Source: Azolla caroliniana
Lineage: Eukaryota > Plantae > Polypodiophyta
DNA: 64,000 bases
Direction of reading: 5' to 3'
Assembly: GCA_043228905.1 (NCBI GenBank)
Contig: JBHGNT010000099.1
Span: forward strand, 1 to 64,000
This document shows, piece by piece, positions 1 to 64,000 of the stretch. The notes below the pieces were generated by a model, which searched no databases, was not told the origin of the DNA, and worked only from the letters and a program-made list of their open reading frames with translations. Positions within the stretch are counted from its first letter, which is position 1, and every line of letters starts with the position of its first letter. Made by a program: the position numbers and the translations under genes.

Positions 1-209
1 AGTCATGTGTTTTTTATCGACTATAGTGTTCATGCATGCTAGATGTGCATGTGTAGCTTTTTCTTTTATCATGGGTTTTCCTAAATTTTATCCTAGCGTG
101 AACTTACCTTTCTATGTGGGACATCTACTTTTTGACACTAATGATATGTTAGTGTAATGGTAAGGCTTCATATTATTAACATGGAGGTGCAAGCTTCAAA
201 TCTTGCCCT

Positions 210-993
210 ATGCATGTAATATATATTTTCGTCGTTTTCTTCATATTTATTAAATCGGGTACTTTATATGTTTTTTCATGTAGTGTACGAAATACACTAC
301 GACACTTGCCCCCTCCCAACCCGCACATCCTCCGGTATGTGCCGAAATTACCGGTGCTCGTAATTCTTCTTTACCCGTAGTACCCTCTATTTCTCTCGCT
401 ATGTCGACTTTGTCTCTCCATTTTGAACACATCCATTCTTTCCACCCGAACCATTGTCTCCATCCGATCCACAATATTCTTCGTTCACTCTTTGCATGGA
501 CATGACCGGTTGTCATGACTCCTTGTGCTCTTCTTCAGCTTAACCCTTCATGTCTCGTGCATCTGCCACCGTCGTTCTGACCATCTCCTTGGTCAAGACA
601 CTCGGCACTTCGTCCATCTTTGTTGTATACTCTAACGTTCGAGTTGACAATCTTCATGTTAGAACCCTCCTTCTTTGTTGAGATCTCATCCTCGGTAACA
701 CCCTTCAAATCCACTTGGCCCTTGTCATCTGTGGTAGTGTGCCTGCTTGGCCTCTTCCTTGTCTTCATCAATCTCGACTTCTTTCCTGATCGGTCTCATC
801 CGATCGGCTTTCGGTTGGATTGGCTTCCGATCGGATTCGTATCCCGTTGAATCGGACTCAGTTGATTGGTTTCAACTGAGTTGGCCCCCTTCCAGGTCAA
901 GTTCGATCTATCGGTTTCGATTTTGGTTCACTTTCTTTTCCTCGTGTTCACCAGCCTCGACCGGTTCAACCTCCGGTTGAGTCGGATTAACTT
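210..993 (-). mobile_element. 3' part of a degenerate LTR retroelement (PPT plus start of 3' LTR)
   Basis: The minus strand reads GGGAGGGGGCAAG (PPT, plus 305-317) then TGTCGTAG at 304, which complements the family LTR end ...CACGACA seen at 2795. The reverse complement of about 790-895 is homologous to 2631-2740. The left boundary is approximate. Confidence 0.55.
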
Positions 994-1210
994 TTGTTGT
1001 GCCTTTCGGCACCGGATCATTACGTGAGTCGGGTGGTTTTGGACTAGGAGGAGGAAGAATTTGAGACGAGTTTAATTATGAATATGAATCGATTATAAGA
1101 AAGAGAGATTGAAACTTGTGAATCCCACAAGTATATTGTATTAGATTGCATTAATCAATATAAAGATAAGAATATGAATTTAGATTGAAAGAGAGAGATA
1201 TAGAAACCTA
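994..1210 (-). mobile_element. 3' portion of an LTR, same family as 1211-2795, in inverted orientation
   Basis: The reverse complement ends ...CCGACTCACGTAATGATCCGGTGCCGAAAGGCACAACA, matching the LTR-end motif at 1258-1288 and 2758-2795. The minus strand is CT/AT-rich, like an R-U5 region. Confidence 0.55.
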
Positions 1211-2795
1211 GTCTCAAATTCTTCTTCCTCCTAGTCCAAAACCCCGGTGGTTCCCACCCGACTCACACAACGATCCAGCGCCGACACAGTTGGTGAACCC
1301 GACGTAAAGACGGGTGGAAAGGAGATGGAGAATCAACAAGAGGCGATGAAAACGATGATGATGATGTTCGAGTGGATGTTACAAGAACAACGGGCGATGT
1401 CGAAGATCACGACGGCAGTAAAACGGCTCGTACAACGAAACAGACAGTTCAACGGAAAGGATGCATCACACTATCTACGTGACTACAAAATGGAGATGAT
1501 GCAATGTGGGATACCAGAAGGATTGCAAGTGATATCCTTTAGTCGGGTGGCCGCGAATGAGCTACTAGAGAGAATCCACAAGATACAACAACAAAACCCG
1601 ACATGAGAGGCATATGATTACGAGAGATTGAAGGGACGAGATCGGCGAGAGTTTGACGAATGGGTGGCATCAGAGAAGACCCACCGAACTACAACACAAG
1701 CATTCCTAGGGTTCGAGCATCGTTTTGCTCGACTCTCGGAGCGGGAACAAAGATTGGAGGGGGAGGATAAAGTCCTAATGTTCGTAAGATCGATCGATCA
1801 TAAAGAAAGGATGGGCATCAGGATTGAACTCGAAGATAATGACGGTGCAAATGGTCTTACCAAGGATTGTGTTGAAGTCAAAAAAAGTATGCTAAAGACA
1901 TGATAAAAGGAAGATGAGAATATTGTTGGCAACAACATGGCCTATAAGGGATGATCTATTAAGGATGAACAATGTGGTTGATACGAAGGCCGAAGTACGA
2001 TACATCAGTACTACAGGAGAGGGTATAGAGCAAGACATCCTCTTGTCTTGCGAAAGAACGATGGCTAAGGATAAGACCAATGACTTGAGAGTGGCGAACA
2101 CCACTTCAAGGGTGGAAGAAGGTTTTGGGATACGAGTGTCCGAAACATCGAGAGACAAAGGGGTAAGCATAATCGATGCTTGCAAGATCGAGGGAGATAA
2201 AGAGTGTGAGGCGTACATGACTGAGGAGGAAGTCACGAAAGATGACATCGAGTCGGAGGTGGCTATGGATGAGTCAATGGGGGATGCCTGAGGCAAGACT
2301 CTCCCAACACAAATACCAAATATTTCGGTAGTTGCGTTCGAAAAGCAACGTGAGACCGAAGAGACGGAAGGTGGCGGAGAGAAAACGAAGGTCGAACGAA
2401 GGTCGATGTCGATGCATACGATGGAGAGATAGCCGAGAAGGTGGCTATGGGTGAAACGACGGAGGACGATAACACCGAGGATTCTTGCCCACTAATTCTA
2501 GAGACTTCGGTGGTTGTGTTCAAGAACCAACCTGAGACTGGAGAGACAGGAGGTGGCGGCAAGAAAGGTAAAGTCGAAAGCCGGTTCAGATGGAAAATGA
2601 TCCGGGCGGAATTCCAATCAGAAAGAAAGCCGACCTGAAAGGGGGTCGACTCGGTCAAAACCGATCGACCGAGTCCGATTCGGCCGAACGCAAATACAGA
2701 TGGAAGTTGACCTAGCCGAAAGCCGATCGAACGAGAACGATCCTAAAAGAAGCTAATCCGACTCACGCAACAATCCGGCACCGAAAGGCACGACA
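1211..2795 (+). mobile_element. Internally deleted, pol-less Gypsy-like element: LTR remnant, tRNA-Trp PBS, decayed gag-like ORF, LTR remnant
   Basis: LTR end ...CGACACA at 1288, PBS at 1291, gag-like FNGKDASHYLRDYKMEM (1247-1903, broken), no RT/INT, terminal ...GGCACGACA at 2795. The sequence after 2795 resumes homology with 50914 onward. Confidence 0.6.
1291..1305 (+). promoter_or_regulatory. Primer-binding site complementary to the plant tRNA-Trp 3' end
   Basis: TGGTGAACCCGACGT directly after an LTR-terminal CA plus 2 nt. It is complementary to ...ACGUCGGGUUCACCA (tRNA sequence recalled, not searched). Confidence 0.7.
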
Positions 2796-4536
2796 ACGTT
2801 TATTGAGTCGGGAGGTGACAGGACTACCCACACTTTAGGCGAAAAAAGTAGTGGGGAGCCTCACCTGAAGAGCTACCCTCATGTCGAGTGGACATTAATC
2901 TATACCCAGGACGAAGGAGATTTGCTCCTTATTTTTGTAAAATCTAAAGGTGAGGGCAAGTTGCAGGTGGGGAAGACTTTCACCTACGGCCATGTAAAGA
3001 ACATCGAATACGAAGACAATGACTCATCGAACCTCTTGTTCGATGTTGATAGCTCGATGGGGACGTGCAGACTCAGGATAGATGAACAAAATTTCGTAAC
3101 TGACTCGTGCACCCGAAAGCTTTGAAAAAAGATGTTCAAACCAAAAATAATTTGATTGTTGCTTTCCGCCCTTATATTAAGGGAGAGTTGATGGTCGCAC
3201 AAGCAACCACACCACCAAAGTCTGCCAATAAATCAAAACCGGAGCGTAAGAAGTACAAGAAAAGGCAGCATCCCGAGGACGAGCCCGAGGTACTCGAGTT
3301 CGTGGTAGATGAGGAGGAAGAAATCGTGTTTGATGTTATTCCTCCAGGGGGGGCACATTGCATCAAGAATACTCACCTCAAACCAAAATCAGATCAGAGA
3401 AAACATTGTAAAGATGAAGCTTGTCTATAAAGGAAAACTATTTCACTTGCCCATCTCCTCTATTTAGAGGCCACCCATTGATCCTGAAATAGCAAGACGA
3501 GCTCTAGAAATAAGAGAGAGACATTTAGTGCATGTGAAAAACTTAAAAAGCAAAATGAAGATAAATTCACATGCCACTGTAGTGCCATTCTTAGTAATGG
3601 TAGACCCTAATCAGTGCCCAACTATTGTTGACTTTAAGTACAATTTGGTTGACAACTACACATACTACGTGATTGGAGGATCCCACTCTGCTGAATCTCG
3701 ACGTCAACTTGTGAAGGAGTATCCTCTTACCCCATTCTTCAAATATGCATAATGTAAAGTGTACGTTGGCCTTAGACATGAAGAAGCCAAGTTGTTAGTT
3801 TGGGGTCATAAAAATGATAATGACTACATATATTAGAAGATGTCATGTATGTATCGAGTGCATCAAGTTCTTCCATCACGAGTACCTTGATGCATTGCAA
3901 AAATTTGGTCCTAGGTTGCATCCTGGATTGCAACGACAATGTCTGCTTGAAGTGGGGATAACAGTTGACGAAAGCACTAGGTCTGAAGGCCTAAGGAAAT
4001 ATGACTCGTGGTTTCAACTTGTGTTGAGAACAAGGGAGGTGTGGGACCTCCAAGATCAAATTTTTAGTATGTGGGAGCGGAAAGAAATAAAGGGTCAAAG
4101 ATCAAAGAAGGCTAAGCTCAACCCACAAGTGGAGATGAAGTCTAAGTCACATAAAAGTGACTTAGTAATTGAAAACTTAGCTGAGGATATGAAGCTGCTT
4201 CCTTGGCGGACATTGCAAGGAATCAAAGATGACAGATTATTAATATTTGTATTATCAAGAGTGGTCGTCAAGGAGTTCAGCCTTGATGAAATGGTCACAG
4301 AGTTTCAAAAGTGAGTATTCTATGTGATGACTTATTTTCATTGTATTGTGGGAATAATTTGCTCTTTATAATAACCTTACTTTCTTTTCATTTTTAGCCA
4401 TAAGGTTTATATGAAGATACAAGAGTTGATGATGAAAACATTGTCCTTGCCTACATGGGAAGAGGTGGAGCAATCGTGCCCCAAAACATCATCATACAAG
4501 GCTCTTGAAGAATTCTTCATTGTGTTTAGAGAATGG
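2796..4536 (+). pseudogene. Decayed intron-containing gene with ParB/Srx-like motif, copy 1 (5' truncated)
   Basis: Colinear with 50914-52504. Contains HVKNLKSKM..VVPFLVMVDP..YYVIGGSHSAESRRQL..CKVYVGL..EEAKLLVWGH. GT-AG intron about 4311-4397, next exon ending at a GTATGT donor about 4537. Multiple stops and frameshifts. Confidence 0.65.
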
Positions 4537-4559
4537 GTATGTATGTTGTACAAATATAA

Positions 4560-5110
4560 AACACCACCTAGACCAATATGCCCCATCTCCTCCTCCTTGG
4601 CCATGATTCACATTGCTTGAGGCGAGTCAATCATACAAGAACTTGATTTTGATGGTATAGTCATTGACAAACATATGTTTTTGTTGTATGGACTTCACTT
4701 CTGGTTAGAGTTGAAGTTTTTGTGTGATTGTGTCGATGGATAAAATGTTTCGTGAGGTTCTTCCATGCCCCCTTTTGTTATCTTCACATCTGTGACATAG
4801 CCAATCATATGGTCATAGTATACTTTACATGGCTCACTAGACCATATGATGTAGCATATGGTCTAGTATACATTATGTGGCTCCCAAGCATATGGTCTAA
4901 CAAGGCAAAGCATTAGATGGATCACTCCTTGCTTCCATTCACAATTATATGTATTGATAATGGCAAACATGTTTTGACAATCACCTTCAATGTATCCCCA
5001 ATATGCTTGCCCCAAAAGGTATCGATGGATCTTGTATATCCATGATGCAAAAGTGTTGTGGTATGGAAACTTCTATCCTTGAGGAAAGCTACCCATTTGT
5101 TGATTCGTGC
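4560..5110 (-). mobile_element. Degraded Copia gag relic
   Basis: Minus-strand fragments (YWGYIEG, DHMIGYVTDVKIT, KLQL, VNDYTIKIK) resemble the gag at 31702-32400. Confidence 0.6.
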
Positions 5111-5234
5111 AATTCTTCTTTGTGTGGTAGTGGTTTCTTCTTCTCTTCTTGTTGGCTTCTTCCTTGTTTCACAACACGTGAACAATAGAGCAGTAGCTCT
5201 TCCACGCACAAGCTACAATGTCATGCTATGATTG

Positions 5235-5552
5235 CAATAGTCAATTGTAGGAGTGCATGTGAGCCAAATTCTTTCCATGAAAACCACAAAAGACCGAGCG
5301 GTGTTGTGTCTCCCATGACACACATCGTGAATTCCATGTAAACCAAGGATAGATTTCAAACGCAAATGAGTCGCCAAGTCATGTAAGCGTTCAAGCAATA
5401 GTCGATTGTAGGTTAATTACCTAATTTTTAACAAATGGCTTCATGAAAACCACAAAAGACCGAGTGGTGTTGTCTTGCCCATGACACACATTGTGAATTG
5501 CATGTAAACCAAGGATAGATTTCAAGTGCAAATGAGTGGCCAAGTCATGTCA
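5235..5552. repeat. Two-copy tandem duplication, unit about 160-165 bp
   Basis: CAATAGTC.ATTGTAGG...CATGAAAACCACAAAAGACCGAG...AAGGATAGATTTCAA starts at 5235 and again at 5396. Confidence 0.8.
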
Positions 5553-6886
5553 ATGTTGGCATGTGTTGAAGACTTATTTCAATGCTTTGAGGCTAGTGTT
5601 CATGCTAAGACAACTGGACCAAGGGAATTTGAACATATTACGGTTGTCGAGGATGAATGTGTGACCAGGTATACAAAGGAACGACTCCTCGCAAACTCAA
5701 GATTGGAATAATTTTTGCCTTGGTTAGTAACTATTTTTTTTGCATGTTCAAGGCATTGATAGTGAAGAGTTTGGAGGTTGGGAGGTCACTGGTTTGACAC
5801 AACATCAATGTGACATATTGTTCTACAGAAGTGACATATTATGATTCCGAGAAAGTTGTAATGTGAGATTAAAATTTGAAACTGTGACCATGGGTATGAT
5901 GTGGAGTATATAACTAACCGAGAGTACGAGGGCAAAGAAAGACTTACCACAAAGCCAATATAGGTAGCTCTAGTACGAGAGAGATTTTAGATATAGATGG
6001 TCATTAGGTTTCACATGAGTTTCATGTGAGTGTGGTGTCCCTAAAGAGTCCCAACCAGACCATGGTTCCGAAGTGAGTCAAGACGGACTCAAGAAGCCCC
6101 AAAACGTATTGGGACTTAGAAAATGCCCAGTCCTAGACATTGCCGCAAAAACAACAACGTCCCAGTCACCAACCACACAGTAGCCTAAAAGCCATCTCTT
6201 GGCCTAACACTAAGGAAGTCCACCAGCCAACCCTTGCAATTAATTTTAGACTCCTCTCCCGAGTATCTCACTCCGTAATCCTCATTAGCTCTAATGATTT
6301 TGTAATAATCTACTTTAGTTTGAGTGTTTTTATTAGTGATCATAACAATGGAGCAGAACATTAGGGTTAGAGTATGGTTGTGGAATTGACATGTAAAGTG
6401 AAGGGAGCTATGCTGGAAAGTAGTGGAATGCTGTAACATATTGAGTTGTGGAATGAGTATACAGATTTGGTTGCTGGATCGCGAATATCGGATTAGAATG
6501 CTCTGTCGTTGTAATTCTATACTCTGTGCATTATTTGGACAAATCTTATTTCGCAGAACTGTTTCTTTTGTAATTTTGCTTCATAGCACTGCAGCCCATT
6601 TCTGTAGTCTTTACATGGTTCCAGCACAAAAAGAAAAAAGAAAAAAGAAAACTGACACAACTTAATAGCTCACGACACAGGCTTAAAATGTACACAACGC
6701 GAGAATTTTCTTAATTAGTAATGATGGTATGTATAAAATACAGTGGAAAAACCATTGTTCCGATACTTTTAATGATCTGTGGGAAGGGGTAAATCAAGGC
6801 TATTATTAATGCAATATGGACAGTGCAACTTATTGATCCTGACCATATACATACATACATACATGTATTATGTATTATGTACATAT

Positions 6887-6922
<36 letters not shown>

Positions 6923-7038
6923 ATCCATCATTATTCTTCATTCATAACAGCCAACGAAATGGCGGCTCAACAGTATATAGTGCAAGAAACACAGACAATA
7001 TTCATAATAATGGTGATGGTGGAGAGGACTAAATCTGA

Positions 7039-10000
7039 CTACAGGCTGAAGCTCACAGAGTGGAAGTGCAGGAGGGCCCCCCTGCTGCCTTCCGAAGATT
7101 TGGATGTGTCCGGGGCAGCATAGAAGGGGCGGAAAGGCGAGCATCTCTTGCATTCCCTGGCAATGTCCTCTTGCATGCTCTCCGATCCCGACACCAGAAC
7201 TCCCACACATTCCCCACGGTGTTGCTCCACCAAGCCCTCGAAGACATCTGCCAATATTTTGGACCATCAAATTTAGAAGAACTACACATTCATTGCTTGA
7301 CATGCTTCATTCTCAGGGGCAATTCATTCATGCATCAATTCAGTGCCATATATAATCCCAAGTCCACTAAAGTATAGCATACATAGCACATTCCTGAGTA
7401 GATGGTTTCAAATAGCTATTGCATGATATTTGAATTAACTAGTGCTTTATTCAGCCAGAGGATGAGATCATTGAGCTAGAAAATTCTGCACAAATAGTAC
7501 TATATATTCGTATATAGTGACTGCAGCTTGAATAGAAGGGATTAAAATTTCAGAATTGGGGTAATCTACCTGTACTCATATATTCACAAACTTGTATATG
7601 TAGTAGTACTACTCTTACCAGGTTAAAGAAGATACCACATATATTCACAAATGCTTATGTTATGAAAACATACTTAACTTTCTTGGCGTAACGAATGCTT
7701 ATGTTTTTTCTTTAACGTTTTTAACCTTTAAAACTTTTTTGCCCTAATAAAAAGTTTAGGGTTTAGGGTTTAGGGTTAGATGTGGACCCTATGATGCCAA
7801 CCTACCTTTCCAGTTTGGCCGTGACAAAATGTGCACATCCCCATCCCACTGAGATGCGCCATCTTCGATTCCGTTGTAAGTTGCTCCCAAATCTTCGTTA
7901 CTTCCGGATGGAGAAGAAGTCGGACTCTGTGTCCTCGGCTGCACCGATGCCGAGCTTATACTCGATTGTCGTCGCAACATATGGAACCATAGCAGAACCA
8001 CGAGGCCGCCACAAATGAGAATCCCCAAGATCATGCACGCCACCACGACATGCGCGCGATTGTAATTGGTGAAGGTGTGATGGGCATAGGACCTCACAAT
8101 AAAAGTGTTTGCCAAGCCTGAAAGCACAAAGTATCCTGCAAAGGATGCAATGGTGGTTAATGCTACCCATGAGGTGCTCCCTGTGCTGCCAATGCTCGAG
8201 ATTCTTCCATCGGATTGTGGGTGTTGTGCCGCCGGATAAGAGGAATCAAATATCAATGGTTGTGATGTAGGGTGTTCACGGTTAAACTTGGATAGGTCCA
8301 AGGATTGGCCTATTCTATATGAATTATGGGCCGTGTTGCCACCGGATAATGGCACTCCCTCATAATCTTGTATGTTCTTCGAGGTTATGTATACATGTAC
8401 TCGGATGCGCAGTCCTAATGTCTCATAGCCAGGGAGAATTTGGTTAGGATATAGGGTGTTTAGCACACATAACTCCTCTGGCTTTCTTATGCAGTGGTAG
8501 AGTGTGATGGAGGTCGGAAGAGTAGTCGATGCCGGTGAGGATCTAACGTCTTTGTATCGATACAAGATATCACGGATTATAGCGAGGGCAGGGGTGAGGC
8601 CTATGCCCCCGGCCACGATGACTAGGGCTTTATACCTGCGAAATATTAATCATGTACATTACATTAATTAATGGAAGCAACTCGTTAATGTGAAGGCTAA
8701 TTATATCAATGAGGAACGACAGACATGAGCTTTGGGAACTGAATCGAGACCAGGAATTACGACAAATAATTAGAGAGATCCCCATACTTTAGGTAGAAAT
8801 CGGACTCATCGCCGTAAGGACCTTCGACTCTAGCCTTAAACGAGAAAGGGCAGGAACCCCCAGTTTTCTTGGCACTTGAGAATTGATCGCGCAAACTATT
8901 CGTCCATTCGCCGAGAGGCTTGATTACGATGGAGAGCTCCTGCGTGTTATCGAGAGGGGACGATGCGCCACTGAAGAAGTGCCACTGTAGTTTGGAGATA
9001 CCAGGAATCTGGATGCACCATGTGGAGAGTGCATTATAGAGTGGGGTCCCTGACATAAGTAATGATCACATTATTGCCTGTTATTAGTAAAGGTTAGAAG
9101 AGCTCACTGACTGAATTTAGTCAGAGAGATTCTGGAATATTAATTAATATGTGAATCCGAACAAGCACACATACATGAAAGAGAATCCATTTATGTTACC
9201 TTTGGTGGCATTGGTGTTAAGAGGCAGCAAGAGCTCGACTGCGCCATTCTGGAGGAGCTTGGCCGAGGATACGCGGACAACACTGGACGATTGGATCATG
9301 CGAAGGAAGCGATCGATGAAGAAGAGCATGAGAGGGACGATGAAGAAATGATAATTCCAGACCGCGTGATACAGCCAAAAGAGGGAGAAGAGGAGATACA
9401 GGTGGTGGACCGAGAAGAATATGTCGTAGAAGCGGCGACGGACGAAGGACAGGGAAGTGGCCCACATGACTAGACCGAACACCCATGCCACCAGCCCGGC
9501 CACTACCGCACATTTTTCTTGCTTCGTGACCCACCCAAAGATCTAACAACAAGAAGCAAAAAACTAATTATGTCCCTATCATGATATGATCAAACACACT
9601 CAAGTACAATGAATGCATCATGATGGAGAAACCACATGAGCCCTAGCATAGGTTGGCCGTTGGGACATCATCCGCGTTAAGCCTTGTAACATTACGGTAA
9701 TATTGGGCGAGACAGTGAGCGCGGAATACTGCATGATTTGAACCTACCAAATCCGTACGGTTGGTGTTGGCATAGAGAATGATGTAGCCGAGGCTATGGA
9801 GGCTGACGAGAACAAGCATGGAGACGGCGAGCCAGATGTGGTAGCGCACGGCGCGCTCGAATGGGATGCCTACCAGCCGAAGCAACGGCGAGCCGCGCGA
9901 CACGGGGATCCAGAGCAACGAGAATGGCACGACGGCCACGCGTCCGAAGTAGAAGGATACATTATTCAATTTCTGCCATGGCCTGCAATATCAATGGAAA

Positions 10001-11028
10001 ACATGAGTGCTTATTATGTACACTCTTGTCACATCTGTTCGAGCTCACGAAGGCCTCCTCGTATATGTGACTGGGAATTTAACAAACAATGTGAGCTTGG
10101 AGATGGTGTTCAAAGCATGAATGTGTGTCTGTCTGTCTGTCTGTCTGTCTGTTTGAGAGAGAGAGAGAGAGATATGGTTATGTCATGATCGTAGTAGGAC
10201 GTACTTGGCGGGGGGCGGGCCGGAGCCGTGGTGGTGCTGGGTGTTGTTGTCGATGCGGGTGAAAGCAATGTTGACGATTCTGCTGAAGTGGTAGATCATC
10301 AACAAAGTTATGGCCAGAATTCCGACAAGCTCCGAGGCCGTGAGGATGCCGAAGGGGCTCTTGTCCACCCACACCGGGTACGTACTCATCTGCCATTGGT
10401 TTTTCCAGCCCTTTGCACCCGCGGGCACCACAACACGGAGCTGTCCAGTCTTTGCTTTGATGAATGCGCGGAGCCGGATCACGACGAAGCTCAGAATGGT
10501 GACGACGAAGAAAGGCATGGTTTGGTATATGAATGTCGAACCTAATGGATGGATGCCATAAATATATCAGTTTTAAGTAGGAGGGAGCTGATCAGTTGAC
10601 AAACCATATATATGCATACACATATGCATTATGCGATCACTAATTATATTATATTACTTGTAGGAGGTGTACTGTAGAGATTTGTCTGGCAGAGATTGAT
10701 AATGAGGGGCTTAGTTACCTTCACGACCATCGGTCCGAAAGAAGCGAGAGTGGGATTTGTCGCCGATCCACGACTCCACGTATTTCTTGTCTCCTTCTGG
10801 ATCGGGCGCGACAAACCACCATAATACCCAAAACACGCACGCGGCCACGATTACCGCTTCCGTGACCGCTTTTGCCACCTTCGCCCGCCGAATTGCCCCC
10901 ATCAATCTCTCATCATCCTCATCTCGGCCATGGACGACCGCCGCAGCCTCCTTACCTGCATCAATCCTCGCGTTAATGCCACAGGATATAAAACTCTGCA
11001 GCCACACGGCAAGGAGGCCAAAATCCAT
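7039..11028 (-). CDS. FRO: Ferric reduction oxidase (FRO/ferric-chelate reductase family), copy 1. Exons 11028-10719, 10541-10205, 9982-9748, 9542-9200, 9049-8788, 8635-7806, 7247-7039 (about 841 aa; start codon uncertain)
   Basis: Ferric-reductase TM domain with four His (RYHIWL, SLHSLG, SVHHLY, LYHAVW), FIDRFLR, LQWH.FS, VEGPYG, AGGIGLTP and C-terminal FHSVSFSL. All introns are GT-AG with consistent phases and the exon total of 2526 nt is divisible by 3. No EF-hands, so not RBOH. Confidence 0.92.
7755..7775 (+). repeat. Three perfect TTTAGGG units in FRO intron 6 (mirror copy 29274-29294)
   Basis: TTTAGGGTTTAGGGTTTAGGG read directly. Confidence 0.9.
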
Positions 11029-11514
11029 CCATAGGAGGCACAAACAACAACAACAACAACAACTGCTACTTCTCCAACATACTCATCGCGAATTAATCGA
11101 GAAGTTAACTGCCGAAAGATGCGCGAAACTCAGTTGATTCTATGTACGGCAATGTTGTTGATCATTAGGGAGAAGAATGAGGAGGGTAATGATGCTCGAG
11201 CAGACAAGCCTTAAACCACACAGATCCTGTTAAGGACAAAAGTGGAGTGTGTTATATATATACATATACTTGCATGATACGGTTGGGTTGACTCTGGAGA
11301 ACAGCTACCCACTAGGTAGTAGTACAACACTGGTACTGCATGGGTTGTACTAATGTGTTAAGTCAACTGGTATTTGCAAAGGGCCTCTCATGTCCCCATA
11401 AAGACAATGCTAAGGACGAAAAATAGATTCAACAAAATATGTATATAAATTCGTTCGTGTGCTGGGCGCTGCCCGGGTCTACCCTTGCACACTTCCCGTC
11501 CCTTCGTGTAAATT

Positions 11515-12722
11515 ACATAATCACAAGAATTGCACCATATTTGTTGGGTATGGAAAATCTCATGGCTACAAGGGTTATCAATTTTACATTGACCTAAATG
11601 TCAAACGATATTTATTTAGTCAATCACCGATGTGCGATGAAGATAGCCTAATATCTCATACATGAAAAGACACAAGCTACAACTACCATACCAAACCCCT
11701 CAAACATCAAATCCAACAAACAATATCATCAACTAGTACTTTTAAATAGGCTCCGCTAGCTTCCTAAAAAATCAAAGTCATAATTGACAACATGCTCATC
11801 GAACATCTTCAATGAATATTCACATCACTAGACGCTCAACCACATATTTCCCCTTTAAGTAATGACTCATCTCTAATAAACAAATAATCATTACAAGGAG
11901 AGCCATATGCTCCAATTACAAATAATAGTAATCTTACCCAAACTAGAAAGATATCTAATCATGATCTAAATATTCATTACGACAAGGGAAAGGAAGTTCT
12001 TAGGAGATCATCAATAAGCCTGGATTGCACTTGAAAAACATGTTGTATTGTACTTAGCCATGCTTTGGTAGATATGTATGCAAAATGTGGTGCAATAATG
12101 AATGTCTATGGCAACCTAAGAGCAGTTGAGAAAAAGTAAAAATCCATGATCAAGTTAAGAATATTTGGAAGTGTCCATCATTGTATCATTTAAATCACTT
12201 TAGACATAATATACACCATTGTTGGAATAAAAAACATTCATAATATACACCTAACTCACCTTGATTATTCATGTTTCCATTCTCGCAAAAGCTCCTTTAT
12301 CCCATTAAGAAGATCGTCACGAGTCTATGGAATAGACCATGACATCAGTAACAAAGGATACCAAAATAATCAAATTACTAGGGTGTACAAATGCCTCTTA
12401 TCCCGTCTAATGGAGAATGCATGGAACATACCAATAATTTTCACATTTTAGCACTAAGAAATTAGATGATCTTTAGTTCACTTTCTTTGCAATTAGCTCC
12501 CGCTCACTTATATCAAACATTCTTGACGATTCAGTCATTATCAATGAGGCAAAACAATGTAGAAAGGAAAGCCATTACGGAAAAAGAACTTGAAACTCTC
12601 TCTTTGTCAACAAAAATGGATTCTAGTACCACTCCTTATAGGCCACTTGCCTATCTCATGCAAAGAAAAAATTATGTAACTCTAATGGTACAATAGTATG
12701 CCATCAAGCTCGGCTAATGGCT
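11515..12722 (+). mobile_element. Highly degraded Copia pol relic (INT C-terminus to RT start) inside the left arm
   Basis: CTIFVGYGKSHGYKGY at 11530-11580, followed by RT-start-like remnants. Inverted homolog of about 22635-23900. Confidence 0.7.
11980..12098 (+). pseudogene. PLS-class PPR motif fragment embedded in the Copia relic
   Basis: DKGKEV...LEKHVVL...ALVDMYAKCGA, frameshifted. Confidence 0.7.
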
Positions 12723-12892
12723 TTAGATTATTAAACACCCTTAATACTTAAATGTTCTTATGTCACTTTAAGATCTTAAGGGTTTTAGATTAATTAAACC
12801 AATTGGATAGATTAAAGAACTTATACTCAAACGAAAAGTTTTTATACTTCAAAACAATATGTCACTTACAAATACAAACAATTATACAAATC

Positions 12893-13470
12893 ACTCTATT
12901 AGGAGGTCTGGAACAAGTTGTTGTCGAAGATCAGCTGGTTGTTGTGTCATATCCGCTTGTTCTGTTTGCTGAGCTCAATCTTGTATTAGTTCAGACTATG
13001 GTACATCCACGAGGTCGACAAGGTCCCCTCCATCTTCATCTATAGGTTCCATCGGTTCTCTAGAGGTCAACTAAAACATCTCAATTTCATTGATATGCCC
13101 ATATACCTTGGATCCTCATTTTAATAAAATTAACTTGTGAGGGGTCTTTCTCCAAGGTGACATAGTTCCGGAACAATTTCAGAAAACATGCGGTCGTTGT
13201 TCCTGAATAAACAATCGTAAATGCGTAAGTAAGAAAACAAAGTCGAGAAAATCAATTTTATATGAAGATAAATTGATCATACTTATAAGAATAGCTGTTC
13301 TAGAGAATAAGTTGAGCACCCAATCATCAGAGTTGGAGAGCAACTCGATCAATTGCTTTATCAAACATTGGGGCTTTTGGTACGGGTTAACTAGACACTT
13401 GTCACCAGAAACATGGCGTAACTTCTTCGTCATAGCTAGGCGCATGATATAATTTACGATGTTTCGTATT
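12893..13470 (-). pseudogene. C-terminal fragment of a beta-class N4C/N6A DNA methyltransferase with a 92-bp intron (13294-13203)
   Basis: The spliced translation reads VNPYQKPQCLIKQLIELLSNSDDWVLNLFSRT/GTTTACFLKLFRNYVTLEKDPSQVNFIKMRIQ. This matches the N6_N4_Mtase pattern HPTQKP..LI...SN.GD.VLDPFxGxGTT......R...G.E.D......RI. The acceptor TTTATTCAG is intact; the donor reads CT and is presumed mutated from GT. Confidence 0.75.
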
Positions 13471-13474
13471 GAAC

Positions 13475-14120
13475 ACCAACGGGCATGAGCGACCATGTGC
13501 AGTCCTCGCCTAGGACTGGATCACGAATACCAACGGGCATGAGTGACCATGTGTGGTCCTCACCGGGAATTGGAACATGAATAGCAGCAGGCATGAGCGA
13601 CCATATCAATCCTCGCCTCGATCTCGAACACAAACAATAGTTGGAGTGAGCGACAATGTACGATCCTCATCGGAGATTGGAACACAAATACCAATGGGTG
13701 TAAGTGAGCATATGCGGTCCTCACAAGGAACACGAAAACCAATGGGAATGAGAGACCATGTCGGTCCTCACGGAGAGATGGAACACGAACACCAACGGGT
13801 GTGAGCGACCACGCGCCCCTCACCGAGAACTAGAACACAAACGGATGTGAGAGACCATGTGGCCCTCACCGAGAACTAAACACGAACAGGCGTAAGCAAC
13901 CATGCGGCCCTCACCAAGAGTTGGATCACGAACGGATGTGAGCGACCATGTGTGGCCCTCATCGGGAACTGGAACGTGAGCGACCATGTGCGGTCCTCAT
14001 CGAAAACATGAACGAGCGTGAGCGACCATGCGGCCCTCATTGAGAACTGGAACATGAATGGACGTGGGCGACCATGCGGCCCTCACTGAGAACTGAACAC
14101 GAACGAACGTGAGCGACCAC
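13475..14120. repeat. Minisatellite, about 14 units of roughly 37-51 bp
   Basis: Recurrent core GAGCGACCATGTGCGGTCCTCA followed by CCGAGAACTGGAACACGAAC-like sequence. Confidence 0.9.
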
Positions 14121-14124
14121 TAAA

Positions 14125-14716
14125 CCCCTCCAACTGGTGCACACAGATATATGTGGTCCTTTGTCTACCCCATCCCTATCTGGAAATGTATATTTCCTAA
14201 CATTTATCGATGACTTTACTCGTTTCACGATGGTCACATTTCTCAAGACAAAATGTAGTGATCAAGTCCTTGAGAAATTCAAAGCCTATCATAAACTTGC
14301 AACAAATCAACAAGATTTACCCCTTAAAGTACTCCAATCAGATAATGGTGGAGAATTCAAGTCCCAAAACTTCCAAACTTATTGCCAAAACCATGGGATT
14401 CAACAATGGTTTACCATCCCATATACACCCCAACACAATTCAAGGGCTGAACGACGAAACCAGTTGTATATGGCTGCCACTCGTTGCATGCTCGCCGTTG
14501 CAAACCTTCCCCGAACATATTGGGAAGAGGTTGTTTCAACCGCTTGTTACATATTCAATAGAACATATAGTCAATCCACTAGGACAACTCCATTTTCCTT
14601 ATGGTTTGGAAAAAATCCTAATTATGAAAATCTAATAATCTTTGCATGTCCATCATATGCACTCGTACCCTTAGAAACTTGATCAAAATTAGATAATCAC
14701 GCCGCTAAAACCATCT
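14125..14716 (+). mobile_element. Copia integrase-core fragment
   Basis: LVHTDICGP...FIDDFTR...LQSDNGGEF...YTPQHNSRAERRN (ORF 14137-14682). Confidence 0.88.
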
Positions 14717-14737
14717 AAAATTTTGCTTAGGGGGGAG

Positions 14738-14917
14738 TGAAGAAAATAATAAGCAAAATAAAGTAAAATAAATTATTATGTAGTTCTTATTTAGTTCCTA
14801 TGAAATCGGTTTCCTTCATGAGAAGGAAACCGTATGTCTATTTGTGGTGGCCTTATAAAGCCACCACCACCAACGTTTGTATGAATGGCATTATACTAAT
14901 AATAAAGTTTCTTTCTG

Positions 14918-14966
<49 letters not shown>

Positions 14967-17900
14967 TTCTATCTCTCTTTCTCTTTCATTTCTACATGGT
15001 ATCAGAGCCTATGCCTATGCCTTTCTAAATTACAAAATACATGCCCTTATCATAAGTTAAGTTTCATGCCCATACAAAAAAAAAAAAAACTATATATTCA
15101 TAGTGTCCAAGATCGTCAAATAACGAACGACAATTTGTGTTTGCCGTGCGCTGATCCGGACAGCCCTCTGCAATAATGGCACAATCTATGTCGTCGTCGC
15201 AACTCAACATGCGAAAGTTCACGATCGAGAAATTGTCGGACACAAATTACCGAATTTGGAAGGCAAGATTAGAATTACTTTTTAAATATAATAAAGTATG
15301 GGACATAATTTCAGGATCGTCGACAAAACCCGAAAAAGGCGAAGAGCTTGAAGAATTTGAAGAAAAAGACTTGTGTGCAAGAATGGAAATTCTAATGCAC
15401 GTAAGTGATGGCACCGGAGAAACATTACGAAAAATGGAGACCGCTCAAGAAATGTGGAAGCACTTACAAACTATCTACGAACCAAAGAATGACGCCCAAC
15501 AAGCACATACACTCCAAGCTCTTGTTAATTACAAGATGATTGACGAACAACCGGTTGGTGATTTTCTATTAATGTGGCAAAAGAAATTAGATGATGTGTT
15601 AACTTCTGGATTGGAAATCCATGATAAATTACAAAAGATTCTCCTTCTTGGTGCTCTTCCTCACTCGTGGTCCACTTTCCGAACCACCCAAAACTCTATA
15701 AATTGCCCAACGCTAATTGATCTTCTTGCAAACATTAGACAGGACGAAACAATGCGTTCACAAAGGTCTTCAAATTCAACTCCAAGTATGGCAATGGTAG
15801 CATATAAGAACAAAAGGTTCACCCAAAGAGGAGAAAGCTCGAAGCCGTGGATAAAGAAAGATCAAAACACTAAACAAGGAGAAATGTGGTTCAACAATAC
15901 CTATTGTAAAATATGCAAACGTACAAATCATGCAACCAAAGATTGTCGCGCAAAGTCAAATTTCAAGAGTTATCAACCATGGAAGCGTGTACAAGCCCAT
16001 CTTGTTGAAGAAGAGATGGATGATGAAAAAGCCATGGGAGGTGGACATCGAAATGGTGACACGTATGACGATGTTCTACAAGCGTTCATTGCCGAATCAC
16101 TTTCCGCCACGATTCCAAATCCAAGTAATGCAAATGACATGTGGTATCTAGACACTGGTGCTACTAACCACTTAACTAATAGAAAAGATTGGTTAAGTAA
16201 TTATAAGGAAGTTGAACCTCCTATCATTGTAAGATTTGGAAATAATGGGACTAAACAAGCTATTGGCAAGGGTAATATTACTTTTGAAGTCACAGGAGGA
16301 AGACATTTCACAATCAATGAAGTTCTCTATGTCCCGGGCATCACCAAACATTTGCTATCGGTTAGCCAAGCAACGGCAAATGGTACAATAATTGAATTTC
16401 ATCCTAACCATGCTATTATTAAACATAAAGCCTCAAATGGAGAACTTATTAGAACATGTTGTAAACGAGAAGGAGGCTTATATCCCATAAAATGTATTCC
16501 TACATCTCTTATTTTAGAAGCACATCATACTACCCCAATACAATCCTCCATATCTTTAACCAATCTTCATTCTCCTTCTTCTCTTTGGCATTTTCGTCTA
16601 GGTCATATGCATTTCAATGCTCTAAAAACACTACAATGTAATAATCTAGTCCATGGTTTGCCAAAAGAACCTTTCAAGCCTATCTCTTTGTGTGAAAGTT
16701 GTATCTTTGGGAAAATGCCCCAACAACCCTTCCCAAAGCATAGATCTAGAGCCACTAACCCTCTTGCATTAGTACATAGTGATCTATGTGGTCCTTTTCC
16801 AACCCCTTCTCTTAGTGGAGCCAAATATTTCATTAGCTTTATCGATGACTTTAGTCGATTTACAATCTTGCATTTTCTCAAGTACAAGAGTCAAGCTTAT
16901 CAAGCATTCAAAGAATACAAGGCTCGAGTCGAAGTGCAAACATCATCAAAGATTAAAAGTCTTCAAACCGATGGTGGTGGTGAGTATGTGTCTCATGAGT
17001 TTCAAAGTTTATATCAAAATGAAGGCATACATCATAGAATATCAACACCACACACACCACAACAAAATTGTGTATCCGAAAGGAAGAATAGATCACTTCT
17101 CAATATGGCTCGAAGTATGTTACAATTTGCTCACTTATCGCCTCAATTTTGGGAGGAAGCGGTTGGCACCGCTTGCTATATTCAAAATCGAGGATTTCAT
17201 AGGTCTTTGGGGCTCCAAACCCCTTATGAATTATGGCATGGTCACAAACCTAACCTAAGTAATCTTCGTATTTTTGGTTGTGATGCTTATGCTTTTGTGC
17301 CAAATGTTCAAAGAAATAAGCTAGATCCAAGGGCTACAAAATCAATCTTCATCGGATATGGAGAAGCTTCGGGATACAAGGCGTACAAGCTCTTCGATCC
17401 ACAAAAACAAAGAATATTCTTTAGTCGTAGTGTGATATTCCAAGAAAATGGGCCTTCTACAAAGGTTTCTTCTTCACTATCTTTTAATCTACCTCCCTTA
17501 TTACCTACCCCTAATTACTTACAACCATATTCCTCAACCATCTCTAATACTAATAGCTCTCATATTGAAGGAGCCAACATTGGCTCATCCTCTACTTCCA
17601 CAATTTGTGTTGCTCTTCCATCTATTCACAAGGCCAAGAACAATCCTACTCAACCAACTAATTCTTCTTCTCATCCTCCCTCATTCCAAACTCTAGATGA
17701 TTCTCTTCCTCATACTCCTTTAAATACACACTATTTAACCCCCACTAATAATACAAATAATGTTATCTTCTCCACTCCCTCTCCTAATCCTTCATTCCAA
17801 GTGTCATCACCAACTTCTCCACCAAACTCTCCACCTCCAAAGTATAGATCTCTAAGTAGTATTTATGAACAACTTGATCAAATGGAAGCACATTTCGTCG

Positions 17901-19078
17901 ACTTGGACCATGAAGCTTATATTCAAGAAGAAGATATTCCAACCCTTGGTGATGACACAAATCTATCGGCCAAAGATGCACTTTCCGGACCGGATTCTAT
18001 CAAATGGAGAAAGGCTATGGAAGAAGAAATGAAGGCTTTACTTAAAAATGGTACGTGGACCCTCGTTGAGCCTCCAAAGGATCGACAAATAATTGGTTCT
18101 AAATGGGTCTTACGCATAAAGCGAGATAGTAATGGCAATCCAATTCGCTTCAAGGCTCGTGTAGTTGCTCGAGGATTCTCTCAAGTACGAGGTATTGATT
18201 TTCAAGATACATTTAGTCCAACGCTAAAAATATGTGGTTTTCGAATGCTCGTTTCTCTTGCCGCACAACATGATCTCGAATTGCATCATTTGGATGTACA
18301 AACGGCTTTTCTTCATGGAGATTTAGATGAAGAACTTTATCTACAACAACCACAATTTTTTGAAGATCCAAGTCATCCAACACATGTTTGTCGACTTCGT
18401 AAATCTATTTACGGTCTTAAACAATCTCCACGCATATGGTATCACAAACTACACTCTTTTCTCATAAAAGTTGGATATCATCGTCTAAACAATGAGCCAA
18501 ATATCTATGTTAGAAAAGCCAAATCCAATTTTGTTATCATAGGTGTCTATGTTGATGATTTGCCTTTGATCTCTAACTCTAAATCTTATCTAGCTATTGC
18601 AAAGAAGGAACTTGCATATGTTTTTCCTATTACCGATTTAGGCCCTATGACCCATTTTCTAGGCATCAAAATAACTCAAGATAGAACAAATCATACTATC
18701 TCATTATCACAATCAAATTATGTTAATTCTATCCTCCAAAGATTTGATATGCTCCATAGTAAACCTATTAGTACTCCTCTTACCTCTCCATGTAAACTTT
18801 CAAATGATGATTCTCCTAAAAATGAACGAGAAATTTCCGAAATGAAGGATGTACCCTATAAGCAAATCCTTGGATGTATAAGATATCTAGTAAGTTGCAC
18901 ACGTCCCGATATTTGCTTTGCCGCCAGTTTTCTTTCTCGTTTCATGGCTAATCCAGGACCAAAGCATTGGATCGCGCTCAAAAGATTACTTCGATACTTG
19001 AAGCATAGTCAACATTATGCGTTGACTTACTCCGCTACACAATCCGAGTCAACCACACTTGTGCAAGGATGGACAAAC
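14738..19078 (+). mobile_element. 3'-truncated Copia element: LTR 14738-14996, iMet PBS 14997-15008, no RNase H or 3' LTR
   Basis: 259-bp TG...CA LTR with TATAAA and a (CT)n tract, then TGGTATCAGAGC. The ORF breaks off at LVQGWT, where the RNase H motif GxxDADW should begin. Confidence 0.88.
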
Positions 19079-19093
19079 CCATATTCGCCATGA
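15176..19093 (+). CDS. Copia gag-pol polyprotein (gag, zinc knuckle, protease, integrase, RT), uninterrupted but lacking RNase H
   Basis: 1305-aa ORF: CKICKRTNHATKDC, WYLDTGA, WHFRLGH..CESC, VHSDLCGP/TDGGGEY/SERKN, RFKARVVARG, YVDDL. Confidence 0.93.
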   Translation: MAQSMSSSQLNMRKFTIEKLSDTNYRIWKARLELLFKYNKVWDIISGSSTKPEKGEELEEFEEKDLCARMEILMHVSDGTGETLRKMETAQEMWKHLQTIYEPKNDAQQAHTLQALVNYKMIDEQPVGDFLLMWQKKLDDVLTSGLEIHDKLQKILLLGALPHSWSTFRTTQNSINCPTLIDLLANIRQDETMRSQRSSNSTPSMAMVAYKNKRFTQRGESSKPWIKKDQNTKQGEMWFNNTYCKICKRTNHATKDCRAKSNFKSYQPWKRVQAHLVEEEMDDEKAMGGGHRNGDTYDDVLQAFIAESLSATIPNPSNANDMWYLDTGATNHLTNRKDWLSNYKEVEPPIIVRFGNNGTKQAIGKGNITFEVTGGRHFTINEVLYVPGITKHLLSVSQATANGTIIEFHPNHAIIKHKASNGELIRTCCKREGGLYPIKCIPTSLILEAHHTTPIQSSISLTNLHSPSSLWHFRLGHMHFNALKTLQCNNLVHGLPKEPFKPISLCESCIFGKMPQQPFPKHRSRATNPLALVHSDLCGPFPTPSLSGAKYFISFIDDFSRFTILHFLKYKSQAYQAFKEYKARVEVQTSSKIKSLQTDGGGEYVSHEFQSLYQNEGIHHRISTPHTPQQNCVSERKNRSLLNMARSMLQFAHLSPQFWEEAVGTACYIQNRGFHRSLGLQTPYELWHGHKPNLSNLRIFGCDAYAFVPNVQRNKLDPRATKSIFIGYGEASGYKAYKLFDPQKQRIFFSRSVIFQENGPSTKVSSSLSFNLPPLLPTPNYLQPYSSTISNTNSSHIEGANIGSSSTSTICVALPSIHKAKNNPTQPTNSSSHPPSFQTLDDSLPHTPLNTHYLTPTNNTNNVIFSTPSPNPSFQVSSPTSPPNSPPPKYRSLSSIYEQLDQMEAHFVDLDHEAYIQEEDIPTLGDDTNLSAKDALSGPDSIKWRKAMEEEMKALLKNGTWTLVEPPKDRQIIGSKWVLRIKRDSNGNPIRFKARVVARGFSQVRGIDFQDTFSPTLKICGFRMLVSLAAQHDLELHHLDVQTAFLHGDLDEELYLQQPQFFEDPSHPTHVCRLRKSIYGLKQSPRIWYHKLHSFLIKVGYHRLNNEPNIYVRKAKSNFVIIGVYVDDLPLISNSKSYLAIAKKELAYVFPITDLGPMTHFLGIKITQDRTNHTISLSQSNYVNSILQRFDMLHSKPISTPLTSPCKLSNDDSPKNEREISEMKDVPYKQILGCIRYLVSCTRPDICFAASFLSRFMANPGPKHWIALKRLLRYLKHSQHYALTYSATQSESTTLVQGWTNPYSP

Positions 19094-21615
19094 TAAATTG
19101 ATGGTTGGACGTCCATGCTACTAGAAAATATTTGATAGAAGATTAACTAGTGATCATTATATGTATGGGAATGAGAAATTAGAAATGAGATGCAACTGAA
19201 TATGAAACATAACGAATCTATTTTTTGACAATTATAAATAGTGCTTTAAAAAAAGTTTAGTTATTCCTTGGAATCAATGTCTATTAAACGTGCCCGTTGC
19301 ATTTCGACTTATAGGTTGCATATGGTTAACACACACTTAGCACATGGGCATTAATTTAATAATGAGAACTTCCAACTCTACATTGAATTATATGTTCACA
19401 AAAAATATCATTTTGAAAGGTACTAGACCTCATCCTATAATTTTTAAATGGTTTATTAGCGTCTATTTTAAAATTCAAATATTTGTATGAATAATGAAAC
19501 TTTTAGCATCTCTCACTTTTACATCATGAAATAATGCCAATGTCACAAACTCAACAATATTTGTGTTCTCTACATCATATTATTGATTGCTCGAGGACCA
19601 TGTATGGAACATTCAAATGGAAATATGTCTTTTTCTAACTACATCTTATATTATTTGCTTACTAAGGGGTGAGATTGAAAGCCCATAGCTAGTCAACACA
19701 TGTATGTTTTGTATGTAGGCACACTTTTGTGCGCCCATAACTATCTTCATGAGTATCGACTCCCAACTTTTATCAAGGTTGAGCATGATATGTGTGATCC
19801 AAGCACACACAATACAAAGATTCATATTATTAATATATATGGCCATATTAATGTTGAGATCTATAATCTCCAACTTAAAACATGTGACTAGTATATGTCA
19901 TGTACCTTGATCTTACACTTGAACTGTGAAGAACTTTAATTAAATTGCAAAACCATGATCTTAAACAAAACAAAAAGGGAAAATCATTTTTATGGCGTGG
20001 CCTCTTGATAAATTTATCTTTTCCTTAGCAATAGAAAGCAAAAAGAGTCAGAGTTTAACTCAAATGAAGTGAAAAAATTCATTTGTAGGTAGAGGAGATG
20101 GGGAATGTAATGCCCTTACGTGGGGTGGGGCATGATAATAATGAGAAAAATAGCATAGATCAGCAATATATTGATGCTCACTTATAAGTTATAAGTTATG
20201 AGATGGTGAAGTATGCCTACACCCTTGGATCTACATCTTCTCTCCTCTTTTCCATCTAGTAGTGCTTCTCATCATTCTCTTTCTAATTTCTTCTCTTAGC
20301 AATGTGGAACTATTTAAATACTATCCAAATACATCCCCTTTTTCATGGTTAAGGAGAAGACCCATTGATCTTGAAGGCTACACTTAGGTTTTTCTTTTTT
20401 CTTATATGATAATAATGTTGCAATACAAATAAAATTCTTTACAATTCTAGTTTGCAGATTTCATGGTGTGTAACATTATATACTAAGTCTAACTCACTTA
20501 TATAAGTTGGGAATATACCCTTATATGCCAATAAAATGAATCTTTATATTGTGTGTGTGTGTGTGTGTGTTTGTTTCGATGACATACAGTCTTGACAATT
20601 AGAAATCAATACTAATTAAGATAGTGGTAGGGTCAAAAACATGTGTATACACAAAGACATACACACGCCACCGAGCCCATTATCTCAAATAGCCTTAGTT
20701 ATTCTGATGTGGAGCCATATGCACTCCTTGTGCAATCAATATGATGGACCAACATGAATGTAATAAGAAGCCCTAGATAGACTTACTAGCATGTGGGCCA
20801 TAATTGTTGTTTCTGCAAGTATTATTCAATGGGTCCATTGCCCGATATCCAATAGGAAACACAAATATATTGTTTGAGTTTGTAGTGGTGTATAGAAAAG
20901 ATTATTACGATTGTTTAATAATCTAAAACCCTTAAGATGTTAATAACATTATTTTAAGAACATTGAATGAGCTTTTTATTTTGAAACGTGGATGTTGCTT
21001 TTCTAACATACATGCTAACTAGCTTTTGTTGAGTGTAGAGTTTGAAGTTTTCATTATTAAATTGATGCTTCTACGCTAAGTGGTGTCTGAAGCAGTTGGG
21101 CCTACAACGGTACCTGTAGATTTCATATACGTACCATACGTGCATTTTGCATTCGAGAATGGTAAACACCCTCGAAGTATGGTAAATACTAAATACCATA
21201 CTTTTGTATTCATTATTATTATAATTTATAAGGTAAAAAATGTAATAAAAAAAACATAAGAATGTTTTGATAACATGCGCATTCGTTTGCTTTTGTATGA
21301 AAAAGAATGTTTGCCAATGCATTCGAGTATATTACGTACTATGGATTTATGAGAAAGAATAACTTTAATTACTGTTGTCTAGCACCACTAACCATTGTTA
21401 TACAAATAGATTCCTTTGATTTGATACATTTGCGTCTCATTCTAAATCTATGATATCTCTAATTAATTCATGCATCAAATAGTTTCTAGCAAACATGAAC
21501 ATTGAACCATCATGCCATTATGTCAACACATGATAGTGTTGAATTGTTGAAAAAATTGCTGCATTGAAAATAACCGTGAGAAAATTTAAATAATATTTAT
21601 ATACATACATATATG

Positions 21616-21654
<39 letters not shown>

Positions 21655-21849
21655 GAAGATACTTTAATCGTAATTGTAATAATGAGTAAACACTTAACAT
21701 GATAGCGTTTCTTAAAGATGGTTACAAAGTTACAACACACCATGTATTATTATTCTTTACACCTCTCCTTGAGAATAAATATACGCATAACCTCCATTAC
21801 TGTGTCCAAACACCTCAAGTGTGTGTACTACGAAAAGCGTTATGCATTG

Positions 21850-24800
21850 AATAACAAACTATTGTTGATGTGGAGCAGCAAGGGGAATGGTTGTACAACC
21901 TCGGGCAATCCTTGAAGACCAAATTAATGGAATGTTGAAATGAGGAGAGCCAACTCATTGGCGAACTCTCACAATTCTTGGAATTCTCGAGATGCTCAAG
22001 AGATGACAACCACTCCATGTGAAGGTGGTTTCTCTATGAAGGTGAAAAGTTTCACAATTAGGGATGAACACCATCTAGACCATGGTGGACGAATCATCTA
22101 ACGTGTGATGCACATTGAATGGTTTCTTTGAGTGAATAGTCAAAGTTCGTAGACTATGATTACGAGTAATTTGCATCACTAGAAAATAAGCTAGAGGGCC
22201 TAAATTTATAATTGATAATGTTTTAGGAAGCTCTATCTTTGATTCCGTAATTTGTGATGGTGTTCTAACAGGATTTTGTCGTCCACATATAATGTTACCA
22301 ATAATAGGCTATTATATGTACGATTATGTCTACTGTATATATTTGGTTCAAATAACAATCTAGAGTAATCTTGTGAGAGGAATTCAAGGAAATTGTTTAA
22401 GTCTAGAGGCATTGATGGAGCCAACAAACATAGTTTGGTTGAGAACTTGAATCAAATCTAAGAGAGTGTGACATGTAGATTTCTTCTAATAGAAATGTTG
22501 TTTGTACATCCAAATAATGTACCTCAAGTCGAAGAATGGTGTCTAGAACCATAAAAAATTCAGAATGATGCTATACTGAGAATGGGTGAAAATGTCTCAT
22601 AATAGTCAAGTCCTCCGACTTGAGAAACACCACAAGCCATTAGCCGAGCATTATACCATACTATTGTACCATTAGGGTTACATAGTTTTCTCTTCAACAC
22701 CCATTTGCATGAGATAGGGAAGCAACTTATAAGGAGTAGTACTATAATCCATTTTTGTTGACAAAGGGAGAGTTTCAAGTTCTTTTTCCTTAATGGCTTT
22801 CCTTTCCACATTGTATTGCCACATTGATAGTTAATGAATCATCAAGAATGTTTTATGTGAGTGAGGGGGAGCTAATTGCAAAGAAAGTGAACTATAAGAG
22901 CCTCTAATTCCTTAGTGCTAAAATGTGAAAATTATTGGTATGTTCCATGCATTGTCCATTAGTGGGGAAAAGATGCATTTGTACACCCTAGTAATTTGAT
23001 TATTTTGGTATCCTTTGTTACTGATGTCATTATCTATTCCATAAACTCGTGAGGATCTTCTTAATGATATAAAGGAGCTTTTGCGAGAATGGAAACATGA
23101 ATAATCATGGTGAGTTAGGTGTATTGTGCCCAACGGTTTGTCATTATGAATGTTTTTTATTCCAACAAAATGGTGTATATTATGTCTAAAGTGATTTAAA
23201 TGATACAACGATGGATACTTCCAAATATTCTTAACAACTTCATCACAGATTTTTACTTTTTTCAACTGCGCTTAGGTTTCCAAAGACATTCATTAGTGCA
23301 CCACATTTTGCATACATATCTACCAAAGCATTGGTAAGTACAATACAACATGTTTTTATAGCAATCCAGGCTTGTCAATGATCTCCTCATGAACTTCCTT
23401 TCACTTGTCATTATGAATGTTTAGATGATGATTAGATATCTTTCTAGTTTGGCTAAGATTAAAATTATTTGTAAGTGGAGCATATGGCTCTCCTGGTTAT
23501 GATTGTTTGTTTATTAGAGATGAGTCATTAGTTAAAGGGGAAATATGTCGCTTGGGCAACTTCACTTCTTCTAGTGATGTGAATATTGACATGAGATGAT
23601 TAATGAGCGTTTTGTCAATTATGACTTGGATTTTTTAGAAAGTTAGGGGAGACTATTAAAAAGTACTAGTTGATGATATTGTTTCATTTTATTCAATATT
23701 GTTGGATTTGATGTTTGAGGGGTTTGGTATGGTAGTTGTAGCTTGGGCCTTTTCATGTATGAGATATTAGGCTATCTTCATTGCACATCGATGATTGACT
23801 AATTAGAAATCGTTTCACATTTGGGTCAATGTAAAACTGATAACCCTTGTAGCCATGAGGTTTTCCATACCCAACAAATATGGTGCAATTCAAGTGATTA
23901 TCTAATTTAGATAGTGTATCTAAGGGTATGAGTGCATAGCTAGACTACGGTAACCAAACACTTTTTTATTTTCATAATATGGACTTTGTCTAAACCATAA
24001 ATGAAATGGAATTGTCCGAATGGATATGCTATATGTCCTATTCAAAATATTCCCAATATGTTTTGGGAAGATTTGCAATGGATAACAAACAACAGGTAGC
24101 ATCCATATACGTAAATCAGTTTCATCATTCAACCCTTGAGTTTTGTTGAGGGGTTTAAGGGATTACAAATCTTTATTGAATCCTTATGCAACAAGCAATT
24201 GATACAACCTCTTTCCAATATGTTCAGGAAAACTTTGCAATTGATAGCATACAACAAGTGGCATCCATATACATCAATTGGTTTCATTGATCATCCCTTG
24301 AGTTTTGTGGAGGGGTATAAGGATTGCAAATCTTTGTTGAGTCCCATAACTTTAACAAGTCTTAGAGTTTTGGAAATTAAATTCTTCCCCATTATTTGAT
24401 TGAAGTGTTTCAAGGGACAATTCTTGTTGGGTTATTACAAGTTTATGATAGGCCTTGAGTTTTTCAGGATCACTTGATGACAAGATTCTATATTTAGGAA
24501 AGTGGACATTGTGAAAGAGTAAATTCATCGATAAATGCTAAGAAATATACATTTCTAGATAAGGACGAAGTTAATAAGGGGCCACATACATTGTTTGGCC
24601 ATGTGAACCATTGTTTGATGGTCCAAGAGACCTAATTGATGGTGCCATAATAGGGTGTCATAGTTGGATATGTCTAATAGTCTATGTCGTATGCTTCTTG
24701 AGCAAGTGCCACAAAGCAACCTAATAAGTAAAGACATCCTTGGCTTGGACAGTTAACCACATAACTTCAACTAGAGAGTGTCTTATAGCGGATCGCGCAA

Positions 24801-24850
24801 GTATAAAAAAACATAGGGCCACCCTTATTTTAAGCTCTTGGAACTATGTC
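21850..24850 (-). mobile_element. Highly degraded Copia pol relic, partly inside the right arm
   Basis: LWHHQLG, INEFT/LQSNNGEEF-like remnants, WYNARLMACGVSQVGGLDYYETFSP, TLYVDDK on the minus strand. Boundaries approximate. Confidence 0.75.
23296..23410 (-). pseudogene. PLS-class PPR motif fragment (mirror of 11980-12098)
   Basis: Minus strand KEVHEEIIDKPGLL*KHVVL...TNALVDMYAKCGAL. Confidence 0.75.
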
Positions 24851-24872
24851 CACAACTTTCTTGTTCATGCAT

Positions 24873-25143
24873 ATAGTTATAGTACCACACAATTATGTTT
24901 TTACAATATAATGATTATGCATTGCAATTCAAATTATTCCACTCATTAAATGGGTTAAGCAAGTCGTACATTTATGAATATCTTATAGTACCACACAACT
25001 ATAGTTATGCATGAAATGGGTTCACACATACAGTTATAGTACCACACAACTATGTTTTTACAATATAATGATTATGCATTGCAATTCAAATTATTCCACT
25101 CATGAAATGGGTTAAGCAAGTCGTACATTTATGAATATCTTAT
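24873..25143. repeat. Tandem duplication of an about 110-bp block, period about 159 bp
   Basis: AGTTATAGTACCACACAA...GTCGTACATTTATGAATATCTTAT at about 24874 and 25033. Confidence 0.85.
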
Positions 25144-26018
25144 GGGATTGATGTCATGTGGGCCGTGATAAGAATATAATAACACTTCGAGTCGAGTCTA
25201 TAATTACTACGGCATAAGCTATGCCGAACATCATGTCATATAACATTATCATGACTCAATGTTGCAGTTACTAGTGGGATGAATGTGAAGGATCATGATA
25301 AATGACGCTCAACTTACATGGGCAGATCTTTATAACTAACCACTCTCATTCATTACACATGCACTACCCACACTCTAAGTTCGATCGTTCGTAGCTAGAG
25401 AATGGCGAGCCAAAACTAATTATTAATGTGTGATAAGTTTGGGGGCAAGAAACTACTCGTGAAATAACAACTTCTTGGTTGGAAGAAGCAAAATTAACAC
25501 GAAGGGAAGGGAAGCGTGCAAGGGTCGACCCGACTAGCGCGCGGCACACGGACGAATTTATATATTTTGTTGAATCTATTTTTCGCCCTTAGCATTGTCT
25601 TTATGCGGACATGAGAGGCCCTTTGCAAATCACTAAGTATCGTCCAAGATAAAAGCAGCCCATGCGGTACGCAGTTGACTTAACACATAAGTACAACCCA
25701 TGCAGTACCAGTGTTGTACTACTACCTAGTGGGTAGCTGTTCTCTAGAGTCAACCCAACCGTATCATGCAAGTATATGTATATATATAACACACTCCACT
25801 TTTGTCCTTAACAGGATCTGTGTGGTTTAAGGCTTGTCTGCTCGAGCATCATTACCCTCCTCATTCTTCTCCCTAATGATCAACAACATTGTCGTACATA
25901 GAATCAACTGAGTTTCGCGCATCTTTCGGCAGTTAACTTCTCGATTAATTCGCGATGAGTATGTTGGAGAAGTAGCAGTTGTTGTTGTTGTTGTTGTTGT
26001 TGTTTGTGCTTCCTATGG

Positions 26019-29000
26019 ATGGATTTTGGCCTCCTTGCCGTGTGGCTGCAGAGTTTTATATCCTGTGGCATTAACGCAAGGATTGATGCAGGTAAGGAGG
26101 CTGCGGCGGTCGTCCATGGCCGAGATGAGGATGATGAGAGATTGATGGGGGCAATTCGGCGGGCGAAGGTGGCAAAAGCGGTCACGGAAGCGGTAATCAT
26201 GGCCGCGTGCGTGTTTTGGGTATTATGGTGGTTTGTCGCGCCCGATCCAGAAGGAGACAAGAAATACGTGGAGTCGTGGATCGGCGACAAATCCCACTCT
26301 CGCTTCTTTCGGACAGATGGTCGTGAAGGTAACTAAGCCCCTCATTATCAATCTCTGCCAGACAAATCTCTACAGTACACCTCCTACAAGTAATATAATA
26401 TAATTAGTGATCGCATAATGCATATGTGTATGCATATATATGGTTTGTCAACTGATCAGCTCCCTCCTACTTAAAACTGATATATTTATGGCATCCATCC
26501 ATTAGGTTCGACATTCATATACCAAACCATGCCTTTCTTCGTCGTCACCATTCTGAGCTTCGTCGTGATCCGGCTCCGCGCATTCATCAAAGCAAAGACT
26601 GCACAGCTCCGTGTTGTGGTGCCCGCGGGTGCAAAGGGCTGGAAAAACCAATGGCAGATGAGTACGTACCCGGTGTGGGTGGACAAGAGCCCCTTCGGCA
26701 TCCTCACGGCCTCGGAGCTTGTCGGAATTCTGGCCATAACTTTGTTGATGATCTACCACTTCAGCAGAATCGTCAACATTGCTTTCACCCGCATCGACAA
26801 CAACACCCAGCACCACCACGGCTCCGGCCCGCCCCCCGCCAAGTACGTCCTACTACAATCATGACATAACCATATCTCTCTCTCTCTCTCTCTCAAACAG
26901 ACAGACAGACAGACACACACACACACATTCATGCTTTGAACACCATCTCCAAGCTCACATTGTTTGTTAAATTCCCAGTCACATATACGAGGAGGCCTTC
27001 GTGAGCTCGAACAGATGTGACAAGAGTGTACATAATAAGCACTCATGTTTTCCATTGATATTGCAGGCCATGGCAGAAATTGAATAATGTATCCTTCTAC
27101 TTCGGACGCGTGGCCGTCGTGCCATTCTCGTTGCTCTGGATCCCTGTGTCGCGCGGCTCGCCGTTGCTTCGGCTGGTAGGCATCCCATTCGAGCGCGCCG
27201 TGCGCTACCACATCTGGCTCGCCGTCTCCATGCTTGTTCTCGTCAGCCTCCATAGCCTCGGCTACATCATTCTCTATGCCAACACCAACCGTACGGATTT
27301 GGTAGGTTCAAATCATGCAGTATTCCGCGCTCACTGTCTCGCCCAATATTACCGTAATGTTACAAGGCTTAACGCCGATGATGTCGCAAGGGCCAACCTA
27401 TGCTAGGGCTCATGTGGTTTCTCCATCATGATGCATTCATTGTACTTGAGTGTGTTTGATCATATCATGATAGGGACATAATTAGTTTTTTGCTTCTTGT
27501 TGTTAGATCTTTGGGTGGGTCACGAAGCAAGAAAAATGTGCGGTAGTGGCCGGGCTGGTGGCATGGGTGTTCGGTCTAGTCATGTGGGCCACTTCCCTGT
27601 CCTTCGTCCGTCGCCGCTTCTACGACATATTCTTCTCGGTCCACCACCTGTATCTCCTCTTCTCCCTCTTTTGGCTGTATCACGCGGTCTGGAATTATCA
27701 TTTCTTCATCGTCCCTCTCATGCTCTTCTTCATCGATCGCTTCCTTCGCATGATCCAATCGTCCAGTGTTGTCCGCGTATCCTCGGCCAAGCTCCTCCAG
27801 AATGGCGCAGTCGAGCTCTTGCTGCCTCTTAACACCAATGCCACCAAAGGTAACATAAATGGATTCTCTTTCATGTATGTGTGCTTGTTCGGATCCACAT
27901 ATTAATTAATATTCCAGAATCTCTCTGACTAAATTCAGTCAGTGAGCTCTTCTAACCTTTACTAATAACAGGCAATAATGTGATCATTACTTATGTCAGG
28001 GAGCCCACTCTATAATGCACTCTCCACATGGTGCATCCAGATTCCTGGTATCTCCAAACTACAGTGGCACTTCTTCAGTGGCGCATCGTCCCCTCTCGAT
28101 AACACGCAGGAGCTCTCCATCGTAATCAAGCCTCTCGGCGAATGGACGAATAGTTTGCGCGATCAATTCTCAAGTGCCAAGAAAACTGGGGGTTCCTGCC
28201 CTTTCTCGTTTAAGGCTAGAGTCGAAGGTCCTTACGGCGATGAGTCCGATTTCTACCTAAAGTATGGGGATCTCTCTAATTATTTGTCGTAATTCCTGGT
28301 CTCGATTCAGTTCCCAAAGCTCATGTCTGTCGTTCCTCATTGATATAATTAGCCTTCACATTAACGAGTTGCTTCCATTAATTAATGTAATGTACATGAT
28401 TAATATTTCGCAGGTATAAAGCCCTAGTCATCGTGGCCGGGGGCATAGGCCTCACCCCTGCCCTCGCTATAATCCGTGATATCTTGTATCGATACAAAGA
28501 CGTTAGATCCTCACCGGCATCGACTACTCTTCCGACCTCCATCACACTCTACCACTGCATAAGAAAGCCAGAGGAGTTATGTGTGCTAAACACCCTATAT
28601 CCTAACCAAATTCTCCCTGGCTATGAGACATTAGGACTGCGCATCCGAGTACATGTATACATAACCTCGAAGAACATACAAGATTATGAGGGAGTGCCAT
28701 TATCCGGTGGCAACACGGCCCATAATTCATATAGAATAGGCCAATCCTTGGACCTATCCAAGTTTAACCGTGAACACCCTACATCACAACCATTGATATT
28801 TGATTCCTCTTATCCGGCGGCACAACACCCACAATCCGATGGAAGAATCTCGAGCATTGGCAGCACAGGGAGCACCTCATGGGTAGCATTAACCACCATT
28901 GCATCCTTTGCAGGATACTTTGTGCTTTCAGGCTTGGCAAACACTTTTATTGTGAGGTCCTATGCCCATCACACCTTCACCAATTACAATCGCGCGCATG

Positions 29001-30010
29001 TCGTGGTGGCGTGCATGATCTTGGGGATTCTCATTTGTGGCGGCCTCGTGGTTCTGCTATGGTTCCATATGTTGCGACGACAATCGAGTATAAGCTCGGC
29101 ATCGGTGCAGCCGAGGACACAGAGTCCGACTTCTTCTCCATCCGGAAGTAACGAAGATTTGGGAGCAACTTACAACGGAATCGAAGATGGCGCATCTCAG
29201 TGGGATGGGGATGTGCACATTTTGTCACGGCCAAACTGGAAAGGTAGGTTGGCATCATAGGGTCCACATCTAACCCTAAACCCTAAACCCTAAACTTTTT
29301 ATTAGGGCAAAAAAGTTTTAAAGGTTAAAAACGTTAAAGAAAAAACATAAGCATTCGTTACGCCAAGAAAGTTAAGTATGTTTTCATAACATAAGCATTT
29401 GTGAATATATGTGGTATCTTCTTTAACCTGGTAAGAGTAGTACTACTACATATACAAGTTTGTGAATATATGAGTACAGGTAGATTACCCCAATTCTGAA
29501 ATTTTAATCCCTTCTATTCAAGCTGCAGTCACTATATACGAATATATAGTACTATTTGTGCAGAATTTTCTAGCTCAATGATCTCATCCTCTGGCTGAAT
29601 AAAGCACTAGTTAATTCAAATATCATGCAATAGCTATTTGAAACCATCTACTCAGGAATGTGCTATGTATGCTATACTTTAGTGGACTTGGGATTATATA
29701 TGGCACTGAATTGATGCATGAATGAATTGCCCCTGAGAATGAAGCATGTCAAGCAATGAATGTGTAGTTCTTCTAAATTTGATGGTCCAAAATATTGGCA
29801 GATGTCTTCGAGGGCTTGGTGGAGCAACACCGTGGGGAATGTGTGGGAGTTCTGGTGTCGGGATCGGAGAGCATGCAAGAGGACATTGCCAGGGAATGCA
29901 AGAGATGCTCGCCTTTCCGCCCCTTCTATGCTGCCCCGGACACATCCAAATCTTCGGAAGGCAGCAGGGGGGCCCTCCTGCACTTCCACTCTGTGAGCTT
30001 CAGCCTGTAG
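26019..30010 (+). CDS. FRO: Ferric reduction oxidase (FRO family), copy 2. Exons 26019-26328, 26506-26842, 27067-27301, 27507-27849, 28000-28261, 28414-29243, 29802-30010 (alternative start 26145)
   Basis: Same motifs and splice sites as copy 1. Three amino-acid differences seen (V/M, G/A, T/S). Confidence 0.92.
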
Positions 30011-30126
30011 TCAGATTTAGTCCTCTCCACCATCACCATTATTATGAATATTGTCTGTGTTTCTTGCACTATATACTGTTGAGCCGCCATTTCGTTGGCT
30101 GTTATGAATGAAGAATAATGATGGAT

Positions 30127-30168
<42 letters not shown>

Positions 30169-33100
30169 ATAATACATAATACATGTATGTATGTATGTAT
30201 ATGGTCAGGATCAATAAGTTGCACTGTCCATATTGCATTAATAATAGCCTTGATTTACCCCTTCCCACAGATCATTAAAAGTATCGGAACAATGGTTTTC
30301 CCACTGTATTTTATACATACCATCATTACTAATTAAGAAAACTCTCGCGTTGTGTACATTTTAAGCCTGTGTCGTGAGCTATTAAGTTGTGTCAGTTTTC
30401 TTTTTTCTTTTTTCTTTTTGTGTTGGAACCATGTAAAGCCTACAGAAATGGGCTGCAGTGCTATGTAGCAAAATTATAAAAGAAACAAGATTTGCGAAAT
30501 AAGAGTGTTATGAAAGGTTGTCCCTGCTTGTGGGTGAGTCAGCCGAAAAGTCGACTCGAGAGTCGGCCGGTCGAAATCGGTTGAGAAGTCGAAATGAGTT
30601 GGCTGACCAAAATTGTCCGAAAAGCCGAAACGAGAGTTGGTTGGCCAAATTCGGTAAGAAAGCCGAAATGAAATGGGATTCGGTCAAATAGAAGTTCGAA
30701 CGAACATATACACATATATATATGTATTCATATATATGTATGTGAGATGAGTTAGTATATATAGTGAGTCGAACTAGTTGCATTTGTATGTTGGATAACT
30801 CATTGAGAATAAAAACAGTGAGTAAAATCGTGAAAGTGAAGTTATGTGTCTAAGTGAACGCGGGAAGGTATAATAGAAGGTGTTGCAAGAGTAGAGCGAT
30901 ATAGAGAACGACAGAGAGCTAACATAGTAGTGGTTATGCGAGTGCCATAGCTCAGAAGCCGAGCGTGAGAAGAAACAAAGGAAGAAGAGTGTAGTAGAAA
31001 GAAAAGAAAAGACAAATCTAGAAGTTGTGTAGGCTTCGAAAGAGATAGATACCTACGAGTTAGGGTTTGGTGCTGTTGAGAATCAAGCTCAACATAGCGC
31101 CACGTGTGAACACACCTTTTGAGAATCGATGATTACTCAGAAGTCAATAGTCACACCACTACTCTCTACACATTAACTATGTGTAATAGAATCATATTCT
31201 ATGACACCTAACTAATGAGTTACATATTCCCCATGACTATGAGTCTTCACATTCCCCAAGAGAGAGTGGTTGTTGTAAAGTTAATGAAGAGAGAGGGTGA
31301 CACTATATAAAGCACCCTTCTCATACTTCATATTAGGTCGGTTGTGACTCCTTATTATGCTACATTTTGTAATTCTTATTCTACTTGTGAAATATACACC
31401 TTCTTCTTGAGTATTTTATTTCTCTTGTCTATCTATGTAGTGTTCTCTCATCTCTCCTCTAATTCCTCTGACACATACACATAACACACATCTCTTCCGC
31501 TACACAAGAATTATACCCGATTCTTTACATGGTATCAGAGCGATTTGGTAACTCGATCTAGCCCACTCGCCTCATCGTGATCGTGTGTTATGCTCTACGC
31601 CGACGTTCAAGAAGAACCGGCTCATCGCTATCGTAGTGCGACTACATAGCTCGTGTTCGAGAGAGAAGGAAAAGGAAAGAAGGAAGAAATCTACATCGAC
31701 AATGAATACTCAAATGGGGAGCGCTCTCCCTAGCGAGAAGTTGGATCGCAACAACTTTGCATCGCAACAACTTTGCATCTTGGGAGTACAAGATGCACTA
31801 ATACGTTGTCGGCCAAGGCTATTGGAGCTACATCAAAGGAGCACAAGAAAATCGACCCAACCCGGAAAACGTTGACTATGCAACGTGGGAGCAAGCGGCA
31901 AGTCTAGTGATGTATTGCTTGGCGACATGTGTTCACGACCACATGCTTGGGTACATTGGAGAAGCCAAGACGCCGAAGGAAGCGTGGGAGAATCTCCGAA
32001 AGATTTTCACCGCCAACATTACCGCGAGAAAGCTTCAACTCCGCCAAGAGTTGAATAATATCCAACAAAGGGATATGTCCGTCACGAGCTACACCTTGAA
32101 GATCAAAGAGCTTTGTGATTCACTCAGCTCCATAAGCGTAAACGTGGAGGATGAAGTGATGGTGCAAATATGTCTCTGCGGCCTTGCACCACGATTTGGC
32201 GCAATGCAGACCGCCGTACTAGCATGGGAGAATCCGCCCTCCTTCTTCGACCTTCAATCCATGTTGTTGGTAGAAGAGAATCATGTTCAAACAAGGAACA
32301 ATGCCTCGGAAGGCCAAGTGCTCTACACGCATTCGGATGGAGGAAGAGGACGCGGCTATGCAAGAAGAGGCCGATTCAGCCAAGGACGTGGCGGACGAGG
32401 CGGATAAGGCCCGATTTACGAAAACAACTCGCAATTTCGGCATCAAGATGGAAGCCATCGAGGAACCTTCGGAAGAAGGGGGAGCTTCCATTCCGGTCCG
32501 AACCGACAAAGCTTGGTCGAATGCGGATATTGCGGAAAAATTGGCCACCACGAAGAAGAATGCCGTAAGAAGATACGCAAGTCGGCTTCCACTAGCCGAC
32601 AACTCACCAACTACGCCATCAACTCCGATTATGACGATCGCGGCGGAATGTTAGGGATGAGACATAGAGCGAATTCTATGTCGGCCTCTACCTCTACTAA
32701 TGCCTTTGATCCGGAAGACGTATGGTTCGTCGATTCCGATGCATCGAACCATATGACGTCGCATAAAAAATGGTTCCGAGAGCTTCGAGAGCCGGACCAA
32801 CCCGGCTATGTCGAAACCGGAGACAATACTACGCACCCGATTCGGCACATTGGCAATGTTCTGTTCGGAGAAGAAGGTAAGCAAACTTATATTAAAAATG
32901 CCTTGCATGTACCAAGTATCACGAAGAATTTGGTCTCCGTTGGGCAAATTGTAGAGCAAGGAATGCAAGTACGATTTAATCAAGGCGGTTGCTTCATCGA
33001 AAAAGAGGGCCGACTCATCGCACGCGGACGAAGAGAGGGCCGAATGTTCATTCTCGACTCACACGAGATGAAATCGGCCATGTTCGCAAAGGGCGTGAAA

Positions 33101-35003
33101 GCCGATTCCGACATAGAGTTATGGCACAAGAGGATTGGCCATATCAACCTCCAAAAGCTCAAGGCAATGCAATAGAAAGGAGTCGTCATTGGGCTCCCAA
33201 CATTCACGGAGAAAGAGATTGAAGGCGTGTGTGTGTGCCACTTGCCAATTCGGCAAGCAACATCGACACCCATTTCCGAAGGAGCGGAACGTGAGCAAAG
33301 GCGTACTCGACGTAATTCATTCTAATGTATGGGGTCCGGCTCAGACGGGGACATTCGGCGGAAGCCGATACTACGTGACCTTCATCGACGACTTCTCTAG
33401 ACACACCTTGATCTACCCGATGCGGCAAAAGAGCGAAGTGTTCGGACACTTCCAAAAATTCAAGAATGAAGTCAAGAAAGCCACGGCCCGACATGTACGA
33501 TGTCTTCGGTCAGATGGAGGCAAGGAGTACTTCTCCGACGAATTTTCGGCGTTTCTACGGAAAGAAGGAATACGACGAGAGTTTTCGTGTCGACATATGC
33601 CAAAACATAACGGAGTGGCCGAACGCAAGAATCGGCACATCCTCGAAGTGGCACGGGCTATGCTTAACGAAAAGCACATGCCAAAATCGTATTGGGTGGA
33701 AGCAGCTAACACAACTGTCTATCTCATGAATCGGTGTACGACATCGAGTGTGCTCGAACTAACTCCGCATGAGAAGTTCTTCGGAAAGAAGCCGAACATA
33801 TCGCATGTTTGGATATTTGGATCCATTGCATACGTGCACATCCCTGACGAGAAGCATCAAAAGCTTGACCCGAAGTCAGAAAAATGTATCCTTGTAGGAT
33901 ACTCACTTGAGCAAAAGGGGTACAAGTGCTACAACCCCTCAACTCGAAAATCTCGCATAAGTCAAGACGTCGTTTTCGACGAGTCTGTATCCTGGTATGC
34001 ACCAGAGACAACTTTGACTTCGATTTCGCGCGACCCGGATTCCGCCGAAATAGAGATAGAAGCCGAAGATCGACTCACACACATGTTCGAAGAAAGCCCA
34101 ATTACGACAAGGCTTAGTGGGCCACAAGAGACTCCAAGCGGTCAAAGCACATCTCGGCCGAGTCCAAAGATGGACAAAGGGAATGCGAAAATGCCGGAGT
34201 ATGAAGACGATCACTTCGACGACAACGAATCAACTCACTCCCTCGATAGTGAGTTCGAAGGCCTTGAGATCTGGACAAATGGAGCGGAGAACGCCGTAGT
34301 ATCCGCAAACGAGAAGCTCCGCCGATCCACCTATGAAAAGAACCCTGTAAACTGCTTCGGCTACAATGAGTACATGGCGTACCATTACGCCTTTATGATG
34401 AAGGTTGCAACAGTACGGGAGCCGGAAACCTTTTCCGAAGCCAGGAAGGACCCCCGATGGATCGAAGCAATGAACGAGGAGATGCGTGCACTACGCAAGA
34501 ATGACATATGGGATATCGTTCCCCACTCACCGCACAAGAAGGCAATAGTCTACAGATGGATCTACAAGGTGAAGTATAATGCTGATGGCTCTGTCAATCG
34601 CTACAAAGCTCGACTCGTAGCAAAAGGATACGCGCAAACACATGGCGTCAACTACGAAGAGACCTTTGACCCGATGGCAAAGATGACGACGGTGCGGACC
34701 GTGATCGCACTTGCACCTGCAAAAGGGTGGCACCTCCACCAAATGGACGTCAAGAACGCCTTTCTTCAAGGCGAATTAGACGAGGAGGTGTACATGGTAC
34801 AACCACCTGGCTTCGAATTGTGCTTTCATCCAAAAGCCGTATGCCAACTCAAGAAGCCTCTCTACAGCCTCAAGCAAGCACCGCGTGCTTGGCATTCGAA
34901 GATTACGCAATATCTTCATCAAATCGGCTTTCCAATGTCGAAATCCGACAACTTCCTCTACGTACAACACGACTCTAGAAGCTTAATTGTCATCATCCTA
35001 TAT

Positions 35004-35741
35004 TGCTAGGAACTACATGCTCCCGATGAACAACGCTCGGCCACAACCGAGCTTAGAATCAAAACACAGAAAAAAACGGGGAAAGAATGCACGACACAAT
35101 GGAGAGAAGAGAACACAGGATGTTAACGTGGAAAAACCCAAACTAGGGAAAAAACCACGGCAGCCCACAGATTGCAAACTATCATTATGTCAGAATGTAC
35201 AAATGGTAAAGCACCGAAGCAACGACCTCGAGCTTTCTATCTTCGCCACAAGCGGCGGTTACAACAGAGGCAACGACCTCTTCCTCTCTCTCACTCTCTC
35301 TGTACACAGTTGCGCGCTCTAATCTTGCGCCAACAAGAATGACAACACTATATTCTCTGTTTGCCCTAAGTCATATTTATACTAATATGACTTTTTGGCT
35401 ATTTACAAATATAGCCCCGATGGACTCTCAAAAACATATTTACGAATATGTCCCTTCATCCGGTGAGCACTCCTCACTGGGCCTGCATCATCCGGCTCTT
35501 GCCGGGTACTCGTCATCCGGTTCTCACCGGGTTTTCCGTAGTCGGGTACTCTTCATCCGGTTCTCACCGGGTCTTCCGTAGTCGGGTACTCTTCATCCGG
35601 TTCTCATCGGGTCTTCACCATCCGGCTCTTGCTGGGTACTTCTCATCCGGTTCTCACCGAGTCCTCCATAGCCGGGTACTTGTCATCCGGTTTCAGTACT
35701 GTTCTTCTCACTTCCCATCTGGAGGGAGCTGTTTCCTAACA
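35004..35741 (-). mobile_element. Solo LTR (738 bp), related to the LTRs of 58195-63518, TSD TATAT
   Basis: TG...CA ends with TATAT on both sides. Removal restores ILYVDDL of the host RT. Internal CCGG-rich short tandem repeats resemble those at 58237-58330. Confidence 0.92.
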
Positions 35742-36218
35742 TATATGTGGATGATCTGGTCATTGGAGGTGAAAGTCTAGTCGACATCAACAAGGTCAAG
35801 TCCCTCCTCTTCGGAAAATTCGAGATGATGGACATGAAGGAGCTCCATTACTTCCTTGGCATCGAAGTAATTCGGATTCCGGCTGGCATTATGATCTCTC
35901 AACGGCACTACATTCTCAACTTGTTATACAAGTTCCAGATGACTGAGTGCAAATCGGTCGCTACGCCTCTCGATCGAAACCTCAAACTAGATGTTGACTC
36001 TGGCATAGATGATTGCGAGCCGACCCAATATCGTCAACTGATCGGGAGCCTCATCTATCTCACGATCACTCAACTCGACCTTAGCTATCCAGTCGGGCTC
36101 CTCAGCCAATTCATGCAAAAACCACGTGACATTCACTTGGATTGCGCTAAGAGAGTATTACGATACGATACGTGAGCGACACAATGGATTACGACGTTCT
36201 CTACGCATCGGCCACACC

Positions 36219-36676
36219 AATACGACTCGAAGGGTACACAGACGCGGACTGGGCAGGCTACAAAGCCGATCGACGATTGACCTCCAGATTTGTCTTCTTG
36301 CTCGGTAGCGGAGCAATATCTTGGAGTAGTAAGAAGCAGCCTACCGTCGCCCTTTCGAGTATGGAGGCCGCATGTGAAGCCGTATGGCTCAAGAGGGTAC
36401 ACAGACGCGGACTGGGCAGGCTACAAAGCCGATCGACGATTGACCTCCAGATTTGTCTTCTTGCTCGGTAGCGGAGCAATATCTTGGAGTAGTAAGAAGC
36501 AATACGACTCGAAGGGTACACAGACGCGGACTGGGCAGGCTACAAAGCCGATCGACGATTGACCTCCAGATTTGTCTTCTTGCTCGGTAGCGGAGCAATA
36601 TCTTGGAGTAGTAAGAAGCAGCCTACCGTCGCCCTTTCGAGTATGGAGGCCGCATGTGAAGCCGTATGGCTCAAGA
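36219..36676 (+). repeat. Triplicated RNase H N-terminal segment in element B
   Basis: GGGTACACAGACGCGGACTGGGCAGGCTACAAAGCC...AGTAGTAAGAAGCA occurs at about 36232, 36395 and 36514. Confidence 0.92.
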
Positions 36677-37327
36677 GGATTATAAAGGATCTGGGTGTTC
36701 CCATCAAGGATCCAACTCCCATTTACTGCGACAATATGAGTAGTATATATCTGGCTCGGAACCCGGTGTTCCACGTGTGCACAAAACACATCGAACTGCA
36801 CTATCACTTCATTCGAGAGCACGTACAGGCCGGAGATGTCGACCTTCAACACCAACACTGTTACCCTTCCGGCAAAGGAGTTGAAGACCAAAATGTGAAA
36901 GGGATTGTATATTCAGAATCTATTATAATTAAGTAGTTTATGAGACGTGAACGGACGGACCGGAATTGGTATGCCGAACCGGTTCCGAACAAGTGCCGGT
37001 TGGCACCGTTTTGTACTCAACACCGCTGACCTATATAAAGGCCCGGTTACAATGTAAAACTTTGAAGGATAATTAATAGAGCTTCTTGTTTTATCTTTAA
37101 GTGTTGATTATCGTTCTGTGCTAATTGTTCTATCATACGCGTGTATCAAGTCTAATGCCATATTGCTAAGTAACCAATTAAAGTTTGATTAATCTCACCG
37201 TAGCACCCCTTTGGTGAAGTGTCTTCCATAGACAGCTTGTGTTAGGCCATTGTCCGGCCCTAAGGAATAACACAGTTTTTGGCGACCACGATTCATGCAC
37301 AATCGCAACGAACAACGACGGGAATGG

Positions 37328-40300
37328 ATGACTAGAACAACGAATGACCCGGTTATGGAGCGAGCAAGGAGACTTGTTGAATGGTTGAGGAAGCGAGAGG
37401 CTTTCCAGCAAGAGATAGAAGAAAGCAGAGCGGATCGCTCATTTTCCAAGGTGATCTAGAGAGTGACCAAGGAGTCACTTCGTTTACAACAAAACGACTA
37501 CCCAGACGAAGGAAGCAACCTAAGCAGCCTCCGGGAAGCGGAATCCCTTCTCCAGGCATTGGCAGCAGGCGAAGGCGAATTCGAAGCATTTTCGACTTTT
37601 GAATCGGGTTCGGAAGAGGAATACAACGCGCATACAAACTACCGCAGCAGTAACGATACCCCAGACGGACCGGAGGACGAGGTATCAGATACCTTGCCGA
37701 CACCGGAACCAGAATTGACAAGGCTGGAACCTCCAGCACCGAAAGTTGAGCACACTCCGAAACCAAAAGTCGAGGAAGAGAGACCTCCGACACTGGAACT
37801 CGAGGAGGAGAGGCCTCCAACACCGAAAGAGGAGCAGGAAAGACCTCTGATGCTGACAAAGGAGGAGGAAAGACCACCAACACCACCAGCCTGCGTACCG
37901 ACACCAGATGACGATATGTCGTTCCAATATCCCAGATACCGGGATGATCTGGACGCGGAAGCCCACGTTCATGCGTTTCAGCAGACCTGGGAGGCAAACC
38001 ATGTGTCCCAACGCTTAAATGCGGCCGAAGAGGAACGCTAAAAAATGGCAGAGTTCGGCATGACCCTGGAGGGACCGGCCGCCAGATGGCACCGAACACA
38101 AGATCCCCGCACCATCCCCACGTTTGAAGCATTAAAGACCAAATTCTTGCATTTCTTTCACAAGGAGATGGACCAACGGGAAATGGTAGGCCTATTTTAC
38201 ATTATCCCACAGGAACCAACGGAGAACATTCAAAAGTTTGTCATCCGGTTCCAGCGGATCCATAGTCAGCTCAGCCGGGCACCACCAGAGGAAGAAACAA
38301 AGGCCATATTCTTAGCAGCACTCTGGGAACCCTTACGAACGGTGTGCACCGTCATTGATTTCTGCACCAGCGGCATAGATCAAGTGATCGACCGAGTTTA
38401 GGAAATGGAAAAATCAAGTTCATGGCTAACCATGGGCACACTTCAGCGTGCACTACCGAGAGATGAGGACCTCCGCTTTCGGCAAGCAATTCAATGTACG
38501 ACATGCCTGAATGCCGGACATTCAGCGTTGGAATGCACCATGCGTTCCCAATGCTTGCTCTGCCACTCCAGAAGTCACACAATGGAACAATGTGAGTATA
38601 ACTTGTTAAATCGGCAAGCACCACCGGTCCGACAAATTGAACCACGAAGCAACCGGGAGGAAGAGGAAGAACACTGGCAGTGAGAGGAGCGCTACTGGCC
38701 GACACAAGATGTCCGGTACAATGATCGAAGAGACACTTATGACCGGTATGACAGACAGGATAGATACCGGGACTATAATGGACGGTACGAGAGATACAAC
38801 CGGGATCACTCCCCTGGTTACAACCAACGACCGTACGACTATGGCAAGTATGACGACCAACCCCGTTAAAGTTACCGAAACAAAAAGAATTTCAACAAGA
38901 AACGTCATTTCAACAAAAAGGGTGGTCATCCACGGGAACCGGAAAAGGGCGCTCCAAGCAACCAACCGGACCAAAACCAAGCACTTACCACAGGACCTCA
39001 ATCGGGTGCGGGCACAAACACCAAATCTAGCAACACTCGGAAGGCATACTGCTATTATTGATGGCAAGAAGGCCACTATAGTAACCAATGTCCGGTGAAG
39101 AGCTACAACAAGTGACCAGTGGTGAACATGGTAGTCGCAGAAGTCACAGACTTACAACAAGTCACTACAAGATCAAAAGGCAAAACCACGGAGTGGGAAA
39201 CTCAAGAAGTCATCCAGAAGCAGGCAATCGAATGGGTGAAGAAGGCAAATGAGCGGAATGTGGCAGAGCAGTCCGACAATCACAGCCATCGTGAAAGGAA
39301 AAGAGCTACCCGACACGATTATCGATGGAGGATTCGGCGTGAACGTGATCAACCTCCGAACGTGTAACACTCTAGGAATCCATGATTGGGAACCATGCTC
39401 ATTTTGGCTTCGGATGGCGGACATAAGCTTACTATGGCCGACCGGATTAATACGTGATCTGGAAGTGACCATCGGGGGTCACACATTTCGCATTTCGGCA
39501 GTAGTTCTCCAGCTACAGGCTCAAGGAGTTTACCCACTATTGTTGGGACGCCCTTGGTTAAAAACAACACACATGAAGCAAAACTGGAGGAAGAATATAA
39601 TTAGGTTCCGGCGTGGAAAAGCGAAAGTGCGAGTACCGACTCAACCACGGTCGGGTACCGGCAAGGAATTGATGCCGCTATATGCGGAATGTGTCAACAT
39701 GCTAGAAGGATTGGCGGACGAAGAGGTCGATCAATACTTACAGGAAAATCTGAAGATCGTACCTCTGTTCGAAATTGATGCAGTCGAAGCAGTATCACCG
39801 TACATATTGCAACCGGATGGGACCGATGAGGAACCGGATAAAGAAGCGATCCGGGAGTTATGGCAAGCACATGAGGCATAGGAAAGAGAAATGGCAGTGT
39901 CGCAGTGCGTAAAAGCACCCCAACTAGAAGAGGTAAGCCTAGGTACCATAGAGGACGCAAGACCGGTTCACATCGCCAAGGAAATGACCCCGGAGAACAA
40001 AACGGCAATGATCACACTCCTAAAAGAATTTCGCGATGTTTTCGCCTGGTCCTATGAGGACATGCGGGGACTCAATCCTCAGTTGTATTAACACTAGATA
40101 CATTTGAGTAAAGACGCCAAACCGGTAGCGCAACGGCGTTACCGGATGAACCCGAATTACGCAGCAAAAGTCAAAGAAGAAATCGACAAGTTGCTAAGGG
40201 TTGGCTTCATCCGGCCGGTAAAGAAAGCCACATGGCTCAGTCCAATAGTCGTAGTACCGAAAAAGAACGGTAAGATAAGAGTTTGCGTTGACTACCGGAA

Positions 40301-42947
40301 ATTGAATGCGGCTACATTAACGGACACCTTCCCACTTCCATTCACGGATGGAGTCTTGGATGCGGTCTCCGGTCATGAGGTGTACAGTTTTCTGGATAGT
40401 TTCAACGGCTATAATCAGATCCGGATGCACCCCAACGACCAGGAGAAAAGCGCTGTTGTCACCAAATGGGGAGTCTTTGTTGCCGTAGTTATGATGTTCG
40501 GATTGAAAACGGAGCCGACAACCTTCCAGCGGATCATCATGGAGATTTTCGGAGAATTCATTCCGACATTCATGCAAGTGTTCTTGGACTACTTTGCTAT
40601 TTATAGCCGGGAAGGGGATCACCTTCAGCACCTCCGACTATGTTTGGAGAAATGTAGGGTTTACCGGCTAAGCCTTAACCCGACAAAATGCTTGTTCGGA
40701 GTGTCCAACGGAGTGTTACTTGACCACATCGTGAGCAAGGACGGTATTGCAATGGATCCGGACAAGGTCAAAGCTATTTTGGAGGCACCGGCACCAACCA
40801 CTGCAAAGGCATAAACCCAGTTCTTAGGACAAATTCGGTGGCATAGCTGAATGCTCCGGTATCTGGCAGACCTGGCTACACCATTGCATGCCACGGTACA
40901 TCGGAAACCCTTCCAATGGATGGACAAAGAAGACAAGGCTTACAGGCCACTAAAAGTACTATTGTCACAAGTGCCGGTGGTGCAACCTCCGGATTGGTCT
41001 AAAGAGTTCCATGTGTTCGTTGACGCGTCCGACATCGCAATTGAGAGTGCGCTTATGCAACTTACAGAACCGAAGTGGTACCGACCAGTGTATTATGCCA
41101 GCCGGAAGCTGTCCCAAGCAGAACGTAATTATTCCACAACGGAAAGAGAGGCCTTGGGCATGATCTACAATATCACCAAGTTTAGACACTATCTGTTGGG
41201 AAGGAAATTTTCCTTTCACATAGATCATTCGGCGCTCCTCTATTTGGTGTCCAAAGCATCACTCACTAGTAAGCTGGCCTGGTGGCCGTTACTATTACAT
41301 GAATTTGAGTTCGAGATATTCCACCTACCCGGCATACAACATGCGGTAGTAGACTATTTGAGTCGGTTAGATTCCGGCGAAACCGGTCACGGCATCCCAG
41401 ACGAGTTCCCAGATGTAGAGTTGTTTAGAGTCACAGCAGAAATGACAACGGATGGTACGGTCACAGAGGAAGACAAGTGGCTCACCAACATGCACCAATT
41501 TCTGAGCACCGGCTTACCTCCGGAGGAGATGAACAGAGACGAGAGGAAACGCTTAGCGGTTCAAAGCTGGCACTTCTATCTATTATAGGATACACTATAC
41601 CACAAAGGCGCAGATGGCATATGGCGGTGTGTAGTGCGCAACGACGAAAAGGACATAATATTGCGCGAAGCACACTACGAGATGACTGGAGGACATTATG
41701 CCGGAGACGCTACGACAAGGAAAATATGGCAGAGTGGACTATGGTGGCCAACAACATTGAAGGATGCAGTTCGGTACGCTAAAGAATACGACCTATCTCA
41801 GCGAATGGGCCAACCAACCGAACAAGCCAGGATGCCTGACCAGCCCGTGCTACCGTTAGAACCATTTCAGAAATGGGGGCTGGACTTTGTTGGTCCATTC
41901 AAACCACCAACAATGAGAACTGACAACCAGTATGTGATTGTCGCTATGGATTATTGCACAAAATGGGTGGAAGCCAAAGCACTACGCGACAACACCACGA
42001 CATCCACGACAAATGTTTTATATGAATACATCTGGTGCTGGTATGGATGTCCGATAGAGCTAATAAGTGACCAAGGTGGTCACTTCTTCAAGAAAGTGGT
42101 GGAAAGGTTGACAACATTCTATGCGGTGGTGCATAAACGGAGCACTCCCTATTATCCGCAAGGCAACGGATTAGCCGAGTCAACAAATAAAACACTACAG
42201 AACATGCTTCGAAAAATCTTCAATGAGAACTGGACAGATTGGGATACAAAGCTACACATTGCACTTTGAGCCTATCGAACGGCATATAAGACAAGTATCC
42301 GCACAACACCGTTTCGCCTAGCATTCGGATTGGAAGCAGTGATGCCGGTCGAGTTCCAGGTACCGAGTTTACGAATACAGATTCGGGAACGCCTAAATGA
42401 GAAGGAATCGGAAGCGATCCGGTTAGCCGCGCTATGCGAATTGGAAGAACACCGGGTAGCCAGCATCATGCACCTAGAACTAGAGCAACGGCGAAGGAAA
42501 GCGTTCGTGGATCGTCACCGAAAAGGGAACGAAACGATGTTCGAAATCGATAAGCCGGTACTAGTATTCCAGACCCGGATGGTTAAGATGCTGGGGAAGC
42601 TACGGTTTCGGTGGACCGGTCCATACTGGATCACGCGTGAGTTCAACGGTTCCTACCAGTTAGGGACACTCGCCGGCGAGGTTCTAGGTAAATGGGTCAA
42701 TGGGTTCCGACTCAAACCATACAATGGACCCACGCCAAGAAACCCATTTGAACAAGTAAAGGCCGACACAGAACCGGACACCGGCAAGTCCGAACAGACG
42801 GCAACACATTTAGCAATCGGCAAGCGCGAAGCTGGTAAGAGGGAGCATGAACCGGCAAACGGCAAGAACGACGTGACAGCAAGTAGTCCAGTAGCCGACA
42901 AGTCCCACAATTCGGATAGGGGTCCGATGGGACCAGATGCGAATTAA
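37328..42947 (+). pseudogene. Gypsy gag-pol, multiply interrupted
   Basis: CTTCLNAGHSALEC/CLLCHSRSHTMEQC, IIDGGFGVNVI, RVCVDYRKLN, FVDASD..NYSTTERE, WGLDFVGP, SDQGGH, PQGNGLAESTN. Start approximate. Confidence 0.9.
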
Positions 42948-42998
42948 CCAAACAGTTTTATAAAGAAAAAAAAAAATAAAAAAAAAAAATAAAAAAAA

Positions 42999-43035
<37 letters not shown>

Positions 43036-43372
43036 ATCAAATCAAAGTAATTCATGCAAGGGCAAGGTGTGAACGGACACAGGCAACAACGTGGAGTGAA
43101 CAGGCACCTTGAAAAGGTACGTAGTGGGCTATTAATAGGGTATTAAATTGTCGCCACATGGCACGTCATTCTATTCTAGTACACGACGTGCACACGCGTG
43201 GGTAAGAAAAAAAAAGGGGCTAACATGCAGCAAGAAAACCCCCATCGCATGGAGGTCTTCACATTTCGTGAATAGGGAGCACAAACACACACAAGCGATT
43301 GAAGATCATCAAACGTGAGCCCACGCACACAGAGCCTCCTCACACACATCCCTCACCGACCTCGAAGAAGCC

Positions 43373-46075
43373 ATGGACTGCCAAGCACTCTCTGAAGCAG
43401 CCAAGAAGTGGCTAAGGCAACTCGAGTTAGAAGGTTTCCTCATGATCATGGAGGCGCCACCGCATCGGGAGGCGGAGAAGATAGTAAAGGAAATCGACAC
43501 AGAGCTGATCACGAAGGAGGCCATCCATGCTTTGATTGGCCTTCCGGAGGGGGGCATCTTCACTATCGACAACCCTATCCTGGAGCAACTCTGAAAATAT
43601 TTTGGCGAATATTTTCTGGCCAAGACACAGGGCGGTGAAGATACATTATTTCGAGAGATTGCCCGTGTGCTCCATGAATTTGGACATGTATACCCTCGAC
43701 CCCCGTGCATGCCTCCGAACCGAGCCGGCTTAGTCATAGCAATGTATGAAGGCGTGAAGGTGGACTGGCCGGTACTGATTGCGAACGGCCTCTGTGCGGC
43801 CATCGACTCTGTAAGAGGCAAGGAGGGTCGGAAAATATGGACTGCACTGGCGCAATGGCACACCCTATTGGCGCCACCTATCAAGCTTGACAAGACCACG
43901 AAGTGGGGGAGAACGACCGAAGGCACCCCGGAAACGGCTTCGAAACGGCAGCAGCTTTTGGCCTCTAAGGCACCCAAAGGGAAGGCGGCTGACAAGGACA
44001 AGGCGGCAAAAGAGTGCGCCAATAGGAAGCGACAGGTGGAAATGCAGGAGGAGACATCGGCACGGCCAATCAAGATCATATTTTACCGACCGGTTCAACA
44101 AGAGCCGGACCCTTTGGCAACAAAATTCAACATCGGGACTCAAGAGGAGGAAGCGAAGGAGGAACCGTTAGAGCACCTCCAACAGCACCAGAAGGCAAGC
44201 ACCGCAGAATAGGCCGGGGAGTGTTCAAACCCAAAGAAGGATGGAACGCTTCTACCCCGTACTGAGCATCCCGCACCAAGGGTGGAATTGGAACCGGTTT
44301 GGACAGAACCGGTCACAGAGCTCCCTGCACAACAAGCTATACCGGCGGGTTAGGATACGGCAAGACCCGGAATTCAAGTGCCAGTAGTACAATTGCGTGC
44401 CTCACTGGCAGGTTAAGAGCAATCAGAGGCGGAGCGGCTAACTGAGGTGCAACCGGAACCAGAACGGCAAAGTGGTCACCAACCAGAGACAGAGTTGCAG
44501 CTCGACGCAACCAGACAAGACCGACCACTGGCTAGCGGAACCAATAGCCAACCCTCCGTGCAGACGGAACAACAGGGCACCGACAGCCAATGGCTCCGGA
44601 GTGGTGCACTACATAGAGGCGAAAGAGAAAGCGCAGATGGACCGGTTGCTAGTCACAACCGGAGAACTAGAGACGGTCCGGTCGAGGATCCAGAGCCTAG
44701 AACAAGACTTGGACCTAGCCACAGAAAAATTGGCCAAAATGGCCTTAACCGGACCACAGATCCAAGCACCGGTGACTCTGGTAGATGTACAGAATAAAGA
44801 CACACCAGCACCTGTACATTGTAATAAGACCCCAGAGACGGAAATAGCCCCGGAGACAGTGGCGGCGCAAGCGAAAGAGCTTGCCGAATTGAAAGAGGAA
44901 CTGGCCGCACAAGAAGCATTACGCACCCGAGAAAAGGACTTGAAGAAACCGACAGAAGAAGAACAAAGAAAGATTGCTAAGAACCTCTGCCGGGCAGAAG
45001 AGAATCTGCGGAAAGGATATCATGCATATGAACGACTTAAGGAGGAGAAAGAGAAAGTGTTGCAAGAAAAGGATAAGCTGCGACGGATGGCGGAAACGAA
45101 GATTGAAAGACTTAAAGAAGAACTCCATCAACAGAAAGATCGGGAAGACCGCGCTCGCCGGCAACTCAACCAGAAGTTGAAGCAGAAGACCGATGATTTT
45201 GAGCACCTACACCGGGACTATAAGCACTTGGATACGGAGCATAAGAAGAAGTAGGAGAAGATGGCAGAGCTCCGGCAGGAAGTTCATCGAGCTGAGACAA
45301 CGCTAGCTGAAGAACGGGCTGAAAGAACATCGCTACTGGAGGAAGCCGCGCAAGAACGTATGGAGCTCTAGAAGCAGCATTATGAAGAAAAGGAAAGAGC
45401 GACAATGGTATTGCAGAGGTTGCAGAACACCTACCAAAACCAATTGTCACATTACCGGGAGCAGGAGGCGGACACGGTGAAGCTGATCAAGCAATTGAAG
45501 GAAGAACGACAAGCCGTGGAGGACAAATCGAAGATGGGACTTGAGCGGATCCAGTTCATTGTCCAGGCATGGAGGAACAAGACAAAATTCTTGATTGACG
45601 AAAGTTCCGTGCAATGGTGGGACAAATGGGCAAAGCACACAGCCGAGCTCCAATTGCTAAGGGCGGACGCAGAAAACCGGCAGAAGGATGGCGACGACTG
45701 CTACATGCTAACAAAGGAGGACTTCACCGTCGTAAGAGATGAGTTAGTAGAAGACTTTGTAACTCTGGCGAAGGAACAGTCAGCAGTGGTCCAACAACTA
45801 GTAGCACAGCTGGACGATGATCGACTGGATACTCAAATCCAGTTTGAAAGCTATGAGCGGACCAGGCTACGACAAGAAGAAGCAAAGCAGGCGGTGACCG
45901 TCAACCTCAGCGATAAGGAGCCATCGTCGGGGCAAGGACAGGATGGATACAAGTCTAGGGCAAGTGAACCGGAGTCAAATACGGCAGAGCAGCTGACAGA
46001 GAAATCACCGCCACAATTGTCGGTACTAGGAGCCGGACAGACGCCATCCAAGGAGCAACAGTCGGGGGAGCCAGA
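43373..46075 (+). pseudogene. Extra sense ORF downstream of Gypsy pol (about 900 codons, interrupted) with a long coiled-coil-like C-terminal half
   Basis: Consecutive ORF pieces at 43373, 43667, 44472 and 45405 after an A-rich tract (42960-43045). E/K/Q/L-rich heptad-like sequence; homologous to 48361-49730. Confidence 0.75.
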
Positions 46076-48360
46076 GTTGATTACCGTTCTATGCTAATTG
46101 TTCTATCATATGCGTGTATCAAGTCTAATGCCATATTGCTAAGTAACCAATTAAAGTCTGATTAATCGTTGAGTCTTAAGCCGTAGCACCCCTTTGGTGA
46201 AGTGTCTTCCGTAGACACCCTATGTTAGGCCATTGTCCGACCCTAAGGAATAACAAACACGAATCTTTAGATGACCGACATCTTCACCAAAGCCTTAGGA
46301 GCTGACAAACTTCGGCAATTCATGTCAGGCCTTGGATTGATGATCCCTGACTTGCCAAGCTTGAGAGGGAGTACAAGCGGACACCAAAGATCGTCCAAAG
46401 CGGATACCAGTTGAAGCAGACACCAATCAAAAGGAACCAACCTGAGTTGAGCTTGAGGGGGCGTGTTGAGAATCCAGCTCAACATAGCACCACGTGTGAA
46501 CACACCTTTTGAGAATCCATGATTACTCAAAAGTCAAGAGTCACACCACTACTCTCTACACATTAACTATGTGTCATAGAATCATATTCTATGACACATA
46601 ACTAATCAGTTACATATTCCCCATGACTATGAGTCTTCACATTCCCTAAGAGAGAGAGTGGTTGTTGAAAAGTTAATGAAGAGAGAGGGTGACTCTATAT
46701 AAAGCACCCTCCTCATACTTCATATTAGGTCGGTTGTGACTCCTTATTATGCTACATTTTATAATTCTTATTCTACTTGTGTAATATACACCTTCTTCTT
46801 GAGTATTTTATTTCTCTTGTCTATCTATCTAGTGTTCTCTCATCTCTCCTCTAATTCCTCTCACACATACACATAACACACATCTCTTCCGCTACACAAG
46901 AATTATACCCGATTCTTTACAGGTGCAGTCGGTTGAAATTGTGGTTTCAAAGTACAACCATACCAAATCAGGTTCTATCATTCTGTGACTGTATTTCGTC
47001 TTATCTCATAGTGGAAATTTTTGTTCTCGTGGTTTTTCCTTGAAATCAGGGGTTTCCATGTAAATCGTGTGCTACTTCTTTTATTTCTGTTTGTGTCTAA
47101 GTTATTTGTAACTTCCATCTGAGTGGAAATCATAACAAATTGGTATTAGAGCGAGGTTCTAGATGGAAGGGAATGTGAATGGCTTTCCGGGGATGATGTT
47201 CCTAAACTCACAAAAGTACTCAGACTGGAAGATCAAAAGGGAAGATCTTCTGATAGTCAAAGATCTATATGAGCCTATAGAAAAGGAAGACATACCTAGA
47301 GGGGTAATAGAATTTGAGTGGAAAACTCTAATTAGAAAGGCAGTTGCAACCATACGACAGTGTGTAGACATTAGTGTTCTACAACATGTAGCAAGTGATA
47401 CAAATGCCTATGAGTTATGGCAAAAACTCTCAGCTCTCTACGAAAAGAAAAGTGCCTTGAATAAAACTTCTCTAATGAGAAAAATAGTGAGACTAAAGTA
47501 CGTAAATGGGGAGAGTATCGTAGAGTTTCATGGGGCTGGTAAACCAGTTAGCATTAGCGAAGTTTCCTTTAGATGATGCTATGCATGCCACACTACTATT
47601 ATGTACTTTGCCTGACAATTGGGAAAACCTAATAGTGACACTCAATACCTCATGTAAAGAACACAACCTATCTTTACAAGTATTAAAAACAAGTATTCTA
47701 AATGAAGAGACAAGAAGAAAGGATAAAAGTGCCTTGTCTCAATCATAAGCTAATGTGACCCAAGAACTCAATAGAGGAAGAAGAGAACATAGAAGTTCAG
47801 AAAATGGAGATAAGTTTTATGGAAGGTCGAAATCAAGAGGAAGACCTACATGCTCCTATTGTGGGAAGCATAGTCATTTCCAAAAGAATTGTCGACGCCG
47901 TAGAAAGGACAAAGGCATGGCTAATGAGGTTGAACCCAGAAAAATTGCTGATGATAAAAACACCTCAACCATTGCAACTAGTGAGGAAAAGATGTTAGTT
48001 ATCTGTGAGCAAGTTAGTGTGAATCTTGCAAATGTTGAGTGCTCATGGGTAGTGGACTCCGGTGCATCATTCCACCTAACTCCCAAAAGAGAATGTTTCT
48101 CATCTTACATAACCGGTGACTATGGCTACGTAAGGATGGGAAATGATGGTGAATGCAAGATTGTGGCCATAGGTAATGTGTGTTTGCTAACATCTACTGG
48201 CTACAGCTTAACATTGAAGGATGTATGCCATGTTTCGGATGTCAGATTGAATCTGATATTGGTTGGCCGGCTAGATGATGAAAGCTGCAATGGCGACCGT
48301 TTTCGAAATGGTACATGAAAGTTCTGTTAAGGGAGCCTGATTACAGCAGGCCCAAGAGCG

Positions 48361-50088
48361 TGTTACAGAGATCGAACACAGCGTCACTAGGGCACCACAA
48401 AATCTTGAACCAGCAGCGGGGGAGGACCCCTCAATAACCTTACAAGAGGAGATTGCCGCACAACATGCAATCGCTGCTAAAGCAAAAAGGGCTACGTAGC
48501 TTGTAGAGTCTGAGATTAACCGCCTCCGCTCCGAACTCCGCCAATCCTCCGATAGAGAAAAGGACATCCGGGCCAAAGGCCGAAAGGCAGTGAAGGCCCT
48601 CGAAGAGAAACTCAAAGCGGAGGCAGCAAGGCACGCCCGCACGAAGGAGGAAAACACCAAACTACGGGAGGAAGCCCAAAAGTTGCAAGTGGCGATCGCA
48701 GGACTCCGGGCGTTATTGGAAAACAAAAAAGCGTGGTATGACGAGTAGCTCGTACGAGAAAATGAGGTGAGGCATTAGGTCGAAGTCCGCCTGAACTATG
48801 AAATGGGCCGGTTGGAGGAATTACACTCGAAAGAATCTCAAATATGGGCAGGAATGAAGAAGCATTATGAGGAATCGGCTGCGGTTAATAAGCAAGAAAT
48901 TGGAAACCTCAAAAAAACCCTGGAAGAAGCACAGAACCGCTGCCAAGTAATAACCGACAATGTGCGCATACTTCTTCAAACAAATCGGGAGAGGTTTACG
49001 ACGCAATTACAAGTAGTGCTAGACAAAGGTTGGATGGCATGGGCATCACAAGCGGCGGAGTTGCATACCTACTGGGTGGACTGGGAGAACCGTAGGACAG
49101 AAGGCTGAGGTTTCTACAAACTCAATGAGGAAGGCATTGTAGTAGTACGCGAGGATCTAGCACAGGATTATCGCACACTAGCGGACCAGCACTCCGAGGA
49201 ACTCGCGCAACTACTGGACGATTTCGGCGAAAGTCAAGAGGATATGTTTCACCAAATCATGGAAGCAGGTAGCACGCTGCCAAGAGCAGAGCCCATTGTG
49301 ATACCAGAAAGTGATACTGCCGAACAGGAGGAACCTCAACCCAATTCTTCGGAGATGACAACTACGGAAGGCAGCACGCGGCAAAGAGCGAAGCCCATCA
49401 CGATACCGGAAAATGATACTGCCGAATAGGAGGAACCTTAGCCCAATTCACCGGAGAGGACAATTACGGCCTTCAACACTGAGGAAGTTACAGAGAGGAC
49501 AGAGCCTCAGACTACCAAGAGCCCGCAGACAGAAGAGCCAGCCACAGTAGAACGGAATGAGGCAGCAGAGCCGGGTCCGCCCACGTTGGGAGACGTTGAC
49601 GCCATGGAAAACCCCACCGAGCAAGTACAAGACATGCAACCACGCAACCACGCGCCTACGGGCACTACGCCGTCCACGGATCAGTACCTAGGAGAGGAAC
49701 CAAACATCCGGAATATTTTGGAGAAAGAATAAAGGGATGGGTCCGACATGCCATGTCCTCTATAAGAGGTGCGTGTAATTTTGGGAATATAGAGCGTTTT
49801 TATAATAGAATACTATCTTCTCTTATCTCTATGCATATCTGTAGTTTTCTCTGTTGTGTTCTTTGTTTCTTTGTTGCATACGGTTAATCGTAAGGGTGTT
49901 GGTGTAAGTGCGGATACTAGTGCACTTTCTAAGGAGTTCGGTTGTAGCTGTCCCCCCTTATACGTTACTAGGATACAAGGGAGTATCCCATTACGATTTA
50001 CGGTACGATGGTTCTATTCCTTGTAAAACGGTCACCTTGAGGTCTACGCCGAAGGACTGAGCGTAGACAGTGTTCCTAATCGGTAACA
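48361..50088 (+). mobile_element. Fragment of a related Gypsy: C-terminal part of the extra ORF running into an LTR-like end
   Basis: WMAWASQAAELHTYWVDWENRRTEG..VVVREDLAQDYRTLA aligns with WDKWAKHTAELQLLRADAENRQKDG..TVVRDELVEDFVTLA. TATA-like TATAAG about 49761. Termini TGTTAC...GTAACA but no matching TSD. Confidence 0.7.
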
Positions 50089-50368
50089 CACCTGCTCACA
50101 TATTCATCCTCGACTACTGTAATATTTTTAAATTCCCTTGGTCCAATTGTCTTAGCACAAGAGCAAAGAGCAACCAAGATATCCAGTTTTCGCCTCCCTG
50201 GTCAAGTCGACACCAATATCATCAACATGAACAAGGGAAAGAAGATTGCTAGGTATGTTTTCGGAACTATATTTTTAGATTCTTCAAAGATTCCCAAAAT
50301 ATTCCTTTTTGTGTTTGTTAATTTTTTGTGTCTTGAATACGATGCTTTCAATCGAGTTCTCATAATTT

Positions 50369-50625
50369 CAACGATGGAGTGCATGGAGTTCTCGTTGAAA
50401 GGGGGGAGAACTCGATGCACTGCATCGAGTTTCTGTTGAAAAGGGGGACTTTCAACGAGAACGTGATGCACTCATTGAAAGGGAGGAGAACTTGATGCAG
50501 TGCATTGAGTTCCCATTGAAAGGGTTTTGCTTTCCACGGGAACTCGATGCAGTGTAGCAAGTAGTGTTTCTTTCAATGGAAACTCGATGCACTGCATCGA
50601 CTTCTCGTTGAAAGAGGGGACTTTC
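50369..50625. repeat. Cluster of short palindromic repeats (AACTCGATGCA-N-TGCATCGAGTT) alternating with TTGAAAGGGG motifs
   Basis: Best copies at about 50409-50431 and 50581-50603; degenerate copies at about 50370, 50460, 50489 and 50541. Confidence 0.8.
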
Positions 50626-50889
50626 ATGATCAATATACTAGAATTGGTCACTTTCTTGCTATTTTTTTGCATTTTTCTCAATGTTTTTTTATGTAACATT
50701 ACATTTGAAAATGGGTGATTTTCGCCTACTTTTGCGGAAGTTTACCTTAGTTTTCAGGTTTACGTTGTTTATTTTTAAGATTATTGACATATCATTGTGT
50801 TATTACTTGTTGTTTTTAGTGAATCACGATAGAAGGTCCCATCTGTTAAATTGAAGATTCCTTCCCCAACAAAAAAACCTTCCGACACC

Positions 50890-52504
50890 ATGCCCAAGAA
50901 TGACTCACAGAAAATGTTTATTGAGTTGGGAGGTGATGGGACTTCCCTCACTTTAGGCGAAAAGAGTAGTGGGGAGCCTCGCTTCAAGATCTACCCTCAT
51001 GTCGAGTGGACATTAATCTATACCCAAGACAAAGGAGATTTGCTCCTTATTTTTGCGAAATTTGAAGGTGAGGGCAAGTTGCAAGTGGGGAAGACTTTCA
51101 CCTACAGCCATGTAAAGAATATCGAATTCGAAAACAATGACTCATCGAACCTCTTGTTCGATGTTGATAGCTTGGTGGGGATGCGCAGAGTCAGGATAGA
51201 TGAACAAAATTTCATAAATTAGTCGTGCCACCTGAAAGCTTTGAAAAAGATGTTCAAACCAAAAATAATTTGAGTGTTGCTTTGCGCCCTTATATTAAGG
51301 GAGAACTGATGTTCGCACAAGCAACCACACCACCAAAGTTTGCCAATAAATCAAAATCGGAGCATAAGAAGTACAAGAAAAGGCAGCAGCCCGAGGAGGA
51401 CGAGCCCGAGGTACTCGAGTTCGTGGAAGATGAGGAGGAAGATATTGAGTTCAAAGTTATTCCTCCAGGGGGCCACATTGCATCGGGAATACTCACCTCA
51501 GAGCAAAATCGGATAAGAGAAAACGACAACTATTTCACTTGCCAATCTCCTCTATTCTGAGGCCACCCATTGATCTTGAAACAACAAGACGGACTCTAGA
51601 AATAAGAGAGCCACATTTAGTGCATGTGCAAAACTTAAAAAGAAAAATGAAGATAAATTCACATGCCACTGTAGTGTCATTCCTAGTAATGGTAGACCTT
51701 GATCAGTGCCCAACTGTTGTTGACTTTAAGTATAGTTCAGCTGACAACTACACATACTACATGATTGGAGCATCCCACTCTACTGAAGCTCGACATCAAC
51801 TTGTGAAGGAGTATCCACCTACCCCATTCTTCAAATATGCAAAATGTAAAGTGTACGATGGCCTTAGACATGAAGAAGCCAAGTTGCTAGTTTGGGGTCA
51901 TAACAATGATTATGACTACAAATAAAAGATGTCATGTATCGAGCGCCTCAAGTTCTTCCATCACGAGTACCTTGATGCATTGCAAAAATTTGGTCCTAGG
52001 TTGCATCCTGGATTGCAATGACAATGTCTGCTTGAAGTGGGGATAGCAGTTGACGAAAGCACTAGGTCTAAAGGCCTAAGGAAATATGACTCGTGGTTTC
52101 AACTTGTGTTGAGAACAACGGAGGTGTGGGACCTCCAAGATCAAATTTTTAGTATGTGGGAGCGAAAAGAAATAAAGGGTCAAAGATCAAAGAAGGCTAA
52201 GCTTGACCCACAATTGGAGATGAAGTCTAAGTCACGTAAAAGTGACTTAGTAATTGAAGAACTAGCCGAGGATATGAAGTTGCTTCCTTGGCGGTCATTG
52301 CAAGGAATAAAAGATGACAGATTATTAATATATGTATTATCAAGAGTGGTTGCCAAGGAGTTTAGCCTTGATGAAATGGTCACAGAGTTTCAAAAGTGAG
52401 TATTCTATGTGATGACTTATTTTGATTGTATTGTGGGAATGATTTGCTCTTTATAATAACCTTACTTTCTTTTAATTTTTAGCCATAAGGTTTATGTGAA
52501 GATA
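50890..52504 (+). pseudogene. Decayed intron-containing gene with ParB/Srx-like motif, copy 2 (3' truncated)
   Basis: Runs from MPKNDSQK through LEIREPHLVHVQNLKRKM..FLVMVD..YYMIGASHSTEARHQL..CKVYDGLRHEEAKLLVWGHN to EMVTEFQK, then a GT-AG intron about 52396-52482. Colinear with 2796-4420. Confidence 0.65.
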
Positions 52505-52679
52505 GGTACCACTAAGGAACGACCGTGCACTTTGGAATTTGCAACAGACTTTGTACATAGTATCGCAAGGCTTGGTTTGTCAATTACCCTCCCTGGTGTG
52601 CTCTTGCTAGAAACTACAACATTCATATTATACGCATACATATTATAAGAGTACATATTATAACATGAGCTCAAAATTA

Positions 52680-53760
52680 CAAATATAGTATTGATCCACC
52701 TGGACATGCATATTTCATATGGTAATGAACAATGTTAGTACTAAAAAGCCAAGACATTCATGTCTATTTGTTCGGTCATGGAAAGCCTAATTCAAGTGGA
52801 CACAAAAAGTACAATGCAATAAGCAATGCTAGTACTAATACAAGTTGTACAACTAAACATTTAGGACCCTCCCTACCAAATAATCAATACTGAATGAATT
52901 GATTATGGAGGAATGCAATGTATTAAGTAATGTTAGTACTTAAACAACATCTTAGGAACTTGAAGGATTAGTACTAAGACACCTGGAGATGCATATTTCA
53001 TCGAGTAATGAACAATGTTAGTACTTAAAAGCCAAGACCTTCATGCCTATTTGTTCGGTTATGCAATGCCTAAGTCAAGTGGACTCAAAAACTACAATGC
53101 AATTAACCAATGTTAGTACTAATACGAGTTATACAACTACACATTTAAGACCCTCCACACTAAATAATCAATACTGAATCAATTGATCACGAAAGAATAC
53201 AATGGAATAAGTACTGTTAGTACTTAATCAACATCTTAGGATCTTAAAAGAATAGTATTGAACGACCTTGACATGCATATTTCTGATGGTAATGAACAAT
53301 GTTAGTACTAAACAACCAAGACCGACATGCCTATTTGTTCGGTTATGAAAAGCCTAAGTCAAGTGGACTCAAAAAGTACAATGCAATTAACCAATGTTAG
53401 TACTAATACGAGTTATACAACTAAACATTTAAGACCCTCCGTAAGAAATAATCAATACCGAATCAATTGATCACGAAGGAATACAACGGAATAAGTACTG
53501 TTAGTACTTAATCAACATCTTAGGATCTTAAAGGAATAGTATTGAACCACCTGGACATGCATATTTCGGATGGTAATGAACAATGTTAGTACTAAACAGC
53601 CAAGACCGACATGCCTATTTGTTCGATCATGCAAAGCCTTAGTCAAATGGATAAAAAAAGTACAATGCAATAAACAATGTTAGTACTAATACAAGTTATA
53701 CAACTAAACATTTAAGACCTTTAGTACTAAATAATCTGCACTAAATCGACTGATCATCCT
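52680..53760. repeat. Tandem array of about four 284-bp units, each built of three about 95-bp subunits containing TTAGTACT(A/T)A
   Basis: GACATGCATATTTC-like anchor at about 52703, 52986, 53270 and 53554; about 15 AGTACT sites. Confidence 0.9.
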
Positions 53761-54187
53761 GGATCCAACTGTAAGAATAGAACCAAAAGTAAAATTATAA
53801 AATCATAGTATAAAAATTGCATAATGCTAAATCACATACCATAGGAGTGTACTTTCAAACCCCAAGCTAGGTACCATTCGGCTCCAACTATACTTTTACA
53901 GTCCAAACATATATTTTCTTGCTCGACATGGTACTTAGCACATAACAAATGATATGTGTGCAAGCATGGTGTAATGATAGCATGCATAGACTCAAGCTTG
54001 AATCCAAGGCCACAAAATAAACACCTTTAGTAACGAGACACAACATACACTATATTAGCACCAATGATATTTTATACCATAGAAGGTCAAAAAGGAGAAA
54101 TATAAACCATTATTGTGATATAGTAATGTTTCTAATTGTACTTTCCATGCAAGTGGTGTGCTCAACTATGTTTGGACATAGAGTATC

Positions 54188-56129
54188 TCAACCTTTTTCT
54201 TTTAGAACCTTCAAAAAACATGTTAGATTCTCTGAATGCAGCTTTAAGGCTGATAATTGCTCATCAATTTCATTACGAGAAGACCGCCATGTCTCTAAAT
54301 CTTTCTTCTGTGCTTCCAGATGAGTACCCATACTTGTGAGCTCCTTCTTCAACTCCTCTTTTAACACATCACTTTCTGAATTTTGGATTGTTGATGCAAT
54401 CCATTTGTATGTATTTGACATAGATGTGAATTGTTTCTCTGCTGCCATCTCACTAAATGAAACTTCTTCCAAATCGACCGGCAGTGCTTGCATTCTTGTT
54501 TGCATGAAAGCTATACAACGCAACAATAGCTCTTCATGTTTTTCTGTCAATGTGGCTTTTTGTTTTGCAATTTGTGAGTCAACACAGATGTCCGAGTTGG
54601 GATTTCAATATGAGAGGTACACTCAGACTTCATGGTAGTGTTGGTACTTGAGGACCCTCTATAATGTGATGATCGATGATGAGCAAAATCTTCCCAATCA
54701 ACTTCAATGTCACCATGGAGTTCACATGCAAATGCACGTGCAAAGACAGATCCTACCTCATTGTTTAGGATATGTTTCCTATCATAAACTTGTTCATATT
54801 GTGACTTTAGTTTAGTGATATAATCCTTCTTCAATTGAGTGAGGGGGAAACCTCTCCGTGTCTCTGTGATGAGCCCTAGGTTTTCATCATCCACATGTCT
54901 AGGTCTTCATAAGTGTGAGGTCGTGCACGAAGGAAATAAACCCATCCCAATTTTGTACCTCGAAGGATGTTTGTGTGAACCTTTTTGCCCTAAGTTGCCA
55001 AAAACTTCGACCTCCCTTTGGTGGGGGTCATCTTACTTTCTTTGATGGGGGTCCTTTTTCATTCCTTGCATGGTGTGATGACATTTTCAGTGACCATTTT
55101 GTGTTGTTGATGCAAACCATTCGTATGTATTCGACATAGATGTGAATTGTTTCTCTGTTGCCATCTCACGAGATGAAACTTCTTCCCAATTGGGCATCAG
55201 TGCTTGCATTTTTGTTTGCATGAAAGCTATACAACGCAACAATCGCTCTTCATGTTTTTCTGTCAATGTGGCTTTCTGTTTTGCAATTTGTGAGTCAACA
55301 CAGATGTCCGAGTTGGGATTTCAATATGAGAGGTACAGTCAGACTTCATGGTAGTGTTGGTACTTGAGGACCCTCTATAATGTGATGATCGATGATGAGC
55401 AAAATCTTCCCAATCAACTTCAATGTCACCATGGAGTTCACATGCAAATGCACGTGCAAAGACAGATCCTACCTCATTGTTAAGGATATGTTTCCTATCA
55501 TAAACTTGTTCATATTGTGACTTTAGTTTATTGATATAATCCTTCTTCAATTGAGTGAGGTGGAACCTCTCCGTGTCTCTGTGATGAGCCCTAGTTTTTC
55601 ATCATCCACATGTCTAGGTCTTCATAAGTGTGAGGTCGTGCACGAAGGAAATAAACCCATCCCAATTTTGTACCTTGAAGGATGTTTGTGTGAACCTTTT
55701 TGCCCTAAGTTGCCAAAAACTTCGACCTCCCTTTGGTGGGGGTTATCTTACTTTCTTTGATGGGGGTCCTTTTTCATTCCTTGCATGGTGTGATGACATT
55801 TTCGGTGACCATTTTGTGTTGTTGATGCAAACCATTCGTATGTATTCGACATAGATGTGAATTGTTTCTCTGTTGCCATCTCACGAGATGAAACTTCTTC
55901 CCAATCGGGCATCAGTGCTTGCATTTTTGTTTGCATGAAAGCTATACAACGCAACAATCGCTCTTCATGTTTTTCTGTCAATGTGGCTTTCTGTTTTGCA
56001 ATTTGTGAGTAAACACAGATGTCCGAGTTGGGATTTCAATATGAGAGGTACACTCAGACTTCATGGTAGTGTTGGTACTTGAGGACCCTCTATACTGTGA
56101 TGATTGATGATGAGCAAAATCTTCCCAAT
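54188..56129 (-). pseudogene. Decayed unknown ORF (VYDRKHILNNEVGSVFARAFACELHGDIEVDWEDFA plus coiled-coil-like tail), internally duplicated by the 716-bp repeat
   Basis: ORF pieces 55263-55550, 54547-54894 and 54188-54550. Protein-like composition, no family recognised. Confidence 0.45.
54385..56129. repeat. Tandem repeat with 716-bp period (about 2.4 copies), cut by the Copia LTR at 56130
   Basis: TTTTCTGTCAATGTGGCTTT at about 54540, 55256 and 55972. Confidence 0.92.
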
Positions 56130-58194
56130 TGAAAAAACGAAGGTGCGGAAGCATTAGACAACTAGTTTAGCCGGATAGCAACACAGAGAGAGAGAGAGAT
56201 TAACAAATAGAAGGTATGTAGGAGAGACATAGAAAGAGCAGAACAACTTAAATCTATTATCAACAATCCTGTAAATTCTCTATACATACAACGTGCTCAA
56301 CAACACTATTTATACAAGTCCTAAGATGACTGACAGAGGTACAATGTCCTTCAATGCTCACATGAGCATCTGACACTAACTACGAGACATTAACTACCTA
56401 GTAGTCTAGGCTACTACTAGGCTTCTAGTTACTGCTTGATCCGGCTAACCGGCTCCCCAGCTCATCGACTTGCCGATCCGACTTAAGCTTATTCAGTCGA
56501 TCCGGATCCGGTTGAGCTTGCCGCTCATCACTCCCCCTCAAGCTCAAGTTGAGATCGGATCGTAATGTTAGTCTCCATGGCAACCGGTCCTTCCACCGAG
56601 CTCCTTCTGGCGTCACTCCGTCTTGCTCGCGCTCCTCGTCTGGTCCGGTCCCATTTGTTGCGACCCTTCTGATTTTGCACACCTCGATCTCCTCGGTCGG
56701 CTTGTCTGCTCAACAGGCCCAATTCAGCTCCCTCACTGTTGTGACTTTGGCACTTGCTAATTCGCCGATTCCTTCGTGTTGACGTCCTCTTGGCCTTGTC
56801 GTCCTCTTGGCCTTGAATTGATCCAATTCTTCTTAATCTGTCTGTTGAACCGAATCGGCTATCTCCGATTCATTCCAGCTCTTGTTTGAATCGGTCGCTC
56901 CCGATTCGTCTTCCAGTTCTAGGCCCTTGACCACATCGGACCATGTTCGGGTCTTGGCCTTCTTCTTCCGGTCGGCTCTGTCCTTCTTGACTCTGCCGCC
57001 GCTGCCATTTGTTCCGACTTGTTCGGATGTGTCAACTTTCTTTGTCAATTTAGCTCCTTTCTTCTTCTCGTCTCTCCCTTTGTTGGTTCTTCCCTCACCG
57101 GTGCAATCGACAAATTCTTTGCCTTTGCCTGTTCCGGTGTCTTTGCCCGTTCTCCCCCTCAAGTGTGGCACGTAGAGATGTTGAACACCAAGCATTTCGG
57201 TGAAGTGCTACAACTTGTCCGATCCGAGCGGTTTGGTGAAGATGTCGGCAACTTGCCGATCCGTATGAACATACCAAAGTTTGACTTCACCACTCAGGAC
57301 ACGCTCATCCACGAAGTGGTAGTGGTTGTGTGAGCATGGAATACGGGGTTCTTGGCGAGCTGCATACTGCTTATGTTGTCGTAGTAGATCAGGATCGGGG
57401 TCGACACTTTGATCCGTAGGTCTTGCAACAGTCGCCGAAGCCAAATGGCTTCACAGGTGGCAATGGTAACACCTCGGTATTCAACCTCAGTGCTCGAAAA
57501 GGCCACTGTTGGCTGCTTTTTGCTGCTCCACGCAACAGCAGCGCTACTAAGGGAAAAAATGTAGCCGGAGGTGGATCGGCGATCCGATGCATTGCCGGCC
57601 CCGTCGGCATCGGTGTAGCTGACTAGCTCTTCGATTATACCATGCCGGTACAATAGTCCCCGGTCCTTCGTGCCGCTCACATATCGCAAAATTCGATGCG
57701 CGCACAGAAGGTGCTCCACGGTCGGCTTCTGCATATATTGGTAGTCACGCCGACTGGATAACTGATGTTGGTTCGGCTGATTGTCAAATATATAAGGCTT
57801 CCAACAATTTGTCGGAACCACTTCTCATCACAGGCTAGTCCGGAGTCGGGACGGAGCTTCTGGTTCCGGTCCAGGGGTGTGGAGATCGGTCGGCATTCCA
57901 TCATGCCGAACTTGTACAACATAATCAACACATAGTGTCTTTGTGAGAGCAATATGCCATCGGGGGTTTGAATCACCTCGATCCCAAGGAAATAGTGAAG
58001 GTCCCCCAGGTCCTTCATCTCAAATGCTTTCGACAGTTGGGACTTGACTTGGCTGATTTCATCGATTCCGGGTCCGGTGATGACTAGATCATCAACATAC
58101 AGCAAGATGCAAACCAGACCATTTGGACCTTGCCGGATGAACAATGAAGAGTCGAACTTGGAGGCAACAAACCCCATCTTACGCAACCGGTGCG

Positions 58195-61100
58195 TGTTGG
58201 GATTACGGTCCCTCCGGATGGGATGGTCAGATGTCCGGAGCCGGTTGATGAAGACCCCGGCTACGGAGCCGGTTGATGAAGACCCCGGCTACGGAGCCGG
58301 GTGATGAAGACCCCGGCTACGGAGCCGGATGATGAATGTACCCGGAGAGAGATCCGGATGCGGGGACATATTTGTGAATATGTTTGCCAAGGGCCCTCTA
58401 GGCTATATTTGTAAATAGCCCGAAAGTCATATGTTGTATAAATATGACTTAGGGCAAACAGTTTTATGTTGTTGCTCATTTTATGTTTTCAGCCGAGAGA
58501 GCGAAGTGAGAGCAGCCGAGAGAGAGAGAGAGAAAGGAAGAGGTCGACGCCTCTATGTATTACCGCCGCCTGTGGCGAAGACAGTGAGCTCAAGGTTGTT
58601 GCCTTGTAGCTTCACCATTGTACATCTCTGTGTATAGTGATAGTTGGAGTTTGAGGACTCCCGTGGTTTTTCCCATTTAGGGTTTTCCACGTAAAACACC
58701 CTGTGTACTCTTCTCTCTATTGTCTTCGTGCATTTTGTATTTCCTGTTTTCTGTGAGTTGATCCTATTCCTCGGTTGTGGCCGAGCACTGTGTGCAACAA
58801 AGTGGTATCAGAGCGACGTTAACACAGAAAATGGAAGGCGGCGGTAGTGGGCCTCCGGGCATGATGGTGTTGAACTCACAGAACTACGCCGACTGGAAGA
58901 TAAAGATGGAAGACCTTCTCATCGTCCGAGACCTGTACGAACCGATCGACAATGCCGAGATACCCAAGGGGGTAATAGAGTCGGAGTGGAAGCTCCTGAA
59001 CCGGAAAGCCGTAGCGACGATCCGGCAATATGTCGATGTAAGTGTTCTGCAACATGTGGCGAACGATACGAACGCCTATGAGATGTGGCAGAAGCTGTCC
59101 GGACTGTATGAGAGGAAGAATGCTCTGACCCGGACCTCCCTGATGAGGAAGATAGTGAATCTTAAGTACCGGGACGGCGAGAGCATGGTCGAACACGTCA
59201 GCACGTTCATGGGATTCGTGAACCAGCTTGCGGCGATCAAGTTCCCGTTGGATGACGCAATGCAAGCCATCATGCTGATGTGTACCCTTCCGGAGAGCTG
59301 GGAGAACTTGGTAGTTACTCTCAGCACCTCCTGTAAGGAAGAGAACTTGTCTTTACTAACGGTAAAGACAAGTATTCTAAATGAAGAAGCACGTCGGAGA
59401 GATAAAGAACCGGCCTCCGACTCGAAGGCGCTGCTTACCGAATCGGAACGGGGAAGACAACGGAACCGGAGTCCGCAAAGACGGGAGAAGTCGGGGACAC
59501 GGTCGCAGTCGAGGGGAAGACCTACATGCTTCTACTGTGGGAAGCCGGGGCACTTCCAGAAGAATTGTCGGCATTTCCGGAAAGACAACGGAACCGACAG
59601 TACCGATTCGAAGAAGTCACCGGAGCGAAACGGTGCATACCGGGGAGCCACGGACCGGAGAGGTCCGGATCGGCGAGGGCAGGACCGGAAAGGAACGACG
59701 GCACTCGCGGCAAGTGAAGAAGAGATAATGCTCATTACCGAAGAGAGGGAGCTGAACCTTGCCGGTGAAGAGATGACCTGGGTGGTCGATTCCGGAGCGT
59801 CGTTCCACCTGACCCCGGAGAAGAAATACTTCTCATCCTACACAGCCGGTGAGCACGGCTGTGTCCAGATGGGAAATGAAGGTACATGCCGGATTGCCGG
59901 CATAGGAGACGTGTGGCTGATGACATCAACCGGATGCAAGATGCTGCTGAAGGATGTTCGACACGTTCCGGAGGTTCGATTAAACCTGATTTCGGCCGGG
60001 AGGCTAGACGATGAAGGCTACACGGGTAGCATCCGGAACGGTGCCATGAAGTTCAGCAAAGGGAGCCTGATAGTGGCTCGGGCCCGGAAGGTCAACACAC
60101 TGTACCTTATGAATGCCTGGTTGTGTTCGGAGGAGTTGAACGTGGCAGCCGACACTGCCGGTGAGCTGTGGCACAAGAGACTGTGCCACATGAGTGAGAA
60201 GGGGATGAAGAGGCTTTTAGAAGACAACCTTATTCCAGTGAAGCATGTGCACCTGGAGAAGTGCACCGATTGCCTGGCCGGTAAACAGAACCGAACCTCC
60301 TTCCACTCAAGGCCACCGACGAGACGTAGCGCACCATTGGAGTTGGTGCACACTGACGTGTGTCAAGTAGAAACGAAGTCACATGGCGGAGCCCAGTACT
60401 TCGTGACATTCATTGATGACCACAGCCGGAAGCTATGGACGGCACCGTTGAAGACAAAGGACCAAGTGTTGTGCGTCTTCAAAGAACTCCACGCGAGAGT
60501 GGAAAGGGAATCCGGCAAGAAGCTGAAAGCGATACGAGCGGATAACGGAGGGGAATACCGGGGGCAGTTCAAGGAGTACTGTCGCTCGAAGGGAATCCGG
60601 CTCGAGTTTACTGTGCCGAAGACGCCGGAACTGAACGGGCTGGCCGAGAGGATGAACCGGACCATAATGGAGAGGGTCCGGAGTATGCTGGCGCATGCGA
60701 AATTACCCAAGGGGTTTTGGGCTGAGGCAATGTCGACGGCGACATATGTGATAAATAGATCACCCTCAGTACCCCTGGATGGAGATACGCCACAGAGAGT
60801 GTGGACCGGTAAGGAAGTGTCCTACCGGCATCTGAAGGTGTTTGGGTGTCTCGCATACGTGCATGTGGCTAAGGACCGGAGAGGAAAGTTAGATCCAAAG
60901 ACCCGGCCATGCATATTCCTCGGTTACGGCAACGACGAGTTCGGCTACCGAGTATGGGACCCAGTCGACAAGAAGATATTCAGGAGTCGAGATATCATCT
61001 TCATGGAGGACAAGACACTCGCCGACTGGGAGTCGGAGAAGAAGATGAAGAGTTCCAAGTCGACCGGTGAGGATCAACTCTACGAGGAGCAGTCCCGACC

Positions 61101-63518
61101 GGCAAGGGACCGGTTAGCACTCGAGGATCCGGCCGAAGACGGTGAAGAAACAGAACCGGCCGAAGACGGTGAAGAAACAGAACCGGCCGAGGAAGATGAA
61201 ACTGATACCGGAACCGGCCCCGATCCCGAAATGGATTCGGATGAAGAAGAAACGGAGGAGCCGGTTACCGAAGCTCTGGAACGGAGATATCCTCTAAGAG
61301 AGAGAAGGGCCCCCCGGAGATTTCCGGAACCAGAGCACGTGCTGCTAACCGACGAGGGGGAGCCGGAGAGTTTTGAAGAAGCAAAGCTTGACACCCATAG
61401 CCGCAGATGGTTAAGTGCCATGCAGGAGGAGATGGATTCCCTGCATGAGAACCACACATATGAACTTGTGGAGTTGCCGAAAGGAAAGCGGGCACTTCGA
61501 AACAAGTGGGTGTTCAAGCTGAAACCGGGAGATGCCGGAAACCCCCCGAGATACAAAGCCAGGATCGTGGTGAAGGGGTTCCAGCAGAAGAAGGGTGTCG
61601 ACTTCGACGAGATATTTGCCCCGGTAGTGAAGATGACCTCCATCCGGACGGTGCTGAGCATAGCGGCAAGCATGGACCTCGAGGTAGAACAGATGGACGT
61701 GAAGACGGCATTCCTTCACGGTGACCTCGAAGAAGAGATCTACATGTAGCAACCGGAAGGATTCGAGAAGAAAGGGAAGGAGCACCTGGTATGCCGGTTG
61801 AAGAAGAGCCTTTACGGATTGAAGCAGGCTCCCCGGCAATGGTACCGGAAGTTCGACTCTTTCATGACCGACGAAGGGTACCACAAAACGCAGTCCGATC
61901 ACTGCGTGTTTGTGAAGAAGTTCGAAGGAGGAGACTTTCTAATACTCCTCCTGTACGTGGACGACATGTTGATCGTCGGACGGGACCAGGTCAAGATACG
62001 GATGCTGAAGAGAGCGCTTCACCGAACCTTCTCAATGAAGGACTTGTGTCCGGCGAGGCAAATACTAGGGATGCACATCATCCGGGACCGGAAGAAGAAG
62101 CAGTTGTGGCTGTCACAGGAGAAGTACGTGACAAAGGTGCTTCACCGGTTCAACATGTCGGAAGCAAGACCGGTCGGGTCAACCCTCCCGGCAAACTGCA
62201 AGTTGTCCAGCAAGCAAAGCCCCAAGACAAAGGCTGAGAAGGAGGACATGATGAAAGTACCATATGCCTCTGCCGTCAGAAGCTTGATGTACGCAATGGT
62301 GTGTACAAGACCGGACATAGGATATGTAGTCGGAGTGGTGAGCTGGTACATGAGCAATCCCGGCAAAGAGCACTGGAACGCGGCCAAGTGGATACTCCGA
62401 TATCTGAAGGGCACGGCAAACGTGTGCCTCCGATTCGGCTCCGGTAAGCCCGAACTCGACGGCTTTACCGATTCGGATATGTCGGCTGATGCAGATACCA
62501 GCCGGTCCACATCAGGGTATGTGATGACGTATGCAGGGGGAGCTGTTTCGTGGCAGTCGACGCTGCAGAAGACAGTTGCGTTGTCAACCACGGAGGCGGA
62601 GTACATGGCGGCTGTTGAAGCCGGCAAGGAAATAATATGGATGAAGGACTTCATTGGAGAGCTCGGTATCCGGCAGGAGGAGTACCGACTCTACTGCGAT
62701 AGTCAGAGTGCCATCCACCTTGCGAAGAATGCGGCCTATCACTCCCGGACGAAGCACATCCAGCGAAGATACCACTGGATCCGGGAAAGGATAGAAGACA
62801 AGGAGTTCGTGCTGACGAAGATACACACGGACGAGAACGGGTCGGATATGCTGACCAAGGTGCTCACACCCGACAAACTGGAAGCATGCCGGAAGAGGAT
62901 CGGATTGGAAAGACATCCCATGCCGAAGTGAAGGGGGAGTTTGTTGGGATTACGGTCCCTCCGGATGGGATGGTCAGATGTCCGGAGCCGGTTGATGAAG
63001 ACCCCGGCTACGGAGCCGGGTGATGAAGACCCCGGCTACGGAGCCGGATGATGAATGTACCCGGAGAGAGATCCGGATGCGGGGACATATTTGTGAATAT
63101 GTTTGCCAAGGGCCCTCTAGGCTATATTTGTAAATAGCCCGAAAGTCATATGTTGTATAAATATGACTTAGGGCAAACAGTTTTATGTTGTTGCTCATTT
63201 TATGTTTTCAGCCGAGAGAGCGAAGTGAGAGCAGCCGAGAGAGAGAGAGAGAAAGGAAGAGGTCGACGCCTCTGTGTATTACCGCCGCCTGTGGCGAAGA
63301 CAGTGAGCTCAAGGTTGTTGCCTTGTAGCTTCACCATTGTACATCTCTGTGTATAGTGATAGTTGGAGTTTGAGGACTCCCGTGGTTTTTCCCATTTAGG
63401 GTTTTCCACGTAAAACACCCTGTGTACTCTTCTCTCTATTGTCTTCGTGCATTTTGTATTTCCTGTTTTCTATGAGTTGATCCTATTCCTCGGTTGTGGC
63501 CAAGCACTGTGTGCAACA
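58195..63518 (+). mobile_element. Young full-length Copia element C (Tnt1/Tork-like). LTRs 58195-58799 and 62942-63518, TSD GTGCG
   Basis: The LTRs differ by 3 substitutions and one 28-bp repeat unit (by eye). GTGCG at 58190-58194 and 63519-63523, PBS TGGTATCAGAGC at 58803-58814, PPT GAAGGGGGAG about 62930-62939. Confidence 0.97.
58831..62931 (+). CDS. Copia gag-pol of element C with one in-frame TAG (61747-61749)
   Basis: CFYCGKPGHFQKNC, WVVDSGAS, LWHKRLCH..CTDC, VHTDVC/ADNGGEY/AERMN, LLYVDDM, GFTDSD, CDSQSA. The frame continues unchanged past the stop. Confidence 0.93.
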
Positions 63519-64000
63519 GTGCGTGATCTTCGCATTCCAAGCTCGGGGGGCTTGCTTCAGGCCATAAAGTGACTTCTTCAGTCGGCATACCGCCGACTTG
63601 TTCATGTCCGACTGGAAACCGGGGGGTTGGGTCATAAGGACCTCTTTTTCAAGATCGCCTTGAAGAAATGCATTCTTCACGTCCATTTGGTGAAGATGCC
63701 ACTCCCTTGCCGCAGCAACCGCCAGCACCACACAAACCATCGTCATCTTCGCTACCGGAGCGAAGGTCTCATCGTAGTCGATTCCGTGGGTCTACGCATA
63801 TCCCTTTGCCACTAACCGGGCCTTGTACCGGTTAACCAAACCGTCGGTATTGTACTTTACCTTGTACACCCACTTACATCCGATCGGTTTACAGTGTCGG
63901 GGAGGGTCGACTAGGTCCCATGTGTCGTTGGCATCAAGTGCCTGCATTTCTTCCTCCATAGCGGCATGCCAATTTGCGTCCTTTGCCGCTTCTGCGTAGC

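What the first reader, a model, noticed from the sequence alone, without database searches (positions are those of the whole stretch)
12893..13470. Bacterial-type beta-class N4C/N6A DNA methyltransferase fragment with a spliceosomal intron
The match only becomes complete after removing a 92-bp phase-1 intron that splits the SAM-binding FxGxG-TT motif: NPYQKP..LIKQLIELLSNSDDWVLNLFSRT|GTTTACFLKLFRNYVTLEKD..Q..FIKMRI. A QKP motif followed by a C-terminal motif I is the beta-class order. Such amino-MTases are typical of prokaryotic restriction-modification systems and phages. Eukaryotic 4mC enzymes of this type are known from bdelloid rotifers and Marchantia. The intron shows eukaryotic residence rather than contamination. 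This copy is dead: apparent D>N and G>R changes, a mutated donor, and no catalytic (D/S)PPY half.
Basis: partly seen in the sequence, partly recalled or inferred. Interest (0 to 1): 0.82.

Follow-up and report, generated by a model that had tools for sequence, protein, structure and literature searches.

The report
Dead piece of transposon methylase gene
This is the broken tail end of a bacterial-style DNA-methylase gene that a many-copy plant jumping gene (likely Sola type) carries beside its transposase; intact copies would likely bind palindromes in their own DNA and mark it, a design already published for a brown alga, so this stretch is a relic and not a new plant methylation enzyme.

Summary
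On the minus strand, 13466-12891 is the 3' end of a beta-class amino-methyltransferase gene, split in motif I by a 92-bp phase-1 intron; 36 of 38 readable relatives have GT at that site. The copy is dead: mutated donor, 35-bp deletion, stops, neutral decay, no catalytic exon in the window.

It is not a host 4mC writer like DN4MT1 or N4CMT. It is cargo of a multi-copy DNA transposon. Intact relatives (about 7.7 kb, AACAC termini, one 4-bp target duplication, DUF7869 transposase, likely Sola1) carry a spliced ParB-fold plus methyltransferase gene facing away from the transposase. Motif IV is DIPY, which leans to 6mA. dN/dS is about 0.03, and a palindrome array lies in the predicted first intron. 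Named relatives occur in Adiantum and Ginkgo.

Likely mechanism (inferred): ParB binds the palindromes and the enzyme methylates its own element. The same layout is published for Ectocarpus Sola1-1_Ec32, and this scan has already noted the element on other DNA, including other pieces of this genome. Verdict: a real but dead relic, a land-plant member of a known kind. No activity has been shown.

The parts
13295..13466 (-). Remnant of the penultimate exon of the transposon's ParB-MTase gene (motif X region NPYQKP and start of motif I); cut off at its 5' side
   Evidence: 88% DNA identity to L001
13203..13294 (-). 92-bp phase-1 intron splitting motif I; donor reads CT instead of GT, acceptor AG
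   Evidence: GT at the same site in 36 of 38 readable relatives
12891..13202 (-). Last exon (rest of motif I, motifs II-III, acidic tail) with a 35-bp deletion at 13099/13098 and premature stops; natural stop at 12893-12891
12796..12890 (-). 3' untranslated part of the element; homology stops about 735 bp short of the terminal repeat seen in L002 and L040
2792..4560 (+). Second relic of the same gene: decayed ParB-like exon with frameshifts and stops
   Evidence: tblastn E 2e-175 and 87% DNA identity to L002
50227..50252 (+). Predicted short first exon of a third relic, followed by a GT donor
   Evidence: exon inferred from likeness to L003 and L007, no RNA
50340..50600 (.). Decayed palindrome array (CGATGC-N3-GCATCG, 5 matches with up to 2 mismatches) in the predicted first intron of the third relic
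   Evidence: 0-2 matches per shuffled 64-kb window
50815..52504 (+). Decayed ParB-like exon of the third relic, 90% identical to 2792-4419

Best explanation
The stretch is a dead, doubly truncated 3' piece of the accessory gene of a multi-copy plant DNA transposon, likely of the Sola1 group, whose intact copies are predicted to encode a ParB-fold plus beta-class amino-methyltransferase protein that likely binds a palindrome array inside the element and would methylate the element's own DNA, most likely at N6-adenine. Shown: the gene sits inside terminal inverted repeats beside a DUF7869 transposase, keeps its introns and motifs, and is under purifying selection. Predicted from folds: the ParB and beta-class MTase domains. 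Inferred and untested: expression, catalytic activity, 6mA rather than 4mC, palindrome binding, and any benefit such as escape from host silencing. Odds: relic of this transposon gene about 0.93; intact protein is an active MTase about 0.65; full self-marking model about 0.4.
For: 48 related loci, many on high-coverage contigs. Among them 36 of 48 hold the catalytic exon, 25 of 48 the ParB exon and 7 of 48 a transposase. 24 termini in 21 loci, 22 starting AACA, with differing flanks. L028 is a whole 7,724-bp element with a 4-bp target duplication inside a retroelement frame. The D-D-D triad is present in 5 of 5 transposases examined and DUF7869 scores E 1.7e-52. Motif IV reads DIPY in 25 loci and DISY in 1. 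8 of 19 loci tried give an open spliced frame across four introns; dN/dS median is 0.028 (MTase, 5 unsaturated pairs of 28) and 0.023 (ParB, 3 pairs). The MTase model (pTM 0.75) matches CcrM at E 4e-15. The ParB model (pTM 0.49) matches Noc and ParB at E 5e-5, and PadC at Z 9.2, rmsd 2.8 over 100 residues. Palindrome arrays, mostly 40-55 bp apart, occur in 7 loci and in the window. The window copy nests in the 30-row transposon clade (99/99) and decays neutrally against L001 (pN/pS 1.07, against 0.05-0.07 between other loci). Published twin: Sola1-1_Ec32.
Against: The target duplication is seen in only 1 of 3 loci with both ends facing inward; L003 and L022 lack one, probably because those contigs merge copies (inferred). 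High-coverage contigs may be collapsed majority sequences, which favours open frames and low dN/dS. 10 of 19 loci failed my anchors and were not modelled. DIPY is not canonical DPPY, and Ginkgo copies read DIPH, so activity is not assured. The transposase was not compared with any Sola sequence. The ParB model is of modest confidence (mean pLDDT 66). The window fragment itself has neither terminal repeat nor transposase next to it.
Confidence: 0.8

Rival explanations
1. The intact protein is a catalytically dead or weak methyltransferase fold. It would serve the transposon only as a ParB-guided DNA-binding scaffold, for example by controlling the shared promoter or helping pair the ends.
For: Motif IV departs from DPPY (DIPY, DAPY, DIPH). 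Iyer 2016 judges DIRS-borne MTase domains likely inactive (PMC4738411, passage). A preprint states that Streptophyta lack abundant 6mA (10.64898/2026.05.21.726589, passage).
Against: Asp, the second Pro and Tyr of motif IV and the whole of motif I are invariant across the 8 modelled loci although synonymous sites are mostly saturated. dN/dS of the MTase part is as low as that of the ParB part.
Confidence: 0.25
2. The intact enzyme is active but writes 4mC, on the element or on host DNA.
For: The family has switched between 6mA and 4mC repeatedly (PMC8885841, passage). The palindrome has conserved CG dinucleotides. N4CMT and PvuII are also strong fold matches (E 5.5e-12 and 1.7e-10).
Against: N4CMT and DN4MT1 have SPPY, and DPPY marks bacterial N6A enzymes. 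The top fold and sequence matches are N6A enzymes.
Confidence: 0.15
3. The fragment is a pseudogene of a domesticated single-copy host methyltransferase comparable to Marchantia DN4MT1 or rotifer N4CMT.
For: It has a spliceosomal intron, and there is no terminal repeat or transposase beside this copy.
Against: Its near relatives L002 and L040 end in the element's terminal repeat. Three relics lie in this 64-kb window alone. It nests among transposon loci. Ginkgo has 7 and Adiantum at least 4 related gene models.
Confidence: 0.04

Closest known systems
Sola1-1_Ec32 of Ectocarpus (PMC12477816; passages, supplement rows; figures and the element's sequence not seen)
   Same: Sola-type transposase with a ParB-like plus N4C/N6A MTase gene on the opposite strand; 4-bp target duplication biased to end in A; termini starting AAC (AACCG there, AACAC here); the authors propose binding and modification of the element's own DNA.
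   Different: Land-plant host. About 7.7 kb against 21.5 kb. Terminal repeats about 35 bp against 282 bp. A palindrome array in the predicted first intron is not mentioned in the passages I saw. Sequence homology between the two was not tested.
Plavaka accessory genes PAG2 and PAG3 of red algae (10.1101/2025.02.11.637652; passages)
   Same: Transposon-borne PF01555 methylase, a ParB-like protein, and tandem inverted-repeat arrays proposed as ParB sites.
   Different: EnSpm/Plavaka transposase. The methylase is fused to SET and ParB to a 2OG oxygenase, in separate genes; here ParB and MTase are one gene.
Marchantia DN4MT1a/b (10.1101/2021.02.12.428880, passages) and bdelloid N4CMT (PMC8885841, passages)
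   Same: Beta-class amino-MTase of prokaryotic type living in a eukaryote.
   Different: Host genes with SPPY that write 4mC (shown experimentally in those papers). This family has DIPY, a ParB fusion and is mobile. DN4MT1 sequences could not be compared.
Bacterial beta-class N6A MTases CcrM, M.BceJIV, M.RsrI, M.MboIIA (PF01555)
   Same: Fold and motif order.
   Different: Only 14-19% structural-alignment identity. No close prokaryotic donor was found among 84 loci or phage records (best 26-37% over part of the domain).
VANDAL transposons with an anti-silencing accessory protein (known here only from passages of two other papers)
   Same: Accessory protein acting on the element's own sequence to change its methylation state.
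   Different: VANDAL removes 5mC and is a different superfamily; this protein would add a methyl mark.

Membership tests
Beta-class amino-MTase (PF01555), intact family members | Catalytic motif IV lies N-terminal to SAM-binding motif I | tested here: met
   DIPY exon precedes the QKP and FSGTG exons in L003, L028 and others. Pfam E 7.6e-18 (Ginkgo P0019) and 2.6e-12 (Adiantum P0031), above cut-off.
Beta-class amino-MTase (PF01555), intact family members | Canonical (D/N/S)PP(Y/F/W) motif IV | tested here: inconclusive
   DIPY, DAPY or DIPH: first Pro replaced, Asp and second Pro kept. The effect on activity is unknown.
Beta-class amino-MTase (PF01555), intact family members | Beta-class Rossmann fold | tested here: met
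   Model of Adiantum P0024, pTM 0.75; top Foldseek match CcrM E 4.1e-15, TM 0.55.
Beta-class amino-MTase (PF01555), intact family members | Methyl transfer to DNA | not testable with these tools
   No assay available.
Beta-class amino-MTase, the window copy itself | Complete open frame with motif IV | tested here: not met
   No catalytic exon in the window, broken donor, 35-bp deletion, stops.
Eukaryotic 4mC writers (N4CMT, DN4MT1) | SPPY catalytic motif | tested here: not met
   0 of 48 loci gave SPPY with my pattern; 25 gave DIPY. SPPY definition.
Eukaryotic 4mC writers (N4CMT, DN4MT1) | Low-copy host gene outside a transposon | tested here: not met
   Inside terminal repeats, multi-copy.
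Sola (Sola1) DNA transposons | 4-bp target-site duplication | tested here: met
   L028, 1 of 3 loci with both ends. Definition from PMC10741241 passage.
Sola (Sola1) DNA transposons | DDD transposase | tested here: met
   Three conserved Asp motifs in 5 of 5 transposases examined, DUF7869. Their catalytic role is inferred.
Sola (Sola1) DNA transposons | Terminal inverted repeats, 2-9 kb typical size | tested here: met
   34-37 bp repeats in L022 and L003; L028 is 7,724 bp.
Sola (Sola1) DNA transposons | Transposase homology to Repbase Sola1 proteins | not testable with these tools
   No Sola sequence was available to align. The link between DUF7869 and Sola is recalled; a DUF7869 paper search found 0 papers.
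ParB/Srx-fold proteins | ParB N-terminal fold | tested here: met
   Foldseek ranks 1-10 are all ParB or Noc (E 4.8e-5 to 5.1e-4). PadC Z 9.2, rmsd 2.8, 100 aligned. No Pfam, PHROG or NCBIfam ParB hit.
ParB/Srx-fold proteins | Binding to a palindromic site; CTP-dependent clamping | not testable with these tools
   The palindrome array is present; binding is inferred.

The most novel reading that the evidence does not exclude
Ferns and gymnosperms harbour an ancient, still selected Sola transposon lineage that writes its own bacterial-type 6mA mark. A ParB clamp loads at a parS-like palindrome array in the first intron and carries the fused methyltransferase along the element, shielding it from host 5mC silencing. 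It would be a self-addressed epigenetic writer in a lineage thought to lack functional DNA 6mA, and a natural programmable amino-methyltransferase.
Probability: 0.3. Interest if true: 0.75.

Novelty: new member of a known kind. Interest (0 to 1): 0.4.

Why it matters
The window copy does nothing. The family matters in three ways. It extends a transposon design described in algae to land plants. Its strong purifying selection and compact 7.7-kb form, with a candidate binding site, make the untested idea of self-methylating transposons easy to test. It also warns that PF01555 hits in fern and Ginkgo annotations can be transposon cargo, not DN4MT1-like host enzymes.

Tried and rejected
No whole genome is held for the window, so copy number could not be counted.

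A homolog search with the catalytic exon among longer proteins found none of 574 candidates, which is weak evidence. No RNA holder was listed among 14 runs; this is no evidence on expression.

Search for a prokaryotic donor: 4 viral loci and 80 kept of 570 prokaryotic loci match mainly around QKP and motif I; 74 of 84 ORFs have DPPF, mostly one family. The tree covers 92 columns and its deep forks are weak: plant versus prokaryote split 73/86, with one prokaryotic row on the plant side. I claim no donor and no single origin. That tree used 29 of 48 loci and 11 of 84 prokaryotic or viral ORFs.

The transposase has no useful PDB sequence match and was not folded. CpG observed/expected as a sign of protection from 5mC was uninformative: intact elements 0.58-1.25, window retroelements 0.71-1.0; the two ParB relics are lower at 0.52-0.55.

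Window 404-516 looked like an element end. It is the empty host repeat that flanks L003, so I rejected it. The idea that 2792-4560 and the finding are two halves of one broken copy fits their equal 88% identity to L001 but cannot be decided.

Summed contig depth over the fragment is roughly 80-230 times that of the contig identical to the window. The tool warns this is no copy number, so I use it only as a hint. No listed contig bridges the 13466/13471 junction.

Not found in print for land plants in searches. The library lacks most subscription journals and Repbase Reports. The original Sola paper was not held. The 2011 chapter cited for green-algal cases, the journal version of the Marchantia paper and bioRxiv supplements were not seen and may bear on novelty.

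Full report
OBSERVATION. On the minus strand an exon runs 13466-13295, a 92-bp phase-1 intron 13294-13203 (donor CT, acceptor AG), and a last exon from 13202 to a stop at 12893-12891. Pfam N6_N4_Mtase hits the first exon weakly (E 0.0058). Splicing in a script raises the score against a profile of 84 prokaryotic and viral MTase ORFs from 21.4 to 49.1 bits, with 3.1 the best of 200 shuffles (that set was chosen with patterns from this family). The intron site is real: 36 of the 38 related loci in which the anchor was found, out of 48, have GT there. Against L002 the window copy shows D>N, G>R, the donor change, a 35-bp deletion and stops. Against its nearest relative L001 it has pN/pS 1.07 over 57 codons, where other pairs of loci give 0.05-0.07. 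Contigs identical or nearly so to 12635-13039 occur in runs of three studies, so the 3' junction is genuine DNA; one of them may be the window's own source.

WHAT IT BELONGS TO. A scan of metagenome contigs gave 48 loci from 92 pattern matches, with coverage labels up to 143x against about 2x for others. Of the 48, 36 hold the upstream catalytic exon, 25 a large upstream exon and 7 a transposase. In L003, L007, L026 and L028 an intronless transposase frame of about 870-900 codons faces away from the methyltransferase gene. It matches DUF7869 (E 1.7e-52) and has three conserved Asp motifs (5 of 5 examined). Terminal repeats of 34-37 bp close L003 and L022. 24 termini in 21 loci were recovered, 22 beginning AACA, with different flanks. 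L028 is a whole 7,724-bp element with a 4-bp target duplication, inserted in a retroelement reading frame. L003 and L022 show no duplication; I infer they merge different copies. A 4-bp duplication and a DDD transposase define Sola (PMC10741241, passage). I could not align to a Sola sequence, so 'Sola1' is likely, not proven.

THE CARGO GENE. Four introns in the 3' part sit at the same places in the loci examined; a short first exon and first intron are inferred from sequence only. 8 of 19 loci tried give an open spliced frame, 1 is cut by its contig end, and 10 failed my anchors (one acceptor there was misplaced by a codon and corrected). dN/dS is 0.028 (median of 5 unsaturated pairs of 28, maximum 0.084) for the MTase part and 0.023 (3 pairs) for the upstream part; the other pairs are saturated or too close at synonymous sites. 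Collapsed contigs may exaggerate this. Motif IV reads DIPY in 25 loci and DISY in 1; 10 more loci with the exon were not read by my pattern and 12 lack it. The model of the Adiantum relative P0024 (pTM 0.75) matches CcrM, M.BceJIV and M.RsrI best, with N4CMT and PvuII close behind. The upstream exon folds like ParB or Noc (pTM 0.49; Foldseek ranks 1-10 all ParB/Noc; PadC Z 9.2, rmsd 2.8 over 100 residues), though no profile library names it; the Atlas gave DUF3723 and ParB_N as leads. A palindrome, CGATGC-N3-GCATCG, recurs mostly 40-55 bp apart in the predicted first intron of 7 loci. Named relatives are 4 gene models of the fern Adiantum nelumboides (DAPY) and 7 of Ginkgo (DIPH where present); I did not see their genomic context. 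The window's own taxon was not determined; a land plant, probably a fern, is inferred.

THE WINDOW. It holds three relics of the gene: the finding, a ParB exon at 2792-4560, and a 5' part at 50227-52504 with five decayed palindromes at 50340-50600. Neither the catalytic exon nor a transposase was found. The finding has lost its 5' part at 13466 and about 735 bp with the terminal repeat beyond 12796. It lies among copia-type debris. On a 92-column tree it falls in the 30-row transposon clade (99/99) next to L001 (81/90).

MECHANISM. Shown: a mobile, selected, spliced gene beside a transposase, with a palindrome array. Predicted: ParB and beta-class MTase folds. Inferred: the ParB half binds the array (ParB proteins bind tandem inverted repeats; passage) and brings the MTase to its own element. 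An Asp-led motif IV leans to 6mA (PMC8885841, passage), but the family switches product often. The benefit to the element, perhaps keeping the shared promoter active against host 5mC, is a guess. Rivals are a catalytically dead scaffold (0.25), a 4mC writer (0.15) and a host-gene pseudogene (0.04).

WHAT IS KNOWN. Sola1-1_Ec32 of Ectocarpus carries a 1104-aa ParB-like plus N4C/N6A MTase gene opposite its transposase, and the authors propose self-binding and self-modification (PMC12477816, passages). Its supplement lists AACCG termini, a 4-bp duplication and a Physcomitrium Sola1 transposase as best hit (rows). Red-algal Plavaka elements carry a PF01555 gene and a ParB gene with inverted-repeat arrays (10.1101/2025.02.11.637652, passages). 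DAM-type enzymes in retrotransposons are surveyed in 10.64898/2026.05.21.726589 (first part and passages), with no occurrence of PF01555. Iyer 2016 (PMC4738411, passages) lists ParB-linked MTases in chlorophytes and haptophytes. PMC4455052 and PMC5751038 (passages) gave only classification context. Nine searches found no land-plant report, within a library that lacks most subscription journals. Earlier notes of this scan describe the same element in this genome and others. I had reached the transposon reading before seeing them. They led me to the Ectocarpus paper and to test the palindromes, both of which I checked here.

VERDICT. A real feature, a dead relic, and a land-plant member of a design already known from algae. 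Interest 0.4. It would rise to about 0.75 if intact copies are shown to methylate their own DNA.

Noticed in passing
window 6544-11514 and 25492-30504: A 5-kb inverted duplication, 98% identical, of a ferric-reductase-like gene (Ferric_reduct and NAD_binding_6 hits), enclosing the finding and a copia element.
   Followed up: partly
window 13471-14119: A tandem array of 38-54 bp units directly upstream of a copia integrase fragment; relatives are very abundant in the runs laid. It abuts the 5' break of the finding.
   Followed up: partly
window 14113-19093: Integrase fragment, purine tract and a probable LTR followed at once by a copia frame open for 1312 codons; may be a tandem structure sharing one LTR (LTR read by eye).
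   Followed up: partly
window 11509-12723 and 22634-23909: An inverted 86% duplicate of copia debris holding a short PPR-like fragment near 12030-12200 (motif recalled, not tested).
   Followed up: no
L023 4040-6332: One element end abuts the middle of a transposase gene of the same family, suggesting insertion of one copy into another or an assembly fold.
   Followed up: no
L022 506-6549: An internally deleted element (transposase kept, ParB exon shortened, MTase exons kept) with both terminal repeats.
   Followed up: no
L040 1419-1846 and window 19140-19560; L003 7774-7870 and window 404-503: Flanks of related elements match repeats in this window at 94-96%, suggesting the loci come from the same or a close plant species.
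   Followed up: partly
window 52685-53756 and 54380-56129: A 284-bp tandem repeat (3.6 copies) and a 716-bp-period direct duplication, unexplained.
   Followed up: no
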